DNA from: a virus
IMG/VR virus record: IMGVR_UViG_3300044971_004534
Length of the DNA: 64,000 bases
Reading direction: 5' to 3' (one strand)
In this document: piece by piece, positions 1 through 64,000 of the stretch
How positions within the stretch are numbered: the first letter of the stretch is position 1
Layout: every line of letters starts with the position of its first letter
Notes under the pieces: generated by a model
The model's input: only the letters and a program-made list of their open reading frames with translations
What the model was told of the DNA's origin: nothing
Databases searched by the model: none
Position numbers and translations under genes: made by a program

Positions 1-2740
1 CACTGGTGTCTCAGTACACCAAGGTGCTGGTGCCTTTAATAGTACTCTTTCAGTGACAGGAGCTGCTACATTTGTTGATGATATAGCAGTAAACGGTGGA
101 GACATTACAAGTACTGCTACTACTTTTAATTTACTTAATTCTACAGTTACTGGTCTTAATCTAGGTGGCGCTGCTAACACGATTATTCTGGGTGGCACAG
201 GTGGTACTGCTACAATAAGAAATGCTGGTACAAATATCAACGGCACTCTCACCGTAACTGGCGTCTCAGTGCATCAAGGTGCTGGTGCCTTTAATAGTAC
301 TCTCACTGTAACTGGTGTAACGACATTACAAGGTGCATCAACATTGCAGGGTGCTGTGAACATGAACAGTACTCTCACTGTCACTGGTGTCTCAGTACAC
401 CAAGGTGCTGGTGCCTTTAATAGTACTCTTTCAGTGACAGGAGCTGCTACGTTTGTTGATGACATAGCTGTGAACGGTGGAGACATTACTTCTACGGCCA
501 CTACTTTTAATCTTTTGAATACTACTGTTACTGGTCTTAATATTGGTGGTGGTGCTAATACAGTCAATATAGGATCTACAACAGCTGTTATTAATCTTGG
601 TACTGGAACAACTGGTGCTACAGTTAACGTTAGAGGCAATCTTGTTGTTGATGGCTCAACCACTACAGTAAATTCCACTACTGTTACCATTGATGATTTG
701 AATATCGTTCTTGCAGATGGACAGACTACCACGAGTGCAGTAAATGGAGCTGGAATAACTCTTGGTTCTACTGGTATTAATTGGCAATATAATACAACTG
801 GAAACAACTGGGAATCAACTGAAAACATAAGTATTGCATCTGGTAAAACTTATAAAATTGCCAATACTTCAGTTCTATCTAATACAACTTTAGGTTCTAC
901 GATCACTTCGTCATCTTTGATTCAGGTCGGAACTATAGGAATTGGTACTTGGCAAGGTACTTCAATAAAATCAGACTACGGTGGGACTGGAATTACTTCC
1001 TATACTGCTGGAGATATGGTTTATTATGCTGCTGGAACTGCATTGACTAAGCTTGCTATTGGGTCAGCAAATCATGTTTTGACAGCAACCACATCAGCTC
1101 CAGTTTGGACTGCAAATAGCGGAACTGGCAGTGTCGTAAGGCAAGATTCTCCAACTTTAAATAGCGCCACTTTAACTAATCCTGTATTCACAAATATTAC
1201 AGGAACTTCTCTAACTCTAACTGGAGATCTTTATGTTAATGGCGGAGATATTGAGACCACAGCAACTACTTTTAATTTTATTACCAATACTTCATCTATA
1301 ATAAATATTGGAACTACATCTGGAAGTACAATTTCTATAGGAAGTGCAAGCGGCACTACTACAATTCGTAATGCTGGTACAAACATTAACGGTACTCTTA
1401 CTGTTACAGGTGTCTCAGTGCATCAAGGTGCCGGTTCGTTTAATAGTACTCTTACCGTAACCGGCGTCACCACATTGCAAGGTGCTTCTACGCTTCAGGG
1501 TGCAGTAAATGCTAACAGTACTCTCACTGTTACTGGTATCACAACACTTCAGGGTGCATCGACATTGCAGGGTGCTGTGAACATGAACAGTACTCTCACT
1601 GTCACTGGTGTCTCAGTACACCAAGGTGCTGGTGCCTTTAATAGTACTCTTTCAGTGACAGGAGCTGCTACATTTGTTGATGATATAGCAGTAAACGGTG
1701 GAGACATTACAAGTACTGCTACTACATTTAATTTATTAAATGCTACAGTTACAAATGCAAATGTGCTTGGTGCTGCAAATATTGTAGTTATAGGTGGAAC
1801 AGGCGGAACCTCTACTATAAGAAACGCTGGTACTAACATAAACGGAACTCTCACTGTGACAGGCGCTACAGTTATACAGGGTGCTTTGTCTGCCAATAGC
1901 ACTCTTACAGTAACTGGCGTTTCTACATTCCAAAGCGCTATTCTCGCAAATGGAGGTACAATTACTTCTAGTTCTACCACATTTAATTTATTAAACACTA
2001 CAGTTACAAATGCAAATGTGCTTGGCGCTGCTAATGTCATTGTTATGGGCGCAGCTGCTACTGGAACTGCTCATATTAGAAATAGTAACATTACACTGGG
2101 TAGTGCATCTGCCACTACCATGAGAACAGTTACTGGTTCTACTAACAATCTTTCAATTATTCCAAATGGTAATTTTGTAGTTACTCCTACAAGTAGTGTA
2201 GCAGGCTCTGGCACTACTGGATCTCTTACAATACAAAATGGAGGTCAAGGCGGCGCTACTTCTATCAGTGGAGCACCGCTTTTGCTTGGCGATTATACTG
2301 ATTCTGGTGGTAGTCCTCAGCCTGGTGAAATCAGAATTCTCGAATCAGGTGGTTCTAATTATACTGGATTTAAAGCTCAGGCAATGACTGCAGATTTGGT
2401 GTATACTCTTCCTTCCGCATTCCCTGCATCTAATGGACATGTACTTCAATCTACAACTGCTGGAGTTTTGTCATGGTCTGCTGCAGCATCATCTGCGTCT
2501 GTTGGCGTTACTGCAACAAGTGCAAGCTCAAGCTATAATCTTGTATTTACTGATGCATCTGCAACAAGTACATCTGCAACTTTGTTTATAGATGGTGGTA
2601 CAAACATACAGTATAATCCAAATACTGATTTGTTGACTCTTGCTGGAGACCTTGCTGTAAATGGTGGAGACATTACTTCTACAGCTACAACGTTCAATTT
2701 ACTCAATGCTACAGTAACTGGTCTCAATATGGGTGGAGCA
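1..2740. repeat. in-frame degenerate coding repeats of fibre gene 1, including perfect long copies
   Basis: Checked by eye: nt 1-123 are identical to 1603-1725, and nt 341-450 are identical to 1562-1671. Other copies (e.g. 382-450) are identical over shorter runs and then diverge at single positions. Confidence 0.9.
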
Positions 2741-3142
2741 GCAGCAACTATTAATATAGGAGCTTCTGGAGGAGACGTTACGGTTGCAGGTAATTTTTAC
2801 GCAGTTAAAAAGTCATTCTTGATTGACCATCCTTCTAAGAAAAACATGAAATTAGAATATGCATGTTTGGAAGGCCCAGAGAATGGAGTGTATATACGTG
2901 GAAGACTAGAAGGCAGTAAAGAAATAATTCTTCCATATTACTGGAAAGATCTTGTACATGAAGATTCTATTACTGTGCAATTGACTCCTATTGGAAGCTC
3001 TGACTCTCACTATGTTGTAAAATTTAATAATAAGAAAATAAAAATCAATAGTGATTCTGGAAATGTTCGTTGCTTCTATCTGGTGCAGGCTGAACGTAAG
3101 GATGTACCAAAAATTGAGGTGGAAAGAAAAATAGTAAAATAG
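2..3142 (+). CDS. giant repeat-containing tail fibre/adhesin-like protein (5'-truncated by window edge)
   Basis: The frame is open from nt 2 (TGVSVHQGAGAFNSTLSVTG..., i.e. mid-repeat) and stops at 3140-3142. The protein is T/G/N/S/V-rich. It has at least 6 copies of the cassette containing NGGDITSTATTFNLLN. It also carries a GEIRILESGGSNYTGFKA...LPSAFPASNGHVLQSTTAGVLSWS module and a distinct non-repeat C-terminal domain. The layout is typical of beta-helical phage fibres. Confidence 0.85.
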   Translation, partial: TGVSVHQGAGAFNSTLSVTGAATFVDDIAVNGGDITSTATTFNLLNSTVTGLNLGGAANTIILGGTGGTATIRNAGTNINGTLTVTGVSVHQGAGAFNSTLTVTGVTTLQGASTLQGAVNMNSTLTVTGVSVHQGAGAFNSTLSVTGAATFVDDIAVNGGDITSTATTFNLLNTTVTGLNIGGGANTVNIGSTTAVINLGTGTTGATVNVRGNLVVDGSTTTVNSTTVTIDDLNIVLADGQTTTSAVNGAGITLGSTGINWQYNTTGNNWESTENISIASGKTYKIANTSVLSNTTLGSTITSSSLIQVGTIGIGTWQGTSIKSDYGGTGITSYTAGDMVYYAAGTALTKLAIGSANHVLTATTSAPVWTANSGTGSVVRQDSPTLNSATLTNPVFTNITGTSLTLTGDLYVNGGDIETTATTFNFITNTSSIINIGTTSGSTISIGSASGTTTIRNAGTNINGTLTVTGVSVHQGAGSFNSTLTVTGVTTLQGASTLQGAVNANSTLTVTGITTLQGASTLQGAVNMNSTLTVTGVSVHQGAGAFNSTLSVTGAATFVDDIAVNGGDITSTATTFNLLNATVTNANVLGAANIVVIGGTGGTSTIRNAGTNINGTLTVTGATVIQGALSANSTLTVTGVSTFQSAILANGGTITSSSTTFNLLNTTVTNANVLGAANVIVMGAAATGTAHIRNSNITLGSASATTMRTVTGSTNNLSIIPNGNFVVTPTSSVAGSGTTGSLTIQNGGQGGATSISGAPLLLGDYTDSGGSPQPGEIRILESGGSNYTGFKAQAMTADLVYTLPSAFPASNGHVLQSTTAGVLSWSAAASSASVGVTATSASSSYNLVFTDASATSTSATLFIDGGTNIQYNPNTDLLTLAGDLAVNGGDITSTATTFNLLNATVTGLNMGGAAATINIGASGGDVTVAGNFYAVKKSFLIDHPSKKNMKLEYACLEGPENGVYIRGRLEGSKEIILPYYWKDLVHEDSITVQLTPIGSSDSHYVVKFNNKKIKINSDSGNVRCFYLVQAERKDVPKIEVERKIVK

Positions 3143-3178
3143 ACTATAGCGGTTGTTGATAGAAAGGTATTATTTTTC

Positions 3179-3874
3179 ATGGCTACTTTGTACAATCCCG
3201 GAATAGTAACTGATGGTTTAGTGATTTATTTTGATGCAGCAAACGTCAAAAGTTATTCTGTTGGAGGTACAAAATGGAATGATTTAACTGGAAATTTAAG
3301 AAACGCTACACTTGTTAATAGTCCTACTTTTAGTTCTACCAATGGTGGTGCATTTGATTTTGATGGAGTAGACGATCATGCGACTATAGATGCTTTTACT
3401 TACACCCCATATTGTTTAGACTTTTGGGTGTATAATAATTCTCAAATAAATGCCAATAATGGTAGCGTTGGTGGTCCTTCAACTTATCAAAGTTTGTTTA
3501 GAAATCTTTCTGGTTTAGGTTTAAATTTGGGTGGATGGGATGGAGTTATGACTAATGAGACTTTACACATTTTAAGTGGAGGAAAATATACCTATTTAAA
3601 TATAACTATTCCAGCTGGTTATCATAATTGGGTTTATAATTGGAATGGATCTAATTATGACATATGGGTTGATGGTGTCAAAAAAAATGCTATTGCATCC
3701 ACTTCCGGTCATGCAACGCTTAATTCTCAAAGTAGTACAAATTATATTTCATTTAATGCTGGTACGTATTATTTTTATGGCAAAATATTTGCAATAAAAA
3801 TTTATGGTTCTCAAATTAATGATGAACAAGTTATTAAAAATTTTAACGCTCTCAGAGGAAGGTTCGGTATCTAA
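3179..3874 (+). CDS. concanavalin A-like lectin/LamG-domain protein, paralogue 1
   Basis: N-terminus LYNPGIVTDGLVIYFDAANVKSY...WNDLTGN, then FDFDGVDDHATI, and C-terminus KIYGSQINDEQVIKNFNALRGRFGI. This is the hallmark layout of LamG (Laminin_G_3-type) phage proteins. Confidence 0.8.
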   Translation: MATLYNPGIVTDGLVIYFDAANVKSYSVGGTKWNDLTGNLRNATLVNSPTFSSTNGGAFDFDGVDDHATIDAFTYTPYCLDFWVYNNSQINANNGSVGGPSTYQSLFRNLSGLGLNLGGWDGVMTNETLHILSGGKYTYLNITIPAGYHNWVYNWNGSNYDIWVDGVKKNAIASTSGHATLNSQSSTNYISFNAGTYYFYGKIFAIKIYGSQINDEQVIKNFNALRGRFGI

Positions 3875-4545
3875 TGGCGCTTTCCCACTCACCTTCAATT
3901 GTTACTGAAGGTTTGATTTTGTGTTTAGATGCAGCAAACTTAAAAAGTTATCCTGGTACTGGCACTAATTGGTCTAATCTGACTGGATCTACTTCTGGAA
4001 CTTTGATAAACGGCGTTGGTTTTAGCAGTTCTAATGGAGGATTATTGACGTTTGATGGTACGAATGATTATGTAAATGTTCCGGGTTTATTTGACTTTTC
4101 TACAACCAATCAGCTAACTGTTTCTATATGGTGTAAATCTAATACTGCTCTATGGGATGATGTTGGTCAGTTAGTCTCAAAAAGAGATCAATTTATAATT
4201 CATCCAAGTTTAAATTCAAAAGATGTTATTTACTATGTCAGAGTTTCTACTCCGGCCTGGGCTCAACAAACAGTTGTTCCTAATTCTATAACTGTTTTTA
4301 ATAATTATGCCATGACTTACAATAGTGGAGACTTTAGGATATTTTTAAATGGATCTCAGTCAGGTCAACAATCTGTAGTGTCTACACTAAATTCTGATAC
4401 TGGAGATACTACTATTGGTAAAGATGATGGATTAGAGCGCTATCTAAACGGAGATGTTTCTAATGTTTTTATATACAACAGAGCTTTGTCTCCACAAGAA
4501 ATTTTACAAAATTTTAACGCTCTTCGTGGAAGGTTTGGTTTATAA
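3874..4545 (+). CDS. concanavalin A-like lectin/LamG-domain protein, paralogue 2
   Basis: TAATG overlap with the upstream gene. Motifs: SIVTEGLILCLDAANLKSYPGTGTNWSNLTG, LTFDGTNDYVNVP, FIYNRALSPQEILQNFNALRGRFGL. Confidence 0.85.
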   Translation: MALSHSPSIVTEGLILCLDAANLKSYPGTGTNWSNLTGSTSGTLINGVGFSSSNGGLLTFDGTNDYVNVPGLFDFSTTNQLTVSIWCKSNTALWDDVGQLVSKRDQFIIHPSLNSKDVIYYVRVSTPAWAQQTVVPNSITVFNNYAMTYNSGDFRIFLNGSQSGQQSVVSTLNSDTGDTTIGKDDGLERYLNGDVSNVFIYNRALSPQEILQNFNALRGRFGL

Positions 4546-5165
4546 TGGGAGTTCATTCTGGTCCCAACATAGTTCGCTCAAACTTAGCTATGTCTTTAGA
4601 CTCTAGAAATAGAAAGTCATTTTCTGGAGATACTTTTTACAATTTAATAGATTTGCAAAACTTGGGGAATCCATCTTGGTCTAATGGAGCTACTGCATTA
4701 ACAGTGATTGTAATCATAAGAATTATTGGATCTAATACGCAATATGCGTACCATCCCGTAAATAAATGGAATAGTGGAACTAATGACGCAAGTTTTGTAT
4801 TTTATCACTTTCAAAATTATTTAGGCACAGCTCCACAGAATGAAAATCTTCTAGGTTGGTACGCTAATGCAGGAGGTGTGTGGCAGGGAATTAGCGGTCA
4901 ATTTAAGGCAAGTCAAAACACAACATACTTTGTTGCTTTGCAGTACAGTTCTTCGTTAGGTGGTCAATTGTGGATAAATAGATCTAAAGTCGGAGTAAGG
5001 ACTGGCAGTGGTACTTTGGGGTCTGGTAGCAGCAATATATTAATAGATGGTAATGTTCTTGGAAGAAGTAATATACATAAGGTGGAAATGGTAAAATTTT
5101 ATAATAAAGACTTATCTGATAGTGAAATTACAAACATGTATGATTTACTAAAAAATCGATTATGA
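4545..5165 (+). CDS. divergent LamG-like protein, paralogue 3
   Basis: TAATG overlap with the upstream gene. Same architecture but diverged: NIVRSNLAMSLDSRNRKSF...WSNG...LWINRSKVG...VKFYNKDLSDSEITNMYDLLKNRL. Confidence 0.65.
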   Translation: MGVHSGPNIVRSNLAMSLDSRNRKSFSGDTFYNLIDLQNLGNPSWSNGATALTVIVIIRIIGSNTQYAYHPVNKWNSGTNDASFVFYHFQNYLGTAPQNENLLGWYANAGGVWQGISGQFKASQNTTYFVALQYSSSLGGQLWINRSKVGVRTGSGTLGSGSSNILIDGNVLGRSNIHKVEMVKFYNKDLSDSEITNMYDLLKNRL

Positions 5166-5317
5166 ATATAATAAGAAACGACAATTTTTTAATAAATTCT
5201 TCTATTAGTGAGCCAATCTATCAGGTAGTTGATTCTAATGGTAACGTGCTGTTCAATGGAGTAACAGAGCAAGAATGCATTTCATATTTAGATGAGTTGA
5301 ATCAAAATGGTCCTTAA
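5162..5317 (+). CDS. small hypothetical protein (51 aa, below the ORF-track length cut-off)
   Basis: ATG 5162-5164 overlaps the upstream stop (ATGA). My translation is MNIIRNDNFLINSSISEPIYQVVDSNGNVLFNGVTEQECISYLDELNQNGP, with stop at 5315-5317. It fills an otherwise empty 175-nt gap. Confidence 0.45.
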   Translation: MNIIRNDNFLINSSISEPIYQVVDSNGNVLFNGVTEQECISYLDELNQNGP

Positions 5318-5340
5318 AATGTTTTTGGAGTTTTAATTAA

Positions 5341-5595
5341 ATGTTATATGAAGATAGAAAATATTTAATTTTTAATGTTTCAGAAATTAATAAAATAATT
5401 TTTTCTGAAATTTTAGAAACTTCCGCTGATAGTATGAGAAAATCTTTAGATGGTAGTAAGACGTTTATCAAATGGGAAGGTTCTGATCCATCGTTTATTT
5501 CAACATTGTTAACAAAAGAAGGTCCGTATTCTCATTCTGAAATATTAAGTATTTTGTCAACTTCAGATTGGAAAGATTTTAACATAATAAATTAA
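5341..5595 (+). CDS. hypothetical protein (84 aa)
   Basis: ORF sits tightly between its neighbours, with GGAG 9 nt upstream. The pattern YLIFNVSEINKIIFSEILETSADSMRKSLDGSKTFIKWEG resembles small conserved marine-phage proteins I recall from memory (unverified). Confidence 0.65.
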   Translation: MLYEDRKYLIFNVSEINKIIFSEILETSADSMRKSLDGSKTFIKWEGSDPSFISTLLTKEGPYSHSEILSILSTSDWKDFNIIN

Positions 5596-5596
5596 T

Positions 5597-8500
5597 ATGG
5601 CAGACTCTGATAAAAATATCTCTATTATACCCAACAGGAGCCTTACTGGGCAGCCTCAGATCATATTCACTGGTCAGGGTAATGATCCTATTACTTTAAA
5701 AGTTTTAGACAGTACAATAGGATCATTGTCTTTTGAAGGTTCTGCTGGTCAGTTGTTGTCTATCACTGATTCTTTAAGCTCCGGTTCTATATTTAGTGTA
5801 AACGACATATCTGGTATTCCAAGCATAGATGTCAACGCTGACGGCACTGTTGCTCTTGCCCCTTATTCTGGAAATGTTGCCGTTGGTGTTACAAGCGCCT
5901 CTTATAAGTTGCATGTAAACGGAACTTTTTATGCAAATTCAGCTGCAACTTTTAATGGAAACATTATTTTAAGTAATGGAAATATTCAAACAACTACATC
6001 CATTTTTAATTTTGTTACAAATACTGCTTCTACTATCAATATAGGAACGACTTCTGGAAGTTCTGTTAATATTGCATCTACTACGGGTTCTACCACCATA
6101 AACAACTCGGCAATTGTTACTGGCAATATGACAGTTAATGGCGGCACTGTAACCAGTGCTGCTACTACGTTTAATCTTCTCAACACCACGGTTACCAATG
6201 CAAACGTTCTTGGAAGTGCTGACACAGTAGTGATTGGCTCAGCAAATGGCACCACTACGATAAGAAATGCTGGCACTAGAGTGAATGGAACTCTCACCGT
6301 TACTGGCGCTTCTACACTACAGGGTGCAGTAAATGCCAACAGCACTCTTACAGTCACTGGTGCAACCACATTGCAAGGTGCATCGACATTGCAGGGTGCT
6401 GTGAACATGAACAGTACTCTCACTGTGACCGGTGTCTCAGTGCATCAAGGTGCTGGTGCCTTTAACAGTACACTTTCGGTCACAGGTGCAGCAACATTTG
6501 TTGACGACATTGCAGTAAACGGTGGAGACATTACTTCTACTGCAACTACATTTAATTTATTAAATGCTACAGTTACAGGTCTTAATATTGGCGGTGGTGC
6601 TAACACTGTCTTGTTAGGTGGCACAGGTGGGACTACTACAATAAGAAATGCTGGCACTAACATTAATGGCACTCTTACCGTTACTGGTGTCACAACTCTT
6701 CAGGGCGCTTCTACGCTACAGGGTGCTGTAAATGCTAATAGTACTCTTACTGTAACCGGTGCAACAGTTTTACAAGGTGCTGTATCTCTTAATAATAATC
6801 TAACTGTTACCGGTGCTACAACTCTACAGGGTACTTTAGGTGTACTTGGAAACACTATTTCTAGTGCTTCTACTACTTTTAACTTACTTAATACTACCGT
6901 TACAAATGCTAACGTACTAGGTGCAGCAGACACAGTTGTGTTAGGCTCCGCTGGTGGCTCTACTACGATACGTAATGCTAGTACTAGAGTCAATGGAACT
7001 CTTACTGTTACAGGTGTCTCAGTGCATCAGGGTGCTGGTGCCTTTAACAGTACACTTTCGGTCACAGGTGCAGCAACATTTGTTGACGACATTGCAGTAA
7101 ACGGTGGAGACATTACAAGCACCGCAACTACGTTTAATCTTCTTAATTCAACAGTTACTGGTCTAAACATAGGTGGTGCTGCTAATACTGTAAATATAGG
7201 ATCTTCGTCTGCAATTATCAATCTTGGTACTGGAACAACTGGATCTACGGTTAACGTCAAGGGTAATCTTGTGGTTGATGGCGCAACTACCACAGTCAAT
7301 TCTACTACTGTCACAATAGACGATTTGAACATAGTTCTTGCGGATGGACAGACAACAACAAGTGCAGTAAATGGTGCTGGTATAACTCTTGGCTCTACCG
7401 GTATTAGTTGGCAATATAACACAACTGGAAATAACTGGGAGTCAACGGAAAATATTAGTATTGCATCCGGCGATACCTATAAAGTTGCTAACGTAACAGT
7501 GCTATCAGCTACTGCGCTTGGTTCAACAGTTACTGATTCTGCTTTAACTAGAGTAAATAGCTCTAATCTTACTCTAACTGGAGATTTAGAAGTAGCAGGT
7601 GGAGACATTACAAGTACTGCTACTACTTTCAATTTGCTTAACGCTACGGTTACAGGTCTCAATATAGGTGGCGCTGCTAATACTATAGTTCTAGGTGGTA
7701 CAGGCGGAGCTGCTACAATTCGTAATGCTGGTACAAATATCAACGGTACTCTTACTGTTACTGGCGTCTCAGTGCATCAAGGTGCTGGTGTATTTAATAG
7801 CACTCTCACTGTCACTGGTGTTTCTACGCTACAAGGTGCATCGACACTGCAGGGTGCAGTAAATGCCAACAGCACTCTGACTGTCACTGGTTCCACAACG
7901 CTACAGGGTGCTTCTACGCTCCAGGGTGCAGTAAATGCCAACAACACTCTTACGGTTACCGGTGTAACAACATTACAAGGTGCATCGACATTGCAGGGTG
8001 CAGTGAACATGAACAATACTCTTACTGTTACAGGTGTTTCAGTACATCAAGGCGCTGGACACTTTAATAGTACACTTTCAGTAACTGGCACTTCTTCTCT
8101 TATTGGAAATGTTACCGCAAGTGGAGATATTGCAGTCAATGGTGGAGACATTACTTCTACTGCTACTACATTTAATCTTCTGAATTCTACAGTTACGAAT
8201 GCAAATGTGCTTGGTGCTGCTAATACTATTTTGCTTGGTGGTACAGGTGGTAAAACTACTATTAGAAACGCATCAACTGCAGTTCATGGATCTTTTACTG
8301 TGAGTGGTGTTGCTAGCATTTTTGGTGGTGAATTAGGTATTGGAAGTACAGCGTCTTCTTATGCTAGCATATACATACCAGAGCAGATTTATCCTAATGG
8401 TTTTAGAATTCATGATACTGCAAATGACTCCAGTTCTTTGGCAATCGGTTTTTATCAAGATGTTGGTCCATTCCCATCGTCTGGATACATGACTATAGGC

Positions 8501-11488
8501 AACAGTTATTTTGGTTCTTATGATGTATTTCCCTTAAGTACACCTGCTTGGCCAGGCGATCCTGACATAGATGCAAATTTGACTTTAAATATTGGATTAG
8601 GAGGTACGGGTGCTGCTACCAATACTGGCTTTAGTGTTATAAAGACAATAAACATTGGAGGTAGTACTGGTACAGGAAATACTACTCTTATTAATATTGG
8701 ATCAGCAACTGGAACTTCGAATAATTTAACGGTAGTTCATGGAAATATGACTACTACTGGAAGTGTTGTAACTAGAAATTTGACAGTCCTTGGCGGCACT
8801 GTGACCAGTACTGCTACTACGTTTAATCTTCTCAATACCACTGTTACCAATGCAAACGTTCTCGGCGCTGCTAATACTATAGTTCTGGGTGGCACAGGTG
8901 GGACTGCTACAATTCGTAATGCTGGTACAAATATCAACGGTACTCTTACCGTTACAGGCGTCTCAGTGCATCAGGGTGCTGGAGTATTTAATAGCACTCT
9001 TACTGTTACAGGTGTAACAACATTACAAGGTGCTTCTACATTACAGGGTGCTGTAAACATGAACAGTACTTTGAACGTGACAAGTAGCGCTACTTTCTTA
9101 AGTATGACTGCAAAAGAAAATGCCAGCAATACGCGAATTTCAGCTAGTGTAAATAGTATACAGGGTTATTTTTCAAGTGAATCTAATCCAAGATTTGAAA
9201 TAAATCGCGACATGCTTTCTAGTGGTCAGGCTGGTATCGGTTTCAACGATACATCTGGAACAATTGCTGCATCCGGTGGAGCTATTGGAGTACCAATTAC
9301 TAGAGTGCTTGGATTATATACTAGCAACGGTTCATCTTTGGTGCAAAGAATGGCTATTGATCCAAATGGTGCAGTTAATATGCATGGCACTCTCACCGTC
9401 ACGGGTGCCTCAGTGCATCAGGGTGCTGGACACTTTAATAGCACACTTTCTGTAACTGGTACTTCTGCACTTATTGGAGACGTTACCGCAAGTGGAGACA
9501 TTGCTGTAAATGGTGGAGACATTACTTCTACTGCTACTACATTTAATCTTCTGAATTCTACAGTTACTGGTCTTAACATAGGTGGCGCATCTAATACGGT
9601 CATTCTGGGTGGCACAGGTGGCTCTGCAACTATAAGAAATGCTACAACTGCAATAAATGGCATTCTTACCGTAACTGGGGCTTCTACTTTTACTGGTGTG
9701 CTTAGTGCAACAACAATCACTTCTACGGATCTGTTATTAAGAACAGTTGGTGGAGACGAAGGCGGTCAACTTGAGCTGGGAACAGCTGCGACAAACTCTA
9801 CCCTGACTGGTGGCGCTGTTGTAATTGACGTATATCAAAATAAAGTTCGTTTCTTTGAAAAAGGAGCAGCATCTAGAGGATATTATATTGACATATCAGG
9901 TGGCGCAGCTGGCGCTGGTACAAATCTTGTGGGCGGCGGTGGTGGCACTCCAGGTGGCTCTACAACTCAAGTTCAATACAATAATGGTGGTGCATTTGCT
10001 GGCTCTGGAAACTTTACTTTTGATGGTTCAGGTATTAATGTAAATGGATTAATTTCCTCTGGACTTGGCATAACTACCACAGCGACTACTTTTAATTTTA
10101 TCACGAATACGGCATCAACTATAAATATAGGCACAACTTCTGGTAGTACTATTTCTATAGGAAGTGCAAGCGGTACCACTACAATTCGTAATGCTGGTAC
10201 AAATATTAATGGCACTTTTACTGTTACCGGTGTTTCTACTTTGCAAGGTGCTTCTACGCTACAGGGTGCTGTAAACATGAACAGTACTCTTACTGTCACA
10301 GGTGTCTCAGTCCATCAGGGTGCTGGACACTTTAATAGCACTTTAACTGTGAGCGGAGCTACGCAAATAGTATCTTCTGCTACTGGTACTGCCCCGTTTA
10401 CTATAACAGCGCCCTCTTTAGTTGATGGTGTTGGTGCATTAAGAATAAATGGATCGGAACCAGACATAAATCTTAATGATACTGATGGTGGATTTAATAC
10501 AATCACATTTGAAAATAACAGTAATGCTAGGGCGGCAATTGGAAGAGATTCTAATAATGCTTTTTATGTTGCCGTAAGAGATCCTTCTGTTGCTGGTGGT
10601 ACATGGAAGGGTGATGTGATTGTAGCAAATTCTTCTACTGGCAATGTTAATTTAGGATACAATTTAACTGTTACAGGTGCTACGGTTCTACAGGGTGCTG
10701 TAAGCATGAACAGTGCCCTTACTGTCACAGGTGGTACAGCTCTTATAGGAGGTATTTCTGGTAATTTAGGTGTTCAAGGAAATATATCATTGGGTACTGG
10801 CACTATTTCTAGCAGCTCTTCTACTATCGCTAATATTTTTAATTCAACTGTTACTAGTATATCTATAGGTGATGCTGCTAATGTTATAAACATAGGTTCT
10901 ACAAATGCAAATATTAATCTTGGTGGTGGTATCGTTGGCGCAACGGTAACTATGAATGGCGATTTAGTACAGAATGGTGATTCTGTAAGTTTATTTGGCG
11001 GTAACATGAGCGGACTTTTTACAAATACCAAGTCTGGAGTATTTACAGTTTTTACTGTATCTACTGGAGACTTATTTGCTATTGAGCCAGATCCTGCATC
11101 GTTAGGTCTTGAATTCGTTTTTGGTGGTGTCAGCAATACTTTTATAGGAGACTACAGTGCTCAGGGGAATAGCACTTATATTAAAGTAGATGATCAGAAT
11201 AACGTCATCAATTTTAATGCTCCGATTGGTTCAAATTTCGGCACTGTTATTACGAGTAACGATCACTTTGGAGTAAACTTACAAAAAGAAATCAGATTTT
11301 ATGATTTAGATAGCAGCAATTACGTAGGGTTTAAGTCTCCAGCAACAGTCACTGCAAATAATATATGGATATTGCCAGCTCAAGACGGCGCTGCTGGTCA
11401 ATTGTTAACAACTGACGGAGCCGATAACTTAACGTGGACAACGCCGCCTGCGTTAGATTTATTCTTATTCTCACAAGGTATTATTTAA
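5597..11488 (+). CDS. giant repeat-containing tail fibre/adhesin-like protein (1963 aa)
   Basis: Starts 1 nt after the upstream stop. The N-terminus is fibre-type: ISIIPNRSLTGQPQIIFTGQGNDPITLKV...LSFEGSAGQLLSITDSL...FSVNDISGIPSIDVNADGTV. It has about 11 copies of the same cassette as fibre 1, separated by unique inserts. C-terminal module: EIRFYDLDSSNYVGFKSPATVTANNIWILPAQDGAAGQLLTTDGADNLTW. Confidence 0.88.
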   Translation: MADSDKNISIIPNRSLTGQPQIIFTGQGNDPITLKVLDSTIGSLSFEGSAGQLLSITDSLSSGSIFSVNDISGIPSIDVNADGTVALAPYSGNVAVGVTSASYKLHVNGTFYANSAATFNGNIILSNGNIQTTTSIFNFVTNTASTINIGTTSGSSVNIASTTGSTTINNSAIVTGNMTVNGGTVTSAATTFNLLNTTVTNANVLGSADTVVIGSANGTTTIRNAGTRVNGTLTVTGASTLQGAVNANSTLTVTGATTLQGASTLQGAVNMNSTLTVTGVSVHQGAGAFNSTLSVTGAATFVDDIAVNGGDITSTATTFNLLNATVTGLNIGGGANTVLLGGTGGTTTIRNAGTNINGTLTVTGVTTLQGASTLQGAVNANSTLTVTGATVLQGAVSLNNNLTVTGATTLQGTLGVLGNTISSASTTFNLLNTTVTNANVLGAADTVVLGSAGGSTTIRNASTRVNGTLTVTGVSVHQGAGAFNSTLSVTGAATFVDDIAVNGGDITSTATTFNLLNSTVTGLNIGGAANTVNIGSSSAIINLGTGTTGSTVNVKGNLVVDGATTTVNSTTVTIDDLNIVLADGQTTTSAVNGAGITLGSTGISWQYNTTGNNWESTENISIASGDTYKVANVTVLSATALGSTVTDSALTRVNSSNLTLTGDLEVAGGDITSTATTFNLLNATVTGLNIGGAANTIVLGGTGGAATIRNAGTNINGTLTVTGVSVHQGAGVFNSTLTVTGVSTLQGASTLQGAVNANSTLTVTGSTTLQGASTLQGAVNANNTLTVTGVTTLQGASTLQGAVNMNNTLTVTGVSVHQGAGHFNSTLSVTGTSSLIGNVTASGDIAVNGGDITSTATTFNLLNSTVTNANVLGAANTILLGGTGGKTTIRNASTAVHGSFTVSGVASIFGGELGIGSTASSYASIYIPEQIYPNGFRIHDTANDSSSLAIGFYQDVGPFPSSGYMTIGNSYFGSYDVFPLSTPAWPGDPDIDANLTLNIGLGGTGAATNTGFSVIKTINIGGSTGTGNTTLINIGSATGTSNNLTVVHGNMTTTGSVVTRNLTVLGGTVTSTATTFNLLNTTVTNANVLGAANTIVLGGTGGTATIRNAGTNINGTLTVTGVSVHQGAGVFNSTLTVTGVTTLQGASTLQGAVNMNSTLNVTSSATFLSMTAKENASNTRISASVNSIQGYFSSESNPRFEINRDMLSSGQAGIGFNDTSGTIAASGGAIGVPITRVLGLYTSNGSSLVQRMAIDPNGAVNMHGTLTVTGASVHQGAGHFNSTLSVTGTSALIGDVTASGDIAVNGGDITSTATTFNLLNSTVTGLNIGGASNTVILGGTGGSATIRNATTAINGILTVTGASTFTGVLSATTITSTDLLLRTVGGDEGGQLELGTAATNSTLTGGAVVIDVYQNKVRFFEKGAASRGYYIDISGGAAGAGTNLVGGGGGTPGGSTTQVQYNNGGAFAGSGNFTFDGSGINVNGLISSGLGITTTATTFNFITNTASTINIGTTSGSTISIGSASGTTTIRNAGTNINGTFTVTGVSTLQGASTLQGAVNMNSTLTVTGVSVHQGAGHFNSTLTVSGATQIVSSATGTAPFTITAPSLVDGVGALRINGSEPDINLNDTDGGFNTITFENNSNARAAIGRDSNNAFYVAVRDPSVAGGTWKGDVIVANSSTGNVNLGYNLTVTGATVLQGAVSMNSALTVTGGTALIGGISGNLGVQGNISLGTGTISSSSSTIANIFNSTVTSISIGDAANVINIGSTNANINLGGGIVGATVTMNGDLVQNGDSVSLFGGNMSGLFTNTKSGVFTVFTVSTGDLFAIEPDPASLGLEFVFGGVSNTFIGDYSAQGNSTYIKVDDQNNVINFNAPIGSNFGTVITSNDHFGVNLQKEIRFYDLDSSNYVGFKSPATVTANNIWILPAQDGAAGQLLTTDGADNLTWTTPPALDLFLFSQGII
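5990..10350. repeat. in-frame degenerate coding repeats of fibre gene 2
   Basis: The motif ...TLTVTG(V/A)(S/T)xLQGA...VSVHQGAG(A/H/V)FNSTL(S/T)VTG...AVNGGDITSTATTFNLLN... recurs throughout. Nt 6449-6534 are identical to 7031-7116 (86 nt, checked by eye). Confidence 0.9.
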
Positions 11489-11503
11489 TAGGAGGTTATA
11501 TTT

Positions 11504-11887
11504 ATGGCAACTACTGCACAATACACAGCACAGCCACTAGTAGAATGTACTACTACTGTTAGTGCTGGTTCTACAACAATTTCAACTGCCTTGTCTACAA
11601 CTGCTGCTGCAGGTGTCGGTAAGCGTATTTTAAGAGTTTATTCCACAATTACTGGAACAAACACGGCTGGCAAATTAGGCTTGTATATTACTGCTAGCTC
11701 AAACGATTTTTTAATTGCAGAAAGAGCCGTTGCCGCAAATACTGTTAGCGCAACCGCTGCCGCTCTTCGTGTTGAATTCCCAGAAGCTGTTGGTTTAGTT
11801 TTACCAGGAGGTAGCACAACATCATTAAAATTAGTGAACGGCGTAAACGTCACTGTGAATAATGTTGTTGAGAGTGGACTTCTATGA
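11504..11887 (+). CDS. hypothetical Ala/Thr-rich protein (127 aa)
   Basis: Strong SD (TAGGAGG) 8 nt upstream of the ATG. ATGA overlap with the downstream glycine-rich gene. No motif recognised. Confidence 0.75.
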   Translation: MATTAQYTAQPLVECTTTVSAGSTTISTALSTTAAAGVGKRILRVYSTITGTNTAGKLGLYITASSNDFLIAERAVAANTVSATAAALRVEFPEAVGLVLPGGSTTSLKLVNGVNVTVNNVVESGLL

Positions 11888-12780
11888 ATCATGGATTTTA
11901 TGGATTTCCAAGTAAATTAAATTTATCAGAAAATCAAATTGAACAATTTGATTCCAGCGGTGCTTACCAAATATTGCCTGGAACAAAAAAGCTGTACATT
12001 TTTGCTGTCGGCGGCGGCGGTGGTGGTGGAGGTGGTGCTAGGCAATCTGGTAACGCGTATGGCGGCGGTGGTGGAGGAGGAGGAGTCATAGTTTTAAAAG
12101 AATTTTATGTTTCTGATTTAGGAGGTCCTGGTCAAACTCTCTTTATCACCATAGGTGCTGGAGGAAATGCTGGCATTGCTGCCACAGGAGACTCGTCTAA
12201 CGGAGGGAACGGCGGTGCTGGTGGCGCAACTTCGATCAGTATTGCAGGAAAACCTGGTATTTTAATTTATTGTCCTGGTGGAAATCTTGGTTCTGGTGGA
12301 ACTGGTGCTGCAGGCACTGCTGGTTCTGGACAAGCATGTTTTATTGATAATTATAGCGTTACTGGTGGCGCTGGCGGAAGCTCTGGTGGTGGAGTAACTG
12401 TAATCGCAGTATATAGTCATGGAGGTGCTGGTGGTGGTTTTAAAATAGGATCTGGTTTTACTGGAGGAGCTATTACATTACAAACTACGACAGTTTCAGG
12501 CATTATGTCATCTTTAACTGCTAGAGCTAGTAATATTTATGCTGGTGGAACTGCAGATTCTGCAACAAAACCTTTTGATTCGTATCAGCATATTCTAGGT
12601 ATTATGTCTCCTGGATTTGGTGGTCCAGGAGGTGGGGCTGGTACTGTTGCTTCAAATGCTGGTGGCAATGGCTTCCGTGGTAGTGGCGGTGGCGGTGGCG
12701 GTGGTTCTCAAAATGGTGTTGCAGCAAGTGCTGGTGGTCGTGGTGGTGATGGTTATGTTGCTATATTAGCGATATATTAA
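11884..12780 (+). CDS. glycine-rich protein, paralogue 1 (candidate polyglycine-II adhesin)
   Basis: About one third Gly. Conserved N-terminus MNHGFYGFP...FDSSGAYQILPG..LYIFAVGGGGGGGGG and C-terminus GGNGFRGSGGGGGGG...GGRGGDGYVAILAIY. The layout resembles the Pfam Gly_rich family and gp38-type adhesins. Confidence 0.8.
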   Translation: MNHGFYGFPSKLNLSENQIEQFDSSGAYQILPGTKKLYIFAVGGGGGGGGGARQSGNAYGGGGGGGGVIVLKEFYVSDLGGPGQTLFITIGAGGNAGIAATGDSSNGGNGGAGGATSISIAGKPGILIYCPGGNLGSGGTGAAGTAGSGQACFIDNYSVTGGAGGSSGGGVTVIAVYSHGGAGGGFKIGSGFTGGAITLQTTTVSGIMSSLTARASNIYAGGTADSATKPFDSYQHILGIMSPGFGGPGGGAGTVASNAGGNGFRGSGGGGGGGSQNGVAASAGGRGGDGYVAILAIY

Positions 12781-12794
12781 TATGGAGGTTTATT

Positions 12795-12980
12795 ATGAGA
12801 TGGGCAATTATTAATTTAGAAAATAACATAGTAGAAAATGTAATAATTTGGGATGGAAATGGTCAAATATATCCTTTTGACGCTGCTCAATTGATTCAAC
12901 TGCAAGAAGATGAGCGATGTGAAATGGGTTCTCTTTATGATCCGAATTCTTCTCCAAGATTTATAGAACAACAGGTATGA
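12795..12980 (+). CDS. small hypothetical protein (61 aa)
   Basis: SD GGAGG 7 nt upstream. ATGA overlap with the next glycine-rich gene. Confidence 0.65.
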   Translation: MRWAIINLENNIVENVIIWDGNGQIYPFDAAQLIQLQEDERCEMGSLYDPNSSPRFIEQQV

Positions 12981-13915
12981 ATCAAGGTTTTTTTAGTACA
13001 TTCCCTGCAAACACTTTGCAAAATATTCAGTTGCAAGATGTAGCGCTTTTTGACTCCAGTGGTGCTTATCTAATTCGGCCAGGAGTCAGGATGCTTTTTA
13101 TTTACTTAGTTGGCGGTGGCGGTGGCGGTGGCGGTGGCGGTCGTTATGCTTCTGGAACAACTGCTTTTGGCGGCGGCGGCGGTGGTGCTGGGGCTGGCAT
13201 GTATGCTTATTTTTTGACCGAAGATTTGGGTGGCCCAAATACTCTTTTGTATATCACTATTGGTGCTGGAGGCACAAGCGGTGCAACTGCTACTGGTGAC
13301 GGAACTGCCGGAGGTAACGGAGGCAGTGGTAATCCTACGTCTATTACGATAAATGGATGGCCAGGAACTTTAATGTCTGCTCTTGGCGGCGGTGGTGGTT
13401 TTGGTGGTGCTACTGGTGGTGGTGCGGCTGGTGGAACAACTCCAAATTCTTTTTATGGGTGGTTGCAACCAGTTTCAAATCCTGGTGCTGGTGGAGGCTC
13501 AACTGGCAATGGAGCTAGCGTTACTGCTGGTAGTATACTCAGCGGCCATGCGGGAGCTGGTGGTGGAGGCAAGAATGGAGCTGGCACCATATACAGTGGT
13601 GGTTCTATAGTTAATCCTGGCGCTACGACTGGCGGCTTTGCTAACCCAAATTTTGCTCGTGCTTCAAATATACTTGCAGGAGGAGGAACTGGTACTGCTG
13701 GTGCAACAAACTTGCAATATCATTTGTCTGGTGTTTTCAGTGGAGGATTGGGTGGCGCAGGTGGTGGTGGAGCAACTGCAGCAGCGGGCGGTGCAGGTGG
13801 CAATGGCTTTCGCGGCGGTGGCGGTGGTGGCGGTGGTGGGTGTCAAAACGGTTTTTCTTCTGGTATTGGAGGTCGTGGCGGGAATGGCTACGTTGCAATT
13901 TGGGCGATAAGGTGA
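12977..13915 (+). CDS. glycine-rich protein, paralogue 2
   Basis: MNQGFFSTFP...FDSSGAYLIRPG..LFIYLVGGGGGGGGGGR...GGNGFRGGGGGGGGG...GGRGGNGYVAIWAIR. Collinear with paralogues 1 and 3. Confidence 0.8.
   Translation: MNQGFFSTFPANTLQNIQLQDVALFDSSGAYLIRPGVRMLFIYLVGGGGGGGGGGRYASGTTAFGGGGGGAGAGMYAYFLTEDLGGPNTLLYITIGAGGTSGATATGDGTAGGNGGSGNPTSITINGWPGTLMSALGGGGGFGGATGGGAAGGTTPNSFYGWLQPVSNPGAGGGSTGNGASVTAGSILSGHAGAGGGGKNGAGTIYSGGSIVNPGATTGGFANPNFARASNILAGGGTGTAGATNLQYHLSGVFSGGLGGAGGGGATAAAGGAGGNGFRGGGGGGGGGCQNGFSSGIGGRGGNGYVAIWAIR
13112..13141. repeat. perfect (GGCGGT)x5 hexanucleotide tract encoding poly-Gly
   Basis: Read directly from the sequence. Similar imperfect GGY tracts occur near 12008-12045, 12677-12705, 13812-13840, 14046-14070 and 14803-14830. 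Confidence 0.9.
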
Positions 13916-13918
13916 TTT

Positions 13919-14902
13919 ATGAATAATGGATTTTTTAGTTTTCCTGGAATAGTTGATACTCGTTTCATTGAAGCTGTTCAGTTTGATACAACTGGAATAT
14001 ATTATATTCCGGCAAAAGCGCGGACTCTTTTAATATATGCTATTGGTGGCGGTGGCGGTGGTGGTGGTGGATTTCGTGGTGCTTCTCTTGGAAATGCTGC
14101 TGGCGGCGGTGGTGGCAGTGGTGGGAGCTGGACTTTGTATAGATTATTTTTAGATGAATTTAGAAATTTTTCAGGCAACAATGCTTCTAGTGCATATAGT
14201 TTTTCAGCTTTGCAAATAGCTATTGGTGCAGGTGGTGGTGGAGGAAACGGCTCCGCGTCTGACGGTGGTGCGGCAACAGCTGGTTCAACGGGTGGTACTA
14301 CAACAGTTTCTTTTTTATCTTCTCGTGGAAATATAGTTTTTGTAATTGGGGGGCTTGGTGGTGGCGCAGGCACTGCTACTGCTCCAGCTGGTGGTGCAGC
14401 TAGAATAGCAGCAACGTGGGGATATCATACCGTAAGTGCAATGGGCGGCGTTGGAGGATCTGGGGCTACTTCTAAGCCCTCCAACGTATCTGTTGGTCAT
14501 CCTCAACAAACTCAAATTTTATGGAATGGCGGTGGGGGTGGTGGTGGATTTATAAATTCTAGCGGATTAGCTGCTGCGGGAGCTGATATTACTTTGTACA
14601 ACGCAGCAGTATTTACTACTTTTGGAACTCCTGGACTCGCTAGATCTACAACAATTGCTACTGGAGGGACAAATGCTGGAGTGGCTGGTCAAAATGCTCC
14701 ATTTTTTAACATTTGTGGTAAGCTTTCTCCTGGCTTTGGCGGCGCAGGAGGTGGAGGGGCCGCACTTGGTAGTGCTTCAAATGGAGGTAGAGGTTATCGT
14801 GGCGGTGGCGGTGGTGGAGGAGGCGGTTCAAAGTCTGGAGTTACTGCTGGAAATGGAGCTACAGGCGGCAACGGTTATGTATGCATTGTAGCTTTTGAAT
14901 AA
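13919..14902 (+). CDS. glycine-rich protein, paralogue 3
   Basis: MNNGFFSFPG...FDTTGIYYIPA..LLIYAIGGGGGGGGG...GGRGYRGGGGGGGGG...GGNGYVCIVAFE. Confidence 0.8.
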   Translation: MNNGFFSFPGIVDTRFIEAVQFDTTGIYYIPAKARTLLIYAIGGGGGGGGGFRGASLGNAAGGGGGSGGSWTLYRLFLDEFRNFSGNNASSAYSFSALQIAIGAGGGGGNGSASDGGAATAGSTGGTTTVSFLSSRGNIVFVIGGLGGGAGTATAPAGGAARIAATWGYHTVSAMGGVGGSGATSKPSNVSVGHPQQTQILWNGGGGGGGFINSSGLAAAGADITLYNAAVFTTFGTPGLARSTTIATGGTNAGVAGQNAPFFNICGKLSPGFGGAGGGGAALGSASNGGRGYRGGGGGGGGGSKSGVTAGNGATGGNGYVCIVAFE

Positions 14903-15468
14903 TGCTTAAAAAAAGTTTAAAAGATTTTTACCCTACATCTGAATCAAATGGCTATGGTCTTGAAAAGTCTTTTAAGCGTTTTAATTTTTTAAAAGGCATT
15001 GACTTTAACTCTGTTCTTGACGTTGGTTCTGGACCGTGTTTATTGCATCAATGGTTAATTAAGCACCAAAAAAATGTTGTGTATGAGGCAGTAGATATTA
15101 GAGAAGACTCTACAAAGTTGTGTAACTGTAAGACCTATACAAGCATCCCTCAAAATGGATTATATGAGCTAGTATGTTTGTTTGGAACTGTTACATTTAA
15201 TATCAACCATGATGAAAATGAAAATAAAAAAATATTAAAATTGCTTATTAGTGATTGCATTAACAAATCATCTAAATATGTAGTTTTGACCGTTTTCAAA
15301 GATTTATCAAAAAAAATATTTCCACACAGTATTAATAAGCTTCATGTACGTTTTTCTAAAGAAGAAATTTTTGAAATGTTTATACATGAAAAAATCAAAG
15401 AAGTCAAAATTCATGAAAGAGATGATTTAGATCGTGATGAATATTTTGTTATTGCTAAAGTTGATTAG
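14902..15468 (+). CDS. class I SAM-dependent methyltransferase-like protein
   Basis: TAATG overlap with the upstream gene. Motif I-like VLDVGSGPC, followed by an acidic beta-2 end (YEAVDIRED) and LVCLFGTV. Assignment is from motifs only. Confidence 0.5.
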   Translation: MLKKSLKDFYPTSESNGYGLEKSFKRFNFLKGIDFNSVLDVGSGPCLLHQWLIKHQKNVVYEAVDIREDSTKLCNCKTYTSIPQNGLYELVCLFGTVTFNINHDENENKKILKLLISDCINKSSKYVVLTVFKDLSKKIFPHSINKLHVRFSKEEIFEMFIHEKIKEVKIHERDDLDRDEYFVIAKVD

Positions 15469-15491
15469 TTTTTTGCCGATATAGTTTTACT

Positions 15492-16268
15492 ATGGCAAAA
15501 AAGAAAACAAAGAAAACGTCTCAGTCTACAGTGGAGTCAAAAGATCCTGCACAAAGAAAAGTAATGATTGCTACTCCTGCATACGATGGTAGAATCGATG
15601 CTTGGTACAATCATAGCTTGCTCTTAACTGAAAGAGCTTGTGCAAAAAATAACATCTTGATAGATCCAATTTATGTTTGTTATGATGCGCTTGTTGAAAA
15701 GGCTCGTAATGACCTTTTTGCGTATGCATACGAAAATAATTATGACGATTTGGTGTATATTGATGCAGATATATCCTGGGACCCACAACAGTTTCTGAGA
15801 CTTTTAAGTCACCCTGTTGATTTTGTTGCAGGTATTTATCCAAAGAAATCTGAGATTGAAGACTTTCCAGTTAATTTGATTGGTGAAATTTCTATTCAAA
15901 ATGGACTAATGGAGGTTGCTTCTGTCCCAACTGGATTCTTGCGTCTTAGCAAGAATGCTATAAATATATTATGGAAAGCATGTCCTCCATATACTATTAG
16001 TCAAGATCCCAAAGTGTTTAAGCATGTTTTTCAAACTGGGGTGTTAGGTGGAAGATATATTAGTGAAGACATATTAACATGTCTTAAGTGGAGAGAATTG
16101 GGAAATAAGGTTTATTTAGATCCATTTATTTCTGTTGCTCATAGTGGACATCGTACATGGCGTAATAATTTTATGGACTTCTTAAATAAAAATGCAGTAA
16201 GAAATGTTCCACAGTCTGCAGTAGCTGCACAAATTTCTCAAGTACAACAAAATTCTCAAGGACAATAA
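15492..16268 (+). CDS. putative glycosyltransferase (GT-A-like, DxD)
   Basis: VMIATPAYDGRI..., DxD-like LVYIDADISW, GIYPKK, PTGFLRLSKNAI, ISEDILTCLKWRELGNKVYLDP. The pattern resembles GT-A glycosyltransferases. Confidence 0.55.
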   Translation: MAKKKTKKTSQSTVESKDPAQRKVMIATPAYDGRIDAWYNHSLLLTERACAKNNILIDPIYVCYDALVEKARNDLFAYAYENNYDDLVYIDADISWDPQQFLRLLSHPVDFVAGIYPKKSEIEDFPVNLIGEISIQNGLMEVASVPTGFLRLSKNAINILWKACPPYTISQDPKVFKHVFQTGVLGGRYISEDILTCLKWRELGNKVYLDPFISVAHSGHRTWRNNFMDFLNKNAVRNVPQSAVAAQISQVQQNSQGQ

Positions 16269-16318
16269 AATAGTAAAAATAAAGTAGGTAAAATTATAGT
16301 TTTATTTTAAAAAACTAT

Positions 16319-16675
16319 GTGGAATATATATATCACATAGTTATTCCAAAAAATCAAGCAACTAGAGTAAATGATTGCTTTAGTAAACTTTGTAAAACTA
16401 AATCTAAACCTTTTATTTTAAATTTAGCAGCAAAAAGTGTTTATAAAGCCACGCATGTGGGTGCTTTTGGAATTTCTGAAGAAGAACTAAAGATATTTGA
16501 AGTTGTTCTTCAACTTGATAGTCCCGGTGTTTTTTGGTGGAAAGTATCTTCAAAAGATAGTCGCTTGGATGACTGTAATGATGCAGATTGTTTTGTGTAT
16601 TTAGGCGAAAAACTAGAATACAAGCAATTGTTTAAAAAAGCAGGCTTCATCTATTTGAATCAAGAAAATGAGTAA
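16319..16675 (+). CDS. hypothetical protein (118 aa, GTG start); sits where a small terminase would be expected
   Basis: Overlaps the terL start by 8 nt. No DNA-binding or small-terminase motif recognised, so the call rests on position only. Confidence 0.5.
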   Translation: MEYIYHIVIPKNQATRVNDCFSKLCKTKSKPFILNLAAKSVYKATHVGAFGISEEELKIFEVVLQLDSPGVFWWKVSSKDSRLDDCNDADCFVYLGEKLEYKQLFKKAGFIYLNQENE

Positions 16676-18539
16676 AGCAGGAAGACCAAAGAAAAAATCT
16701 GATCTTTTTTTTGACCTTGAAGGTCTTAAGGAAGCAGTCAAAAATGTTCCAGTGACAGCATCTGATGCTGGTCACGTTCCTAGTATTATTGAATTTATAG
16801 AGTCTGACAAGTATCTTGGTCTTCCTCATAGAAAGCCTACTTCAATTGACCTGTACCCATTTCAGCGCATCATGCTAAAAGCGTTTTATGCTGGGAGTAT
16901 AGGTAATCAAAATATTGGTCTCTCAGAAGAAGAGCTTGCTTTATGTAAAGAAAATAATTTTGAAGATGAAGACACAAGTGATATTTTTATAAAAAAAGAC
17001 AATGGTATAACAAAAAGTGAATTAGTTCTTGTATGGGGGCGCAGAAGCGGCAAAGACTTTATAGTTTCAATACTTGCTTGTTACGAGGCAGCTAAGCTTT
17101 TAGAATCTCCTGAAGGTGATCCTTACAAGCTATATAATTTAGGGTCAGGTGCTCCATTTACTATTTTGACTGTTGCAAATAGCTCTGCTCAGGCTCAAGT
17201 TCTTTTTAATGAAATAAAAGATAAGATTATCAATAGTCCATATTTCGCAGACAAAATTGTTGCTTCAGGCATTCTTGCAGACCAAATACATCTTCTAACA
17301 CCAGCTGATAAGGTAAAGAACGTTGAGCTCGCTGCTCGAGGACTTCCAACAAGTCCTGGGTCTGTTATTATCAGATGCGGTCACAGCAATTCTGACTCTC
17401 TCGCTGGTATATCTTGCTATTGTTTGCTGCTTGACGAAATTGGTTTGTACAAACAAACTGCTGGCAGTAGCGGTGGTGAAAGTATTTATAGAACGCTTGC
17501 ACCTGCAACTGCAACATATGTTCGCAAAGAAAAAAACATAGATCCTTATGGCAATGAGAAGCTTCAAGATGTGTATGATGGCAAAATAATATGCATTAGT
17601 TCTCCACGCGGTAAAGAGGGTGTGTTCTATGAGTTATATAGAAAAAGCTCTTCTGTATCTCATCGTGTTATGTGTAAATTGCCAACTTGGAAAGTAAATC
17701 CAAATCAAACAGTAGAGCTTTTGCGTGAAAAATTTGCTAACATGACTGAAGAAGAGTTTATGATGGAGTTTGGCGCAGAATTTAGCGGCACTGCTGGTCA
17801 AACATTCTTTACAAGAGATATGGTTGAAAGATCTTTTGGTAGTAGTATAAAGCTTAGGGATCATGGAGAGGGAGGCTTTAGCTATTTCTGTCATTTAGAT
17901 CCAGCAACATCTTCTCACAATTATGCATTATGTGTTTGTCACCGAGAGATGTTTATTAATCCACAAACAAATAAAACAGATTTTAAAATTAAAGTGGATC
18001 ATTTAAAATATTGGCAACCTAAAGAGGGTAAGCCAATATTAACAGAAGAAGTTGATAATTATATTATTGCATTAAGTAAAAGGTTCAATTTTGAACTTGT
18101 TACATTTGATCAGTGGAACTCTCAGCACAGTATTGATCATTTGAAAAAACATAGTGTTCCAGCAAAAATGACAAGGTTTACAAAAAGATATAAAATTATT
18201 ATATATGATAATTTATATGATTTATGTTCAGCAGGTCGTTTAGAAATCCCAGATCACGAGTTGCTAAAAAATGAAATGCTGTATTTGCAGCGAAGATATA
18301 CTCCTACTGGATATAGAGTTTTTGCTAAAAAAGACGGTCTAGTAAAGACTGATGACCTTGTGGATGCATTGGCTGGAGCTGCATACGCGTGTATGCATGA
18401 TAGTGTTGTAAGATTGCCTCAAGGAAGATTGGTTAGTTTATCAGTAAATCCAGTAGGAGAAGGAGTGGTTTTTAGGAGTATGTCGGGTGTGCCTATAGGT
18501 CATTCTCTTCAGCAACAAAAATGGAGCAAAAGGTTCTAA
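16668..18539 (+). CDS. terL: terminase large subunit
   Basis: Walker A-like VWGRRSGKDF, Walker B CYCLLLDEIGLY, and upstream Q-motif-like LYPFQ. The C-terminal RNase H-like nuclease part has FCHLDPATSSHNYALCVCH and KTDDLVDALAGAAY. At 623 aa the size is typical. Confidence 0.9.
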   Translation: MSKAGRPKKKSDLFFDLEGLKEAVKNVPVTASDAGHVPSIIEFIESDKYLGLPHRKPTSIDLYPFQRIMLKAFYAGSIGNQNIGLSEEELALCKENNFEDEDTSDIFIKKDNGITKSELVLVWGRRSGKDFIVSILACYEAAKLLESPEGDPYKLYNLGSGAPFTILTVANSSAQAQVLFNEIKDKIINSPYFADKIVASGILADQIHLLTPADKVKNVELAARGLPTSPGSVIIRCGHSNSDSLAGISCYCLLLDEIGLYKQTAGSSGGESIYRTLAPATATYVRKEKNIDPYGNEKLQDVYDGKIICISSPRGKEGVFYELYRKSSSVSHRVMCKLPTWKVNPNQTVELLREKFANMTEEEFMMEFGAEFSGTAGQTFFTRDMVERSFGSSIKLRDHGEGGFSYFCHLDPATSSHNYALCVCHREMFINPQTNKTDFKIKVDHLKYWQPKEGKPILTEEVDNYIIALSKRFNFELVTFDQWNSQHSIDHLKKHSVPAKMTRFTKRYKIIIYDNLYDLCSAGRLEIPDHELLKNEMLYLQRRYTPTGYRVFAKKDGLVKTDDLVDALAGAAYACMHDSVVRLPQGRLVSLSVNPVGEGVVFRSMSGVPIGHSLQQQKWSKRF

Positions 18540-18540
18540 A

Positions 18541-19257
18541 ATGTTTAACTTAAAAAAATGGGTCAAATCGTTGTTTGTAGAAAATTCTCAAGTAAAAACT
18601 GCAAGTCTTGCTTCAGATCTTGAGCAGCACAGAAAAGATCAGGGTACTGGAGTGTCTGAAACTCCAGAAATTGCAGAAAGCATTCTTGACAGGGTTGAGT
18701 CTTCTGATGGAGATGCAATAATTGAAAGCAAAATGAATAAAGAAAACAAGTCTGATTCTCAAACGCTAGAAGCTCAAATGGAAGACAAGCTAAAATATTC
18801 TGTTAGAAAAAATGATAACGTTAGAGATGAAGTTCCTCGTATTAACATAGCCACTGAAATGCATGATCAAGCTTATCGTGACGCATATGCAAAAGCTGAA
18901 AAAAATCTAACTAAACAAAAAGATCTGTTTGAAAAATATATAGGTAAAAAAGGTTCCAAGCAAGTTCCTGGCAATGTTGCTTCATCTGCTTCTGGTTTAC
19001 CTAATTCTCCAGATCGTTTTGTTAATTTTGATGGTGTGCCTACTGAAGACGTAAAAAAGAACCTTTCCAATATTGAAGAGTCATCTTCAGTTAAATCTAT
19101 GCACACAATTGGCGATCTAGATTCTGTTAAGAAACTGGATGCTGCAGCCTTTTATGTTGCATACAAGGCTGCATCTGCAGGCAGAGAGTTGAATGCGGAA
19201 GAAAATACTTTAATAGAATCTATTATTAGTAAAAAGAGAGAATTGCTCAATACATGA
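18541..19257 (+). CDS. hypothetical acidic protein (238 aa)
   Basis: Starts 1 nt after the terL stop. Charged and low-complexity. No motif recognised. Confidence 0.7.
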   Translation: MFNLKKWVKSLFVENSQVKTASLASDLEQHRKDQGTGVSETPEIAESILDRVESSDGDAIIESKMNKENKSDSQTLEAQMEDKLKYSVRKNDNVRDEVPRINIATEMHDQAYRDAYAKAEKNLTKQKDLFEKYIGKKGSKQVPGNVASSASGLPNSPDRFVNFDGVPTEDVKKNLSNIEESSSVKSMHTIGDLDSVKKLDAAAFYVAYKAASAGRELNAEENTLIESIISKKRELLNT

Positions 19258-19694
19258 AAAAGATTGCTAGAAGAGGAACTGGGTGGCCTGCAGCATTTGA
19301 GCATCCTCTTGATAGAAAAGATCCGTATAAGCGGTATGTTGGCCCTAACTCTGGAGAGTCTCCTAAGCTGACTAGGCTAGGAGATCAGGGTTTTCCAGAC
19401 GAGGCTCCAGATGCATCTGGTTCTATTGGAGGTGCCAGCATTTTTGACCACGAATCCCCGCACAAGCATCCATGGACTGATTTCGATCCTGATGACCCAT
19501 TCGAATCTTTTGTTGATAGAGACCAGGGTAGACTTCCATATGGAGAGAGTGGCCAGGAATTGAACTTCACGACTAATGACGGCCCATTATCCAGAACGTT
19601 TAGAATATTTACCTTAATAGCTGACGATAATAGAGATAGCAAGCCTGAACAGCTATCTGGTAATCTTGCTAAGAAAAGGATAAGTAAACTATGA
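19254..19694 (+). CDS. hypothetical protein (146 aa), Pro/Asp/Gly-rich
   Basis: ATGA overlaps at both ends. Composition looks disordered. Confidence 0.7.
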   Translation: MKKIARRGTGWPAAFEHPLDRKDPYKRYVGPNSGESPKLTRLGDQGFPDEAPDASGSIGGASIFDHESPHKHPWTDFDPDDPFESFVDRDQGRLPYGESGQELNFTTNDGPLSRTFRIFTLIADDNRDSKPEQLSGNLAKKRISKL

Positions 19695-20266
19695 GATTTA
19701 AAACAACTGAAAAAATTGCTGGAGAGATAGTCCTTGGAGGTTTAAACCTTGTTTTAAAACGTGGTGTATTTTTTGACCTCACAAAAGACAAAATTGGCCA
19801 TCATGAATTAGTATGGGCAATACATCATGGGTATGTTGAAGCTGTTGATCAAGATGCTCAAAATGCTGCTAGCGCAGAAAAGAAAGTCTATACTAATAAG
19901 TCTAGAAAGATTATAGTTTCACAATTTTTGAAGCGTCCACTCAATTCTGGAGACAGCATTGTATTGCTGAAGGATGATCCTACATGCGTTGAGCTTGACA
20001 AGCTTGTAATTAGTGGCTTGCTGGTCTGTGAAGGGGTTGCTTCTGAATCAGCTCCTGCTGCTGCTAAACCAGCTTCTTCAGAACAAGTAAAAAAATCTAC
20101 TGAAAGTAGAAAAAGTTTTAAGAAAAAGCCAGCTGCAAAAAAAGAAGATAAAAAGGATAATAGCTCAGAATCTTCAAAAATAACCTCGGATGTCCAGTCT
20201 ACTCCGCTCGTTTCAGAAAAGAAAACGATCTTTGTAGGCTCAAACAACGAGGAGCTTGATCTTTGA
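19691..20266 (+). CDS. hypothetical protein with Lys-rich tail (191 aa)
   Basis: The N-terminal ~55 aa resemble the N-termini of ORFs 39483 and 49046 (see findings). The C-terminus is KKSTESRKSFKKKPAAKKEDKKD. Confidence 0.7.
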   Translation: MRFKTTEKIAGEIVLGGLNLVLKRGVFFDLTKDKIGHHELVWAIHHGYVEAVDQDAQNAASAEKKVYTNKSRKIIVSQFLKRPLNSGDSIVLLKDDPTCVELDKLVISGLLVCEGVASESAPAAAKPASSEQVKKSTESRKSFKKKPAAKKEDKKDNSSESSKITSDVQSTPLVSEKKTIFVGSNNEELDL

Positions 20267-20401
20267 TCAAATTAAATTCTGATACATTTAAAAATAAAAT
20301 TAAAAAAGTAAAAAACAACAATAAGAAAAAGTTGTGTCGTTATTTTACTTTACTGTATCCCAAGGAGTATGCTTCTGACTTAGTTGGAAGAAAATGTAAC
20401 G

Positions 20402-21187
20402 ATGCATGAAGCAAAGCTCCAAGCAATACAGGTAGAGTTAAACTTTTATGGATATGCCATAAATGGTTCTGAAATCGCATCTTTAGAAAGTAATTATTCA
20501 GAGAACATAGATTTATTTTGTCAACGACTGACTGATATTCAAAAAGATCAATTAAAAAAATTAAAAGAAGAGTGGGAAAAGGTAGAAACTAATGTTAAAG
20601 CAATAGCTGGTGGCATATCAGTGCAGGGACTGCGTGTTTTGCAAAAATGTTTTAATTACATTAAAAGTAAAAGTCAGCATGCAGTTTTAAAAGACAGATC
20701 CTGTGTTAAACACATTAGAAAACTTTCATGCTTAGCTGCTGACCGTATGAGTCATTCTACTGCAGAACAAGCTGCCGTTGTGTTATCAAAAATTGAATTA
20801 TACGAATATAACGTCAAAAAATTAGGTTACATAAAGTATTTAATAAAATCATATTTAAAATATCAATCTGCTTCTCAAGTCAAGATCGCAACTGGTGTTG
20901 ATATCAATTCCTCCATACAAGGGCCTTATTCAAACCTAGACCTGCCAATGCAGGAAAGAGTTTTTAGATGGAGTGATGTTGATGAAGAAACGTATGCTAG
21001 ACAAGACGCAAAACAAAAGCAGCGTAGGTATCAGATGGGCTTAGAAGACAATTCTTCAAGCGATGCTAAAGTGGGGTTTTATTGGCGAGAACTAAGGAAT
21101 GAGCCTTATGCTTTTCGTTCAGGTTCTGAGGAAATGGGGTATGAAACTTCATATCCATATCGTGCAAATCTGTGGGGTAATCCATGA
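20402..21187 (+). CDS. hypothetical protein (261 aa from first ATG; the ORF track starts at TTG 20384)
   Basis: Follows the largest non-coding gap in the window (117 nt). First in-frame ATG is at 20402. Confidence 0.7.
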   Translation: MHEAKLQAIQVELNFYGYAINGSEIASLESNYSENIDLFCQRLTDIQKDQLKKLKEEWEKVETNVKAIAGGISVQGLRVLQKCFNYIKSKSQHAVLKDRSCVKHIRKLSCLAADRMSHSTAEQAAVVLSKIELYEYNVKKLGYIKYLIKSYLKYQSASQVKIATGVDINSSIQGPYSNLDLPMQERVFRWSDVDEETYARQDAKQKQRRYQMGLEDNSSSDAKVGFYWRELRNEPYAFRSGSEEMGYETSYPYRANLWGNP

Positions 21188-21585
21188 AAAAAACAAGTCA
21201 GTCTTCTCTTATTGATTTTTTAGTTAATAATAAAAGTATTAATGTTAGTAATTTAAATGCTATTAGCATATACTCAAAACAGGCAAAAAATCTCTATTCT
21301 CTTTTTGTTGCATCTGTTAATGGCGAGTCAAATATTAAAATAGCAAAGCCAATGAGTATGCACACGACCGATTTTGTAGAGTTGCAGCTTGCTGGCTTGA
21401 TTAAAGGGGATGTTAATAATGCAACAGTTACAGCAAATGGTGCTAAGCTTTTAGAAAAAATGATACTTTCAGATGACGATTGTACATTTGCACTTAAAAC
21501 TAATGTTGGTTCAAGGCAAATGGGCAAATTAAGTCAAGAGAATTTTCAAGTACCTAAAAGAGGCAACTCAATATTTAGATCATGA
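21184..21585 (+). CDS. hypothetical protein (133 aa)
   Basis: ATGA overlap with the upstream gene. Confidence 0.65.
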   Translation: MKKTSQSSLIDFLVNNKSINVSNLNAISIYSKQAKNLYSLFVASVNGESNIKIAKPMSMHTTDFVELQLAGLIKGDVNNATVTANGAKLLEKMILSDDDCTFALKTNVGSRQMGKLSQENFQVPKRGNSIFRS

Positions 21586-21791
21586 TGCATTTAAGTTACA
21601 AATATAACAGCGAGAGAGATAGGGTTTTGTGTTTAGATTTTTTGCGGCACAGTGGTTTTTGGAATGATATTGAAATAGATGTTTCTAGATCTGTAACAAA
21701 AAGACTTGTTATTTCTATAGAAGATGGCGATGTCGATGATTTTACTATAAGGGCAAAGTACAAGGGTTTTAAGTTTAATGAAATCGAGTAA
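21582..21791 (+). CDS. hypothetical protein (69 aa)
   Basis: ATGA overlap with the upstream gene. Confidence 0.55.
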   Translation: MMHLSYKYNSERDRVLCLDFLRHSGFWNDIEIDVSRSVTKRLVISIEDGDVDDFTIRAKYKGFKFNEIE

Positions 21792-22611
21792 TACTAAAAA
21801 AATCTTTGTTGAAGTTGCTAAAACGCCTGATCAAGTCAGTCGTGGGCTTATGTTTAGAAAATCTTTAGATAAAGATAGTGGGATGTTATTTGTTTTTGAT
21901 CATCCTAAGCCCTTAAGTTTTTGGGGCATGAATACTTTTATGCCTTTAGACATAGCTTTTATAGACGAGGGTGGAACTATTCGCGACATAAAAAGAATCA
22001 AAGAGCATGATTTAACGAGCGTTAAGTCGTCATGTCCATGCAAGTATGCTTTGGAGGTAGAGGACGGATGGTTTAAGTCGAATGGCTTTTCTGTAGGAGA
22101 CTATTGTGAGCCGTTGCTTAAAAAATTTGACAACGCAGTCATAGTTGTAAAAAATATTAAAACTGCACAAAAAGAAGAAAAAGAAGAAGAAAGCAATGAT
22201 GCTCCTGTTGAAGACGAGAAAGAAGTTTTAGAACAAAAGCCTAAACAAGATATTAAAAAACCATTAGTGCCTGAAAAGCAGAAGCCTGTTATTGTTGCTC
22301 CTGTTTCTGCGCCAGCTCAACAAGTTGTTTTAAATATTCCTAAGTTTGGTAGTGTTTTTGAAGCATTGCGTTGGTCTATGAGCAATAATCAGGTAATGAG
22401 AATAACATACCACACAGAAAAAGGTCATACTGTAACAAAAGACATTGAGCCTCATAGAATATTTTTTTCCAGAAATAGTAAAAGACAAGTTTTAAAAGCA
22501 TATGATGAGACCGCAGATCATCCAAGCCAATATATTATAATGAATATAGTTTCATATGGCTTTCCTGGAAGGAAGTTTCTTCCTAAATCAATATTATTAA
22601 CACGGAGATAG
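21778..22611 (+). CDS. DUF192-domain protein with charged linker and WYL-like C-terminal domain
   Basis: N-terminus VEVAKTPDQVSRGLMFRKSL..DSGMLFVFDHPKPLSFWGMNTFMPLDIAFIDEGGTI...KYALEVEDGWF...GFSVGD matches the DUF192 (COG1430) pattern well. The C-terminus MRITYHTEKGHTVTKDIEPHRIFFS...VLKAYDE...QYIIMNIVSY is tentatively WYL/Sm-like. Confidence 0.75.
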   Translation: MKSSNTKKIFVEVAKTPDQVSRGLMFRKSLDKDSGMLFVFDHPKPLSFWGMNTFMPLDIAFIDEGGTIRDIKRIKEHDLTSVKSSCPCKYALEVEDGWFKSNGFSVGDYCEPLLKKFDNAVIVVKNIKTAQKEEKEEESNDAPVEDEKEVLEQKPKQDIKKPLVPEKQKPVIVAPVSAPAQQVVLNIPKFGSVFEALRWSMSNNQVMRITYHTEKGHTVTKDIEPHRIFFSRNSKRQVLKAYDETADHPSQYIIMNIVSYGFPGRKFLPKSILLTRR

Positions 22612-23219
22612 TGTTTATGATTAATTTAATAAAAGATATTATTTTGACTGCACAAAGTTTAGACGTAAAGGGTCTTACCAAGCATGCTTCACAGCTTGAT
22701 GGTATTGCTGAATCTTTGACTATGGTTAAACAGGCTCAATATGATGGAGTTCAAGGCTATTGGATTCGCAATGGTAGATGCTTTGACAATTGCTATAGAG
22801 AAAAAAGGACTAAAGAAGCTAAGAAGAGCGCTCAGGAAATTTGGACAGAATGTCATTCTGAGTGGGTTGATTCATTGATGTCAAATAGTTCAGAATGGGA
22901 TAAGTATGCAAAAAATGACTCAAATTCTTTAATAAAAGTTGCTAAATCAGAAACTACAAATGTTTCAGACGAAGTTTTAAAAACTGAGATTCAAGAAAAA
23001 ATAGCTTCAGGCTTACAAATTTCAGACGCTGTTCCAATGACTGTTGCTGAAAGAATGTTTAGTATTCCATGGAAACTTGCTCAAGTAAGCAATGAAGTTG
23101 TTGAAATAGCTCGTGAAGTTTCGGAAACAGATCCAGCTATATCTGAAAAACTTTATGATTTTGCAGATCAAATTCGTCAAGAAAGTTTACATAATTACAG
23201 AGACTGCCTTTTATCATAA
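22611..23219 (+). CDS. hypothetical protein (GTG 22611 or ATG 22617)
   Basis: Tightly abuts the upstream stop. No motif recognised. Confidence 0.7.
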   Translation: MFMINLIKDIILTAQSLDVKGLTKHASQLDGIAESLTMVKQAQYDGVQGYWIRNGRCFDNCYREKRTKEAKKSAQEIWTECHSEWVDSLMSNSSEWDKYAKNDSNSLIKVAKSETTNVSDEVLKTEIQEKIASGLQISDAVPMTVAERMFSIPWKLAQVSNEVVEIAREVSETDPAISEKLYDFADQIRQESLHNYRDCLLS

Positions 23220-23273
23220 AGGAAAATTTATAAATACTAATTAATAAAAAGGACCATTTGGAGGAACAATTAT

Positions 23274-23984
23274 ATGCAATTCTTTTCTAACAAAATTTAC
23301 GTTAACGGATCACAAAAGTCATTTCAAGATTTGATTGATGGAGTTAAGGGTAACTCTATGACAAAGACAGCTTCTGCCGCTGAAGCACCTGTGAAGGAAG
23401 CTGGTAAAGAGGCCATGATGGAAAAGACTACTAAGGGTGATAAAATGCCAAAGGAAGTTTTAGAGCACTTTAAGGGTAAGTCTGGAGCATCAGGCAAGTC
23501 TGGAAAGTCAGGTGAGGCCAAGAAGTCAGGCACATCTGGTAAGTCTGGAGCATCAGGCAAGTCTGGTCTAACTGCAGCTCAGAAAAAGCTTCCTGCTGCA
23601 CTTCAGCAAGCTATTCTTGATAAGAAAAAGGCAGAAACTGAAGATCAGGGTCTCAAAATTGCTAGTATCGAAAAGGTCAATGACAACGAAGTTGTTTTGA
23701 CATTAGCTACTGCTCATGAAGCTGGGTGGGCTCACGCAGAGACAAAGAGTGAAGACGGCGAAGAAGTTGTGATAGATGATTCTGAAGAAAGCAAGAGCGG
23801 TAAGAGCGGTAAGAGCGGTAAGAGCGGCAAGGAGTCTTGCTGGTCTGGCAAGATGGCTTCAGAGCAGCCTAAGTTTGTAAAAATCGCTAATCTTACTGAA
23901 AAGCAAAAATCCCATTTCCGCAAGTATTGGGACAACGTTTGGCCAAAGGATTTTATTGAAGCTCTTTTGTCTGTTCAAAACTAA
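23274..23984 (+). CDS. hypothetical (S-G-K)n repeat protein (236 aa)
   Basis: Strong SD (GGAGG) 9 nt upstream. Two blocks: GKSGASGKSGKSGEAKKSGTSGKSGASGKSG and SKSGKSGKSGKSGKE. Confidence 0.8.
   Translation: MQFFSNKIYVNGSQKSFQDLIDGVKGNSMTKTASAAEAPVKEAGKEAMMEKTTKGDKMPKEVLEHFKGKSGASGKSGKSGEAKKSGTSGKSGASGKSGLTAAQKKLPAALQQAILDKKKAETEDQGLKIASIEKVNDNEVVLTLATAHEAGWAHAETKSEDGEEVVIDDSEESKSGKSGKSGKSGKESCWSGKMASEQPKFVKIANLTEKQKSHFRKYWDNVWPKDFIEALLSVQN
23793..23828. repeat. tandem 9-nt repeat (AAGAGCGGY)x4 encoding KSG repeats; also a 29-nt direct repeat 23475-23503 = 23538-23566
   Basis: Read directly from the sequence. Confidence 0.9.
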
Positions 23985-23995
23985 GGAGTTTTAAT

Positions 23996-24604
23996 ATGGC
24001 TATATTGCCTGTAGGTATTAGAAAAGAAATGCAGACGCAGATGTTCAGGACGGCGCAAGTAGCGCCTCCTGAACCTGCTTCTGCTTATATGCAAGGCAGT
24101 ACGCCAGCTCCTGCTGTTCCAGTATCTCCTGCTCCTTCTGATTCTGAGCCACAAACTCTTGATGATAAAAACATAAGAGATTTTGTAACAGATATCTTGG
24201 TAAATCGTCTTGGAGTTCCAGAGCGAACTGTTGATAAAAAACTAGAAAACCTTGTTAGCTATTCTATTTCTTCAAATGGTGATATGAATGGGTTTTTTAT
24301 TATTCCGGTTCATACTGGCCAAAAGAAGGTTTCTCTTGCAGAGGCCAAGCAGATTGTTTCAGAATTTTGTACCGCATTTAGTGTAGAATGTGAAATTGAA
24401 CACGGTAAAAATTTTAAAGTATCTTTTAAAAGTGTTCCAAAGACTGATGTTCAGGAGCCTACTGAAGAAGGTAGTTTGAAATTTGTTCCTGATGAAAAAG
24501 GAACTGTGCAAAAGAAGGTTGCTTCTAGTATTTTTGCAGAGCAATTTGAAATGAGAAAAACTATGCTAGCAGATACTTTAAAGAGATTGGGATATACAAA
24601 ATGA
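23996..24604 (+). CDS. hypothetical protein (202 aa)
   Basis: SD AAGGAG 7 nt upstream. Pro/Ala-rich N-terminus. Confidence 0.75.
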   Translation: MAILPVGIRKEMQTQMFRTAQVAPPEPASAYMQGSTPAPAVPVSPAPSDSEPQTLDDKNIRDFVTDILVNRLGVPERTVDKKLENLVSYSISSNGDMNGFFIIPVHTGQKKVSLAEAKQIVSEFCTAFSVECEIEHGKNFKVSFKSVPKTDVQEPTEEGSLKFVPDEKGTVQKKVASSIFAEQFEMRKTMLADTLKRLGYTK

Positions 24605-25245
24605 TTTTTAAAAACAAAGACGCTAGCAAATCTTCAATTTTTCAAGACACTGCTTCGCAAGAAAAAAGCACGCCTGTTGACCCAGCTGTGTTGGAAAGTT
24701 TTTTTAGAAAACAGACAAGTAAAAAAGCTTCTCAGTCTGATGGTACATTATTAAATAATAAAATTACTAGAAGTTCTTCTTCAAGTGATGCTAGCGTACC
24801 TTCTGACAATTATGTCGGGAAGTATTCTTCTAGATCTATATTTTCTCCAGAATCAGTGGCTACGGACAAGATTACTACTTTAAAGTCTCAGGCTCAATCT
24901 GAATTTTTGCCTAATTTAAAGCAAAGCGTTTCAGAAGAAATTGCAGAAGATTTGTCTAGGTTTAAAGGTAATTTTTCTCCAGCATCTAAGAACGCTGGTT
25001 CTCATGGTCATGTTCGTAAAGATCGTGTCAGTATTTTTGACAAAGATGTATTTGAGAGAATTGATGATAAAGTGCAGGTTGAAGAAAAAGTAGCTGCAGT
25101 AGAAGAAAAAAAGATATCTAAATCTTTACGCTCTACTGATATAGTTGATTCTTTATGGTCAAAAATTTCTTCTCCTCAGCCTGAAAAATCTAAGTCTTCT
25201 CGAGAAAAAGCAATAGACAAACTTTTTGGAGATAAAGATGCCTAA
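24601..25245 (+). CDS. hypothetical Ser/Lys-rich protein (214 aa)
   Basis: ATGA overlap with the upstream gene. Low-complexity sequence. Confidence 0.7.
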   Translation: MIFKNKDASKSSIFQDTASQEKSTPVDPAVLESFFRKQTSKKASQSDGTLLNNKITRSSSSSDASVPSDNYVGKYSSRSIFSPESVATDKITTLKSQAQSEFLPNLKQSVSEEIAEDLSRFKGNFSPASKNAGSHGHVRKDRVSIFDKDVFERIDDKVQVEEKVAAVEEKKISKSLRSTDIVDSLWSKISSPQPEKSKSSREKAIDKLFGDKDA

Positions 25246-26233
25246 ATTCAATTTATCTAAATTTGCACAAAAGCAGATAGAGATGACTTCTCCTCCTGTA
25301 GTTCAGGGGGCTGAAGAGTTTAGCGATTTGGAAATGACTAAGGAGCCACAGTCAGATGCTGGTTTGCTTATGTCTCCTGGTAAAGATATTGATACAGATA
25401 TCGAAACCATATCAGTTCCTGTGTTTGAGAATCATGTACAAATGTACGAAAAATTAAAATCTTTTTCATCTGGAGATATTAAGTCTTCAATGAATTCTGC
25501 ATGGAATGAATATTTTTCTCAATCTGTCGGGTCAACAGAAATAGCTGACGACTTTAAGGCTGGACTTTCTCAATTTTTTGAAGTTCCATCTGATTCAGAA
25601 GATGCAGTAGATATTGCTAACAGACTGTTTGATATGTACGCAAAAATACATCCACCAAAGAACGAGGAAAGTGAAATGGACATAGCTACCGCAAGTACAT
25701 TGCATGTTATGAAAATAGCTAAAGAAATTGCTGCTTCTCAAAAGAAGCAAAGTTCTTCTCAAACTTTTAATTTAACAAAGACTGCTCAGCATAAGAGTAT
25801 TATGCATAGTTCTATTATATCAGGCCCTAGTCAAACTTCTTTGAGTCCATTTAGTAGAGATATACAGAGTGGTCTTCATCTTATTGAACAAAATAAAGGT
25901 TTTGGATTAAAAATTGATGATGTTTTAGATATTGATTTTGAGGCAATATGGCGTGGTAACGTTATGGATAAGTATAATTCTCCATATCGAGACGAAGAAG
26001 GAAATTATGTTGGTGGTTACATTAACAGAAGATTTGAAGTAAATCGCAACATCCCAAAGGGTAACAATTTGCAATTGCTTCCAGGTACTCGCAGCCGTCC
26101 TTGGTTGCCTCAATATTCAACACTGGAGTCCAGAATGGAAGTTTTGAGAGGCAATGAGGACAAGCTTGTTAATCCAGCAACATTTAATAAATTGTCCATA
26201 GGTCCATTTAACTTAAAAAAAAAGAACAGTTGA
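25238..26233 (+). CDS. hypothetical protein (331 aa from ATG 25238; the ORF track starts at TTG 25226)
   Basis: GGAGA lies 5 nt upstream of ATG 25238. There is an 8-nt overlap with the upstream gene. Confidence 0.7.
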   Translation: MPKFNLSKFAQKQIEMTSPPVVQGAEEFSDLEMTKEPQSDAGLLMSPGKDIDTDIETISVPVFENHVQMYEKLKSFSSGDIKSSMNSAWNEYFSQSVGSTEIADDFKAGLSQFFEVPSDSEDAVDIANRLFDMYAKIHPPKNEESEMDIATASTLHVMKIAKEIAASQKKQSSSQTFNLTKTAQHKSIMHSSIISGPSQTSLSPFSRDIQSGLHLIEQNKGFGLKIDDVLDIDFEAIWRGNVMDKYNSPYRDEEGNYVGGYINRRFEVNRNIPKGNNLQLLPGTRSRPWLPQYSTLESRMEVLRGNEDKLVNPATFNKLSIGPFNLKKKNS

Positions 26234-26451
26234 GTCTTAAAACTGCTGCCGGTCAAGGGTCTTCTTCATTTAATAGAGCCCTAGACCGTGCTTTCTCTTT
26301 TATGAAACCCGATAAAGGTAATATATATTCTAGACAGAAAAAAATCTGTCCAGTATGTAAGTCTGACAATTCTGCTGATTCTTCTAAAAATCAGAATAAA
26401 TGCGTTAATTGCGGGTTTGACTTAGGTAAAGTTCAAGTAACAAGAGTGTAA
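26230..26451 (+). CDS. small zinc-ribbon protein (73 aa, TTG start)
   Basis: CPVC-x17-CVNC four-Cys ribbon. Sits immediately upstream of the portal gene. Confidence 0.5.
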   Translation: MSLKTAAGQGSSSFNRALDRAFSFMKPDKGNIYSRQKKICPVCKSDNSADSSKNQNKCVNCGFDLGKVQVTRV

Positions 26452-26456
26452 AATAA

Positions 26457-28739
26457 ATGGCAAAATCAAACGGTAAAGAACAGGAAATAAACAAGACTGC
26501 CTCCAATGAAGTTTTTGATGGACGCAAGTACGCTAACTCTGCAGCTGTATCTTTGCCTTTGACTAAAGCAGCTCAATATGTTGGAGGCAGCGCTAGTACC
26601 ATATTTACGCAGCCTATGTTTTTTAGTCCGCTGCATACTCCACAAAATTGGCAGATTGCCAGTAAGAGAAAAGAAGTTTACCAGTGGGCTAGATTTTATT
26701 ATGAAAACGAGCCAAAAGCAGCAGCAGGCATAGATTTTTATGCTGGCTTTCCAATGAATGGCTTTAATTTGGAATGCAAAGATAAAAAAGTACTAGCTTA
26801 TTTTGAGCATTTAACAGAAAAACTTAATCTTGAATATTGGTTAAGAAAAATTAGTCATGAGTATTTTTTACTCGGAGACGTTTTTGTATTTACTGAAATA
26901 GAGTGTCCTGTCTGTCGCGGTCTGGGCCATCTTCCCAACGGCAACATATGTAATCACCCAGATGGTACAATTAAGCGTTTGTTGATTTTAAATCCAGATT
27001 TTATTGAGGTGCAGAACACGCAGTTAGCAGATGAACCAACAGTTGCTCTTATTCCAGATGATGATTTAAAAAGAGTGGTCGCTCAGAAAAAACCCAAAAA
27101 TGTTTATGACCGCATTCCTGATTCGATCAAAGAGTACGTTTTATCAGGTAGGCCAATTCCTCTTAGTCCAAGATGCATAAGTCATATTAGACATAAGGGT
27201 TCTCCATACGGAACTTATGGAGAAAGTCTGTTGAGAAGATTGTTTACCATTATATCTTATAAAACAAAATTAATGACAGCTAACTGGATTATGGCTGAAA
27301 GGCATATATTGCCTGTTAGAGTTGTTAAGGTTGGAAACGCTGAACGTCCAGCTTCTGAATTTGATATTGCAGATGTTCAGGGTCAGCTTGCTGCAGTTGC
27401 AAACGATCCTAATTTAACTATTGTGACTCATCATGCATTTGAAATGGACTTTATTGGTGCTACTGGCAAAATTCATGACATATCCAATCAGTTAGAAATG
27501 ATTGGTAAAGAAATGCTTGATGGATTGATGTTGCCGCAAACTCTTCTTAATGGAGAAATGGCTGCATATAGTGCAGCAGCAGTTGGTGTTGAAACTTTGA
27601 TACGTAGACTTGAAACTTGGCGTATGGAACTTTCGTCTTGGGTTGAGAAAAATATATTTTTACCAGTCGCTCAGATGCAAGGTTTTGTTGACACTCAAAA
27701 GAGTAAGTTGGTAGGGGACACTGTATGGTTAACTCCCAAAATTAAGTGGAATGATTTGCGGTTACGAGACAATAGTCAGTATCTGCAAAGCTTAATGCAG
27801 TTGCATGATAAGGGCCTCATATCTACTCAAAAGCTTTTAACTGAATTTAACATTGATTTTGATCAAGAAGTTAATAGGCTTCGTGAAGAGCAGATTACTG
27901 CAGGTAAGGGCGGTCAGGTTCTTGGCGGTGCTGGAGATGCTGGCGGCGGCATGGGTGGTTTAGATTTAGGTCTTGGCGGACCTCCCGGTGGTGGCGGTGG
28001 GTTAGATCTTGGTCTTGGCGGCGGTGGCATGCCTCCTGGCCTTGCAGGGCCAGGTCCTGGCGGCGCACCTGGAGCAGCACCACCACCTGGTGGCGGAGCT
28101 CCTCCAGCTCCACCTATGGGGGCCATGGCTAGCGACGAAAATGATGACATGACAAAGGTTGCACAGCTTTCTCTAATGAATGATCCCAGTCAGCAATCTG
28201 TAGATCCATCCATGAGAGTCTACAAGAGAGGCAAGCAGCCAAAACAAAAAAAATCTGATGAACCAACAGTTGAAAATAAGCAAATATTTTTGACTAAACC
28301 AGAGCAGAAGCTTTTCAGCATCGTTAAGTCTCTTAATGTTCCATTGAGATTATTTGCTCAATATGAATTTAAGGTTCCAGGTGAGCAAAACGCATATCTA
28401 CTAGATTTTGCCTTCCCGGATATCATGCTAAACTTTGAAGCAGATGGAGATTTTTGGCATTCTGATGCCAGTGCCGTTGAGAGAGATAAGCAGAGAGACA
28501 TGAAGTTGGCGAGCATGGGGTGGCGTGTGGTAAGAATTAAAGAAAGTGCATTAAATACTAATGTTGAATTAGTTACTCAAATTATTGTGAATAATATTAA
28601 AGACACTATTGCTCAGCGTAAAGCTTTAATGGCCAAGCGTGCTAGTGTTAATGCAGAAGATAGTATTTACTATGAAGATGGAGATGAATTAAAGATTTCT
28701 TACCAAAATTTGATTTATGATAACAGTGACAATTCATAA
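26457..28739 (+). CDS. portal protein with C-terminal Gly/Pro linker and DUF559/Vsr-like endonuclease domain
   Basis: 760 aa. Sits directly upstream of the protease/scaffold, decoration and capsid genes. The N-terminal ~480 aa are portal-like in size and pattern (YQWARFYYENEPKAAAGIDFYAGFPMNGF...). The C-terminus YLLDFAFPDIMLNFEADGDFWHSDASAVERDKQRDMKLASMGWRVVRIKE matches the DUF559 layout. Confidence 0.75.
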   Translation: MAKSNGKEQEINKTASNEVFDGRKYANSAAVSLPLTKAAQYVGGSASTIFTQPMFFSPLHTPQNWQIASKRKEVYQWARFYYENEPKAAAGIDFYAGFPMNGFNLECKDKKVLAYFEHLTEKLNLEYWLRKISHEYFLLGDVFVFTEIECPVCRGLGHLPNGNICNHPDGTIKRLLILNPDFIEVQNTQLADEPTVALIPDDDLKRVVAQKKPKNVYDRIPDSIKEYVLSGRPIPLSPRCISHIRHKGSPYGTYGESLLRRLFTIISYKTKLMTANWIMAERHILPVRVVKVGNAERPASEFDIADVQGQLAAVANDPNLTIVTHHAFEMDFIGATGKIHDISNQLEMIGKEMLDGLMLPQTLLNGEMAAYSAAAVGVETLIRRLETWRMELSSWVEKNIFLPVAQMQGFVDTQKSKLVGDTVWLTPKIKWNDLRLRDNSQYLQSLMQLHDKGLISTQKLLTEFNIDFDQEVNRLREEQITAGKGGQVLGGAGDAGGGMGGLDLGLGGPPGGGGGLDLGLGGGGMPPGLAGPGPGGAPGAAPPPGGGAPPAPPMGAMASDENDDMTKVAQLSLMNDPSQQSVDPSMRVYKRGKQPKQKKSDEPTVENKQIFLTKPEQKLFSIVKSLNVPLRLFAQYEFKVPGEQNAYLLDFAFPDIMLNFEADGDFWHSDASAVERDKQRDMKLASMGWRVVRIKESALNTNVELVTQIIVNNIKDTIAQRKALMAKRASVNAEDSIYYEDGDELKISYQNLIYDNSDNS

Positions 28740-28803
28740 TATATTCCTACATTGAAAAGGAAAAATAATATATTTTATCAAATGAATATGTTACAAGGCT
28801 ATT

Positions 28804-29217
28804 ATGATCAAATCTGCTGCTAAAAGAATAAAAGATAGAAACATTAATTGGCGTGAGGCTTATTCCGAACGTACAGCACCTTTACACAAGCGTTATACTG
28901 AGCAGGTAGGTCCCGGTTCATATCGCAGATGGGAAGGTCATGACTATACTACAAATAGTGACTATTATGTTGTTTGTAGTCCTGCGCAGACTAAGTATGG
29001 CGAAAAGGCATATTTTGCCGGTATTAAAAAGTTACCACCTCTTGCTGTTAGAGATGTAGTAAAAACATATTCTCCTTATGGAAAATATTTTAACAACATG
29101 TCTTCTGCTTTATCTTTTTTAAAAGAAAAGTATGGCATACCATGGCCAAAAGGTCAAATTAATTACACCACAGACCATATTCAAAATATTGAGATACCTA
29201 GATTTGTAAAGGCATAA
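28804..29217 (+). CDS. hypothetical protein (137 aa)
   Basis: ORF lies between the portal and the giant head gene. No motif recognised. Confidence 0.7.
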   Translation: MIKSAAKRIKDRNINWREAYSERTAPLHKRYTEQVGPGSYRRWEGHDYTTNSDYYVVCSPAQTKYGEKAYFAGIKKLPPLAVRDVVKTYSPYGKYFNNMSSALSFLKEKYGIPWPKGQINYTTDHIQNIEIPRFVKA

Positions 29218-29219
29218 AA

Positions 29220-32200
29220 ATGGATAAATTTACAATAACAACTGAAAGACAAATAGAAGCTCTTAACGTCCCATCTAATTGGGATGAAATAAATCTATCT
29301 CCTATTACCAAATTTGCTTCAAAAGAAAAATCATTTGAGGATCACGTAAAAGCAATAGATCTTGGTGGTTTTGATATTTTAGCAGCTATTAAAGATAATC
29401 CAGATCATTTGTTTGTAAAAGTTTTTGCAATTAAAAAAGATGAAGTTAATGACAACGGAGACTATTTTAGTGAAAATGAACTGAAAAAAGCTGCTAAAAC
29501 TTTCATAGGTGTTCCTGTATTTGTAAATCATCAAAACGATGACGTAGAAAAGGCACGTGGTAAAGTTGTTCATGCTTGGTGGGATGAAGATCGTGGAGGT
29601 ATTTATACAATTAATATGGTTGACAAGGTTGCTTATCCACGCTTGGCCAGAGGCATTGAGGCTGGATACGTAACTGGAAGCAGTATGGGTTGCAGTGTTA
29701 AGTACAGTTGCTGTTCTGTTTGTCACACTCGTGCTGCTAATGCTAAGGAATACTGTTCTCATATTAAAGAGCGTAAAAAGAAAAATTTTACTGGTGAGCA
29801 TGAGTGCGAATATCATAAAAGTGCAAATGCTGGAGATGAACCATGTCCTGTTTGTGGATGTGAAAAGGGCAAGAAGAAATTAAACAAATATGCAAGTCAG
29901 CAGATTTTTGAACATAATTACGGTGTTAAATTCATAGAAGACAGCTTTGTTGTTAATCCTGCGTGTCATGATTGTCTTGTAAGTGACATTATAAATCCAA
30001 CTGGGTTGCTTAAAAAGGTAGCTGATCTTAGAGAAACTCTTGCTAAAATTGGCACATCAATGGATAGCGATTCTTCTTTTGGCATGGAATGTTCTTCTGG
30101 CCAGTGTAGTCTTCACAAGGCTGCTGGAAAGCAAGAAATTAATGAATTAAATGATGCCATGAACCAGCTTGAAAGAGTTGCGCGTTCGATGATGGCTCAA
30201 AAAAGCAAGGTAAGTTTAGAATATGTGTCAGACATAGTTAAAGTTTGTTCTGATATTCAGAAAATATCAGATGAATTAGTTGAAATGGGCTATGCAGTTT
30301 TGCCAAGTCCTACTGAGTCTCAGATAGCATACGGTACAAATGCTCCTGCAAGTCCTATGACTAAGCCTCAGTCTGCTGTGCAAATGCCAGTTTCTGCTAT
30401 GCCTCAGCCTTCTTCTGCTGCTGTGCCATCAGTTCAGCCAAGTATGGCTATGCCAGCACAAACGGCAGCGCCCATGTTAAAATCTGTGCCTATGGCAGCT
30501 AATCCTCAGATCCAAGAATTTGGAGATGAGGTTGGAAGGGTAACAAAGCCAAATTTTATTCCAGTAAAAGCAGATTCCGCAAAGGATTTTATTAAAATAT
30601 CTAATAGTATAACAAATAGGCTAAATAGTCTAGCTAATCGTATATACATTAACGGAGAATTTATGTCAGAAAATTCAGGATACAAGTTCACACAAGGTGA
30701 TGATACAATAGTTATTTCTTCAGACAATGATGGAGAAACTCATATAGCACATCTTAAGGGTGATCGCTTAATGAAATGGTCCAGCATAGATTCTTTCGAT
30801 GCAGATACTCAAAACATGATTAATCATGATCCAAAACAGGCAGCTCGTAAAATTTTAAATTCATACTTGAACAATACTTCAGAGGAGTCAATTACATCCA
30901 TGGAAAGCTCAAATCAAAACAAAGTTGCACAGGCACGTACCGGTGACGCACATGAAGTCACTACAGAGGCACAGCTCTCTGGCGTAAAGGGAATTCATGC
31001 TCGCAAGGGAGAGGCTCCCACTGCCACCACTGAAAGTAAGGAGCAGCTCGGTGCTGCTAAGTCTTACAGTGATGTTGGCGGAACTTCAGCCACTCCTCGT
31101 CAAGGTACTGCATACGAAACAGTTGTTGAAGCTACTTTGAACTCCAAGACCGGAGGATTCATGGCTCGTTGGGGATCTTTCCCTGAAGTAATTACAGAAG
31201 CTCAATGGAACGACATTAGTAGAGAGGTCTTTGCAAACATTCCATCTGATTGGACTTCTGTTGCCAAACAGGGTCAGCTTGAAATGTTGCAGAAGACATT
31301 TAGTTGGACTGAGCCAACCGTAACCACTGAAGGTCAGCTTGCTGGCAAGTCCATGAAGAAGGCTTCTGCTCAAGATCTTATTAAGCAGGCACAGGGAGCA
31401 ATCGCTGATGCAATGGCTTTCTATGGAGTTGGTGCCGAAGACATTCAAAACACAGTTGATTTTATCACCTCTGACTCTTCAAGACAAAATAAAGCAAAGA
31501 TTGTTGTTGCCATGAATGCAGCTCCATGGGCTGTTGAGTCTCGTAAGGTAAACAATAGTCGTCTTGCAAATTTCTCTAAGGTTGCATCTGAAGTGTATGG
31601 AGTTGAGCCCGTTGATGCTGTGCTTGCTGCAGTTGGTGATAATCTAGAATCTTCTTCAGCTGAAGAAGTTCTTTCTGCTCTTGCTTTCGTTGCTAACAAC
31701 AAGTTGGCAATGCAGCAAGCAGAAGAATTAGCAGTTGAAAGATATGAAAACGCAACATCTGAATCTTCAGAAGATGATTCCGACATGTTCCGCAAGGCAT
31801 TTAGTGAAATGTCCTTGCCAGAGGACGGAATCATCAAGGTTTGCATGAGTGCAGAAGACGATCTTGGCATGGAGGTTTCCTCTGGCAAAGACTTCATCGA
31901 AGCAGTGCACAAGTTTGCTCAGACCATGGTGAACGAAAACCTTGGTCAAAACGTAGACATTATTCCAGTCGCAGTTGATGTTGATGAGGACAATGGTCTT
32001 GTTGAAGCAACTTGCAAAATTGCTTCCAAGGTTACCGATCAGGAAAAGGCAGCTTTTGAAAAGTGGGCTTCTTCTGTCCCTGCAGAAAAGGTAGTTGCTG
32101 AGGAGTCATCTCAAACTAAGAGAGCTTCTTTGCTTGCTGATTTAGACAAGCTCGAAAAGCAGGCTCAGCTTGCTGGTGGTCAAATGCCAGCTGGATTGAA

Positions 32201-34991
32201 TCCTGCAGGTATGGGCATGGGCATGCAGTTGCCTGGTGGAGCTCCTCCAGCTGGTGCTCCAGGAGTTGAGGCTTTAACTGCAGGCGCTCCTGTTGATCCC
32301 GCAGCTGCTGCTCCAATGGGTGCAGATCCTTTGGCTGGTGGTGATATGGGCGGTGAGGCAGAAGAAAGTAAGCCAAAGCCACCAGGCGCAGTTTGCGTTG
32401 TCTGCGGTGGACAGGATGTTGATGTTCTTGGCGGTAAGTCCAAGTGCAATGGTCCTGGATGCGGCTTAAATTATACAATCAAGATTGTACCTGATGCATC
32501 TTTACTTGACAAGATCACAGATGGTGATGTTGATCAAGAAGACGTTACTGCAAGTCCAGAGTCTCCAGAAAAGGGATTGGGTGGCGAAGGTGCAATGTCT
32601 CCTGCTCCAGACATGGGTATGGGCGCTCCAGCTCCTGGCGGCATGCCAGGAATGGGTGGAATGGCAGTTGCGGCTTCTACCAAAATCAGCGCAGATACCA
32701 TGAAGAAGTTTGCTTCTAAGGGCGAGCTTGGCAGTATCAGTCCAATCAGTGGTGAACGTAACACCGTCAAGTTAGATAAGGAGCACTGGCAGTGCCTTGA
32801 TAGTGGTCAAATCTATAAGGTCAGACTTGCTGCAAAGACTGACGATCCAAAGCATGTTTATGCTCAATGGGAATGGGCTCCTGTCGCTAAGCAAGCCTCT
32901 TGCACTCCATGTGAGCGCAAGAAGAATGCAATAATCAAGGCTCTTTCTGCAGTTGGTATTTCAGAGGACTCTTTTGATGGAATGTCAATGCAGGATAAGG
33001 CAGCTGCTCTTAACACCATCAATGATAAGGGTCTTCTTGGAACTATCAAAGAAGCATCTTCTGATGACGTTAAGGGATTCTTCAAGCAAGCATTTACTGT
33101 TCATGGTGAATTCCCAATGTCAAGATGCATTGAAAAGCTTGCAAACAGATACGGTGAGAATGCGCTCGCACTAAGTGGTCCATGTGAGGGTAAGAATCTC
33201 GCAGAATGTGTTTGCGGATCTTTGTCTGACGAAAACGTCTATACAACTAAGCTTGCTAACAAGATCGCATCTGCTTGGTCAGAGCGTGATGCAATGCATG
33301 AGTGCGTAGAAGATTTTGTCAGAAGTGGTCTAGTTTTGAATAAGGCTGCTCAGGCATGTGAAGATCTTAAGTCTAAGTACGTGTCTGCAGAAGAAATTTA
33401 TGCAGAAACTCTTTCTGAAGATCAGTCCATCAAGTCTGCTATGGGTGATGGAGAAATGGATGAAGAAGATCCATTTGACTCTGAAGATTTCTCTGATTCT
33501 CCTGAGGGAGACGAAGGTGAAATGCCAGAGATGTCTGGTATGGATTCTGGCGAGGATATGGAAGAAGATCTTGACATGGATGAGCCAACTGAAGAAGAAA
33601 TGCCAGAAGGCTACCGCGACGAATCAGATGATGAAGGTTTCGATTTAGATATTGAATTCGAAAACACTGATTCGTCTGATATGGGTGAGGATGCAGATCT
33701 TGATGTTGAAATAGAAATGCCAGAATCAGAAGAAGGCATGGAGCCAGAATCTGAAGAGTCAGAAATGTCCGAAATGCCAGAACAAGAGGAGGGCGAAATG
33801 GATACAGCAGAAGATACCGAAGGTCCATCTATGATGGAAGAGTCTGATATGATGAAGGAAGCTCCAAAGAGCGCTTCTCAGAATGATGAGATAGAGCGCC
33901 TTGAAAAGGAAGCTCATTCTCTTCGTCGTGGACGTATAGTCGGTGTCAATAAGTTAAACATTGATATTGACTCTATACGTGCTGCTCTTAACAAGCAAGC
34001 CAAGTCTGGCAAGCTCGAACAAACAAGTGCACAAGACGTTGTCGGTGCAGTTGCAAACGGCAAGCCACACAAGGATAGCACTCAAGAGGGCTTCTCAGCC
34101 GAATCTCCCGATGTTCCAAGCAATGGCGGTAAGCCATTGGCTGCTGAGCACGGAGAGGGATTCAAGGAAAGTGCTCCAGAAATTCCATACGGTGATGGTC
34201 AGTTTGAAGGCGAGCCAAACAAGGGTGAAATGCAAAATGCAATCACTGGCGGACAGGCTGGTCAAGGCAAGGATCACACTGGAAAGTATCGCAAGGCTTC
34301 CAACATGTTCGATCAAGCTTTGTCTAAGTTAGCAAAAGACATGGGCTTGTCCGTTCACACCGTGCAGGACGATGCTGATCTAGGTCAGATAGCCAACGGT
34401 AAGCCACACAAGGACAGCACTCAAGAAGGTTTCTCTGCCGAAACTCCTGATGTTCCAGAAAATGGAGGCAAGCCTCTTTCTTCTGAGAAGGGTGAGGGCT
34501 TCAAGGTAGATTCTCCAAGTATCCCAGCCGGAGATGGTCAGCTTGGCCATGAATCTGAGCTTGGACTTGAGGGCGAAAAGCAAAATCAAATCACCGGTGG
34601 TCAAAACGGCCAGGGTGGTGCACAAAACTATAAATCTAAGAAGGCCAGTAGTGCCAACAAAGAGGTTGCAATTAAGCTTGCTGCCAAAATGGTAGAAAAC
34701 GGCATAATCAAAGCCGACCAGATGCCAGCAAAGCTCGCGGAGTTGCAGAGATACGAGGTATCTCAGCTTCGTGACCTCGAAAAGGCGATGTTTAATCGCC
34801 CAAGCGCTACCAAGGGTCTGAAGGTTGCATCGAGTGGAGTTGAGCAGCCACTCGTAATCAACGAAGTAAGCAGTCACAAAAATGCTTCGTCTGATCTGAA
34901 AGGTAAAATTGCTTCTCTATTCCGTCTCCAACAGCAGGTCGAGATGGCAGATGAGAGCGAGGCTGCTAAGTTACGTAATGCATTCAAATGA
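29220..34991 (+). CDS. giant head protein (1923 aa): N-terminal prohead serine protease-like domain fused to a scaffold/internal-protein-like low-complexity region
   Basis: The N-terminus DEVNDNGDYFSENELKKAAKTFIGVPVFVNHQND...RLARGIEAGYVTGSSMGCSV resembles the His/Ser motifs of HK97 gp4 / T4 gp21-type prohead proteases. It is followed by Cys clusters, P/A/M-rich and G/P/M-rich linkers, a very acidic block, and a 113-aa tandem duplication. It occupies the position of protease plus scaffold. Confidence 0.6.
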   Translation: MDKFTITTERQIEALNVPSNWDEINLSPITKFASKEKSFEDHVKAIDLGGFDILAAIKDNPDHLFVKVFAIKKDEVNDNGDYFSENELKKAAKTFIGVPVFVNHQNDDVEKARGKVVHAWWDEDRGGIYTINMVDKVAYPRLARGIEAGYVTGSSMGCSVKYSCCSVCHTRAANAKEYCSHIKERKKKNFTGEHECEYHKSANAGDEPCPVCGCEKGKKKLNKYASQQIFEHNYGVKFIEDSFVVNPACHDCLVSDIINPTGLLKKVADLRETLAKIGTSMDSDSSFGMECSSGQCSLHKAAGKQEINELNDAMNQLERVARSMMAQKSKVSLEYVSDIVKVCSDIQKISDELVEMGYAVLPSPTESQIAYGTNAPASPMTKPQSAVQMPVSAMPQPSSAAVPSVQPSMAMPAQTAAPMLKSVPMAANPQIQEFGDEVGRVTKPNFIPVKADSAKDFIKISNSITNRLNSLANRIYINGEFMSENSGYKFTQGDDTIVISSDNDGETHIAHLKGDRLMKWSSIDSFDADTQNMINHDPKQAARKILNSYLNNTSEESITSMESSNQNKVAQARTGDAHEVTTEAQLSGVKGIHARKGEAPTATTESKEQLGAAKSYSDVGGTSATPRQGTAYETVVEATLNSKTGGFMARWGSFPEVITEAQWNDISREVFANIPSDWTSVAKQGQLEMLQKTFSWTEPTVTTEGQLAGKSMKKASAQDLIKQAQGAIADAMAFYGVGAEDIQNTVDFITSDSSRQNKAKIVVAMNAAPWAVESRKVNNSRLANFSKVASEVYGVEPVDAVLAAVGDNLESSSAEEVLSALAFVANNKLAMQQAEELAVERYENATSESSEDDSDMFRKAFSEMSLPEDGIIKVCMSAEDDLGMEVSSGKDFIEAVHKFAQTMVNENLGQNVDIIPVAVDVDEDNGLVEATCKIASKVTDQEKAAFEKWASSVPAEKVVAEESSQTKRASLLADLDKLEKQAQLAGGQMPAGLNPAGMGMGMQLPGGAPPAGAPGVEALTAGAPVDPAAAAPMGADPLAGGDMGGEAEESKPKPPGAVCVVCGGQDVDVLGGKSKCNGPGCGLNYTIKIVPDASLLDKITDGDVDQEDVTASPESPEKGLGGEGAMSPAPDMGMGAPAPGGMPGMGGMAVAASTKISADTMKKFASKGELGSISPISGERNTVKLDKEHWQCLDSGQIYKVRLAAKTDDPKHVYAQWEWAPVAKQASCTPCERKKNAIIKALSAVGISEDSFDGMSMQDKAAALNTINDKGLLGTIKEASSDDVKGFFKQAFTVHGEFPMSRCIEKLANRYGENALALSGPCEGKNLAECVCGSLSDENVYTTKLANKIASAWSERDAMHECVEDFVRSGLVLNKAAQACEDLKSKYVSAEEIYAETLSEDQSIKSAMGDGEMDEEDPFDSEDFSDSPEGDEGEMPEMSGMDSGEDMEEDLDMDEPTEEEMPEGYRDESDDEGFDLDIEFENTDSSDMGEDADLDVEIEMPESEEGMEPESEESEMSEMPEQEEGEMDTAEDTEGPSMMEESDMMKEAPKSASQNDEIERLEKEAHSLRRGRIVGVNKLNIDIDSIRAALNKQAKSGKLEQTSAQDVVGAVANGKPHKDSTQEGFSAESPDVPSNGGKPLAAEHGEGFKESAPEIPYGDGQFEGEPNKGEMQNAITGGQAGQGKDHTGKYRKASNMFDQALSKLAKDMGLSVHTVQDDADLGQIANGKPHKDSTQEGFSAETPDVPENGGKPLSSEKGEGFKVDSPSIPAGDGQLGHESELGLEGEKQNQITGGQNGQGGAQNYKSKKASSANKEVAIKLAAKMVENGIIKADQMPAKLAELQRYEVSQLRDLEKAMFNRPSATKGLKVASSGVEQPLVINEVSSHKNASSDLKGKIASLFRLQQQVEMADESEAAKLRNAFK
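34053..34625. repeat. diverged tandem duplication, period 339 nt (113 aa)
   Basis: ANGKPHKDSTQEGFSAE(S/T)PDVP(S/E)NGGKPL...GEGFK...P.GDGQ...ITGGQ.GQG occurs twice, with copies starting at 34053 and 34392. Confidence 0.85.
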
Positions 34992-35021
34992 CTTGCAAAT
35001 TAATTCTTAAGGAGAATAAAA

Positions 35022-35591
35022 ATGGCTTTAATTGAAGTTTTTCACACAATAGCAACCCAGCTCCCCACCACTGCTACAGACATTGTTGAGGGCATGGGCG
35101 TTAAGCTCAGTGCAAATTCAGGCGCTGAGTCCTCAGTAGTTAGAAAGAGTTCTAACACTGACATCGTGTTTGGTATAGCAGGAGACAGCGCAAAAAGCAC
35201 TGGTCCAAATAAGCCCTATGGAGCTTCTTTGGTTGTAAATGCTGCTGGCGGCACTCGTGCAACTCAAAACCGTGTCTCTGATTTCTTTAATGAGACTGTT
35301 GGTTCTGGAAAGATGACTGTTTATACTGGTATTGGAGAATTTTACACTGACCAGTATGACACAGGTCAGTCTTATACAGCTGGTGCAGCTCTTTACTGCA
35401 ACGGTAATGGTAAGTTGACCAGTGTGTCTTCTAGCATGGGCAATCAGATTGGATACATAATTGACGGGCCACGCGCTTATCCAAGCGGTGTTCCTGGCGT
35501 AGACGACGGTGGCGTTGCTGGAAACACTGCTGCAGTTAATGGCAGCTTGTCTCTTGGCACCTTCCTCCGTTTCTACATGAACGTTCAGTAA
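35022..35591 (+). CDS. head decoration-like protein (DUF2190-like pattern), 189 aa
   Basis: SD AAGGAG upstream. Lies between the scaffold-like and capsid genes, as D does in lambda. The pattern IVFGIAGDSA...KMTVYTGIGEFYTD...YTAGAALYCNGNGKLTS is tentatively DUF2190-like. Confidence 0.45.
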   Translation: MALIEVFHTIATQLPTTATDIVEGMGVKLSANSGAESSVVRKSSNTDIVFGIAGDSAKSTGPNKPYGASLVVNAAGGTRATQNRVSDFFNETVGSGKMTVYTGIGEFYTDQYDTGQSYTAGAALYCNGNGKLTSVSSSMGNQIGYIIDGPRAYPSGVPGVDDGGVAGNTAAVNGSLSLGTFLRFYMNVQ

Positions 35592-35655
35592 TTTTATATT
35601 GGTATTCTTGTTGAGATCAATATAACAAAATAAAACTTTGAAAGGATATACAAAC

Positions 35656-36528
35656 ATGTCACTAAATAAAGATGGTTTGACCTATGATGAAAAGGAGGCA
35701 GTGATTGCCCAAGCCCTCGCAACCGAGGAAGGCCGCACTGCTCTCGCACAGGCCATGGTGGAGCCAATCCGCCGTTCACTAGAGTATCAGGCTGTAGGCC
35801 GCAAGCTTCTCATGGTAGATGAGCTCCCACAAGGCGCTCTTCCCCGCTATGAGCGCGATGTTGCCTCTACAGCAACTGTTATTGCCCGTCAGGGTGCAGT
35901 TCCCGATCAGATTCAGGAAGGCGAGGAAGTCCTCGTTCCAACTTTTGAGATCGCTGCTCACCCAACAATTCGTTTGAGCGAGATCAAGGCACGTCGCTTC
36001 TATATCGTTGACCGTGCTCAGATCAAGGCAAAGGAAGCCATTCAGAAGGAAGAAGATCGCAATATCTTCAGCGCTCTGATTGCTGCTGCTGATGCTCGCA
36101 ATGATCAAGTCGTTGGTAACACCGGTGACTTGACCACTGATTCGCTCAACGTTGCATACCGTTTGATTGAGACTCACGATCTTGTCGCAAGCAAGGTTGT
36201 TGCTCACCCCCTTCAGTATGCTCGTTTCCGCGTGTTTGGTAAGACCTTCTATGATGAGGCTACCACTCGTGAAATCCTCACCACCGGTCTCTATGGTCAC
36301 CTCTGGACTGCTGACATCCACGTCAGCTCCCAGCTTGACGCTCAGACCGTATTGGTGTGCGCTTCTCCCGACACTGTCGGTGCCTTCCCCATCCGCCAGG
36401 ACATCACAGTCCTTCCAGCAGATGATCCAAAGAAGCTCCGTCTTGGTTGGGTAATCTACGAAGAAGTCGGCATCGTTGTTATGAACGATTACGCCATCTC
36501 GAAGATCGAAGTTTACCGTGCATCCTAA
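35656..36528 (+). CDS. major capsid protein (HK97-fold candidate), 290 aa
   Basis: It occupies the last position of the head module. AAGGA lies 9 nt upstream of ATG 35656 (the ORF track starts at TTG 35638). GC and C-ending codon use are markedly elevated. The strongest terminator in the window follows it. The sequence pattern is capsid/encapsulin-like (RKLLMVDELPQGALPRYERD..., VGAFPIRQDITVLPADD). Confidence 0.75.
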   Translation: MSLNKDGLTYDEKEAVIAQALATEEGRTALAQAMVEPIRRSLEYQAVGRKLLMVDELPQGALPRYERDVASTATVIARQGAVPDQIQEGEEVLVPTFEIAAHPTIRLSEIKARRFYIVDRAQIKAKEAIQKEEDRNIFSALIAAADARNDQVVGNTGDLTTDSLNVAYRLIETHDLVASKVVAHPLQYARFRVFGKTFYDEATTREILTTGLYGHLWTADIHVSSQLDAQTVLVCASPDTVGAFPIRQDITVLPADDPKKLRLGWVIYEEVGIVVMNDYAISKIEVYRAS

Positions 36529-36558
36529 TAGCTAGGTAAATATAGGGTTTTTTAAATC

Positions 36559-36596
36559 GCAACCCGCTCTCCGAAAGGAGGGCGGGTTGCTTTTTA
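36559..36596 (+). terminator. rho-independent terminator
   Basis: The 14-nt stem GCAACCCGCTCTCC (36559-36572) pairs with GGAGGGCGGGTTGC (36577-36590) with one G-U pair. The loop is GAAA and a TTTTT tract follows. Confidence 0.9.
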
Positions 36597-36615
36597 TGTA
36601 TTAATATATACTTCT

Positions 36616-38184
36616 ATGAATTGGTATAAAGTTGCTGACAAAATATCTAAATCTATTCAGTTAACTCCTGAAGAGCATGCTATATTTAATGTAATTAAGG
36701 CTGGCAGAGATGCATACGCTTCAGGTGTTCAATTGAGGATCGCTGGAGGATGGGTTAGGGACAGGTTGCTTGGCAAAGTATCTGACGACATAGATATCGC
36801 TGTTAGCGGAGGTGATGGCAACTCTGTGGCAGAAGCCGTTAGACGTTATGATATTGAACAAAATGCAGGCAAGCACACAAAAGATCCTTACGCAGTAAGT
36901 TTAGAAAAAACTCAACCGGGTGAAAAGAAAACAAGTGCTGGACTAAAAGTAGGCGCTATAGATATTAATGGAATTAAGGTAGAATTTGTGCCTATGCGCA
37001 CAGAGATTTATAATCCTACCAGTAGAGTTCCAGAAATATCTGCAACAAATGATCCTACAGAAGACGTAAAAAGAAGGGATTTAACAATTAATGCAATTTA
37101 TTATAATATTGATACTGGTAAAATCGAAGACTATGTAGGCGGGGTAAAAGATTTAGAAAATGGTATTTTAAGAACGCCAGTTGATCCTGTAGTAACTTTA
37201 AAAGAAGATCCGTTAAGAGCATTAAGGGCATTGCGTTTTTTATCTCAAATGTATGGCTTTGAGCTTGATGAACAGTTGGTTGAAGCATTGAAGCATCCAG
37301 AAGTTCATAAGTCTTATCTTGATAAAGTCGCTCCAGAGCGTGCAAGAAAAGAACTTGAAAAGCTAGTTCTTGGTAAGCGTCCTGCTGATGCTATAAGGCA
37401 TTTCTTTTCAAGTGGTCTGTATTTACCAGTCTTTCATCATAAAAAACTTTATGGATTTAAGCCTATTCATATGGATCAAAACAACCCTCATCATCAGTAT
37501 AATTTGCTTGAGCATACTGTTCATGTAGTAAAAAATTTAAATAATATGCTCATTGATGCTGGAGTTTCAGACAAAGAAAGAATGGTTGCTGTTATGGCAG
37601 CTATATTCCATGATTTTGGTAAAATGGACCCAAATATTGTGCGTCCAAGTAAAAGCAACCCTAATGCTTCTTCTTATCCAGGTCATGAGAATGTCTCTGC
37701 TGAACTTGCTGTAGAAATACTGAAGAGACTTGGTTTTGGAAATGAAAGAGAATTAATATCTAAAGTTGTTCAAGAACATATGCGTCCTCATGGAGAAATG
37801 CAAAGTCCAAAATCTATTGGTAAATTTTTACGAGATTTTGAGTCGATGAGTATTGGCGATGATTCCAAAACAAGATTGTGGTGGTTGACTTTTATGCATG
37901 CGATAGCAGATTCTATGAGTAAAGGTGGAGTTGATTATGATGAGGAAGTCAAGGGGAAGCATGATCAAATCAAGACAATCGAAAAGTTTATTGAAGAAAG
38001 ATCTAAGGTGGGCACTAAGCCGCTTTTGAATGGAAAAGAAATTATGGATTTGTTTCCTGATAAAAATCCTAAAACTGGATTTATAAATGTAATGCAAAAT
38101 GCTTTAGCTGAAGCTCAAGATAGTGGTGAAATAAAAGACAAGAATGAAGCAAAAAATTTCTTGCTAAAACAGTTTTCTCAATAA
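36616..38184 (+). CDS. cca: CCA-adding enzyme / tRNA nucleotidyltransferase (class II polymerase-beta head + HD domain)
   Basis: Motifs: RIAGGWVRDRLLGKVSDDIDIAV, RRDLTINAIYYN, DPLRALRALRF, and the HD motif IFHDFGK. Confidence 0.9.
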   Translation: MNWYKVADKISKSIQLTPEEHAIFNVIKAGRDAYASGVQLRIAGGWVRDRLLGKVSDDIDIAVSGGDGNSVAEAVRRYDIEQNAGKHTKDPYAVSLEKTQPGEKKTSAGLKVGAIDINGIKVEFVPMRTEIYNPTSRVPEISATNDPTEDVKRRDLTINAIYYNIDTGKIEDYVGGVKDLENGILRTPVDPVVTLKEDPLRALRALRFLSQMYGFELDEQLVEALKHPEVHKSYLDKVAPERARKELEKLVLGKRPADAIRHFFSSGLYLPVFHHKKLYGFKPIHMDQNNPHHQYNLLEHTVHVVKNLNNMLIDAGVSDKERMVAVMAAIFHDFGKMDPNIVRPSKSNPNASSYPGHENVSAELAVEILKRLGFGNERELISKVVQEHMRPHGEMQSPKSIGKFLRDFESMSIGDDSKTRLWWLTFMHAIADSMSKGGVDYDEEVKGKHDQIKTIEKFIEERSKVGTKPLLNGKEIMDLFPDKNPKTGFINVMQNALAEAQDSGEIKDKNEAKNFLLKQFSQ

Positions 38185-38187
38185 ATT

Positions 38188-39435
38188 TTATAATCCAAAT
38201 CTTGCTTTTGTTGCATTGTAGTTGCTTGTAATTTCTGCAGCACTTAATGCTCTATTATAAACATAAAATGCTCCTACTTTCATTACAGGGTATGGAGTAC
38301 CTTCCTGTATGCTCTGACCTATTCTTAAAGAGGCGTCGTTGTTTGGAATACTGTTTTCTGCATTATTTACAGAAACAACATTTGTTGTATCCACGTAAGC
38401 TTTTGGAGACCCTCCAAAGTCTATCACGGCAGTAAACAAATGCCACGTATTTAAACTCCAAACATTGTTTGCACTGTTATATCCACCATTTACAGTCAGT
38501 CCATTCATTTGCAGTCTTAAGACATTGTTTGTTTGTATTGCAAGACTGTAACCATCATAGTCCTTAGTCACTCCATATTGTTTTCCAAACAATCCATCTC
38601 CTGCTGTGAATGAGGATATTTTTGCCCATATTTGAATGGTCAGTTCTCCAGTTGTTGATCCTCTCAGTGCTGCGTTGTCAGCTATATTGACATAGTCGTT
38701 ATCTCCATCAAAGCTAATTACCCCTCCATCTTCGTTAACAAATGTTGGTCCGTTTGTTAATGTACCGTTGTATCCTCCAACTATATCTGTCCACGTTGTT
38801 CCAGACCCAGGATAGCTTGCAGAATTACTTGCGTCTAAGTGCAATATCAAGCCGCTAGTAACTGCTGGGCTATAAGACGAAGACGCAGATTCAATATCAA
38901 TTAAGGCTACAGGAGAAAAGCCGTCTGAGTATTCTCCACACAATATTAGCTTGTGTCCAAACATAAATTTCTTAAAAGCTCTTGGCTGTTGTTCCGTTGT
39001 TACTATGGCTAAAGAATGGTCTTCATCAAGTAGCCATTGCATACCAGAATAGTCTGTGGACTTATTCATTGGAACATAGTCTAAATCCGTAAGTTTTTGT
39101 AAATGCAATATATAATCATTTAGTCCATTTGTGGCAACTTGCACTGAGCATCCATTTAATACAGTTTTGTCAGTAAGAGTGCCAAAGCTGCCTTGTAACC
39201 CAGTAATTGCTTGTACATCTACTACTCTTAAAGCTGATTTTCCATTTACCATTCTATAGGCAAGCATTGGGATGCCGCTTATTGGATATCTGTCAGTATC
39301 ATAATAGTGTGAGCTTATTTCGCTACATGTTAGCTTTTTTACATTGTCCGTGAGGCTTTCTAGCGTTCTTATTTTTGATGAACCTAGCATCATAAAGCCT
39401 TTTGTATAGCTTGTTGTGTCGTATGTATATGCCAT
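38188..39435 (-). CDS. two-domain protein with C-terminal LamG domain (415 aa); only minus-strand gene in the window
   Basis: The C-terminal half GLILHLDASNSASYPGSGTTWTDIVGGYNGTLTNGPTF...ISFDGDNDYVNI...FYVYNRALSAAEITSNYNATKARFGL is paralogous to the 3179-5165 genes. Its stop lies 3 nt from the stop of cca (convergent). Confidence 0.85.
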   Translation of the reverse strand: MAYTYDTTSYTKGFMMLGSSKIRTLESLTDNVKKLTCSEISSHYYDTDRYPISGIPMLAYRMVNGKSALRVVDVQAITGLQGSFGTLTDKTVLNGCSVQVATNGLNDYILHLQKLTDLDYVPMNKSTDYSGMQWLLDEDHSLAIVTTEQQPRAFKKFMFGHKLILCGEYSDGFSPVALIDIESASSSYSPAVTSGLILHLDASNSASYPGSGTTWTDIVGGYNGTLTNGPTFVNEDGGVISFDGDNDYVNIADNAALRGSTTGELTIQIWAKISSFTAGDGLFGKQYGVTKDYDGYSLAIQTNNVLRLQMNGLTVNGGYNSANNVWSLNTWHLFTAVIDFGGSPKAYVDTTNVVSVNNAENSIPNNDASLRIGQSIQEGTPYPVMKVGAFYVYNRALSAAEITSNYNATKARFGL

Positions 39436-39482
39436 AAGGATTATTATAAAAAAATATATCTTAAACCTTTCGATAAAGGACT

Positions 39483-40841
39483 ATGAAGATTCAGAATCGC
39501 ACAGGTCATTCTGTCTATATTTCTGATATTGATAGAAATTTTTCTCCAACTGAAATAGTTAATTTTTATGAATTATCAAAACAAGATTTATTAAAAAGTA
39601 CTTCACTTAGAAAATTAATACGTTCTGGAGCTTTTTATCCCGTTGAATGGGATGTCAATTCAACTCTTGAATCTTCTCTTCAAAAAGAAAGTGAGCAATT
39701 TTATCAGGCTATGGTAAAAGAAAAAAATAAAGAAAGCAACGGAATATTATTAAGAGGCCAGTTTTTAGATTACAGTGGATATGGCAAGGTGAATAGAAAT
39801 CTTGCTATATGCTTAAAAAAACGAGGGGTAAATATTTCCGTTAATGCTATTGATCATGCTCACCCAAGGCTAATAGGAAATGATCTAATAATAGGATCAA
39901 GTTTTTCTTATACTCACAGTACAGTTTCTGATGTTGTGATAGACAGTATTGTTCCGTCTTTTGATACTGCTCGTGGTAAGAAGAAATCAATTTTATACAC
40001 CACTGTTGAATCTTATACAATACCACAAAACTTTTCAGATATATTTAAAAAGTATGATGAGATATGGACTACCTCTAATTTTTGCAAGAGTGTAATTTCT
40101 CAACATTTTAGCGGTCCTATATCGGTAGTGCCTGGAATCGTAGATTCTCAGACTTATTGCATTGATGGAAATAGGGCAGATATACGTAATCAGTCTAAGA
40201 GCTTTAAATTTATTAGTGTCTTTAATTGGAACTACAGAAAAGGACCTGATGCATTGTTAAAAGCTTACTGTAAGGCATTTTCTAATAGTGATGATGTTTC
40301 TTTAATACTTGTCTGTCGCAAAAAAAGGATATCTGGTCCAGCTAGTGGTGTTAAAGACGAAGTTGAAAAAACTATTAATGATTTAAATTTAAAAAATCCA
40401 CCTCACATTATGCGTGTTACTAAAGAATTAAATGAAGATGGCATAGCCAGTCTTTATAGGGCTTGTAATGCCTTTGTACTTCCCTCTAGGGGCGAAGGTT
40501 ACGGCCTGCCCTACTTGGAGGCAAGCCTTTGTGGTCTGCCTGTGATTGGCACTAATGTAAGTGCAGTTGCAGACATTTTAAACACAAAAAATAGTTTATT
40601 ATTAGATATAGACCGTCTTTCAAAGGTTCCTCAAAATGCAACTGGTGCTTATTTTTGGGACGATCATATTATGGCAGATTTAACTTCTGAATCTTTTATT
40701 AATAGTCTTGCGGATGGTATGAAAGATATGTATATTCATTATAAAAAATATGTCGAAAAAAATAAAGATCTTCAAAAATTTGCTATACAGCATGCATCTG
40801 CGGATAAAGTTTTTAGCATAATAAAGGAAAGAATAAATTGA
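39483..40841 (+). CDS. GT4-type (GT-B) glycosyltransferase with an extra N-terminal ~60-aa module
   Basis: E-x7-E region VLPSRGEGYGLPYLEASLCGLPVIGTNVSAVADIL. The size and layout are those of GT4 enzymes. Confidence 0.85.
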   Translation: MKIQNRTGHSVYISDIDRNFSPTEIVNFYELSKQDLLKSTSLRKLIRSGAFYPVEWDVNSTLESSLQKESEQFYQAMVKEKNKESNGILLRGQFLDYSGYGKVNRNLAICLKKRGVNISVNAIDHAHPRLIGNDLIIGSSFSYTHSTVSDVVIDSIVPSFDTARGKKKSILYTTVESYTIPQNFSDIFKKYDEIWTTSNFCKSVISQHFSGPISVVPGIVDSQTYCIDGNRADIRNQSKSFKFISVFNWNYRKGPDALLKAYCKAFSNSDDVSLILVCRKKRISGPASGVKDEVEKTINDLNLKNPPHIMRVTKELNEDGIASLYRACNAFVLPSRGEGYGLPYLEASLCGLPVIGTNVSAVADILNTKNSLLLDIDRLSKVPQNATGAYFWDDHIMADLTSESFINSLADGMKDMYIHYKKYVEKNKDLQKFAIQHASADKVFSIIKERIN

Positions 40842-41428
40842 TAGCCATATTTGATTATAGTGAAGACAAGGTTGTGCTTATAGGCGACAAAACTTATCGT
40901 ATTAGTTTTGAAGAATTTAATCGCATAGAGAACAAATTGAGAGCTATTGGACTTTTGGTTTTAAACGGTCGTGACTCTCATATCGCAACAAGTGTTGTCA
41001 AGCAGCCATCTTTGCTGTCAGGTAATGAACGTCTTGTTTCAGAGCAACAAAGTGGTCAAAAAGAATATATTGGTTCAGCTAGTGGTAAATGTGTTATAGT
41101 GAATGGTCTTGAGCCAAAAATACAGTTCATGGGACTAGATGACATAAAATCTATTGGTAGTATCTCTTCCACTTATGGCTCCATTCCAGAGGCTATATCT
41201 ATACTTATAAAAAATGGTCAACTTGTTTTGCTTAATGATGCTGAAAAAGCAGAACGATTGGAAAAAATGAAACAAAAAATGGCAGTAAAAGGCAAATCAA
41301 TCAAGCAGGCGAGCAGTAAGTCTGTAAGATTATCTGAAAATGCTATGGAAGATTCTGGCTATGAAGATTCTTCTGATGTTGATGTAGAAGATAGAGTTAT
41401 GAGAAACGCAGTAAAAATAGATTTATAA
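40838..41428 (+). CDS. hypothetical protein (196 aa)
   Basis: Overlaps the upstream stop. No motif recognised. Confidence 0.65.
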   Translation: MIAIFDYSEDKVVLIGDKTYRISFEEFNRIENKLRAIGLLVLNGRDSHIATSVVKQPSLLSGNERLVSEQQSGQKEYIGSASGKCVIVNGLEPKIQFMGLDDIKSIGSISSTYGSIPEAISILIKNGQLVLLNDAEKAERLEKMKQKMAVKGKSIKQASSKSVRLSENAMEDSGYEDSSDVDVEDRVMRNAVKIDL

Positions 41429-41429
41429 A

Positions 41430-42143
41430 ATGAAAAAGATACTACTATCATTGCCTCAAGTTGAATGGTCATGCTTTCTGGCGTCATATTTGCAAAACAT
41501 TTTGCAAATATACTATGCAACACCGGTTGATTTTGATTTGCTTGAAAAAAATTCTATTGATGAAATAACTTTTCCATATATAGGCGGTAAAAATCAAATC
41601 GTTAATTATTGTGAAATTCAAAAGTCATATGACTTGGTTGTGGACTTAGATCCTGATCCGTTGTTTTCTAAGTTTTTAAATAATAAATATGGGAATGTTG
41701 AAAGTATACAGAATTGCTTATATAATTCAGGTGAAATTTCTATATGGGAATCTGTTGCTAATCATTTTTCTGTACCGTTTTTAGAGCCAAAATTTTCTAT
41801 AAAAATTAAAAATAAGACTCGTAAAAATCGTTCTATATCTGGTGTTGCGATAAAAAATAACAATTTAAGGTCATATGTCAAAAATGCTTTTTTTATTGAA
41901 GACAACAGATTGTGGCATGTTCCCGTAAGACAAAATTTGATTAAAAGATATGATGAGTGTAATACTGTAGAAAGTATTGTTACTGATGATATCTTCTGTG
42001 CTTTATCAGGTTTTGCAATGAATAAAGATGTAATATTTTTAAGGCTTAATGAGTGCACTCCAAATATTCATATAAAAGATAAAATACATATACAAGATAT
42101 TGGAGATTTTATTAATGCAGCTCATACTAAAGAAGCCAATTGA
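41430..42143 (+). CDS. hypothetical protein (237 aa)
   Basis: Starts 1 nt after the upstream stop. No motif recognised. Confidence 0.65.
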   Translation: MKKILLSLPQVEWSCFLASYLQNILQIYYATPVDFDLLEKNSIDEITFPYIGGKNQIVNYCEIQKSYDLVVDLDPDPLFSKFLNNKYGNVESIQNCLYNSGEISIWESVANHFSVPFLEPKFSIKIKNKTRKNRSISGVAIKNNNLRSYVKNAFFIEDNRLWHVPVRQNLIKRYDECNTVESIVTDDIFCALSGFAMNKDVIFLRLNECTPNIHIKDKIHIQDIGDFINAAHTKEAN

Positions 42144-42954
42144 TAGGAAAAAATCTGTAAAAAGCGTTAAAGAACCCATTAGGTATTTACCAACTAATTT
42201 TGGATTTCATATACCTAATGTGAATCCTGGGAATGTTAAAGTCGCTGTTTTGGACACAGGAGTTCCAGCTCATAGCGATATGTCAAATATAGGATGTCAT
42301 TCTGAACTTTCATTTGTAGATCTTTTATCTTCAAAATCTACAGTATGGGATGAGCATGGTCATGCTACGATAGTTACTGGGATACTCGCTGGGTCTAATC
42401 CAAGCACCATCATGGGTATGGCTCCATCTGCAAGATATTATTTCTGTAAGGTGATGGACGATTTTGGAGATGGAGACACAAACAATTTAACAGCCGGAAT
42501 AATATGGTCAATTACTAATAACGTTGATATTATTTTGATATGCGCTGGCTCTCCAATTTATGACAGATATTTAGAAAAAGTGATTAAAAAAGCAGTAGAT
42601 GTTGGATGCATAGTTATAGCTTCATCTGGCAAGGAGGTAACTAGGGGAAATAAAATATTATATCCAGCAGCATTTGACGGTGTTATATGTTGTAGTTCTT
42701 CCAAGGAACCAAGCTCTCAATTTGTTCCTGATAAAAATAAGCTCTATGTTGATGTGAATGCAAGTAACACGTGGTCTACTTTTCCGTCAGATTCTTATAT
42801 GAAAACTTCTGGTAGTAGTATTGCAGCGTCTATTGTTTGTGGGTGTAGTATTAATCTTCTTGGAGATTGCCGCATGAGGAATATTCCTATTAATAGTGTA
42901 GCAGACTTTATGCAGAAGATGGATAGTTCTTTTAGGGGTGAATCATATGGCTAA
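42115..42954 (+). CDS. subtilisin-like serine protease (peptidase S8)
   Basis: Catalytic triad motifs appear in order: VAVLDTGV (Asp), HGHATIVTGILAG (His), TSGSSIAASIVCG (Ser). ATG 42115 has GGAG upstream (the ORF track starts at TTG 42100). No obvious signal peptide. Confidence 0.85.
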   Translation: MQLILKKPIDRKKSVKSVKEPIRYLPTNFGFHIPNVNPGNVKVAVLDTGVPAHSDMSNIGCHSELSFVDLLSSKSTVWDEHGHATIVTGILAGSNPSTIMGMAPSARYYFCKVMDDFGDGDTNNLTAGIIWSITNNVDIILICAGSPIYDRYLEKVIKKAVDVGCIVIASSGKEVTRGNKILYPAAFDGVICCSSSKEPSSQFVPDKNKLYVDVNASNTWSTFPSDSYMKTSGSSIAASIVCGCSINLLGDCRMRNIPINSVADFMQKMDSSFRGESYG

Positions 42955-43762
42955 TCTTGTATTTACTTTTACCACACAATATCCAGGTAGCTACTACGCC
43001 CTTGTTCATGATCATAAAAATATGTTTGTCAGTAGAATAACTGGTAACGCTGAATTTGTTTTTGGTAACATATCTAATTATTGTTTTTCTTTAACGCGTG
43101 GTAATTTAAATACTTATACAACAAATGTTTCTTCAGATAAGCTTGGAACTGGTGTCTATACTTTTAGAATTTATAACAAAAACGGAAGTTCTTTTGATCC
43201 TGAAAAAGATGAGTTAGTTTCAGTAGGGCAAACGGGCTGGAATGCTGCTTTATCCTTACAGACTAATCCTAATGATATTATTAGTTCTATTGATGCATAT
43301 GAAAAGCGTCAGGATAATATATTTAGATTAGAAATACTATTAGATTCTGTTCAGCTAGGACTGCGTAACAATGAAACTGGTTTTGCAAGAATAGATTTTG
43401 ATGAAATAACTTCGTCAATGAAAATAAAATCCTTTTGGAAATTACAAACTGGTATTATTCCTAGTCGTATTAGCTTGAGGGGGCCAGCAGCATTAGGTGC
43501 AAGAGCAAACCCTGTTTTATCTATTAATATTCCAAACAATGCGTCAAAGCTAGATAGTATTCAGCAGGTAGATAATGCCGTAGCTTCTTTGTTGGCTTCT
43601 AAGAATTTTTATGTCACTATAGATACTTCTGCCTTTCCAAATGGTAGAATAGGGGGATATCCAATTTATTCTCCTTCTTCTATTTCTACACGTTCTGGCA
43701 CTGTAGCTTTTAGAATTGCATCTAGCAATACTTCAACAGGAGTTTCTTTCAGGACTTCATAA
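42947..43762 (+). CDS. hypothetical protein (tentative CHRD-like C-terminal motif)
   Basis: ATG 42947 overlaps the end of the protease gene. FYVTIDTSAFPNGRIGGYPI resembles the CHRD signature YVNVHT..fP.GeIRGq. This similarity is weak and tentative. Confidence 0.6.
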   Translation: MANLVFTFTTQYPGSYYALVHDHKNMFVSRITGNAEFVFGNISNYCFSLTRGNLNTYTTNVSSDKLGTGVYTFRIYNKNGSSFDPEKDELVSVGQTGWNAALSLQTNPNDIISSIDAYEKRQDNIFRLEILLDSVQLGLRNNETGFARIDFDEITSSMKIKSFWKLQTGIIPSRISLRGPAALGARANPVLSINIPNNASKLDSIQQVDNAVASLLASKNFYVTIDTSAFPNGRIGGYPIYSPSSISTRSGTVAFRIASSNTSTGVSFRTS

Positions 43763-43770
43763 ATATTAGT

Positions 43771-44781
43771 ATGACTACATACGGACAAATAGCAGAAAAT
43801 GTTGGAAATTTCTCTCAAGGCACTATTAACAGTCTTTTCTTGAAAGTTACCGACATAGACGGCAAGGCTAAGGCTGCAGAGGATGTAAAGATAAGTATTA
43901 CTAAAGACGACGCATATGCTGATCCTGTTGTGGATTTGGCAATAGCATCTACAGTGCAAGACGGATATTATTTTTATGAATGGTCTATAGCTAGCGATGC
44001 CCCTGCTGGCAACTATACTGTTACATGGACTTATTTATTAGATGATGAAGAAAAAATTACTATTCAATCTGTTATCGTAAATGAAAAACCAACTGCTGAA
44101 AATGCATATTGGGGCGTAGTTAATGATCTAAGAATTGCTCTTGAGTTTCATATTCGTTCTGCTATGAATATTCCTATTTATTTTGAACAGGCTAAGCCAA
44201 GTAGAAATAAAACAAATTATAAATTTACATTTCCCAGATGGAATCAAAGTGCTGGCGTTAAAGTATACAGAAATCAAGAAATTGTAGAATCTGGCGTTAC
44301 TATAAATTATTTTAAGGGAGAAGTAATTTTTGACAATCCCTTGTCTACATATGATGTAGTAAATTGTGATTATAATTTTAGATGGTTTGATGATGGTCAA
44401 TTATATCAATTTTTGCAAAACGGTCTTAATAGATATAATCACTATCCAGCAGTTTCTTATTACGCTTTAAATTCAATGCCAGAAAGAGCTTACACTCCGG
44501 TCATATATGGAGCTGTGGTTGACGCTCTTAGGGAAATGATGATGTCTTTGCAGTTCCAAGAGCCACAGCTTGTCTTTGGTTCTGTAGAAAGAGCTCAAAG
44601 TGTGTTTGGAAACCTTGACACATTAAAGAAAAATTACGAAGAAAGTCTTAAGTCCATGCTTGATACCAAGAAGAATGGACCTTACACTGGATTGACAAAG
44701 ATGATTGTCGTTCCTGAGTACACGCTGCCTGGAGGCAGAAGTCGTTGGTTTAGATACATGTTCACAGGTTCAAATATTTAA
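43771..44781 (+). CDS. hypothetical virion/neck-region protein (336 aa)
   Basis: Has a beta-sandwich-like segment DGYYFYEWSIASDAPAGNYTVTWTY. No family recognised. Confidence 0.7.
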   Translation: MTTYGQIAENVGNFSQGTINSLFLKVTDIDGKAKAAEDVKISITKDDAYADPVVDLAIASTVQDGYYFYEWSIASDAPAGNYTVTWTYLLDDEEKITIQSVIVNEKPTAENAYWGVVNDLRIALEFHIRSAMNIPIYFEQAKPSRNKTNYKFTFPRWNQSAGVKVYRNQEIVESGVTINYFKGEVIFDNPLSTYDVVNCDYNFRWFDDGQLYQFLQNGLNRYNHYPAVSYYALNSMPERAYTPVIYGAVVDALREMMMSLQFQEPQLVFGSVERAQSVFGNLDTLKKNYEESLKSMLDTKKNGPYTGLTKMIVVPEYTLPGGRSRWFRYMFTGSNI

Positions 44782-44782
44782 T

Positions 44783-45064
44783 ATGTTTACAAAAGATAAT
44801 ATAAGAAATGCGTTAATGGATAAAAATGTAACATTTTTTGTGTTACCTACTAAAGCCATAAAAGATCATATTATTAAATGTGATGATCCAGACATTAATG
44901 GATTGTCGCAAGAAGTTAAGAGTATATTTTTGGAAGGGAAGGGGCTGACGGTAGAAAATAAAATGGTTGCAGATTATATGGATGGAATGCTTGACTCAAA
45001 AAATCACAAAATAATATCTTTATGTGAAATAAGAGTTTTGCAAGACAGAGTACCTGTAATTTAA
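44783..45064 (+). CDS. hypothetical protein (93 aa from ATG 44783)
   Basis: The ORF-track start 44705 lies inside the upstream gene. ATG 44783 sits 1 nt after the upstream stop. Confidence 0.6.
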   Translation: MFTKDNIRNALMDKNVTFFVLPTKAIKDHIIKCDDPDINGLSQEVKSIFLEGKGLTVENKMVADYMDGMLDSKNHKIISLCEIRVLQDRVPVI

Positions 45065-45075
45065 AAAAAATAGTT

Positions 45076-45489
45076 ATGGTCATTACTGGGAAAAAAGACC
45101 CGATTATATTCAAGGACTATGGAGAATATTTCCATTTTACTCGCCCCTTGAGTCTTTATCAAAAAACTAAACTGTTTGATAGCTTTAGACACGATTTACG
45201 TTATCTACTTGAGAGTAGCTATTTAGAAGATGGATGGGCTGAAGTCGTAGAGATGAATTTACTGGAGCACAAAATAGAGTCTATTAAAAAACAGTTTAAT
45301 AAAGATCTTTATCAGATGAAATTAAAAATAAACTCAGGATTTAAAATTAGAGTAAAACAGACATTTTGGAATTTTGTACAACAAGAACTTTCTGACATAT
45401 CAGAAAGTCGTAAAAAACATATTTTGGGCAACATATCGTATAGTCATGACCCAAAAGATTTGCGTTGGATTATTATTGAAAAGAGGTAA
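45076..45489 (+). CDS. hypothetical protein (137 aa)
   Basis: ORF with no motif recognised. Confidence 0.65.
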   Translation: MVITGKKDPIIFKDYGEYFHFTRPLSLYQKTKLFDSFRHDLRYLLESSYLEDGWAEVVEMNLLEHKIESIKKQFNKDLYQMKLKINSGFKIRVKQTFWNFVQQELSDISESRKKHILGNISYSHDPKDLRWIIIEKR

Positions 45490-45493
45490 ATTT

Positions 45494-46198
45494 ATGAGCA
45501 AGAATACGAAGGCTAAGAAGAAGGCTGCACAGGAGCTGAAAACTGGCACTTATGTGTACAGTGCTTTTAAGCCAAGAGATTCGTTTCAGCAATCTGCAGT
45601 AGATACTGTTTTGTCAAACCCAGTTTCCGTGCTTTATGGTGTTGCAGGCACTGGTAAAACGACGGTGGCAGTTGGTTGTGCGCTCAGAATGTTAATGGCT
45701 GGCGAAATAGACACTATTGTCGTGACCAGGCCATACGTAACCGCTGGTGAAAAGCTTGGTTTTTTACCAGGTAATATTGAAGAAAAGTTTGACCCGTTTG
45801 TAATGCCAATTAAGATGATATTAGAAAAACTTGTTGGCAAAGCTACTGCTGGTAGATACTTTGCTAGCAATAAGGTCATGATACTCCCTCTTGCATATAT
45901 GAGAGGCATGACTTTTGAGAAGTCTTTTGTGATTATGGATGAAGCTCAAAACAGTAGTTGTGAACAAATGCATCTTTTATTAACTCGTTTAGGTAAAGAC
46001 AGTAAAATATGTATTGCTGGTGACGAGTTCCAGACAGACCTTGAAAAGAGCTCTAAGAATGGCTTGACTGATGCGCTTCATAGGTTAAAGGGTATAGAAG
46101 GCATTGGAATGTTTGAGTTCCCTCCAGAGAGCTGCCAAAGACATGCTCTAGTGTCTCAAATTGACTCTAAATACAAAAACTATAAACCATCTAAGTAA
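45494..46198 (+). CDS. phoH: PhoH-like ATPase
   Basis: Walker A YGVAGTGKTTVAVG, Walker B FVIMDEAQN, and GDEFQTDL. ATG 45494 chosen (MSKNTKAKKK...); the ORF-track start 45374 overlaps the upstream gene. Confidence 0.9.
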   Translation: MSKNTKAKKKAAQELKTGTYVYSAFKPRDSFQQSAVDTVLSNPVSVLYGVAGTGKTTVAVGCALRMLMAGEIDTIVVTRPYVTAGEKLGFLPGNIEEKFDPFVMPIKMILEKLVGKATAGRYFASNKVMILPLAYMRGMTFEKSFVIMDEAQNSSCEQMHLLLTRLGKDSKICIAGDEFQTDLEKSSKNGLTDALHRLKGIEGIGMFEFPPESCQRHALVSQIDSKYKNYKPSK

Positions 46199-46273
46199 TT
46201 GTCGTTTACTGTTATACGCAAAAACCTGCAGGGGTATTGGCTATTATTTTCGAAATAAATTTAGGTAATTTAT

Positions 46274-48865
46274 ATGAGTACTCCATTTAATTTAATAAAA
46301 TTAGCTCAAAGTATAAGCGAATTAGAGGCAGAGGCTAGGCAGATAATTGCTCGCCTCGGCGTCAAAGCTGCCTCTAAGGACAAACGCTTACAGGAGATAA
46401 TTCTGCTGCTACAAACAAAAGAAAGTCCTCGTGCTGAGGCTATTGCTGACAGTTTAACCAGTGATCTATATTCTGAGGAGCTTGTGCCAGAGCAGCGCTC
46501 TGTAGAACAAGTAGCTCAAGAAAGAGGTTTAAGAGAAAAGCATTGGAGCGTCGTTCTGCTTGGAGAATTGAACAAGGTGGCTGGTTCATTAAAGGGAAAA
46601 ATTATTAGTGATATCAAGAGCATAAATACCGAGCCATATAAAAACTGTGCAAACGCAAGCGCTCTTCGATGGGTTCAATATAATGCTGGTCGTAAGGGTC
46701 ATGGTAGTATCTATGCTAACGCTATTGACACATTGGCAAATGATACTAATCCAGTCTTTGAGATGGATGATTTTTTTGGATATCATCCGCCAATTGTTGC
46801 TACTTATTACGCTTTGCATCCAGAAATACTCAAGTCTATCTCTCAATCTATGTATGACAGAATGCTGTCTTATGGCATTTCTGATGTGTCTGAAGGGGTA
46901 AGTAGCGTCCAGCGAGTTGATTTATTAAAATATCGTGAAAATATTTTGCAAAACTGGGGTGCCTTAAGCTCTAACAAGGGTGGAATCCCCCTCCATTGGA
47001 CATCATATCGAGATGAATCAAATAGCTTTTTTACATTTGGACAAATATTAATTAAAGACTTTACTCATAGATTGTCTCAGCAAGATCCTGAAGCAATGTG
47101 TATTTTATTTGAAAAGCTCTACAGGCACGTTACAAGGCTGGTCAGCGTGGAGATGAGTAAGGCTAAAGGCGACAGGGGTGCAGGCGAAGAAGGACAAGAT
47201 ATCGTAGAATTGGGTAAATCAGATTTTTCTTCAGCACAATCTGAACTAGTTGGCAATGAACAAAGACGCCAAGCTATGGAAGCAAATTTGCAATATGCTT
47301 TAGACGAGTCAGTTTTTTCTAATGGTACTAAATCCTTTGTCAAGCAAATAGAATTTTTGGAAACATATAAGTCTTACTTTAGTAGTCTTTTGTCAGTTAT
47401 GGATAGTAGCAGAGATCCTGAATCATTTAAGATTATCTTAAGTTTATCAAATGATGTAGAAAGTGCCATTTCTAATTTTGTTTATCAATACGTAGACTCG
47501 CTTACGAATGCGCATAAATATTCTTTAGAGTATAGAGAAAATAAAGGTATAACAATTTTAGATTTATCATTTGACAAAATGCTTAAATCTAATGCTCGCA
47601 AGGATGGTAAGCACTTTATTGTAAAATTTTCTGGCTCTAATGGTTATGTAAATATAAATGCAAAATTTATCGATAATGGTAAAAAGATCAAAAAAGAACT
47701 TGTTGATATTTCTAGTGGTAGACTTTTAGGAATATTTAAAGAGTTGTCTCTAATTGAATTTGATGGATTAGAAATAAAAATTTCACCTAAACAGATGTTG
47801 TCATTAACCAAGCAGGGAGATGACAATGAAAATGATTTGTTAAATTCTCTTGGTGATGTTTTTGAGATGTATGGCGAGCTAAATACGCCAGCAGAAAATA
47901 AAAAATTATCTCAGGCAGTATTTCAGAAGCCTTTTTATAGCGTAAAGCCAGAGCTGATACAACATTATCAGCAGCAAAATGCAATACCAATGTTGGCTTC
48001 AATATGTAGGGGCTTTTTTTATGAACATCCAGAGTTAATAGACAAAGTAATTGTTGGTATTAAAAATACTGGTAGCAAATCTCTAAGTGCACAAGAAAAA
48101 ATCATAGATTGGAAAAAATCATTTCCCAATCAGTATAATGCATTTGAAAGTGTATATGTACTTATATCAAATCATTTAATTAACAAGATTAGATTATTAA
48201 AAGAAAAAGTTAATTTAACTGATGAGGCTATAGAATGTTTTTATACAATTGGAAATTCAGCTTTAATTTCTGAAATTGAAAAATTATCTGTCTCTTTAAA
48301 AACAGAATCCGATCCAGATAAAAGGAAGGCAATATCTGATCTTATTGCTTCTCATAAAGAAGCTCAAAAAGTTTTTGATAATTTATTTATAGGATTAAAT
48401 CAGTCAGGTTTTAAAAGTGAAGGAAGCGTAGACGTTGATTCTAAGTGGCTTACCAGTGCAATCGGGAGTCTTTGGAAAGACGGAGAAATATCTAATTTAA
48501 TTGATAGTATAGAATATAAAGAAAAAATTATTCCTGAAATTACTTCATATATAAATAACCTAGACGATCTTCAAGTTATAGATTTAGCTGCTACAGCATA
48601 TCGTGGTCTAACATATAACATGACTAAGAAAGAATGCATGGACATTCTTCCAAAAATGAGGGGTATTTTAAGTAAATACGGATTAGAGTCTGGTGACGAA
48701 AAAGTTGCAGCAATCTTTTCTTTGTTGTCTTCTTCGTGTCCCATAGAGGCAAAACCAAAAACTGCAAATTCGCATTTCTCCTACAAATACGCAAATGTCG
48801 GTAATCATATTTATGAAATAAAAGATTGGATTAAAGCATTTGGAAGAAAAGCATATACAGAATAA
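46274..48865 (+). CDS. large hypothetical protein (863 aa)
   Basis: Long uninterrupted ORF after a 75-nt gap. Composition suggests a mainly helical protein. No catalytic motif recognised. Confidence 0.8.
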   Translation: MSTPFNLIKLAQSISELEAEARQIIARLGVKAASKDKRLQEIILLLQTKESPRAEAIADSLTSDLYSEELVPEQRSVEQVAQERGLREKHWSVVLLGELNKVAGSLKGKIISDIKSINTEPYKNCANASALRWVQYNAGRKGHGSIYANAIDTLANDTNPVFEMDDFFGYHPPIVATYYALHPEILKSISQSMYDRMLSYGISDVSEGVSSVQRVDLLKYRENILQNWGALSSNKGGIPLHWTSYRDESNSFFTFGQILIKDFTHRLSQQDPEAMCILFEKLYRHVTRLVSVEMSKAKGDRGAGEEGQDIVELGKSDFSSAQSELVGNEQRRQAMEANLQYALDESVFSNGTKSFVKQIEFLETYKSYFSSLLSVMDSSRDPESFKIILSLSNDVESAISNFVYQYVDSLTNAHKYSLEYRENKGITILDLSFDKMLKSNARKDGKHFIVKFSGSNGYVNINAKFIDNGKKIKKELVDISSGRLLGIFKELSLIEFDGLEIKISPKQMLSLTKQGDDNENDLLNSLGDVFEMYGELNTPAENKKLSQAVFQKPFYSVKPELIQHYQQQNAIPMLASICRGFFYEHPELIDKVIVGIKNTGSKSLSAQEKIIDWKKSFPNQYNAFESVYVLISNHLINKIRLLKEKVNLTDEAIECFYTIGNSALISEIEKLSVSLKTESDPDKRKAISDLIASHKEAQKVFDNLFIGLNQSGFKSEGSVDVDSKWLTSAIGSLWKDGEISNLIDSIEYKEKIIPEITSYINNLDDLQVIDLAATAYRGLTYNMTKKECMDILPKMRGILSKYGLESGDEKVAAIFSLLSSSCPIEAKPKTANSHFSYKYANVGNHIYEIKDWIKAFGRKAYTE

Positions 48866-49046
48866 TCATAAAATATCTTGCGTTTGTGCTTTATGTGGTA
48901 AACAAACTGACGCAAATATATCGCTTGAATTTAATTTTTTACAACGAAAAATATATTGGTATTGTGGTGAATGTCATAAAATGAATGACATAGATTTTCA
49001 AGCCTTAAAAGAAATACAACCACTTCCTAGAATGAGGTTAAGCTAA
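48840..49046 (+). CDS. small zinc-ribbon protein (68 aa, TTG start)
   Basis: CVCALC-x24-CGEC pattern. Overlaps the upstream ORF by 26 nt. TAATG junction with the next gene. Confidence 0.4.
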   Translation: MEEKHIQNNHKISCVCALCGKQTDANISLEFNFLQRKIYWYCGECHKMNDIDFQALKEIQPLPRMRLS

Positions 49047-49555
49047 TGTATGCAATAGTAAATACTTCTGGGAGACATTTGAGTTTGCAAGATTTGAGAG
49101 TAATGCTTTCTCCAAGAGAAAGAATAGATTTAGATTCTGTGTGTGACCGTAGAGAAATAGAAGCAAGTACTCATTTAAAGCATGCGCTGAAAAAAGGCTA
49201 TGTAAAGGTTGTTGTCAAAGACAAGGAGGGTCATGATTTTAGTGTTCCTCAAACTCAGTCTGGAATTACTAAAGATGATTTAAATAAAATAAAATCAGAG
49301 ATAGCCAGCATTATACAGGATGCGATTAAGTCCATGCCATCTTCTACAGTTGTGGTTCAAGGTGGTGTTGTTGATAAAAACGCCGATCATGTTGATCACG
49401 GCATTGAAATGTCAGACGAAGTTCTTGATCACATTCATAAAAAAGCAGTTGATCGTTTAATGAACAATACTGAAAAAACAGTAGATGTTAAGCCGGTACA
49501 TGGTTCTAATTTAAATATCAAAAAGAATCTTGATGAGTTAGAAGATTTACTATAA
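49046..49555 (+). CDS. hypothetical protein (169 aa) sharing an N-terminal module with ORFs 39483 and 19691
   Basis: See the finding on the shared N-terminal module. Confidence 0.7.
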   Translation: MYAIVNTSGRHLSLQDLRVMLSPRERIDLDSVCDRREIEASTHLKHALKKGYVKVVVKDKEGHDFSVPQTQSGITKDDLNKIKSEIASIIQDAIKSMPSSTVVVQGGVVDKNADHVDHGIEMSDEVLDHIHKKAVDRLMNNTEKTVDVKPVHGSNLNIKKNLDELEDLL

Positions 49556-49568
49556 ACAGGAGATACGC

Positions 49569-50624
49569 ATGTCAATATCAGCAGGTTACGATGTCGGTAC
49601 TATGTTCTGTCAAATGGCCAAATCTGGCAAGTCAGGTGATGCTGTTTTTTCTACGATAAGGAATGCGTTTGTTGAAATACCAGAGTCGGAAGATGTGGAA
49701 GAAATACTTTCAAGAAACGGATGGCAATGGGTTAGAGACGGTAAAAGTGTTTTTGTTATAGGAGAAGATAGCGTTCAAGTTGCTAAGCTATTTCCTGGGA
49801 AGGTAGAAATAAGGCGTCCTCTACAAGACGGAGTGTTGAACAAAAACGAAGAAAAGAAGAATATTGTTCTTGCTTCTATCATTGAAAGTCAGCTTGGTAA
49901 AGCTCCAGATGAAGAATCTATTGTTACTACCTGCATTTCTTCTCCTTGTGTTGACAGTAGTGGAGACAGCACATTCCATGCTGCTAGATTAAAAAGCATG
50001 TTTTCCAGACTGGGCTGGAACGTTAAGGTAATTGAGGAAGCTCTCGCTGTTGTATTAAGCGAGCGTCCATGTGTGATAGAAGACGATGGTACAGAAATCC
50101 CATACTCTGGCATAGGCATGAGCTTTGGCGCAGGTCGAGCTAATTGCATGCTTGCTTTTAAGGGCATGCCAATACTTGGCATGAGTGTATCTCGTTCTGG
50201 TGATTGGATAGATCGCATGGTCAGTGAACAGACTGGCGTGCCAATCGCTCAAGTAATGGAGGCAAAAGAAAGACGACTTGATTTTAATAAAATCGACATG
50301 GATGATGATGTGCTATTTGCCTTAGATGCCTACTACGATGCAATGCTTAAGCACGTTTTTTCTTTATTTGCCAAGAAGTTCAAGGAAGTCAAGGCAGAAT
50401 TTAGCAAACCTCTTGATGTTGTGGTGGCTGGTGGAACTAGTATGCCATCTGGTTTTGAAAAGAAAGTAGAATCAGCTATACGTTCATATGACCTACCTTT
50501 TAAGGTAAATTGTGTCAGAAAGAGTAAAGATCCAAGGAATGCGGTTGTTGCTGGCCTGTTGACTCAGGCTGAAATAGTAAGAAGAAAGCTAGAGAAAGGT
50601 CAAATATCAAAGGATAGCATTTAA
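49569..50624 (+). CDS. actin-fold ATPase (ParM/MreB/Hsp70-NBD superfamily)
   Basis: Motifs in order: phosphate-1 ISAGYDVGTMF, connect VIEEALAVVLSE, phosphate-2 GIGMSFGAGRANCM, adenosine DVVVAGGTSMPSGF. At 351 aa it is the size of a nucleotide-binding domain. Confidence 0.7.
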   Translation: MSISAGYDVGTMFCQMAKSGKSGDAVFSTIRNAFVEIPESEDVEEILSRNGWQWVRDGKSVFVIGEDSVQVAKLFPGKVEIRRPLQDGVLNKNEEKKNIVLASIIESQLGKAPDEESIVTTCISSPCVDSSGDSTFHAARLKSMFSRLGWNVKVIEEALAVVLSERPCVIEDDGTEIPYSGIGMSFGAGRANCMLAFKGMPILGMSVSRSGDWIDRMVSEQTGVPIAQVMEAKERRLDFNKIDMDDDVLFALDAYYDAMLKHVFSLFAKKFKEVKAEFSKPLDVVVAGGTSMPSGFEKKVESAIRSYDLPFKVNCVRKSKDPRNAVVAGLLTQAEIVRRKLEKGQISKDSI

Positions 50625-51349
50625 TGGGATACGCCACACCTCAATTAGTACAAAGAGTATTGACTCAGTCTCTTACTTCAGCTACCCAGCCTACTTTAAC
50701 TGGTAAGGGTCAGCTTATGAATTTTGGTGCCACTTTAGATAAGAATTTAATAAGTGATGATATTATGAATCAGCATATTAATATTGCTGATACATTCATT
50801 AACGGAGTTCTTAGTGTTCTTTACAAGACGCCACTTAAAGAAATAGCTGATATTGAATGCAAATTGGCCGTTGATATAGATGTATATGGTTCAGAGGTTA
50901 TACTTGTTTCTCCACAAGCAAATGTTTTTGTGCCTGGAGATGTAATAGTTATTACTGATGGTACTTATGATGAAAAAAGAACGGTATCTGAAATTTCTAG
51001 TGACAACATACTGAAATTTACTGACAATATTACTGGTATGTTTTCTGCAGATATTACAAGAGTCTTGCGCGTAAGATTTCCTGATCCCATTCCAAATACT
51101 AGTGCACGTCTGGCTGCAGCGAGTATTTATGATCGATATTTTTCTTCACAGTCAACTGTTCAAAATTCAGAATTTGGAAAACTATTAAGAAATCAAGTCA
51201 AAATTGATTTAAATAATATAATGAATGGAAGGACCGTTCTGCATGGTCAGCATAGAATAGGCGACAGATTTGTCAATTCTCACCTTAAGGATAGATATGG
51301 ATTGAGAAATATTGAGAGTGATGGATCAAGAGACATTGGAGACTTATAA
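50624..51349 (+). CDS. head-tail connector-like protein (tentative DUF1320/gp36-like N-terminus)
   Basis: TAATG junction. MGYATPQLVQRVL...DDIMNQHINIADTFINGVLSVLYKTPL resembles the ...Y.lPl pattern of Mu gp36-type proteins. Tentative. Confidence 0.4.
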   Translation: MGYATPQLVQRVLTQSLTSATQPTLTGKGQLMNFGATLDKNLISDDIMNQHINIADTFINGVLSVLYKTPLKEIADIECKLAVDIDVYGSEVILVSPQANVFVPGDVIVITDGTYDEKRTVSEISSDNILKFTDNITGMFSADITRVLRVRFPDPIPNTSARLAAASIYDRYFSSQSTVQNSEFGKLLRNQVKIDLNNIMNGRTVLHGQHRIGDRFVNSHLKDRYGLRNIESDGSRDIGDL

Positions 51350-51597
51350 TGAGTAATGAAAATCTAAAATCTCAGCTTATGGCATTGCAAAACCAGCTTA
51401 GCAAGATTTCTGCGCAATCTGGGTCTACATCAATGTCGCCTCCAGTATTCTCAAGTAGAGAGGAAGCCGCTAAGTCCAAGCCATTTGTAGATGATTCTAA
51501 AATAGAAATGAACGAAGCTGCTTTGACTGAAAAGGTGAGTGCTATAGTTATGGATGCAGTAGAAAAAGAGTTGTCAAAAATTTTTAGCAAGTACTGA
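51349..51597 (+). CDS. hypothetical protein (82 aa)
   Basis: TAATG junction with the upstream gene. Confidence 0.6.
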   Translation: MSNENLKSQLMALQNQLSKISAQSGSTSMSPPVFSSREEAAKSKPFVDDSKIEMNEAALTEKVSAIVMDAVEKELSKIFSKY

Positions 51598-51599
51598 TT

Positions 51600-52502
51600 A
51601 TGGAAGAAGTATTAGACAGTTTAAGAAAAATTATCAACAGATGGGTAAACACAGAATCAGTGATTACCGAAGATGTCATCGTTAATGATGTTCTATTAAA
51701 AGTTAATAATTCTCTTAGATTTAGAGAGGGTGATGAAGTTTTAATTGTTGACAATAGAGATGAATTTGAGCATCCATTATATGTGAAGAGCATTCCTGAT
51801 GAGACTACTGTGGAACTTAATACTCCTGTGCGTTTTAATTGGAACGTTGCAAATAGTGCGAAGCTTAAAAAATCAGTAGCTGGCAGATTTGTGCAAGGTG
51901 TATATCTAGGAGATCCTAATACTATACCAAGATTTCCTGCTATCACAGTCGTTGGTGAGAATCAAAATTCAAACTGGACAACTTTAGAAAGCACTACGGA
52001 AACTTATGATGTTAGCATAAATTGCTACATAGAAGACAGCACTTTAGAAGATGGATATCGCGCTTTAATGAGGCTGACAAAATTAATTGAATTTGGTTTA
52101 AAAAGAAATATGTTTCCTTTAGTTGGTGAGAGATCTCACACTAGTCTTACAGCTGCAGCAGAACCAAATGATTTATATTTAAAGGTAGAAAGCACAGATG
52201 GTATGGTTGCTGAGCAGTTAATACTTTTAGAAAGTAACTTTGCTGCAGAGCAAGTCATTATCAAAAGCATTATAGATGAAACAACTATAGAATTAGTTCA
52301 GGGTCCATACTTCTCATATCCAATGGTGAACGATCCAAGAGCAATTATTGTAACAAGATTTTTGTATAAATGTTGGCCAAAAAGTATTAATTATGGATTT
52401 GTACACAAAGACACATTATTAAAGGCTAGCAAGATTAGTTGGAGTGGAGAAGAAATTCAGCAACACGGCTCAATTGGATGGTGGGATACTCCGAGAAATT
52501 AA
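51600..52502 (+). CDS. hypothetical neck/tail-completion-region protein (300 aa)
   Basis: Call rests on position. NTIPRFPAITVVGENQ...YDVSINCYIED weakly resembles tail-completion proteins. Confidence 0.6.
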   Translation: MEEVLDSLRKIINRWVNTESVITEDVIVNDVLLKVNNSLRFREGDEVLIVDNRDEFEHPLYVKSIPDETTVELNTPVRFNWNVANSAKLKKSVAGRFVQGVYLGDPNTIPRFPAITVVGENQNSNWTTLESTTETYDVSINCYIEDSTLEDGYRALMRLTKLIEFGLKRNMFPLVGERSHTSLTAAAEPNDLYLKVESTDGMVAEQLILLESNFAAEQVIIKSIIDETTIELVQGPYFSYPMVNDPRAIIVTRFLYKCWPKSINYGFVHKDTLLKASKISWSGEEIQQHGSIGWWDTPRN

Positions 52503-52503
52503 T

Positions 52504-53649
52504 ATGAAAATATTAATTATTGGCCCCTCTCCTTACATGAAGCACGATCCAGGATTGATGGTAAACGATTTTATTAAACTTGCTAGTAAAGATCGTCAAG
52601 TTTTTGGTTGTTTCTATCATCACGATTTTTCTAAGTTGCCTCTAGAAAACACTAATGAGTTTCATTATGGCTCTGGATCAGTAGATGCAAAATGGATAGA
52701 CAATTCTCAAGAAAATGCAGCAGTAATTGCTGCTTATGATGCAATCATGGAATGGGAAATCGATTGCATAGTTAGTTTTGGTAGTTATATAGAAGCAGAT
52801 TTTATTAGAGCAGCTAAAGAAACTTCTGGTAGAGAGATTGCCTGGCATCATGTGCTTACCATGGCTAATCATGTTCACGATGTACGATACGCTGAAACTT
52901 TTAATAATATAGATTTTATATATAGCTTTTCTGAATCCCAATTAGAGAATATAGTATCAACGCTTGGAGTTTTAAAAGATAAACTGTGCGTTTTAGAAAA
53001 ACCATGTAAAGTAACCAGTTCAAATTCTGAAAAGACTGTTGATATTTTATGTGGTGGATGGAATACAGAGTCGTATAATTTTAAGTCTATTTTTGAATCT
53101 GTCGCTGGGTTAAGCGCATCTTTCAAGTGTTTAACAAATTACTATGAATATGGAGATTATGATCTTGAAGCAATGAAGAACTGCTATTTTAATAATCAAG
53201 AAATATATCCGTCTGATTTTGCTAGCCTATTTGAAAAACCCGCATATGAGCAATGGGATCATTTCATTGAAAATTGTAAAATTTTTATTGACATGAGTAT
53301 GAGTCAAGGGTCCTGTAGTACTGCAAAAACTGCTCACGCAAGTGGTGCGTTTTGTTTTCTTATAGACACTCCAAGACACAGAGAGTTGTCTCGTTATTTT
53401 AGTAATATTAGATTGATAAAATCTTCTGTTTTTTTTAGTTCCTCTGGCATCAAAATGTATGTTCCAGATCATTTAGATTTGCATATGCAATTAGTTGAGT
53501 ATCTTTCTAATAGCTCTAATTTGTCTAGAAAATACGATATTTACGATAATTATGACAAAAAAGAAGGGAAGGATTTAGAATATTTATTAAATAACATAAT
53601 ACAAGCAGATTCTGCAGGAAGGTGTATAGGGATAGAATCAATAACATAA
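52504..53649 (+). CDS. glycosyltransferase-like protein (possible GT-B fold), 381 aa
   Basis: ATG 52504 gives MKILIIGPSPY..., a typical GT-B N-terminus. No clear E-x7-E motif. Weak assignment. Confidence 0.3.
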   Translation: MKILIIGPSPYMKHDPGLMVNDFIKLASKDRQVFGCFYHHDFSKLPLENTNEFHYGSGSVDAKWIDNSQENAAVIAAYDAIMEWEIDCIVSFGSYIEADFIRAAKETSGREIAWHHVLTMANHVHDVRYAETFNNIDFIYSFSESQLENIVSTLGVLKDKLCVLEKPCKVTSSNSEKTVDILCGGWNTESYNFKSIFESVAGLSASFKCLTNYYEYGDYDLEAMKNCYFNNQEIYPSDFASLFEKPAYEQWDHFIENCKIFIDMSMSQGSCSTAKTAHASGAFCFLIDTPRHRELSRYFSNIRLIKSSVFFSSSGIKMYVPDHLDLHMQLVEYLSNSSNLSRKYDIYDNYDKKEGKDLEYLLNNIIQADSAGRCIGIESIT

Positions 53650-53668
53650 GGTGGAGGAATGAACCAAA

Positions 53669-54055
53669 ATGGCAAGCATTTCGTTTGAAAAATACAAAAT
53701 TATATCAGACAACTTAGGGGAAGCCCGTACTTCTATCCTTGCAGCAATAGATAAAATGTTTTCTGCAGTCTACGAAGTAGCGGTATTAGATGACGTTCAG
53801 CAAACTCTAGATTTATTGCAGCCCATGTTCGCTGCATATCAGTTGGCAGATCAGACTCTTCGTAGCATTAATAACTTTACTTCCGCCGTCACCGCATTAA
53901 ATAATCACGTTGTTCGCAGGAATGCATCCTACGATACAGTAAATGATTTCTTAGATGCAAATAATGCAGATTCGCCTGCAAACAATCTAGATGCACAATT
54001 TGTTGACATGTCAAACACTTTAGGCTATGACATCAATGCATCTTATTCTGAATAA
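53669..54055 (+). CDS. hypothetical protein (128 aa)
   Basis: GGTGGAGG upstream. Composition suggests a helical protein. Confidence 0.7.
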   Translation: MASISFEKYKIISDNLGEARTSILAAIDKMFSAVYEVAVLDDVQQTLDLLQPMFAAYQLADQTLRSINNFTSAVTALNNHVVRRNASYDTVNDFLDANNADSPANNLDAQFVDMSNTLGYDINASYSE

Positions 54056-54081
54056 ATCATTAATACAAACTGAGGAGTAAT

Positions 54082-55191
54082 ATGCCAGTAGAAGGACAAC
54101 CATCATTTAGCGTTCCTCCGCCACTAGGACTAGCAGATCCAACTGCACGTCCAGCTTATGCTGGATATTCTGGCTTTGTTACTTATGAAGCCAATCTTGG
54201 CGGTGCTTTAAATAAATACCTTATTCGTGCAGATAGTTGCACATTAAAAGGCACTCAAAACATAGATACTATTAGAGATATTGACGGTTCTATTGACTCT
54301 ACAAGATATGCTCTTAAGCCATTTGAGCTTAATGGAGACATTAGCTTTAAGTTAGATTCAGCTCCAGACAGTGTTGGGTATCAGGCATTTTCTCGTATTT
54401 ATAGAGACACGGTTGAGCGTAGCTCAGATGGTCGTCTTAAGATAAGAGAAGTTCCTGGTTGCAGAAATATGCTTGTTCGTTATAATGGCGAGGTTTCATA
54501 TAGATACTTAGATCTAGTTCCCAGTAGAATGACCATTACCTGCAACGCTGGAGATGCCCTTAACGTTCAGGTGTCTTTCATGGGAAGAGGCCGTGAGGGT
54601 CCATTTGATGGCACTAGCGCCATTATGGGAGATGGGTTGGGTTCTTCCGTTGGAGGAAAGGTTAACGTTGCTCCTGTCCGTGTAGTAACTTATAATGACG
54701 TTACGATTGACATTGAGCAGTCTCCAATCGCTACCGGAGTCGTTGTTAATACTCCTCCAAACATTACAAGACTCCCCCTTGTGAAAAGTTTTTCTGTTAC
54801 AATAGACAATCAGGTTGAGGCAGTCCATACATTGAGTGGAACCTTGGCTGCTTATGATCTGGTTGCCAAGAAGCGTCAGATCACTGGTAGAATAGATTTC
54901 TTGGGCAGAAATAGGGATATAGCAGACTATGCTATGTATAACGAAATTGGTCAGACTTCTCGCGCCAATTTACTATTCAATGTAAGATTTGGTAACGTCA
55001 CCAAGACATTATTTAAACTTCGTGGAGTGGTGTTTAAGCTTGAGTCTATGGATTTAACAAATGATGTACTGAATTCATCTATGGACTTTATGGCTCTTGG
55101 AGATCAGGCCTTCAATTACGAGGCAATATCAGCTTTAGAGACTCCAGGCACGAACGCTAACGGCGCTCAGCACCCATATCCATTCATTTGA
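54082..55191 (+). CDS. major tail (tube) protein candidate
   Basis: SD GAGGAG upstream. Sits immediately upstream of the frameshifting chaperone pair and the tape measure. The pattern ADSCTLKGTQNIDTIRDIDGS..RYALKPFELNGDISFKLD is tail-tube-like. Confidence 0.6.
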   Translation: MPVEGQPSFSVPPPLGLADPTARPAYAGYSGFVTYEANLGGALNKYLIRADSCTLKGTQNIDTIRDIDGSIDSTRYALKPFELNGDISFKLDSAPDSVGYQAFSRIYRDTVERSSDGRLKIREVPGCRNMLVRYNGEVSYRYLDLVPSRMTITCNAGDALNVQVSFMGRGREGPFDGTSAIMGDGLGSSVGGKVNVAPVRVVTYNDVTIDIEQSPIATGVVVNTPPNITRLPLVKSFSVTIDNQVEAVHTLSGTLAAYDLVAKKRQITGRIDFLGRNRDIADYAMYNEIGQTSRANLLFNVRFGNVTKTLFKLRGVVFKLESMDLTNDVLNSSMDFMALGDQAFNYEAISALETPGTNANGAQHPYPFI

Positions 55192-55226
55192 TAATGTCGA
55201 TATAGCATTGAGGCTATATTCGAATT

Positions 55227-55634
55227 GTGAAAAATGTAACATTGCATCAAAAAGCAAAGGTTTACTTGGAAAACGGCTCTTTTGTCTATGCCAAAGAGCT
55301 TTTTTCTCCAATTGAAGAACCGGTTCCTGAGAATATTTATGTCTTTGATATTGAAGCAGAATGGACTTTTCCTACTGCAACTACAAGGGCAAAAATGTTA
55401 AAACAGGTAGAAATTTTTGACCCAATTAAGATTGAAATTGGCTATGACCTATTAGCTTACAAAAACGTGTTTATAGAAACGTTTTTAAAATCTTGGCGAA
55501 TACGTGGACCGGATACTGATATTTCTAATAAAGATACTTCATTGGAAGATCTTCCATGTGATTTTGTAGATATTATGTATGACAAAATTTACAATCTCAC
55601 TCGAAAGGCTGAAGATGAACTGGGAAAAGTATAG
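55227..55634 (+). CDS. tail assembly chaperone (G-like), GTG start
   Basis: Lies between the tail tube and tape measure genes. Ends ...CTG GGA AAA GTA TAG with a slippery heptamer. Confidence 0.75.
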   Translation: MKNVTLHQKAKVYLENGSFVYAKELFSPIEEPVPENIYVFDIEAEWTFPTATTRAKMLKQVEIFDPIKIEIGYDLLAYKNVFIETFLKSWRIRGPDTDISNKDTSLEDLPCDFVDIMYDKIYNLTRKAEDELGKV

Positions 55635-55861
55635 AGGCACTTCGGAGCATACTGACTGGTAAAAAAATATCTGAAGTGCCAGAAGCTTGTAGAGAGTATA
55701 TTATAGTGCAAGATGTTGGTTGGACTCTGGACTATATTAGATCTTTAGATGAGAATGAAAAAGAATTTTTCTATCTTATGGCTTTAATGAAATTGCATTA
55801 CAAAAATTTTGACATCGTTAATATGATGTATATGAGTTCAACAGGAAAATCTTTAATATAA
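55227..55861 (+). CDS. tail assembly chaperone frameshift product (GT-like; joins 55227-55628 with 55628-55861 in the -1 frame, about 211 aa)
   Basis: The ORF-track entry 55676..55861 is the downstream part of this -1 frame. (55676-55227) mod 3 = 2, which is the -1 frame. Confidence 0.65.
55622..55628 (+). promoter_or_regulatory. -1 programmed ribosomal frameshift slippery heptamer G GGA AAA
   Basis: It is X XXY YYZ in the zero frame of ORF 55227. The -1 frame is open from 55619 to the stop at 55859-55861. The zero-frame stop lies 3 nt downstream. A small C(UUCG)G hairpin, GCACTTCGGAGC (55637-55648), follows an 8-nt spacer. Confidence 0.75.
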
Positions 55862-55871
55862 AGGAGAAAAT

Positions 55872-56255
55872 ATGGGAATTTTTATAACAGATAATGACAG
55901 TTTTGATATCACATTTTTTTGTGGCGAATTGAATGGAGATATCGCTTGTGTTGGTTCTGAATCTGAAGCAAAAGAAAAATTTACTAATAATGCTTTTGAA
56001 AAACATATAGTTACTTTTAAGAAAATGAATTACGGTACTTTAAAGAAAGTTCAAGCAGCATGCATGCAGGATTCTGATGGAAAGTTTTCTTTTAACCCAA
56101 TAAAGTTTAGAGCAGAAAGATTTTCACAGTCATTGAAAAAGTGGTCATTTAAAGATGCTTCGGGCAATCCAGTGCCGGTTACCCCTCAAGCTTTAGACAA
56201 TCTTTCTAGCTCAATTGCCTTTTATTTAATGGATGAATTTGATAAGAAAGTATAA
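55872..56255 (+). CDS. hypothetical protein (127 aa) between chaperone and tape measure
   Basis: SD AAGGAG 5 nt upstream. Confidence 0.75.
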   Translation: MGIFITDNDSFDITFFCGELNGDIACVGSESEAKEKFTNNAFEKHIVTFKKMNYGTLKKVQAACMQDSDGKFSFNPIKFRAERFSQSLKKWSFKDASGNPVPVTPQALDNLSSSIAFYLMDEFDKKV

Positions 56256-56263
56256 GATAAACT

Positions 56264-58861
56264 ATGGCTAATTTTGCTGAATTAGGTAAGCTCTTAGAAA
56301 CTAATGCTGTTCAAGCATTAAAATTAGTTTCTAATATATCTGGCGTTGACACCAGCATTACTGGGCTTATGAACAAAATTCAAGGCATTAATCAGCAACT
56401 GTATGGTTTATCTGTTGCTAATACTGTAGTCGGTAAAGATTTTGAGCAATTAAAAACTCAAGTAACAGGAGTTATGAGGCAGTTTAATTTTACTGCTGAT
56501 TCTGTTATTTCAATGCAGAAAACCTTAATGACGGGCTTTCGTGAGCCAATTAGTGATATTGAAGGTTTTCAAAATATTTTAGCTAGATCTCGTCAGGTAT
56601 TTGGCAACAATGAGGCTGCGGCTAAGGCTTTTATTGAGCAGCTTGCGCATCTTGATAAAAATGCTGTAGGATTAAGAAATAATTTTCTTGAGCTTGTCCA
56701 GGTCCTTGGTAAAACAGAGGGTTTAAAAACAGGCACTCAAGCAGAAATAGAAAGAGGAGCTGCATTAAAAGAATTAACTAAGTCACAAATTGAAGGCAGA
56801 TATTTGCTTGGCGAAATTGATAGAGAGCAGTATTTAAACTATATCAAAATAATGGAGGGTAAAAATCAAGAAGAAGAAAAGCTTCTTCGAATGACTGAAA
56901 AAGTTCAGCAAAGTAGGCAGGCTACTTCTGCAATGGAAGCTGTATTTGTTAGTAAGGGAGACTCTGAAGCGCTTGCAGAGATGCTTGGAACCTTAAACAA
57001 TTTCGGCTCTGCAGTTGCTGCATCTGGCATTGATGCTCTTACTGGACAATTGCAAAAATTACAAGAGACTCGTACAAATATGGGCGCCAGTGAAATGGGG
57101 AAGCAGTCTCAAGAAATAGTTAAATCTATAGTAGAGCAGGCAAAAGATGAAGCTCAGATTAGAGAAAAGCTTACGGAAGCAGGTATTAAAGATTCTGAAA
57201 TATCAAAAATACTTAAAGACAATTATGAATTAATTGCTAAGAAAAAAGAAGACGAAGAGCGTACTGCGCAACAGATTCAGGCTATTCAGAATAAAACTTT
57301 AACTACTGAACAATACAGGGCAATTATTACTGATCAGCTTGCGCAAAGAACAGAAACACTTAAGCGAAATTATTTTATAATGAAGGACACTATTCTTGCA
57401 TCTGTTGATGCAATGAAAACTTTTTCAGAAATATCTGCATATTCTGGCGCTAAAATAGACATGTCTGCAATGGGTTTGTCTCCAGACAAAATGATTGATA
57501 ATGCACAAAAAGCTTACGATATGGCAATGGAAAGAGTCGCAGCTATAAGGCAAAAGGTTTCGGCACAACAATCTGCTCAAGCAGCTTTAGATCCTAAAGA
57601 TGTAGAGAAAAACGTCAAAGAAGCGGAAAAAATTATTACTATGAGCCAAAGTATTGTAGATGGCTTTAGAAAAGATGGAAATCAAAAAGCAGCAGATGAT
57701 GAGCAAAAGAGATTAGATGGAATGAAGCAGCAACTAGATACATATAGGACATCTCAAAAGATAGAAGATTTAAAGTTTTTAACAAGCACAGCTGAAAGTA
57801 AAAATGAAGCAAATCGTCAAGAGGCAGAGGCAAATAAGATTCACACTGACTCCACAAAATTACTTGCTCAAACTCTGTCAGATGCCGCCAATAATGCAAC
57901 TATTTACCATAAAATAAATTTAGAAAAATTACAAGCTGAATCTGCAGTCATGCAGAGTCAAATAGCTCTGATGGACAGCTTTGCTGTTGGTATTGGTGCT
58001 AGCGCCGCAGCTCGTGAAAAGGCTGCCAGAAATCTAATAGAACAAGCTAAGCAAGAAGAAGAAATAGTAAAAAGACTGACTGAAGAAAGAAATAAAGCAT
58101 TAAAAGCCGCTGCAGAAGCAGATGATCCTGTCAAGAAAGCTACTCTTGAGTCTGAGGCTGCAAAGCGTGCTATTGAAATAAATAAGCATCTTGCTGACAG
58201 AAACAATTTAAATAAGCAAGCTCTTGATCAGTTACAGAAACTTAGAGAAGGTTATTTGGATGCCATAACTTCTATGGAATCTGGTGCGGGTATGTTTACT
58301 GAAATTGTTGTTGATCAAAATAAAAATCTTGGTGCATTGATTAGAACTACCGAAGAAGTACCTCGTGTTTTAAGAACTGGCGCTGGTAGCGGCGGTATTA
58401 CTCAAGCCAGTCAATTTGGACCTGGAGGTTTAGTCGGCGGATTTGGACCTAAGAGTGAGGAATATAGCAAGCATGTCATAACAAGTATGGATGACATTCA
58501 AAAACTTGTTCAAAATTTACCGGAGCAAATAGGGCAGAACTTGGCGCTTGCTGGTCGTGATCGTCCAGAACGGGCAGGTCAAATAGTGGAGGCAGCTACT
58601 CCTGGCCAAGCTGGTACTATTGTTGCTCCTGGTGGGAATCCTGCTGTTCCAGGTGTTAATGTGGAAGGTCCTCCATCTCCATCTTCTATGACTGCAAGCA
58701 ACCAGAGTGGCGCTGCAGCTACTGCTGTAGCTTCTAACATTGATATGTCTAATATGGTTAAAGAAATATCAACTACTATACAGCGTGGCGTCGTAGATGC
58801 TGTTAAAAAGGGAATGTCTGCAGCCGTAAGTGAACTAGCAAAGCAAACTGCGCCTGAATAA
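56264..58861 (+). CDS. tail tape measure protein (865 aa)
   Basis: Lies downstream of the G/GT pair. The sequence is long, Ala/Glu/Lys/Gln-rich and coiled-coil-like, with a Gly/Pro-rich C-terminal part. Confidence 0.8.
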   Translation: MANFAELGKLLETNAVQALKLVSNISGVDTSITGLMNKIQGINQQLYGLSVANTVVGKDFEQLKTQVTGVMRQFNFTADSVISMQKTLMTGFREPISDIEGFQNILARSRQVFGNNEAAAKAFIEQLAHLDKNAVGLRNNFLELVQVLGKTEGLKTGTQAEIERGAALKELTKSQIEGRYLLGEIDREQYLNYIKIMEGKNQEEEKLLRMTEKVQQSRQATSAMEAVFVSKGDSEALAEMLGTLNNFGSAVAASGIDALTGQLQKLQETRTNMGASEMGKQSQEIVKSIVEQAKDEAQIREKLTEAGIKDSEISKILKDNYELIAKKKEDEERTAQQIQAIQNKTLTTEQYRAIITDQLAQRTETLKRNYFIMKDTILASVDAMKTFSEISAYSGAKIDMSAMGLSPDKMIDNAQKAYDMAMERVAAIRQKVSAQQSAQAALDPKDVEKNVKEAEKIITMSQSIVDGFRKDGNQKAADDEQKRLDGMKQQLDTYRTSQKIEDLKFLTSTAESKNEANRQEAEANKIHTDSTKLLAQTLSDAANNATIYHKINLEKLQAESAVMQSQIALMDSFAVGIGASAAAREKAARNLIEQAKQEEEIVKRLTEERNKALKAAAEADDPVKKATLESEAAKRAIEINKHLADRNNLNKQALDQLQKLREGYLDAITSMESGAGMFTEIVVDQNKNLGALIRTTEEVPRVLRTGAGSGGITQASQFGPGGLVGGFGPKSEEYSKHVITSMDDIQKLVQNLPEQIGQNLALAGRDRPERAGQIVEAATPGQAGTIVAPGGNPAVPGVNVEGPPSPSSMTASNQSGAAATAVASNIDMSNMVKEISTTIQRGVVDAVKKGMSAAVSELAKQTAPE

Positions 58862-58864
58862 AAT

Positions 58865-61800
58865 ATGGGTGATACCTATTCTAGTATTCTTAATCCAGAT
58901 TTAAGGCGAAGATTACGAGGCTTTTCAGCTTATTATCTTGGCGACTTGGTTCCACTGGGTTTTATTAAACCGTTTGAGGTTTTAAACTTAAGCGCTTCTC
59001 AAGAGCCATTGCCAAATTCTTATGAATTAAGCATTGATGGCTCTAATGTTCCTAATTCAGATCCGGTGACTCCAAAATATTTATTTAAATTTACTTCAAG
59101 TGAAGATGACTTAAAAGATCAAGATGGTCAGCCGTTGCAGCCTGATGAAAATGGAAAAATAGAAAAAGTATATGCAGTATATTTAGAATATGTGTGGCTT
59201 AGCAATACACGAGTTACGGATTCTCAGGGTCAGTATTCTATCGGAGGTTTTGGCATCCCGAGTAGTGGGCGTGTTATCTCAAAAAGAATACATGTAGTTA
59301 ATGATAAAAAATTTATTCCAGGCAATCAGGCAGTGTCTGGTGACGACTTGTATGTCATACCATCTGTTGAAGGGACAGGGATTGCTGGTGCAACGGCAAA
59401 AAAAGCTGTTAGCATTGAAGTTATCCCAGTATTTTTGGCTGATAAGGATAAGTATGCCGGTAAAATTTTGGGTCCATTTTTTGAGGAACCCAGATTTGGC
59501 GCAGCTAAAGTATCACTTTTGCCATCTAGAGCTTTGAGTTTGTGGCTTGGATTTGGTGGCGGTATAGACCTGCAAAGAGCGTTTGATCCAGGTGCGGCAG
59601 TTGAGGGATTTGCTGGTTTGGTTTTTGGTGCTGGATTGCTTGACCTACTTGCTGGCGCGACTGCTATCACATTGAGGATTACCTCTCCAGCTGTGTACAG
59701 GCCCTATACCATAAAAAACGGATATTCAATAGTTAATTCTTCCCAAACAATCTTTGATCAAGAAGTCACAATAACTTTTAATGATTTATTTGAAAGACAA
59801 GATGGTCAAGATGCTGGTTACAAAAAGAAGTTTATTGAGGGTGACAATTATGTACTAGTCAATAAGTCTTTAGGCGATAGTTTTGATTTTATATCTAATG
59901 TATTTGGTGTGTTTTTAAAGCCATTTGAATTTGAAGACTTGGAAAAAAGATATATAGGCAAAGGTCTCACTGATTCTACTGATCCTCGAGATGGAGTTTC
60001 GCAAACCAAATTTTTGTCTAAAGAGCCATGTGGTTTTGCTATCGTTAAAGATAAGATAATAACAAACATGTTTATGCGTCAGGTAAAAAAATTTAGAGGC
60101 CCAACAACCTCTATTCCAGAAGAGCAAATTCCTGGAGGTTCCGCACAAATTCAAATTTTTATACCAAAATCAAAAATATCACTAAATACAAGTTCTTTTC
60201 AACCACTTAAACTGTATGTAACTTATGAAATTGTAAAAGGTCCACAAATTAGACAGACAAATTCTTACAAACTTTTTGCAACTGCTGCTTCTGGTGTAGC
60301 TAATGTGGATGCTAAATCTTTTTATCAAAATCATGCTTTTGTTTATGATAAATTTTATGTAAGACCTGATGTCAAATACAATTTTGCAGAATCAGCAAAT
60401 AGATTTCCAATTATTGTCAATAACTTTGATTTTAGTGCCATAGCAAATTTGCGTGGCGTACCTGCTTTGTACGATTTTTCTGTCCCGCCAGAAGAATTTA
60501 AAGTTAGTCAAAATGTATTTAATGGATCAGACCCTGATGGAGATATTCCAAAAGTTACTGTCGGCACATATAGATTGGCAGCTAGAAGCGTTCAGGAAAG
60601 AAGTGACAATTTCATGCTTGCAGAAGGCATATTTGTTGCCGCCAATAACCTTGTACAAGATGGCACAAATTTGGGTGGAGGTATTGGCTATATAGATGGT
60701 GTAGGAAATTTTACTTTATTAATAAGTAAAAATGATATAGCTGACAAAGAATGGTGGCGCGACAATTTTGAAGCTCCTAACAATACTATTTTTGTTAATA
60801 GTTATCTAGATGATGGACCATCTATAATAGCAGTAAAATATGACAGGTCGTTGATTTCAAATAGTATGTTTACGGATGATGAAAAAATAGGATATGATTC
60901 TGTATTGGCAGATGCTTTAATGACTATCGAAAAGAAAAGTGATGGAGGATTTGGTGTAGGGATTTGTTTACTTGATTTTTTAAATGTTCAAAACTTTAAT
61001 CTTAAAAATGAAGTTTCTAGTTTTAAAAAATATGCATCTGAAATACAATCTGAAGAAGATAGCCAGTTATACTATGACTTATCTGAGGCTATATTCAGTG
61101 GTGTTGTTAATCCGAATTGGACTTTAAATATAATACAAATTTTACCACCCAGTTTGAGTTCAACTGGTCAAGAGACTGGTCGAGCCACAATAGTGGGAGA
61201 AAATTTTTGTTTTGATGTTTCTCCAATAGACATTAGTAGAAATGGCAGAGTGTTCTGGGAAGGAATGAGTGGCGTAAATGCCGCTTTGGGTGTTCAGCCA
61301 TATGAGCAGTTATGGATCAGGAGTAACGCTTATGATGTTAAGCTTGGCTTTGCTGCAGACTTAAAAAAATATATAGGATTATACGCGCAGTCTTATAACG
61401 GTAAGGTTAGAATATTTTCTGCCGATATGCCATCATTTGTTTTTAATAACTCTAATCCTGCTTTAGGTTTTGAGAATAACCAGGAAGTAATTGATGCTAA
61501 CAAGTCAGTTACTTCTTATAAATATCAAGACAGAAAATGGTTTGGTCTGCCTGTTGACAAAATGCCATTTCATCAATATGGTGGAGAGCTTGTGTCTAGT
61601 GAAGACTCTGGTTTTTATCAAGAGAACAAAGATGGTATTATTAATTATAAAGAATTGATATGGTCTTCTGGTGAAAGTATTGGGATTAAATATGAAACCC
61701 CAGCTGAAAATGGAGGGCAATTTGCATCTTTAACTTTTGATTCTGTTTACAGAGTAAGCTATATATCTATTAGCTTTAAGCCATTTGGAGATTCTAAAAG

Positions 61801-63541
61801 TAAAATTTCAAATGATAATTATTATTACAATATTGGCTTTGACGAGCCTCAGGGTGAAAGTTTTATAAAAAAAGAAGCAATTTCTTATGCTTATATGATG
61901 GGTGTTGGTGGAAGTAAAAACAATGGTCTATTATCAGAAGTCAACATTTATAACTGCGAATGTCAAAAAATGTATTTTTCAGGTCCATTTTTTGAAAAAT
62001 TTAAAAATGTAAAACCATTTTACATTAAGGTAAGAGTGTTTGAGGTAGACAACTATGACAAGTTTGTCTTTACTGCAAATGATTGTTTTCCTGCAATTGA
62101 TGGATATTCTCAGGGATATGTTGGGTTTTTAAATCTTAAAAATGGATCACCATCACTAGACGCATATATGACTGGAGATCACAATAGAAGATGGAAGTTA
62201 ATTAGAAACATTTTTCAATCTTTTGTTAATGAAAATATTTTTCAATGTGTTTTAAAGTCTGATCCACGAGGAAGTAAACTGTATTTTATGTTTTCTTTGA
62301 ATGGAAATTTATTGTGTAAACCTATTGATAGTTGGATGCTTTCAAAAACTAAATACTATGATCAGGGTATTGTGAGTAGTAATATATTTAATATAAGCAT
62401 TAGTACAGACAAATCAGTTATTGCCTTATCTCCTGTAGTCTATCACATTATACAGGGTCTTGATCAGTATTCTGAAAATCCTCAAGAATTTGACAATATC
62501 GCTAGACTTCAATCTGCTTATGTTGTACAGGCTAGATATACAGATAATGAATTTTTGTTAAAAGAAAATATTAATACTACTATATGTCAAAATATAAAAT
62601 TTAAAGGCGAATCTGAAAAGGCAAATCAATCATCTAGCTCAACAAGTAATAATCGTTCAATAATACAGATTGGGGATTATACTGTTAATATACCATCTTC
62701 TTCTTTTGGTTTATCAAAACTTTTTTATCCAAGAATAAATGTTCCTGCAATACCGATTATTGATGAAAACAATATAGATGATGATTGGGCTGTGAATCAG
62801 CCATATACTTTTGAAGTTATAGGAAATGGATCATTAGTAGCATTTTTATTAAAAGACGGATTTGTTCATATGAAGTGGAGTCAAAATGGACAAAATTGGA
62901 GTAACATTTTTAACATGAGCAGACTGTTTGGTTTTAGGCCCATTAAATGGGGAGTAAATGATCAAGATAGTTTTATTGACACAGAAAAAAATGAATACTT
63001 TCCTGGCTCGGCAGTTTCTATAGACAATATTTCTAGCTGCTATGATTTCCAATCTGGTAAGCTTACACTATTTTACATGATAGGCAACGCTATATTCGGT
63101 CAAAATTTTGATCTCTCTTCTTTTCAGGGGCTCAATAGCAGTAATAGTGTAGTCAAATATATGCAAACAAAAAATAATCCTAAGCATTCGCCCTACCATC
63201 CTTATTATGTAGTTGGAGAAATGCCATCAGGGATGGTAGAGGCCATAAGAGCAGGTAATAGTTTTGTTAATTTTGGCTTGATATCAGACGTAAATAGTCA
63301 AAGAATATCAGGTTTATCTCAGCTTGAAAAAAATATTGGAAGCAATGAGTCTATTATAAATTCATATTCTAATCTTAAAACCAACGGTAAGGCACCTGGT
63401 GCTTGTTACGTAGGTAATGACGTAATAAGGTTATATTATGAAGATGATAGTAATATTATAAGAGGCGTTACAATCACAAATAGTATTGTAAAGCCCGATC
63501 TTTTAACGATAAGTGATTCTGTTTTTTCGGAGCTTAATTAA
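58865..63541 (+). CDS. large distal tail/tip protein (1558 aa)
   Basis: Sits immediately downstream of the tape measure, where Dit/Tal-type proteins are encoded. No catalytic motif recognised. Has a hydrophobic Gly-rich segment near nt 59530-59680. Confidence 0.65.
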   Translation: MGDTYSSILNPDLRRRLRGFSAYYLGDLVPLGFIKPFEVLNLSASQEPLPNSYELSIDGSNVPNSDPVTPKYLFKFTSSEDDLKDQDGQPLQPDENGKIEKVYAVYLEYVWLSNTRVTDSQGQYSIGGFGIPSSGRVISKRIHVVNDKKFIPGNQAVSGDDLYVIPSVEGTGIAGATAKKAVSIEVIPVFLADKDKYAGKILGPFFEEPRFGAAKVSLLPSRALSLWLGFGGGIDLQRAFDPGAAVEGFAGLVFGAGLLDLLAGATAITLRITSPAVYRPYTIKNGYSIVNSSQTIFDQEVTITFNDLFERQDGQDAGYKKKFIEGDNYVLVNKSLGDSFDFISNVFGVFLKPFEFEDLEKRYIGKGLTDSTDPRDGVSQTKFLSKEPCGFAIVKDKIITNMFMRQVKKFRGPTTSIPEEQIPGGSAQIQIFIPKSKISLNTSSFQPLKLYVTYEIVKGPQIRQTNSYKLFATAASGVANVDAKSFYQNHAFVYDKFYVRPDVKYNFAESANRFPIIVNNFDFSAIANLRGVPALYDFSVPPEEFKVSQNVFNGSDPDGDIPKVTVGTYRLAARSVQERSDNFMLAEGIFVAANNLVQDGTNLGGGIGYIDGVGNFTLLISKNDIADKEWWRDNFEAPNNTIFVNSYLDDGPSIIAVKYDRSLISNSMFTDDEKIGYDSVLADALMTIEKKSDGGFGVGICLLDFLNVQNFNLKNEVSSFKKYASEIQSEEDSQLYYDLSEAIFSGVVNPNWTLNIIQILPPSLSSTGQETGRATIVGENFCFDVSPIDISRNGRVFWEGMSGVNAALGVQPYEQLWIRSNAYDVKLGFAADLKKYIGLYAQSYNGKVRIFSADMPSFVFNNSNPALGFENNQEVIDANKSVTSYKYQDRKWFGLPVDKMPFHQYGGELVSSEDSGFYQENKDGIINYKELIWSSGESIGIKYETPAENGGQFASLTFDSVYRVSYISISFKPFGDSKSKISNDNYYYNIGFDEPQGESFIKKEAISYAYMMGVGGSKNNGLLSEVNIYNCECQKMYFSGPFFEKFKNVKPFYIKVRVFEVDNYDKFVFTANDCFPAIDGYSQGYVGFLNLKNGSPSLDAYMTGDHNRRWKLIRNIFQSFVNENIFQCVLKSDPRGSKLYFMFSLNGNLLCKPIDSWMLSKTKYYDQGIVSSNIFNISISTDKSVIALSPVVYHIIQGLDQYSENPQEFDNIARLQSAYVVQARYTDNEFLLKENINTTICQNIKFKGESEKANQSSSSTSNNRSIIQIGDYTVNIPSSSFGLSKLFYPRINVPAIPIIDENNIDDDWAVNQPYTFEVIGNGSLVAFLLKDGFVHMKWSQNGQNWSNIFNMSRLFGFRPIKWGVNDQDSFIDTEKNEYFPGSAVSIDNISSCYDFQSGKLTLFYMIGNAIFGQNFDLSSFQGLNSSNSVVKYMQTKNNPKHSPYHPYYVVGEMPSGMVEAIRAGNSFVNFGLISDVNSQRISGLSQLEKNIGSNESIINSYSNLKTNGKAPGACYVGNDVIRLYYEDDSNIIRGVTITNSIVKPDLLTISDSVFSELN

Positions 63542-64000
63542 TGGTTGATGCTACTAACGGATGGGACAGTTCTGGCTACGTTGTCCCGCATAGCGCTGGT
63601 GTTGTGCGGATGGAAGTTACTATATTTCCAAATACAGTTCCTATTAGAAGTAGAATAAGACAGCATTATGCATATCAGTTTAACTCTTCTACTTTGGGTC
63701 AGGTTCAAACTAATGATATGAAAATTTTGGAAACAGTTGATGATGGAAATGCGTCAATAGGCATAACTTTCAAAAAGAATACAAATTATTTTCATACTGT
63801 ATGTGGTTTTTTGTTTACTGGTGAGGTTGCTGGAGTCAGCTCAGATGCAATTGAGTCTGCAAGTGGTAACGTTACAAAAGATCCATCTTATAACCCTAGA
63901 CTATCTAATGGCCGTTGGTTTTCAGACGATGGCGCTGATAGCTGTTATCCTACTGCTGCTGATTTGGTGAAAATGGAGCACCAAATATTTATTTTATCAG
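63541..64000 (+). CDS. hypothetical tail-region protein (3'-truncated by window edge)
   Basis: TAATG junction with the upstream gene. My translation MVDATNGWDSSGYVVPHSAGVVRMEVTIFPN... has no stop up to nt 64000. Confidence 0.6.
   Translation, partial: MVDATNGWDSSGYVVPHSAGVVRMEVTIFPNTVPIRSRIRQHYAYQFNSSTLGQVQTNDMKILETVDDGNASIGITFKKNTNYFHTVCGFLFTGEVAGVSSDAIESASGNVTKDPSYNPRLSNGRWFSDDGADSCYPTAADLVKMEHQIFILS

Follow-up and report, generated by a model that had tools for sequence, protein, structure and literature searches.

Five co-oriented open reading frames lie on the plus strand directly downstream of a giant fibre gene in the 64,000-nucleotide viral sequence analysed here (IMG/VR record IMGVR_UViG_3300044971_004534; hereafter the window), all of them at the coordinates given by an earlier note made from the sequence alone (Table 1). 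We refer to them as J, G1, s, G2 and G3, the G genes being the glycine-rich ones. J overlaps G1, and s overlaps G2, by four nucleotides (ATGA), while G3 and the next gene overlap by a single nucleotide. The description of J as an Ala/Thr-rich frame with a very strong Shine-Dalgarno sequence was accurate, as threonine makes up 16.5% and alanine 15% of the protein and AGGAGG precedes its start codon. Antisense frames of the region are not real features; they are poly-Pro mirror images of GGN runs.

Table 1 Features of the fibre and the adjoining glycine-rich cassette in the window
Feature	Position	Strand	Description
Giant repeat fibre	5597-11488	+	1963 aa; C-terminus part of the module; PHROG matches and GII tail
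Fibre C-terminal tail LFLFSQGII	11459-11485	+	Proposed docking tail
Shine-Dalgarno AGGAGG of J	11490-11495	+	8 nt before the ATG at 11504
J	11504-11887	+	127 aa; conserved jelly-roll; may link the fibre tail to the G proteins as an adaptor or knob
G1	11884-12780	+	298 aa; "brush" protein (TNF-like plus polyglycine-rich); putative receptor-binding tip
N-terminal peptide MNHGFYGFP of G1	11884-11910	+	Proposed docking plug; G2 (12977) and G3 (13919) begin with the same motif
s	12795-12980	+	61 aa; conserved small protein; candidate assembly factor
G2	12977-13915	+	312 aa; G1 paralogue
G3	13919-14902	+	327 aa; G1 paralogue of an older, separate lineage

Alignment confirmed that G1, G2 and G3 are collinear glycine-rich paralogues with common termini, as had been read from the sequence. 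They share the N-terminal motif MNxGF(F/Y) and the C-terminal motif GGxGYVxIxA, their glycine content is 30.5%, 33.7% and 28.1%, respectively, and Smith-Waterman scores for the three pairs stand far above those of 200 composition-preserving shuffles (z = 36.5, 25.9 and 20.5). Identity is 52% between G1 and G2 and 40% between G1 and G3, and comes to 19-33% among the three once Gly-Gly columns are taken out. BLASTP with composition adjustment did not recover G1 against G3 (E = 4.4), and it is because such searches fail even between paralogues that ordinary searches miss the family. Neighbor-joining trees place G2 near a first-position clade and group G3 with the last-position G proteins of related loci L001, L004, L006, L028 and L029; the clades of first-position and last-position paralogues are old, and their place in the cassette is retained across several distant phages.

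G1 passes the Pfam profile Gly_rich_2 (PF21722) with 47.5 bits against a gathering threshold of 24.3 bits (E = 3e-12; residues 27-294 on profile positions 7-223 of 226). Taken singly, G2 (15.6 bits) and G3 (17.2 bits) do not reach that threshold, and both are full-length homologues of G1; the same family is present in most metagenomic relatives of the G proteins. The AF2 model of G1, the one G protein modelled, has 13 strands (pLDDT 91, pTM 0.87) and glycine runs that are neither helix nor strand and are confidently placed. Foldseek matched this model in the PDB to the Bxb1 tail tip (9d93 Qb, E = 1e-9; Qa, 2e-8; TM 0.61-0.63 on the target), the Pam3 fibre (7ypx_A, E = 2e-6) and the ALK/LTK GRD (E about 2e-5, with a low TM-score of about 0.25), with a probability of about 1.0 for 9d93_Qb, 7ypx_A and 7ls0. 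G1 is thus modelled with the TNF-like plus polyglycine-rich domain fold of Pam3 gp24, Bxb1 gp33 and the ALK GRD. A search of BFVD returned 250 matches, tail fibres and mycobacteriophage minor tail proteins among them.

Profile comparisons point the same way. The only significant match of the G-family profile among PDB sequences was "Tail wing brush, gp33" (8e-5), and hhalign aligned G residues 14-118 with residues 76-170 of Pam3 gp24, past most of the N-terminal helical domain of that protein, which itself scores on Gly_rich_2. G2 also matches phrog_863 (3.8e-9), a family labelled "tail fiber assembly", at profile positions 396-601 of 690. These results show that G1, G2 and G3 are free-standing "brush" proteins of the TNF-like plus polyglycine-rich type, the modelled structure being that of G1, and they support the earlier suggestion of a polyglycine-type fold as found in phage receptor-binding proteins. 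A polyglycine-II conformation in G1 is implied by the confident glycine segments of the model together with its fold matches.

The same suggestion had linked the proteins to the gp38 adhesins and to ALK/LTK through Pfam Gly_rich. Of these kinships the ALK-like topology stood, as seen with Foldseek, while the S16/T-even gp38 sandwich and Pfam Gly_rich did not. None of the three proteins matched GP38 (PF05268) or Gp38_N (PF21721) at E <= 1, whereas S16 gp38, used as a positive control, gave 4e-73 and 1e-19 on these profiles; hhalign of the G family against S16 gp38 gave a probability of 1.3%, and 6F45 (S16 gp38) was absent among the 50 Foldseek matches listed for G1. Membership of the gp38 family is thereby ruled out. 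Nor did any of G1-G3 match Gly_rich (PF12810) at E <= 1, so that the likeness to ALK/LTK lies at the level of the fold only.

The arrangement in the window is one instance of a recurrent cassette. Many uncultured phages encode, in this order, a fibre ending in L(F/Y)xxG(I/V)(I/V), J, one to three G proteins and s, and we found the order J-G(n)-s in 75 loci from uncultured phages and metagenomes, including some (L001, L008/L009) in which it sits amid replication genes, a setting that speaks against a fibre-tip module. A single G is the commonest state (27 of 43 distinct cassettes), two copies occur in three cassettes and three copies in 13; a tandem triple, which had looked unusual from the window, is therefore one of several states, and in some loci (L031, L067) the triple arose by duplication within the lineage. 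In a tblastn search of 50,697 records, no cultured phage had either J or s.

Two short peptides mark the cassette. The G proteins of related loci begin with MNxG(F/I)(F/Y)GFP, and among 74 distinct G proteins M1, N2 and G4 are present in 100%, F8 in 93% and P9 in 85%, whatever the position in the cassette; column conservation is 0.78 for this peptide and 0.44 for non-Gly columns. The first 10 residues of the G1 model are left disordered (pLDDT 44), and unrelated 220-aa proteins in two loci (L034 and L049) begin with the same peptide. A common docking-type peptide on G1-G3 fits alternative tips for one site. At the other end, the upstream frame terminates in L(F/Y)xxG(I/V)(I/V) in 69 of the 69 related loci that hold it, and these frames, from 65 to 1963 aa, are unrelated apart from the tail. 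In a near-identical relative of the window, L002, the tail is the same although the remaining fibre end has diverged.

The 1963-aa fibre is the only frame in the window with a terminal GII tail. Of the upstream fibres to which the earlier proposal tied the cassette, only this one carries the matching tail; the other giant frames do not have it. The fibre gives weak PHROG matches to short tail fibre and virion structural proteins, and the upstream genes of related loci match tail-fibre PHROGs, including "long tail fiber distal subunit". Gene context, GII tails and PHROG matches together support the view that the G genes are part of a fibre module.

In every related locus J has the GII-tailed gene on one side and the first G gene on the other; it is 127-145 aa long, with nearly invariant termini (N-terminal MATTAQYTAQP, C-terminal ESGLL). 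Its family comprises 895 representatives at 50% identity and gave no Pfam, PHROG or PDB sequence match. The AF2 model of J (pLDDT 91.9) has nine strands, for which Foldseek found only generic jelly-rolls, namely IBDV VP2, the KHP40 trimeric cement (TM 0.51) and the HFTV1 turret, at E about 1e-3. One distant protein (P0378) is a J-Gly_rich_2-J fusion. Given this fusion to a G domain and the conserved jelly-roll, J looks structural rather than like a chaperone.

The small protein s was found in 57 of 74 surveyed loci (window counted), and most of the others end at a contig edge. It matches phrog_18617 (function unknown; 5e-7) and has 59 metagenomic homologues, all of about 60 aa; a long form of about 135 aa carries an additional C-terminal domain (phrog_25252, also unknown). 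We considered J and s as Tfa-type chaperones (TfaMu, Pam3 gp25) and found no sequence or profile similarity: hhalign against Pam3 gp25 gave probabilities of 0.1% for the long-s profile and 0.2% for the J profile, the profiles of J, s and long s had no relevant match in the PDB, and the single hint was FluMu_N (E = 0.098), at 12.8 bits where the cut-off is 25.8. The reading of the small frames as chaperones in the earlier note thus found no positive evidence.

Comparison of the window with L002 separates the cassette into two parts with different histories. J, TerL and their neighbours are 99-100% identical (dS 0.005-0.027), whereas G1, G2 and G3 are 93-95% identical (dS 0.15-0.22; dN/dS about 0.19), and the diverged block has its edges at about 11960 and 14960. 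The synonymous divergence of G1-s-G2-G3, roughly 10 times that of the flanks, establishes at the sequence level that recombination has exchanged this block on an otherwise identical genome background. In more distant phages J retains 73-80% identity and the G proteins fall to 44-52%. A survey of relatives for gain, loss or swapping of paralogues, as had been recommended, thus identifies the G genes as fast-changing, recombining genes.

Based on these observations, we suggest that the region is probably the distal-tip module of the 1963-aa fibre, with the G proteins as interchangeable receptor-binding tips joined through J. Position after the fibre genes, turnover and homology to structural tail proteins are indirect indications that G1-G3 are virion-borne receptor-binding proteins. 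TNF-like plus glycine-rich domains occupy the far end of fibres, where the host is recognised (PMC9608196), and the same domain type is present on the Bxb1 central fibre (PMC13252515). In the arrangement we propose, the jelly-roll of J would be seated on the C-terminal tail of the fibre, and each G protein would plug into J or into the fibre tip by its invariant, unstructured N-terminal residues, MNxGF(F/Y)GFP. Since all three bear the same plug, the paralogues would compete for or share docking sites, giving up to three specificities. The conserved first and last glycine runs may form the core of the polyglycine bundle, and the variable, indel-rich segments at its ends (about residues 145-240 of G1, with the outer loops) would then contact the host. 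The small protein s, which travels with the G genes, probably aids their folding or assembly; this is the weakest step.

It seems unlikely that G1-G3 are instead three distinct subunits of one pseudo-threefold heterotrimeric tip capping a trimeric fibre. The TNF-like plus glycine-rich part of Pam3 gp24 is indeed trimeric, but its trimerisation is driven by a helical bundle that the G proteins do not have (PMC9608196). The fibres of mycobacteriophage Mysterious are heterotrimeric (PMC13252515), and the constancy of the old first-position and last-position clades suggests non-redundant roles; cassettes with one or two G genes nevertheless show that three different subunits are not required, and the triples that arose by lineage-specific duplication also argue against such a tip. 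The same docking peptide on all paralogues fits a shared site better than three position-specific interfaces. An assembly chaperone missing from the finished virion, as T4 gp38 is, would be another way to view the G proteins, J or s, and fibre chaperones are usually encoded where this cassette lies, directly downstream of the fibre gene. We hold such a role for the giant fibre to be improbable, despite the "tail fiber assembly" label of phrog_863 and a two-domain long s that recalls the modular build of Tfa (PMC9608196). The G fold is that of a receptor-binding brush domain and no chaperone fold, the phrog_863 match falls within a long protein, unlike a small chaperone, neither s nor J resembles Pam3 gp25 or any PDB chain, and J and G are joined in one polypeptide elsewhere. 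Fast recombinational turnover of the G genes beside an unchanged J is, moreover, typical of specificity determinants.

A role away from the tail, either as a capsid-attached fibre or decoration or at the surface of the host in the course of infection, appears very improbable. In the window, fibre and cassette adjoin terminase and portal genes and no recognisable baseplate genes; the best compact structural matches of J come from capsids, one a cement and the other a turret protein, and some of the fibre repeat falls in the PHROG category "head and packaging: virion structural protein". The J matches, however, are weak and generic to jelly-rolls (TM about 0.5 or less), all solved phage relatives of the G fold are tail components, and the upstream genes of related loci belong with tail-fibre families. 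In L004, furthermore, a 908-aa gene with a faint match to DUF2345, a domain of VgrG-type spikes, lies 4 kb downstream of the cassette.

Beyond the interchangeable tips that we favour for the window, we tentatively raise, at somewhat less than even odds, a more general and novel plug-and-socket scheme. Any fibre with an L(F/Y)xxGII tail, from 65 to 1963 aa, would take J, J would take any MNxGF(F/Y)GFP head, and sets of heads would move by recombination between unrelated phages while the fibre stays unchanged. Most often the heads are polyglycine brush proteins, one to three in number, though an unrelated domain can take their place. As a class of receptor-binding domain in phages, polyglycine "brush" domains are only now emerging, and the known examples come from a few cultured phages; in the loci described here the domain forms a protein of its own, with fixed partners and with joining peptides that are very short and sharply conserved. 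Should these joining rules hold, a simple sequence signature would reveal host-range genes of uncultured phages that are at present hidden by composition-corrected BLAST and low-complexity filters; the rules would also show how one fibre can bear one to three specificities, and offer a compact natural docking system usable for fibre re-targeting.

Known systems resemble parts of this module. The ALK/LTK GRD (7LS0, 7NX0) combines a TNF-like sandwich with polyglycine helices as G1 does; it belongs to the ectodomains of eukaryotic receptors, which have a cytokine as ligand, and the likeness is one of fold, not of membership. The gp37-gp38 pair of S16/T2-type phages (6F45) works alike, with a separate glycine-rich adhesin gene just after the distal fibre gene and glycine motifs alternating with variable segments. 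However, gp38 belongs to a different family, is a single gene without a jelly-roll adaptor, forms a three-layer sandwich on a beta-helix where G has a TNF-like sandwich, and is attached to gp37 by N-terminal helices (PMC9608196). Bxb1 gp33, the "tail wing brush" (9D93 Qa/Qb) and the best structural match of G1, is likewise a polypeptide of its own, about 270 aa long and essentially a glycine-rich brush domain attached to other tail-tip proteins, but the phage is a siphovirus with an actinobacterial host, gp33 has no J or s partner and no GII-tailed fibre, and the MNxGFFGFP peptide is not demonstrable there. Pam3 gp24 (7YPX), whose Tfa-type chaperone gp25 has no detectable counterpart in the cassette, shares with G a TNF-like beta-sandwich interleaved with a polyglycine bundle (PMC9608196), and in both the first and last glycine runs are the longest and most conserved, with variation towards the distal loops. 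Whereas gp24 has its own N-terminal helical shaft for baseplate docking and trimerisation, G has only a nine-residue conserved peptide and a short linker, and must therefore ride on another protein.

All five open reading frames that the earlier note had placed behind the giant repeat fibre were found at its coordinates and on the plus strand: a 127-aa protein (J), three glycine-rich paralogues (G1, G2 and G3) and a 61-aa protein (s). The sequence AGGAGG lies 8 nt 5' of the J start, ATGA overlaps join J to G1 and s to G2, and G3 overlaps by 1 base with the next gene, to which it is translationally coupled. A promoter and terminator scan returned fewer sites than were obtained in shuffled sequences and none noteworthy inside the cassette; because no such site stood out there, we read the cassette and the fibre as one translationally coupled unit.

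Coordinates of features in the window and of alternative heads in two related loci
Feature	Coordinates	Strand	Length (aa)	Remarks
ORF with giant-fibre repeat	53-3142
LamG/ConA-like paralogue	3179-3874	+
LamG/ConA-like paralogue	3874-4545	+		Laminin_G_3, 2e-21
LamG/ConA-like paralogue	4545-5165	+
Repeat fibre	5597-11488		1963	15 nt between its end and J
J	11504-11887	+	127
G1	11884-12780	+	298
s	12795-12980	+	61
G2	12977-13915	+	312
G3	13919-14902	+	327
Gene behind G3	14902-15468		188	VLDVGSGP motif; weak FtsJ-like methyltransferase similarity (E 0.02)
Portal protein	26457-28739			phrog_16240, residues 69-469
Long ORF	29220-34991		1923	between portal and major head protein
tRNA nucleotidyltransferase	36616-38184			CCA-adding type; phrog_2244, 1e-44
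LamG/ConA-like paralogue	38188-39435	-
Alternative head, locus L034	7411-8073
Alternative head, locus L049	7426-8100

The three G proteins are collinear and contain 28-34% glycine. G1 is 52% identical to G2 and 40% to G3, values that fall to 19-33% once Gly-Gly columns are omitted, and their Smith-Waterman scores lie z = 20-36 above composition-preserving shuffles. With composition adjustment, BLASTP of G1 against G3 returns E = 4.4, so routine searching easily overlooks the family. Both the strong positive GC skew at 12-14 kb and the antisense poly-Pro reading frames are by-products of GGN runs.

From 68 aligned family members, AlphaFold2 produced a G1 model of high confidence (pLDDT 91, pTM 0.87) with 13 short strands; the glycine runs are confidently placed as neither helix nor strand, and the uncertain part is confined to the first ~15 residues. 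Its best structural matches in the PDB are chains Qb (E 1e-9) and Qa (2e-8) of the Bxb1 tail tip. The Pam3 fibre ranks next (2e-6), ahead of about fifteen entries, among the matches listed, for the ALK/LTK glycine-rich domain (about 2e-5, TM only about 0.25). The model and these matches to Bxb1, Pam3 and ALK/LTK support the polyglycine-type fold predicted in the earlier note. At the sequence level, G1 matches Pfam Gly_rich_2 over its full length with 47.5 bits, above the curated threshold, G2 and G3 score under it, and the PHROG matches of the G proteins fall in the tail category throughout. The family profile recovers a Bxb1 chain deposited as 'Tail wing brush, gp33' (8e-5), and hhalign pairs G residues 14-118 with residues 76-170 of Pam3 gp24, past most of the gp24 N-terminal helical domain; gp24 scores on Gly_rich_2 as well. 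In Pam3 gp24 the central first and last loops are richest in glycine and conserved, and variation falls at the distal tips (PMC9608196). The same pattern is seen in the G family, its most conserved blocks being residues 41-67 and 241-298 and its most variable, indel-rich part residues ~145-240. A phmmer search of G1 against the PDB gave antibody-linker artefacts only, and a literature search on the Pfam family name found no paper.

S16 gp38, also named in the earlier note, belongs to a different family. It scores strongly on Pfam GP38 and Gp38_N, to which G1-G3 have no match; hhalign gives a probability of 1.3% for G and S16 gp38 as one family, which we reject, and 6F45 is absent among the 50 Foldseek matches listed for G1. 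Nor do G1-G3 match Pfam Gly_rich (ALK type), which the note had likewise named. Instead of gp38, their kin are the polyglycine-rich or 'brush' domains found in Pam3 and in the mycobacteriophages. Such domains are established in phage receptor-binding proteins (PMC9608196; PMC13252515; doi 10.64898/2026.07.24.740622; PMC13243795), so that the core of the original idea is right but already known.

The cassette recurs with its gene order kept in contigs whose genomes differ widely. In a contig of 150 kb that has T4-like replication genes, a 302-aa fibre is followed by proteins of 127 aa, 322 aa (G), 59 aa, 302 aa (G) and 318 aa (G), and a 70-kb relative has J, three G genes and s adjoining the terminase; contigs with a single G were also found. 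In a 165-kb contig a 908-aa gene, 4 kb downstream of the cassette, shows no more than a faint match to DUF2345, the domain found in VgrG-type spikes. We collected 65 further loci through the J family and applied HMMs for G, J and s to the window and to all 75 loci. The order is fixed, with J first, one to three G genes next and s behind the first or the last G: among 43 distinct complete cassettes, 27 are J-G-s, eight J-G-G-G-s, five J-G-s-G-G (the window's type), two J-G-G-s and one J-G-s-G. Three copies are thus present in 13 of 43, and the triple set, earlier thought unusual, is common within this family.

In all 69 loci where an upstream ORF lies in the sequence, 0-26 nt separate it from J and its C-terminus is L(F/Y)xxG(I/V)(I/V)-COOH, with the exact ending GII in 50. 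These GII-tailed proteins range from 65 to 1963 aa, match tail-fibre PHROGs and are unrelated apart from the tail. Within the window only the 1963-aa fibre carries it; the 1923-aa ORF, whose GC content is 0.42-0.48 against about 0.35-0.39 in adjoining upstream windows, does not. The ORF at the left end, which may extend upstream beyond the window start, has the giant-fibre repeat (VNGGDITSTATTFNLLN...) but another C-terminal domain (phrog_28536/17490); its product is possibly a second fibre that differs in its tip.

G proteins begin with a common peptide, here called the plug. Across 74 distinct proteins it reads M (100%), N (100%), x, G (100%), F/I/L, F/Y, G/S, F (93%), P (85%), independent of cassette position, with a column conservation of 0.78 versus 0.44 for other non-glycine columns; it is unstructured in the G1 monomer model (pLDDT 44). 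Two loci without a glycine-rich gene, L034 and L049, have behind J an unrelated protein (220-224 aa, 10% glycine, the two mutually homologous) whose N-terminus is again this peptide, as MNEGIYGFP or MNQGIFGLP; Pfam and PHROG scans of these alternative heads gave no family and nothing usable, and a ~110-aa gene follows them in place of s. A short conserved peptide on interchangeable bodies looks like a docking element, and the plug may dock on J or on the fibre tail.

J is modelled as a nine-strand jelly-roll (pLDDT 91.9) whose structural neighbours are all generic: birnavirus VP2, the phage KHP40 trimeric cement protein (TM 0.51), an archaeal virus turret protein and YPM. A profile search of the PDB and scans of Pfam and PHROG gave no sequence match for J. 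Both termini are nearly invariant, MATTAQYTAQP at the start (low-confidence in the model) and ESGLL at the end, and J is the best-conserved gene of the module, 73-74% identical between the window and loci L001/L004 where G proteins are 44-52% identical. The J family comprises 895 representatives at 50% identity, mostly stand-alone proteins of 125-145 aa; tandem J-J proteins account for 16 of the best 150 matches, P0283 and P0331 (about 260-270 aa) have this tandem form, and P0368 joins J to a 175-aa N-terminal domain. Relatives of s are either ~60 aa long or ~135 aa with an extra C-terminal domain. The PHROG match of s and the Pfam and PHROG matches of long s are to families of unknown function, and profiles of both forms against the PDB gave chance matches only, to integrin and homing endonucleases.

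Outside the cassette region, locus L002 and the window represent one and the same phage. At the protein level J, TerL and four neighbouring genes have 99-100% identity (dS 0.005-0.027), whereas 17, 17 and 24 residues differ in G1, G2 and G3, for which dS is 0.15-0.22 and dN/dS about 0.19; s is intermediate (dS 0.09). In the nucleotide identity profile the diverged block runs from about 11960, just past the plug-coding start of G1, to about 14960, at the end of G3. Identity over the C-terminal 400 residues of the fibre is only 74%, but its final ~130 nt (tail included) form with J an island of 99-100% identity. The block edges, the dS contrast and the conserved island indicate replacement by recombination rather than mutational wear, a known behaviour of host-range cassettes. 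The 188-aa protein behind G3 is 99.5% identical in L002 (only 56% in L010), placing it outside the exchanged block. Neighbour-joining trees recover old clades that keep cassette position: one joins the window with L001, L004 and L013 by their first-position G proteins, another joins it with L001, L004, L006, L028 and L029 by their last-position ones, and window G2 lies closer to the first-position clade; L031 and L067 show lineage-specific triplications.

The window phage is remote from cultured ones, since its TerL is at most about 25% identical to theirs. Against 50,697 phage records, blastn with the cassette ('distant' mode) found nothing, nor did tblastn with G1, a query probably masked by the low-complexity filter; tblastn with two J variants and long s likewise found no J or s in these cultured phages. 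A search of 185,579 genomes gave one match, a contig of 6.7 kb within a Terrimicrobiaceae MAG of lake origin, and one short MAG contig is too weak for naming a host.

Other genes of the window were also noted. The four LamG/ConA-like paralogues share the C-terminus NFNALRGRFG(I/L) and match phrog_24074/8510 'virion structural protein'; those just upstream of the giant fibre form a second tandem triple, likely carbohydrate-binding. The C-terminal segment of the portal protein (614-726) matches HNH endonucleases (phrog_559). No tRNA genes were found in the whole 64-kb window, despite its tRNA nucleotidyltransferase.

The cassette is best read as a module for the distal fibre tip, in which the G proteins would be free-standing, brush-type receptor-binding heads, joined through their common plug to the GII-tailed fibre via J. 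The earlier suggestion that the small proteins are chaperones may at most apply to s and is unlikely for J: a distant member of the J family, P0378 (479 aa), is a J-Gly_rich_2-J fusion in one chain (PF21722, 1.3e-23), so that J can be argued to act physically with the brush domain, and neither J nor s bears a likeness to Pam3 gp25, the comparison on which a Tfa-type identity of J or s was rejected at the sequence level. The fusion argues that J may be a structural partner of the brush domain rather than a transient chaperone. The main alternative to interchangeable heads, that G1-G3 form a fixed heterotrimer, loses weight because most cassettes have a single G. Because G1, G2 and G3 bear the same plug, one shared type of site is the simplest view, and the three paralogues in a fibre-tip module of this kind could give several specificities per particle. 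The contacts, the stoichiometry and the presence in the virion are all inferred here.

In the literature we found no description of the fixed module (GII tail, J, plug, one to three heads and s), of its spread over 75 loci from uncultured phages and metagenomes, of a head swap behind a constant plug, or of the J-G-J fusion. The proposed G heads may be likened to the polyglycine-rich domains associated with the Bxb1 central fibre (PMC13252515), and their likeness to gp38 on gp37 is one of function.

Follow-up and report, generated by a model that had tools for sequence, protein, structure and literature searches.

What is a nuclease doing at the end of a phage portal protein? This question is raised by an open reading frame in a stretch of viral DNA of 64,000 nucleotides (IMG/VR record IMGVR_UViG_3300044971_004534; the whole stretch is referred to here as the window). 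The original prediction had proposed for it a portal protein continued by a Gly/Pro linker and a DUF559/Vsr-like nuclease domain of the PD-(D/E)xK superfamily. The 760-aa ORF is uninterrupted, as predicted, running from ATG to stop without a split. Its product has a three-part layout, with a portal fold (residues 65-485), a leash (486 to ~586) followed by a basic motif (587-599), and a DUF559/Vsr-like nuclease (612-731). Together with the smaller elements, the features are:

26457..28739, + strand: portal-nuclease fusion ORF, 760 amino acids plus stop (a single listed ORF; identical protein on at least 18 contigs)
26457..26648, + strand: disordered N-terminal segment, residues 1-64 (pLDDT <50 in the full-length model)
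26649..27911, + strand: portal fold domain, residues 65-485 (PHROG 16240, Portal_Mu, Foldseek)
26904..26957, + strand: inserted C-x2-C...C-x-H knuckle, residues 150-167 (conserved clade-wide)
27912..28214, + strand: disordered Gly/Pro/Ala/Met-rich leash, residues 486-586 (pLDDT <50; GC up to 0.665)
28215..28253, + strand: basic junction motif RVYKRGKQPKQKK, residues 587-599 (conserved in relatives)
28290..28649, + strand: DUF559/Vsr-like (EDxHD-type) nuclease, residues 612-731 (Pfam PF04480, AlphaFold2, Foldseek)
28650..28736, + strand: C-terminal tail, residues 732-760 (variable among relatives)

The assignment of residues ~1-480 to a portal is borne out by PHROG, Pfam, AlphaFold2 and Foldseek, which concur on a fold comprising residues 65-485. 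PHROG portal family 16240 matches residues 69-469 (E 2e-44), Pfam Portal_Mu scores 28.8 bits (cut-off 23.9), and the portal gp14 of phage G is 31% identical over residues 37-479. The AlphaFold2 model of residues 65-485 is confident (pLDDT about 85-95) and has 132 Foldseek matches in the PDB at E<=1e-3, the best 50 of these 132 all being portal/connector structures. The inserted C-x2-C...C-x-H cluster is present at residues 150-167, as foreseen, and is kept through the clade; it probably binds zinc, and in one subclade all its Cys residues are replaced together.

For the linker, a Gly/Pro/Met stretch of ~75 aa had been proposed. Its low complexity and local GC-richness were confirmed, but its true length is greater: in the full-length AlphaFold2 model the predicted disorder spans residues 485-605, and 485-572 are covered by 40-residue windows with >=70% G/P/A/M. 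In the sampled relatives, the stretch equivalent to residues 481-608 is 93-128 aa long and consists of 46-85% G/P/A/M. The leash has a pN/pS of about 0.3. The basic junction motif behind it follows the consensus K-[IV]-[YF]-K-[KR]-G-K-x-P-K, with G592 kept in >=95% of relatives; no second copy was found among the + strand ORFs of >=100 aa of the window, including those for other head proteins.

The DUF559 motif starts at the predicted position (L612, nt 28290), and the domain has a PD-(D/E)xK-like fold. Pfam DUF559 (PF04480) scores 32.8 bits with the whole protein and 36.4 bits with the isolated domain (cut-off 20.6). The AlphaFold2 model of the domain (pLDDT 89.8) has as its best PDB matches in Foldseek the I-Bth0305I catalytic domain, PvuRts1I, Vsr and the DUF559 structure 3hrl, with a probability of 1.00 for 3r3p, 4oq2, 1vsr, 1cw0 and 3hrl. 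None of the 50 best fold matches in BFVD is named as a portal (one is a 683-aa entry without a name). The tail (residues 732-760) forms strands in the domain-only model and is of low confidence in the full-length model; it is possibly a small beta element.

The best fold match is I-Bth0305I of the EDxHD family (PDB 3r3p; TM 0.83 on the target, 26% identity), which shares with the portal nuclease the active-site set E, D, E, H, D and a conserved Trp. The fold and catalytic core are also common to E. coli Vsr (1vsr, 1cw0) and bacterial DUF559 (3hrl). However, the portal nuclease differs from Vsr proper, as it scores only 18.1 bits with NCBIfam TIGR00632 (cut-off 97.85), lacks a mismatch-repair context and, as read from the alignment, has Asp665 at the position of Vsr Cys66, so that the structural zinc site of Vsr is not found. 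Mapping with the active-site residues of I-Bth0305I and Vsr (PMC3239194) gave E616, D650, E661, D663, W667, H668 and D677 as the predicted active site, each >=95% conserved in relatives; E616, D650, D663, H668 and D677 are the equivalents of Vsr E25, D51, H64, H69 and D97. In the closest relative, the nuclease has pN = 0.067 and pS = 0.81 (pN/pS about 0.08). With the predicted metal-binding and general-base positions intact and under purifying selection, the domain looks catalytically active. An intein found inside the E-x-D motif of some relatives points the same way. Elsewhere, the anti-phage proteins Hhe and ProA end in a DUF559 region.

The proposed order of portal, Gly/Pro linker and DUF559/Vsr-like nuclease is thus supported by the agreement of Pfam and PHROG profiles, AlphaFold2 models and Foldseek for both halves, and chance cannot account for an ORF of 760 codons in which two domains reach profile significance. 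A sequencing error in the linker could in principle have joined two genes during assembly or annotation, and a few database relatives (P0168, P0208) indeed stop within the linker. However, these short forms come from contigs of low coverage whose ends are out-of-frame junk. The fusion is not an assembly error, since at least 18 contigs of independent samples (NCBI, JGI, ENA, Logan) encode the same 760-aa protein, the longest contig with the exact protein reaching 406 kb. Furthermore, a single reading frame without stops leads from the portal end into the nuclease in 75/75 IMG/VR loci showing the domain, and linkers differing in length and sequence all remain in frame among relatives. A short portal made by programmed frameshifting was considered as well, but no slippery heptamer was found in the linker; the scanned part of the ORF (codons ~467-633) holds a single one, a lineage-specific A-run at 28247. 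Considering also the conservation described below (230/230), we regard an artefact as refuted for practical purposes.

Clade contigs carrying the fusion reach 548 kb, and the protein is that of an uncultivated giant bacteriophage. We found no close relatives of the fusion protein among GenBank phage records and no publication on a portal-nuclease fusion in the literature searched, in line with the original prediction, which knew of no such portal. In JGI records, the automated annotation of the fusion proteins is 'very-short-patch-repair endonuclease', and the portal gene of these phages is therefore hidden from marker-based surveys.

The original prediction had asked whether relatives carry the extension. 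They do: the nuclease is present in 230/230 C-terminally complete homologues with >=35% portal identity and in 73/73 IMG/VR loci with enough downstream sequence, whereas it was found in 0/11 complete homologues below 35% portal identity. Divergence of the portal half is paralleled by that of the nuclease half (r = 0.87), and the composition of the nuclease part matches the remainder of the gene. The fusion is therefore fixed in every complete member examined of a deep clade, inherited with the portal and kept under purifying selection; we consider the architecture and its conservation nearly certain.

This distribution bears on the possible origin of the domain as a mobile endonuclease fused in frame, one of the options raised by the original prediction. 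The domain could be a domesticated or selfish EDxHD homing-type endonuclease that is kept not for the benefit of the virion but because it cuts alleles of the portal region or genomes of relatives infecting the same cell (gene drive or interference competition). In fact, its best structure and profile matches are I-Bth0305I and phage homing-endonuclease families, and selfish elements are concentrated in the portal gene of the clade, where inteins occupy about 6 sites and a single gene carries up to about 5 of them. However, EDxHD homing enzymes possess an N-terminal NUMOD/HTH module, reside in introns or inteins and occur sporadically, whereas the portal nuclease is fixed in the clade and shows no sporadic presence or absence; Pfam and PHROG revealed no NUMOD/HTH DNA-recognition domain in it, and what precedes the nuclease is the portal and the disordered linker. 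Its catalytic residues persist at a depth of divergence by which a selfish endonuclease, once fixed, should have decayed, and its composition is like that of the remainder of the gene. The co-divergence of portal and nuclease makes a recent homing-endonuclease insertion unlikely. The fold thus points to an ancestry among phage homing endonucleases, but a recent or selfish event is disfavoured because of the complete retention, the co-divergence and the strong purifying selection, and we regard this explanation of the present-day domain as unlikely.

Where would the nuclease be placed in the particle? Portal rings are dodecamers, and in solved portals the C-terminus (crown) projects into the head interior. 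To judge from the portal fold, the last portal helix (468-485) should belong to the crown, and the chain past its end at 485 is disordered in the full-length AlphaFold2 model. Given this orientation, twelve nuclease domains on tethers are to be expected inside the head, where the DNA channel opens into it. Twelve domains tethered at the packaging vertex had been envisaged before; the number follows from portal stoichiometry, but the side has to be revised, as the domains would be inside the head and not on the terminase side.

This position would also be compatible with a non-catalytic DNA clamp or structural element that binds DNA or a head protein inside the capsid and anchors the genome end or plugs the channel, the conserved acidic residues then serving metal-mediated binding rather than cleavage. 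Apart from the location at the inner channel mouth, such a role is suggested by the conserved basic arm ahead of the domain and by the ancestral Gly/Pro tail, which exists in relatives without the nuclease. However, inactivated nuclease folds normally lose their catalytic set, and here the full set including the general-base histidine is >=95% conserved; we consider a purely structural role quite improbable.

The tail without a nuclease can be seen in the Lysinibacillus/Bacillus phage G, whose portal gp14 is homologous, lies in a like gene neighbourhood and also ends in a Gly/Pro-rich disordered C-terminal tail. In contrast to the fusion protein, it possesses neither a nuclease after the tail nor the C-x2-C...C-x-H knuckle. 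The phage G portal has been detected in virions (PMC12484599). We also considered that phage G might package a free-standing homologue of the nuclease from its head module, and rejected this, as the candidate (ps604/gp22) is an endolysin.

As predicted, the portal gene lies upstream of the protease and capsid genes (protease region from 29220 onwards, major capsid protein at 35638-36528). The neighbours relevant here are:

16668..18539, + strand: large terminase, TerL (PHROG TerL families, residues 109-579)
28804..29217, + strand: conserved 137-aa ORF directly downstream of the fusion
29220..34991, + strand: 1923-aa protein with an N-terminal head-maturation-protease region (PHROG 18299 over residues 62-192)
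35638..36528, + strand: major capsid protein (PHROG 2522, E 1e-63)

Downstream of the fusion, the order is the ~137-aa ORF, the 1923-aa protein, a 189-aa ORF and the major capsid protein; the gene order TerL, portal, protease, major capsid protein is kept in distant relatives. The 1923-aa protein has, in addition, a weak Peptidase_S78_2 match and long low-complexity parts, one of them G/P/A/M-rich. The 137-aa ORF follows the fusion in 69/70 IMG/VR loci with room for it and its product is 46-51% identical in distant clade members, whereas phage G and LR745208 lack it near their portals. No meaningful family or PDB match was found for the 137-aa protein, which is a candidate partner of the nuclease. 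The terminase gene is located 8 kb upstream of the fusion. TerL had no match in Pfam or among PDB sequences; its motifs HLDPA, FDQW and TDDLVDAL (D-P-A, D-Q-W, T-D-D-x-x-D-A) can be read in the translation. We also considered that the portal nuclease substitutes for a lost terminase nuclease, and rejected this, as TerL keeps its PHROG homology and its own nuclease motifs.

Which function could twelve nucleases inside the head have? Our tentative first choice, which is a preference and not a result, is that they are cargo loaded beforehand, set free and delivered together with the genome; a tethered packaging nuclease is a close rival. For cargo delivery, the procapsid would be built with twelve nuclease domains on leashes of ~30-45 nm at the inner channel mouth, the fusion to the portal being a means of loading a fixed nuclease dose into the head. 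The packaged genome would be spared through substrate specificity, through modification of the phage DNA or through inhibition by the 137-aa neighbour. Release of the nuclease near the basic junction would be the task of the head maturation protease, whose gene is the second one downstream of the fusion, and at infection the nuclease would exit with the genome and cut host or rival DNA before phage genes are expressed.

A precedent for head-loaded, portal-associated effectors is provided by MuF-toxin fusions: MuF (SPP1 gp7-like) is a portal-associated head-internal protein with a C-terminal toxin, proposed to be packaged and delivered with DNA (PMC3482391). However, in these systems MuF is the carrier and the toxins are polymorphic, whereas here the portal is the carrier of a single invariant domain type; no MuF profile match was found in the fusion protein. 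The MuF toxins are also paired with immunity genes; next to the fusion gene, the place that such a gene would take is occupied by the conserved 137-aa ORF (69/70 loci). We also looked for polymorphic cargo, i.e., other enzymes at the same place on outgroup portals, but their tails are helical or low-complexity. Delivery as cargo is further suggested by the nuclease role of DUF559 in the anti-phage proteins Hhe and ProA, by the interior location predicted from the end of the crown helix at 485 and the disordered chain beyond it, and by the proximity of a possible protease (the 1923-aa protein) and a possible inhibitor (the 137-aa protein). Nevertheless, the proteolytic release is postulated, the junction motif not recurring in the other head proteins of the window, and so is the protection that twelve active nucleases beside dense DNA require. 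Furthermore, delivered weapons are usually variable or swapped. Here the domain type is the same in 230/230 clusters and has diverged in step with the portal, a pattern that better suits a core morphogenetic enzyme than a delivered weapon.

It is thus also possible, if uncertain, that the domain is a core packaging enzyme, its twelve tethered copies acting inside the head on phage DNA passing the channel. Possible actions are the trimming or capture of the first end, nicking against torsion in a 400-550 kb genome, or the removal of lesions. The complete retention, the co-divergence and the low pN/pS are as for a core morphogenesis gene. Inteins favour conserved sites in essential proteins, and in at least nine relatives a LAGLIDADG-domain intein is inserted in the nuclease active site, exactly inside E|C-D-G. 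T4 gp4, a REase-fold (TnsA-like) head-completion nuclease (PMC7824862), is a precedent for nucleases at the portal vertex during head morphogenesis. Another is T4 endonuclease VII, which binds the portal gp20. However, these are separate polypeptides of other folds or subfamilies acting on the outer side of the portal, whereas the nuclease studied here is covalently attached at the portal C-terminus. The conserved W667 is the equivalent of the wedge tryptophan of Vsr (PMC3239194) and would fit a structure-specific nickase that leaves intact duplex alone. On the other hand, the portal admits a single duplex only, and an enzyme in the interior would therefore never meet branched obstacles. For the packaging cuts, TerL still has nuclease motifs of its own, outgroup giant phages, e.g. 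phage G, do without the domain, and we know of no specific reaction in the head interior that would be needed. A more far-reaching version, in which the portal itself is the enzyme, with a gated nuclease or nickase on the inner channel face that is essential for genomes of 400-550 kb and has the 137-aa protein as its regulator, appears doubtful.

Portals are usually seen as passive, if dynamic, channels, with the packaging enzymes placed on the terminase. Twelve covalently tethered nucleases on a portal, apparently active to judge from their sequence, are unexpected, the more so when they are fixed in a widespread environmental clade of giant phages. The fusion bears on the packaging and delivery of very large genomes, and on the way in which giant phages carry pre-made enzymes into the cell. 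The leash with its small nuclease module could represent a natural solution to the loading of capsids with cargo. If the portal were itself an enzyme, a second, portal-borne catalytic activity would be added to the packaging machine of tailed phages.

The genes around the fusion form a head module, in which portal and nuclease are encoded in one frame.

Head-module features of the window
16668-18539 (+), large terminase (TerL), matching PHROG terminase families
26457..28739 (+), portal-nuclease ORF, a single ATG-to-stop frame of 760 aa
28804-29217 (+), 137-aa ORF directly downstream of the fusion
29220-34991 (+), 1923-aa protein, N-terminus matching head maturation proteases
between the 1923-aa protein and the major capsid protein, 189-aa ORF
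35638-36528, major capsid protein

The N-terminal part was proposed to be a portal, and all searches agree. PHROG portal family 16240 matches residues 69-469 (E 2e-44), Pfam Portal_Mu scores above its gathering score, and the top GenBank phage match is the phage G portal gp14 (31% identity over residues 37-479), which is found in phage G virions (PMC12484599). In the AlphaFold2 model of the full-length protein, for which 39 homologues were used, residues 65-485 are confident; Foldseek returned 132 PDB matches at E<=1e-3, and every one of the 50 listed is a portal or connector (among them Pakpunavirus P7-1, Bas63, HFTV1, E217, lambda, HK97 and T4). Compared with the phage G portal, the C-x2-C...C-x-H knuckle (residues 150-167, 26904-26957) is an inserted element. 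In one subclade all knuckle cysteines have been swapped out together (e.g., DSPDTRGE...THADG), as expected for a putative dispensable structural zinc site.

The DUF559/Vsr-like nuclease assignment of the C-terminal part was likewise borne out by profile, model and fold search. Pfam DUF559 scores 32.8 bits with the whole protein and 36.4 bits with the isolated region (cut-off 20.6), and the model of residues 585-760 has a mean pLDDT of 89.8. The top PDB fold match in Foldseek is the catalytic domain of I-Bth0305I, a homing endonuclease (3r3p, TM 0.83 on target), with PvuRts1I, Vsr of E. coli and 3hrl, a DUF559 protein, as further best matches; searching the PDB by sequence profile gave an identical list. 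Vsr proper can be ruled out (18.1 bits versus a cut-off of 97.85). Residues were mapped onto the published active sites of I-Bth0305I and Vsr (PMC3239194), with the register read from the W-H and G-W landmarks.

Active-site correspondence (fusion protein; I-Bth0305I; Vsr)
E616; E170; E25
D650; D196; D51
E661; the family's extra acidic residue; position of F62
D663; N208; H64
W667; not mapped; W68
H668; H213; H69
D677; D222; D97

At least 95% of 116 homologues keep each of these residues, and likewise T613, Q635, R680, D681, G688, W689 and R693; the predicted active site is intact. In at least 9 relatives an intein sits exactly inside the E-x-D-G motif (...GVGVE / C...intein...HN / CDGxxWH), with Intein_splicing and LAGLIDADG_3 above the Pfam threshold in one intein-split relative. 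As inteins last in important proteins where a site is conserved and functional, this position independently marks the motif as functional. The clade's portal gene is heavily intein-invaded (relatives P0121-P0236), with hot spots near query residues ~78-100, ~150, ~325-337, ~365-372 and ~660, up to 6 matched portal segments and lengths up to 3003 aa (P0165; P0169 has 2602 aa). The window's own copy is intein-free.

All coordinates in the original prediction proved correct, including the cysteine cluster, the low-complexity stretch (starting at residue 486) and the 'LTKPEQ' start (L612, nt 28290). The full-length model predicts disorder for residues 485-605, which include the leash (486-586). 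In sampled relatives the stretch equivalent to residues 481-608 is 93-128 aa long and 46-85% Gly/Pro/Ala/Met, the sequence itself being unconserved. After the leash comes a short basic motif (residues 587-599, RVYKRGKQPKQKK in the window's protein; consensus K-[IV]-[YF]-K-[KR]-G-K-x-P-K) whose G592 is kept in at least 95% of relatives. An eight-A run within it (28240-28255, KQKK codons) is a potential slippage site in the window's lineage only. GC content climbs from ~0.37 to 0.665 at 27900-28100 before falling back to the local level; the part that codes for the nuclease resembles the remainder of the gene in composition. Two Pro/Gly/Arg-rich antisense ORFs of 72-78 aa opposite the linker (27895-28150, - strand) mirror its GC-rich, low-complexity codons and are most likely not genes.

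The G/P/A/M-rich composition of the leash is found again in several of the phage's virion-related proteins. The 1923-aa protein joins its protease-like N-terminus to very long low-complexity parts, with a leash-like G/P/A/M-rich stretch (about residues 980-1165), runs of highly acidic sequence and a ~60-aa segment that occurs in duplicate (GKPHKDSTQEGFSAE...); distant relatives carry an 1830-1930-aa protein at its position. A 312-aa tail-fibre-assembly-like protein (12977-13915, +) is also G/P/A/M-rich near its C-terminus (about residues 250-300). The head-gene region further encodes a 236-aa low-complexity protein with repeated (S/T)GKSG units (23274-23984, +) and, just upstream of the portal, a zinc-ribbon-like 73-aa ORF with two C-x2-C pairs (26230-26451, +), at whose position relatives have small ORFs of 68-109 aa. 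A tRNA nucleotidyltransferase-like gene (36616-38184, +) and a glycosyltransferase-like gene (39483-40841, +) adjoin the capsid gene; the latter could be relevant to DNA or virion modification.

An assembly artefact can be ruled out: the identical 760-aa protein is present on at least 18 contigs (NCBI, JGI, ENA and Logan samples; up to 301 kb in that look-up, with a cluster member on a 406-kb contig), and portal end and nuclease start share one stop-free frame in 75/75 IMG/VR loci with a detected nuclease. The few short database forms come from low-coverage contigs and end in out-of-frame junk. PF04480 is present in all of the best 120 word-indexed hits. An exhaustive HMMER search with residues 1-480 gave 1545 cluster representatives at E<=1e-3; both sets were pooled and each protein was scored with a nuclease-domain profile. 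The extension, whose presence in relatives had been left to be checked, occurs in 230/230 C-terminally complete proteins with at least 35% portal-domain identity and in 0/11 below 35%, as well as in all 73 IMG/VR loci with at least 900 nt past the portal domain. The fusion defines a clade of environmental giant phages. Contigs that carry it are long, 487-502 kb in Tara Oceans and as much as 548 kb in IMG/VR, and no close relative of the protein was found among GenBank phage records. Among outgroups, the portal of phage G bears a Gly/Pro-rich tail of ~130 aa without nuclease, and several relatives of 550-560 aa also finish with a tail, rich in Gly/Ala/Pro; the portal of LR745208, another outgroup, has neither tail nor nuclease. 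Tailed but nuclease-free outgroups suggest that the disordered tail arose first and the nuclease was added once to its end.

The idea of a mobile endonuclease fused in frame stands only in part. Since the closest structural relatives of the nuclease are phage homing-endonuclease-type proteins, descent from these is plausible. However, a recent or actively selfish insertion is unlikely: clade members show no presence/absence polymorphism, the nuclease has no DNA-recognition module and no decay, and it co-diverges with the portal (Pearson 0.87 between pairwise identities, 86 intein-free proteins). Comparison with the closest relative, L014, at near-saturated synonymous sites, indicates strong purifying selection on both folds and weaker selection on the leash.

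Substitutions between the window's protein and L014
Nuclease: pS 0.81, pN 0.067
Portal: pS 0.71, pN 0.035
Leash: pS 0.59, pN 0.185

The 137-aa ORF follows the fusion in 69/70 IMG/VR loci with room for it. In distant clade members it is 46-51% identical and its start overlaps the portal stop; it was not found near the portals of the nuclease-free phage G and LR745208. It matched no Pfam, PHROG or NCBIfam family, and its only PDB match is weak and unrelated (E 0.036). It may be a regulator, inhibitor or partner of the nuclease, or merely a clade-specific head gene.

Replacement of the terminase nuclease by the portal nuclease is unlikely, as TerL matches terminase families through residue 579 and its translation contains HLDPA, FDQW and TDDLVDAL, which we take to be the usual RNase-H-type catalytic motifs. 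The C-terminal crown of established portal structures points to the capsid interior, and the modelled helix order (last portal helix 468-485 after the long helix 372-408) agrees with this. Twelve nuclease domains should thus sit inside the head at the channel's inner mouth, on flexible leashes reaching 35-45 nm when stretched (~100-125 residues at about 0.36 nm each). With no recognition module, location would serve as the 'specificity', and the packaged genome would need shielding, whether through structure specificity, through DNA modification or through an inhibitor. Our first reading, put forward tentatively, is that the portal fusion would load a fixed enzyme dose, which the neighbouring maturation protease would free and which would exit the head together with the DNA; head-internal delivered proteins and MuF-toxin fusions are precedents for such cargo (PMC3482391). 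In a close rival, likewise tentative, the nuclease would remain tethered and serve packaging or genome handling; its core-gene-like evolutionary pattern favours the rival, for which vertex-associated nucleases such as T4 gp4 are precedents (PMC7824862).

In line with the original prediction, full-text searches and paper look-ups gave no description of a portal-DUF559 fusion; they covered a comparative genomics paper on jumbo phages, a review of these phages from 2026 and the papers on Mar_Mega_1 and on the genome of phage G. Database names are misleading or partial ('very-short-patch-repair endonuclease' in JGI, 'phage portal protein family protein' in NCBI). The portal-nuclease fusion is well supported as a feature, and it can be seen as a variation on something already known, namely portals that carry C-terminal appendages, or enzymes loaded into the head.

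Follow-up and report, generated by a model that had tools for sequence, protein, structure and literature searches.

A predicted prohead protease fused to a conserved giant body in the head-gene module of a phage related to phage G

A single open reading frame of 1923 codons lies between the portal gene and the capsid gene of the 64,000-nucleotide stretch of viral DNA analyzed here (the window), and raises the question of what a protein of this size contributes to the building of a phage head. To our knowledge, capsid building and sizing in phages with genomes of 400-550 kb are largely unexplained, with phage G as the sole cultivated example; the clade that carries the giant gene is itself uncultivated. 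The initial annotation described the product as a prohead-protease-like N-terminus joined to a very large modular body, and proposed that it is a self-processing polyprotein supplying the scaffold and internal head proteins.

The giant gene (29220..34991; this and all features described below lie on the + strand) starts with ATG and encodes a protein of 206 kDa with a pI of 4.66 and a net charge of -123. It is a genuine gene. At the window GC of 0.379, 1923 codons without a stop would arise by chance with a probability of ~1e-62, and the GC content by codon position (0.57/0.41/0.33) fits the coding expectation. The single frame called in the initial annotation recurs intact in independent assemblies of NCBI, Logan and JGI, 13 contigs of which encode an identical 1923-aa product, and more than 200 full-length homologues of 1800-2700 aa display the same architecture from end to end. 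Together with the improbability of so long an open frame, these contigs and homologues refute the alternative that sequencing or assembly error has merged several genes; nothing was found in its favor, and we assign it a negligible probability. The landmarks listed from the sequence (motifs, Cys clusters, linkers, acidic block and duplication) were all found in the translation. The remark that the protein is far larger than usual holds in comparison with characterized phages and fails in comparison with metagenomes, where the architecture is common: most of the best 150 representative clusters (formed at 50% identity), in number more than 100, carry proteins of 1500-2700 aa. In the 91 intein-free homologues, which are ~30% identical, total length is 1941 +/- 70 aa, with linkers that are almost unalignable across the family; a sister family has giant proteins of 1500-1900 aa. 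Contigs bearing homologues of the gene reach about 400-550 kb. A megablast search of positions 26000-38000 against 50,697 GenBank phages gave no match, and we found no description of the family in the literature.

The N-terminal domain (29358..29999, aa 47-260) has the prohead serine protease fold of HK97 gp4, T4 gp21 and assemblin, in an AlphaFold (AF2) model with pLDDT >90 over aa 50-250. The top 16 matches of a Foldseek search against the PDB were T4 gp21 (5jbl) and herpesvirus proteases/assemblins (probability 0.77-1.00, E 3e-3 to 4e-2). A fold search of BFVD returned 168 matches at E<=1e-3, many of them annotated as prohead proteases and the best being phage G gp19 (3e-19). Among the PHROG families the protein matched phrog_18299, 'head maturation protease' (6e-12), and phrog_2774 (1.6e-29). 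The Pfam model Peptidase_S78_2 scored the query at 15.7 bits, below its gathering cutoff of 24, and S78 was likewise below threshold; when 20 family members were searched, S78_2 was matched by seven (best E 1.9e-4) and S78 by two. Comparison of the N-terminus with PDB sequences by phmmer and by profile produced noise only.

The motifs pointed out in the initial annotation are DNGDYF (aa 78-83), GVPVFVNHQND (aa 97-107) and GIEAGYVTGSSMGCSV (aa 145-160). The predicted catalytic residues are His104, in the motif FVNHQND (29529..29531), and Ser155, in the motif G-S/T-S-M-G (29682..29684). In hhalign alignments they fall on H65/S114 of HK97 gp4 (E 0.0038) and on H85/S140 of T4 gp21 (E 9e-5), which we take to be the catalytic His and Ser of those proteases. 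Because His104 and Ser155 align with these residues, the likeness originally drawn to the 'LNHP' and 'GVSSRG' motifs of T4 is correct, and both fold and profile alignment place the N-terminus in the HK97 gp4/T4 gp21/assemblin clan. Both residues are nearly invariant (at least 90% conserved in the family), M156 and G157 are invariant, and the invariant E231, N233, E240 and S242 are candidates for the third residue of the catalytic triad.

Inserted in the protease domain is a series of conserved Cys/His clusters (29691..29975, aa 158-252), which includes CCSVCH (aa 164-169), CSH (aa 179-181) and CPVCGC (aa 209-214). C165, C168, C179 and H181 are invariant or nearly so in the family, and further pairs are formed by C195/H198, C209/C212 and C249/C252; at least two metal sites are predicted for these clusters. 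The C165/C168/C179/H181 set is common to phage G gp19 and to Cali gp93, a protein of a cluster C mycobacteriophage, and is absent from HK97 gp4. Prohead proteases that bear such Cys/His clusters can now be set apart as a subtype, which comprises 4,572 representative clusters. Of 120 homologues, 26 have inteins in the domain; the three insertion points, none more than 25 residues from S155, are between G153 and S/T154, between G157 and C158, and between F178 and C179. Inteins typically sit at essential active sites, and their presence at a prohead protease active site is now on record. The domain could instead be a relic without catalytic activity, retained in a large structural protein solely for its structure or for targeting to the capsid, as the sub-threshold Pfam scores and the Cys/His insertions, unusual for this fold, might suggest. 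However, the alignment of two nearly invariant residues with the catalytic pairs of two characterized proteases, the clustering of inteins at the Ser155 motif and the lack of any other recognized prohead protease in the head module, albeit with an S8 subtilisin gene 7 kb downstream, make this highly improbable, and we assign the N-terminal domain to the prohead serine proteases with high confidence.

The genes around this protein form a head module. The portal protein (26457..28739), which has a C-terminal DUF559/endonuclease-like domain, is followed by a conserved 137-aa ORF (28804..29217) that is 56% identical to a 146-aa ORF of the relative L007. Downstream of the giant gene, a 189-aa ORF (35022..35591) occupies the position of a decoration gene; it has no similarity to phage G gp26, and ORFs near its size are kept in the relatives L007 and L008. 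The major capsid protein of 290 aa (35656..36528; phrog_2522, 1e-63) shares 53% of its residues with phage G gp27 in an alignment of 279 aa (E 1e-106). The 137-aa and 189-aa ORFs are the only other neighbors of the giant gene in the portal-to-capsid interval, and sequence searches recognized no ORF of this interval as a scaffold. Neither the giant protein nor the 137-aa neighbor gave a match to Phage_Mu_F or related families in Pfam or PHROGs, as a MuF/SPP1 gp7-type minor head protein fusion with polymorphic cargo would. The capsid protein has no delta domain, its alignment with phage G gp27 beginning from residue 4 to 8, and would therefore need a separate scaffold. The head-gene order is kept in the 36%-identical relatives L007 and L008, on contigs of ~500 kb, which bears out the original placement of the gene in the protease/scaffold slot; in both relatives an extra ORF of 573-619 aa adjoins the giant gene.

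The remainder of the protein (aa 300-1923) is an acidic body of ~1,550 residues and ~170 kDa with a pI of 4.7, roughly half of which is disordered; in the AF2 model, helical and folded modules alternate with disordered linkers. A helical hairpin after the protease (30129..30284, aa 304-355; helices 304-326 and 333-355) is modeled with a pLDDT of ~92 and was also found in 106 of 110 additional representatives. The P/A/M-rich disordered linker that comes next (30342..30509, aa 375-430; 21% Ala, 21% Pro, 14% Ser and 12% Met) is poorly occupied and poorly conserved when the family is aligned. A mostly helical folded domain (31155..32174, aa 646-985; pLDDT 70-90) has no fold match in the PDB and no match in PHROGs. 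Two disordered linkers with 25% Gly, one G/A/P/M-rich (32175..32366, aa 986-1049) and one G/P/M-rich (32520..32663, aa 1101-1148), flank a zinc-ribbon module of beta strands (32367..32519, aa 1050-1100; pLDDT 74-86), in which the segment CVVCGG...CNGPGC (aa 1059-1081) supplies a CxxC (1059/1062) and a CxxxxC (1076/1081) pair. All four of these Cys are invariant, and the module is present in 32 further representatives.

The second linker leads into a conserved Cys-rich alpha/beta domain (32664..33455, aa 1149-1412) with seven invariant Cys and a pLDDT of 84-92, which is found in 45 further representatives, the sister family included. It has no relative in the PDB by fold or profile and none in PHROGs; its profile retrieved only designed helical repeats from the PDB sequences, which are spurious. 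A homologue search with this domain returned two truncated fragments, one of which was checked and is cut by the end of its contig, and therefore yields no evidence of free-standing versions. An acidic disordered block of ~140 residues follows (33456..33869, about aa 1413-1550), with 29% Glu, 18% Asp, 13% Met, 10% Ser and a net charge of -64 over aa 1407-1547. The last large feature is a tandem duplication of a ~113-aa unit (34020..34700, aa 1601-1713 and 1714-1827), whose copies are 60% identical over 104 aa (BLASTP, E 9e-34). Both copies are seen in the family consensus; they are mostly disordered, rich in G/P/E/Q and modeled with low AF2 confidence. At the DNA level the duplication is invisible, and TRF detected no tandem repeat.

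The body as a whole gave no match in PDB, Pfam or PHROG searches, and tblastn with aa 430-1923 gave none among the 50,697 GenBank phages. The best Foldseek match of the body in the PDB had an E value of 0.21, to be read in the light of a 1200-residue multi-domain model that is 45% low-confidence and with which weak matches could be missed. In these searches the body resembled no known internal, ejection, core or scaffold protein.

In T4, phiKZ and SPN3US, the prohead protease cleaves on the C-terminal side of Glu and also trims itself (PMC5694885), and the giant protein contains two kinds of motif that might be read as targets. Five copies of (P)(E/D)-V-I-T-E-x-Q-(L/W), of the type VITEKQL, lie at 30945..31349, with their Glu at positions 583, 605, 637, 660 and 704. 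The motif occurs 3.5 times per homologue, compared with 0.018 in shuffled sequences; within the window it is confined to the giant gene, and it is kept in the 1500-1900-aa sister family. In the AF2 model copies 1-3 are in a disordered part of the chain, and helices begin at copies 4 and 5. The I, T, Q and L/W positions are nearly invariant, more so than the putative P1 Glu, which 8-27% of sequences replace by Gln. This exchange weakens the reading of these copies, the only repeated candidate motif, as Glu-specific cleavage sites; we have downgraded it, as the sequence has a hydrophobic-staple/capping-box pattern and may be explained at least as well as a helix N-cap. The linkers between the body modules hold no repeated cleavage motif.

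A further candidate for a maturation cleavage site is the motif P-L-V-I-x-E (34848..34865, aa 1877-1882), which lies 41 residues before the C-terminus. The pattern [ILVTA][ILVT]xE is found in this region in 91 of 117 aligned sequences, with the Glu kept in 98 of 120 and the Ile in 100 of 120, and an equivalent motif stands 40-45 aa from the C-terminus in the sister family. Beyond it extends a basic tail (34866..34988, aa 1883-1923) with a pI of 9.4, a family identity of 0.36-0.46 and the family consensus ELxxKLxSLFxL, which by analogy is a candidate capsid-binding element. A profile of the last 48 residues aligned with the C-terminus of phage G gp19 at E 0.75, which is not significant. After the protease domain, no in-frame ATG has a convincing ribosome-binding site; genuine starts in this DNA mostly lack one too. 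Processing of the giant protein into discrete products is plausible.

Phage G gp19, annotated as a head maturation protease (PMC12484599), is 34% identical to the protease of the giant protein (tblastn 8e-29; Foldseek 3e-19) and, like it, has a CxxC...CxH cluster following the catalytic Ser; both genomes have the order portal ... protease ... capsid protein, with capsid proteins that are 53% identical. Unlike the giant protein, gp19 is free-standing, 300 aa long and devoid of the second Cys cluster (aa 190-252), and nothing of the body (aa ~375-1923) is detectable in gp15-gp28 by family-profile hhalign. Cali gp93 (1286 aa, phrog_2774) has the same protease subtype at its N-terminus (hhalign 2.5e-23), there too joined to a long body in which low-complexity sequence abounds, and its gene is also directly upstream of a small ORF and then the major head protein. 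The Cali body, however, is unrelated and carries a Phage_L5_gp82 domain; against phage G gp15-gp28 and Cali gp92-94, the family profile matched the protease domain alone. A 1082-aa protein of Gordonia phage Pupper, found among the protease-fold matches in BFVD, again has the protease fused to a large body.

HK97 gp4 and T4 gp21 have the same fold, with His and Ser aligned, and their genes also lie between portal and capsid genes, but these proteins are free-standing, 212-225 aa long and without Cys/His clusters or a fused body. Domain order and gene position instead show a protease fused in frame upstream of a putative assembly region, in the head-gene slot, an arrangement that it shares with herpesvirus UL26, where an N-terminal protease with this fold and the assembly region downstream of it form one in-frame product. 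In UL26, the M-site lies near the C-terminus, ahead of a short tail, and the near-C-terminal candidate cleavage motif and short tail of the giant protein parallel this position. The giant protein is three to seven times longer than UL26 and the lambda C/Nu3, P2 gpO and Mu I/Z fusions, and differs from them in that its body comprises a number of separate folded modules, with two motifs of zinc type. The nested scaffold-only start of protease-scaffold fusions is not evident in the giant gene, in a genome that uses little Shine-Dalgarno sequence.

The giant protein is best read as a greatly enlarged form of the known protease-scaffold fusions. More specifically, we consider it somewhat probable that the gene encodes a protease-scaffold/core fusion whose N-terminal protease is active and whose body is removed by processing. 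We infer this role from the position of the gene between the portal and capsid genes, in an order kept in 36%-identical relatives; from an acidic body in which folded modules alternate with disordered linkers; from a length held constant across intein-free homologues; and from the hydrophobic-x-Glu motif and basic tail that parallel the herpesvirus M-site. Together with the capsid protein, which lacks a delta domain, the giant protein would assemble into a very large procapsid and form its scaffold or core, probably tethered through the conserved C-terminal region of the giant protein. Once the shell had closed, the protease would cut the chain, and the pieces would exit or be displaced as DNA enters, by the same logic as in herpesvirus UL26, lambda C/Nu3, P2 gpO and Mu I/Z. 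Phage G sets a limit on this reading: its 53%-identical capsid protein, free-standing protease and lack of a body homologue in gp15-gp28 together imply that the body is dispensable for a phage-G-type shell. The 573-619-aa ORF of L007 and L008 could be the real scaffold in those relatives, which would count against such a role for the giant protein.

Two other roles for the body deserve consideration. In the one, it is a packaged cargo or ejection polyprotein that the protease targets to the head and frees, and its folded modules stay in the head, are injected and act in the host. Discrete conserved folded modules with invariant Cys and Gly/Pro, joined by flexible linkers, look more like functional domains than like a simple coiled-coil scaffold and would suit such a role, and the packaging of ejection proteins after processing is known from giant phages (PMC5694885). 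Proteases of this type are also found on the unrelated large bodies of Cali gp93, with its L5_gp82-like domain, and of the 1082-aa Pupper protein, which suggests that the protease is a carrier for varied cargo. On the other hand, no module matches an enzyme, a DNA-binding protein or a known ejection protein, cleavage motifs do not recur in the linkers between modules, and the strong negative charge of the body would presumably oppose its sharing the head with packaged DNA; we see the cargo role as possible, if on the unlikely side. In the other, rigid modules and long linkers span the distance from the core or portal to the shell and set its radius as a ruler that is then self-removed. The constancy of length in the face of almost unalignable linkers is what a ruler might be expected to show, the contigs with the giant gene reach ~400-550 kb, and the capsid protein of the window is close to that of phage G. 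Yet the protease with which phage G makes its capsid has 300 aa, no homologue of the body is detectable in gp15-gp28, and the bodies of the sister family are shorter (1500-1900 aa), so that a size-determining function of this kind appears very unlikely. A bolder form of the scaffold/core reading, in which no scaffold or core other than the giant protein exists and its ~1,940 residues act as a self-destructing ruler that sets the size of a megaphage shell, with some modules without detected relatives, such as the zinc ribbon and the Cys-rich domain, surviving as internal proteins, and in which it constitutes a distinct class of capsid-assembly protein restricted to a large clade of uncultivated phages with 400-550-kb genomes, seems to us doubtful.

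An uncultivated clade related to phage G thus has its maturation protease welded to a conserved ~170-kDa body without a detectable homologue. If this body is a scaffold or core, it would offer a single-gene handle on the assembly of giant capsids. The comparison also bears on existing records: Cali gp93 is annotated as hypothetical or as a 'tape measure', and this label, like the 'hypothetical' borne by most of the other proteins with this protease, can now be corrected.

The gene at 29220-34991 (+) is an uninterrupted ORF with an ATG start, encoding a protein of 1923 aa and 206 kDa (pI 4.66, net charge -123) in which the only basic region is confined to the last 41-96 residues. At the GC content of the window (0.379), 1923 stop-free codons would arise by chance with p near 1e-62, and the GC content per codon position (0.57/0.41/0.33) follows the pattern expected of coding DNA. 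Gene calls on 13 contigs, drawn from independent NCBI, Logan and JGI assemblies, give the identical protein; the long frame is thus not an assembly artefact. The motifs and low-complexity segments listed in the initial annotation were all found in the protein where it had placed them, and the 113-aa duplication it described is borne out in the protein sequence (60% identity, E 9e-34); Tandem Repeats Finder detected nothing of it in the DNA.

The N-terminal domain is predicted to be a prohead protease. Modelled by AlphaFold from 75 sequences, residues 50-250 have pLDDT above 90, and the top 16 matches of a fold search against the PDB are exclusively T4 gp21 (5jbl) and herpesvirus proteases (probability 0.77-1.00). 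Against viral models, 168 matches were obtained at E<=1e-3, many of them named prohead or head-maturation protease; the best was phage G gp19 (3e-19), which is annotated as a head maturation protease (PMC12484599), and other leading matches were a 1082-aa Gordonia phage protein and proteins of phiRSL1 and PaBG. PHROGs gave a match to 'head maturation protease' at 6e-12, while Pfam S78-type models were matched below threshold only. Profile alignment places His104/Ser155, which are nearly invariant across the family, on His65/Ser114 of HK97 gp4 and on His85/Ser140 of T4 gp21, the catalytic pairs of those enzymes. A Cys/His set right behind the catalytic strand is a feature of this protease subtype: C165, C168, C179 and H181 are common to the giant protein, phage G gp19 and Mycobacterium phage Cali gp93, whereas C195/H198, C209/C212 and C249/C252 occur in the giant proteins only. 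Judged from sequence, these clusters are probably metal sites.

The protease active site is also marked by inteins, present in 26 of 120 homologues and inserted at three positions around the catalytic serine (G153|S/T154, G157|C158 and F178|C179). Their ends are canonical, with a Cys/Ala start, an HN/SN end and Cys/Ser/Thr at +1, and LAGLIDADG/Hint domains were identified in those of P0007, P0013, P0024, P0026, P0027, P0043, P0048, P0052, P0060 and other homologues; P0027 carries two inteins. The copy in the window is intein-free. We found no report of inteins in prohead proteases in the literature searched.

A database search for homologues returned 211 proteins, encoded on metagenomic contigs as long as about 550 kb whose sources include marine (Tara) and sediment samples; the best 120 of the 211 all have E < 1e-240 and span 1443-2714 aa, and intein-free members (n=91) measure 1941 +/- 70 aa. 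The family alignment displays the same series of conserved blocks and variable linkers over the full length. When the N-terminal profile was run as an exhaustive HMM search, 4,572 representative clusters scored E<=1e-3 and 1,097 scored E<=1e-30; the best 150 are mostly 1500-2700 aa. A sister group of 1500-1900 aa has the post-protease hairpin, zinc ribbon, Cys-rich domain and short motifs in common with the giant proteins.

Upstream of the giant gene lie the large terminase (16668-18539), tail-fibre-like genes, the portal protein (26457-28739; phrog_16240 2e-44, Pfam Portal_Mu) and a conserved 137-aa ORF; the giant gene is followed downstream by a 189-aa ORF and the 290-aa major capsid protein (phrog_2522 1e-63). 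The latter is 53% identical to phage G gp27 (E 1e-106), and the alignment begins almost at the first residues, indicating a capsid protein without a delta domain. Around homologues of 35% and 33% identity, on contigs of 498 kb (L007) and 537 kb (L008), the genes follow the same order: portal, small ORF, giant gene, ~180-aa ORF, capsid protein. After the small post-portal ORF and ahead of the giant gene, both contigs have an extra ORF of 573-619 aa with a P/Q-rich C-terminus (L007 6203-7924, L008 6133-7992), which has no counterpart anywhere within the 64-kb window.

Ordered and disordered parts of the body were separated with a model of aa 560-1759 (40 sequences, mean pLDDT 59). A conserved helical hairpin (aa 304-355, from the N-terminal AlphaFold model) precedes a disordered segment (aa 560-645), a mostly helical domain (aa 646-985, pLDDT 70-90), a disordered G/A/P/M linker (aa 987-1049), a zinc ribbon with four invariant Cys (aa 1054-1100), further disorder (aa 1093-1146), an alpha/beta domain with seven invariant Cys (aa 1149-1412, pLDDT 84-92), a disordered acidic block (aa 1419-1559) and the largely disordered duplicated units (aa 1601-1827). 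The body has no match in Pfam, PHROGs or the PDB by sequence profile or fold, none among 50,697 GenBank phage genomes, and none to the head-module proteins of phage G or to the Cali gp93 body.

The firm conclusion is that, in a phage whose shell protein is of the phage G type, the head-assembly slot encodes a predicted prohead protease joined to a conserved body of very large size. The initial annotation had proposed that the body supplies scaffold and packaged or ejected proteins together. The most economical reading is a scaffold or core, which the attached protease would remove; it is favored by the gene position and the capsid protein without a delta domain, by the absence of other candidates in the portal-to-capsid stretch of this window, and by a body that is acidic, mixes helices with disorder and is conserved in length. 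Against it, phage G makes do with a protease that stands free and has no detectable homologue of the body among its neighbors in the head module, some relatives have the extra neighboring ORF, and the well-folded Cys-rich modules resemble functional domains more than scaffold. The main rival is that the body is packaged or ejected cargo freed by the protease; this is compatible with a scaffold or core role, and the two are not mutually exclusive.

Candidate processing sites are present in the body. Five copies of (P)(E/D)-V-I-T-E-x-Q-(L/W) lie at aa 576-710; the motif averages 3.5 copies in each homologue, compared with 0.018 in shuffled sequences, is retained in the sister family and is absent from the rest of the window. 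Conserved hydrophobic-hydrophobic-x-Glu is found at only seven columns of 1923 alignment positions, namely the five repeats, one in the hairpin and one at aa 1882, where P-L-V-I-x-E lies 41 residues from the C-terminus with Glu in 98 of 120 sequences. As the prohead proteases of T4, phiKZ and SPN3US cleave on the C-terminal side of Glu and also trim their own chains (PMC5694885), these motifs invite analogy with herpesvirus release and maturation sites. In the internal repeats there is hardly any variation at Thr, Gln and Leu/Trp, but Glu is replaced by Gln in 8-27% of sequences, and at all five repeats in seven proteins. The I-T-x-x-Q-L pattern is also that of a hydrophobic-staple/capping-box helix start, and the last two copies do start helices in the body model; both points counsel caution in reading the repeats as cleavage sites. 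Cleavage at the repeats is therefore possible, and cleavage near the C-terminus somewhat more likely.

Herpesvirus UL26, lambda C/Nu3, P2 gpO and Mu I/Z are established protease–scaffold fusions. New in the present case are the size (206 kDa), the particular body, in which several modules have no fold match, the additional metal-type clusters of the protease, the active-site inteins and the breadth of the clade; we found no description of the giant protein in the searchable literature, and its interest is limited by an uncultivated clade that offers no experimental handle. The same protease subtype is fused to an unrelated 1,050-aa body in cluster C mycobacteriophages, which was previously unrecognised. 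Cali gp93 (1286 aa; 6911-10771 of the Cali locus L002), labeled 'tape measure' in RefSeq and 'hypothetical protein' in sister phages, starts with this domain, lies immediately ahead of the major head protein and contains a Phage_L5_gp82 domain; its protease start and location make the 'tape measure' label very likely wrong.

Elsewhere in the window, the very long ORF at 5597-11488 (1963 aa) matches tail-fibre and virion-structural PHROGs, that at 58865-63541 (1558 aa) has no PHROG match at all, and the ORFs at 46274-48865 (863 aa) and 56264-58861 (865 aa) have none either. Most gene starts (e.g. 26457, 29220, 36616, 41430) are preceded by A-rich sequence with no Shine-Dalgarno motif, which may hint at a weak-SD host such as Bacteroidota. 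Past a G/P-rich linker, the portal C-terminus (aa about 614-726) is a DUF559/MTES_1575 (Vsr-like endonuclease) domain, a fusion also seen in the 35%-identity relative (L007 3442-5769). The major capsid gene is immediately followed by one for a CCA-adding tRNA nucleotidyltransferase that bears an HD domain (36616-38184), and ~7 kb past the capsid gene there is a subtilisin-like Peptidase_S8 gene (about 42115-42954), in the same relative place as in L007.
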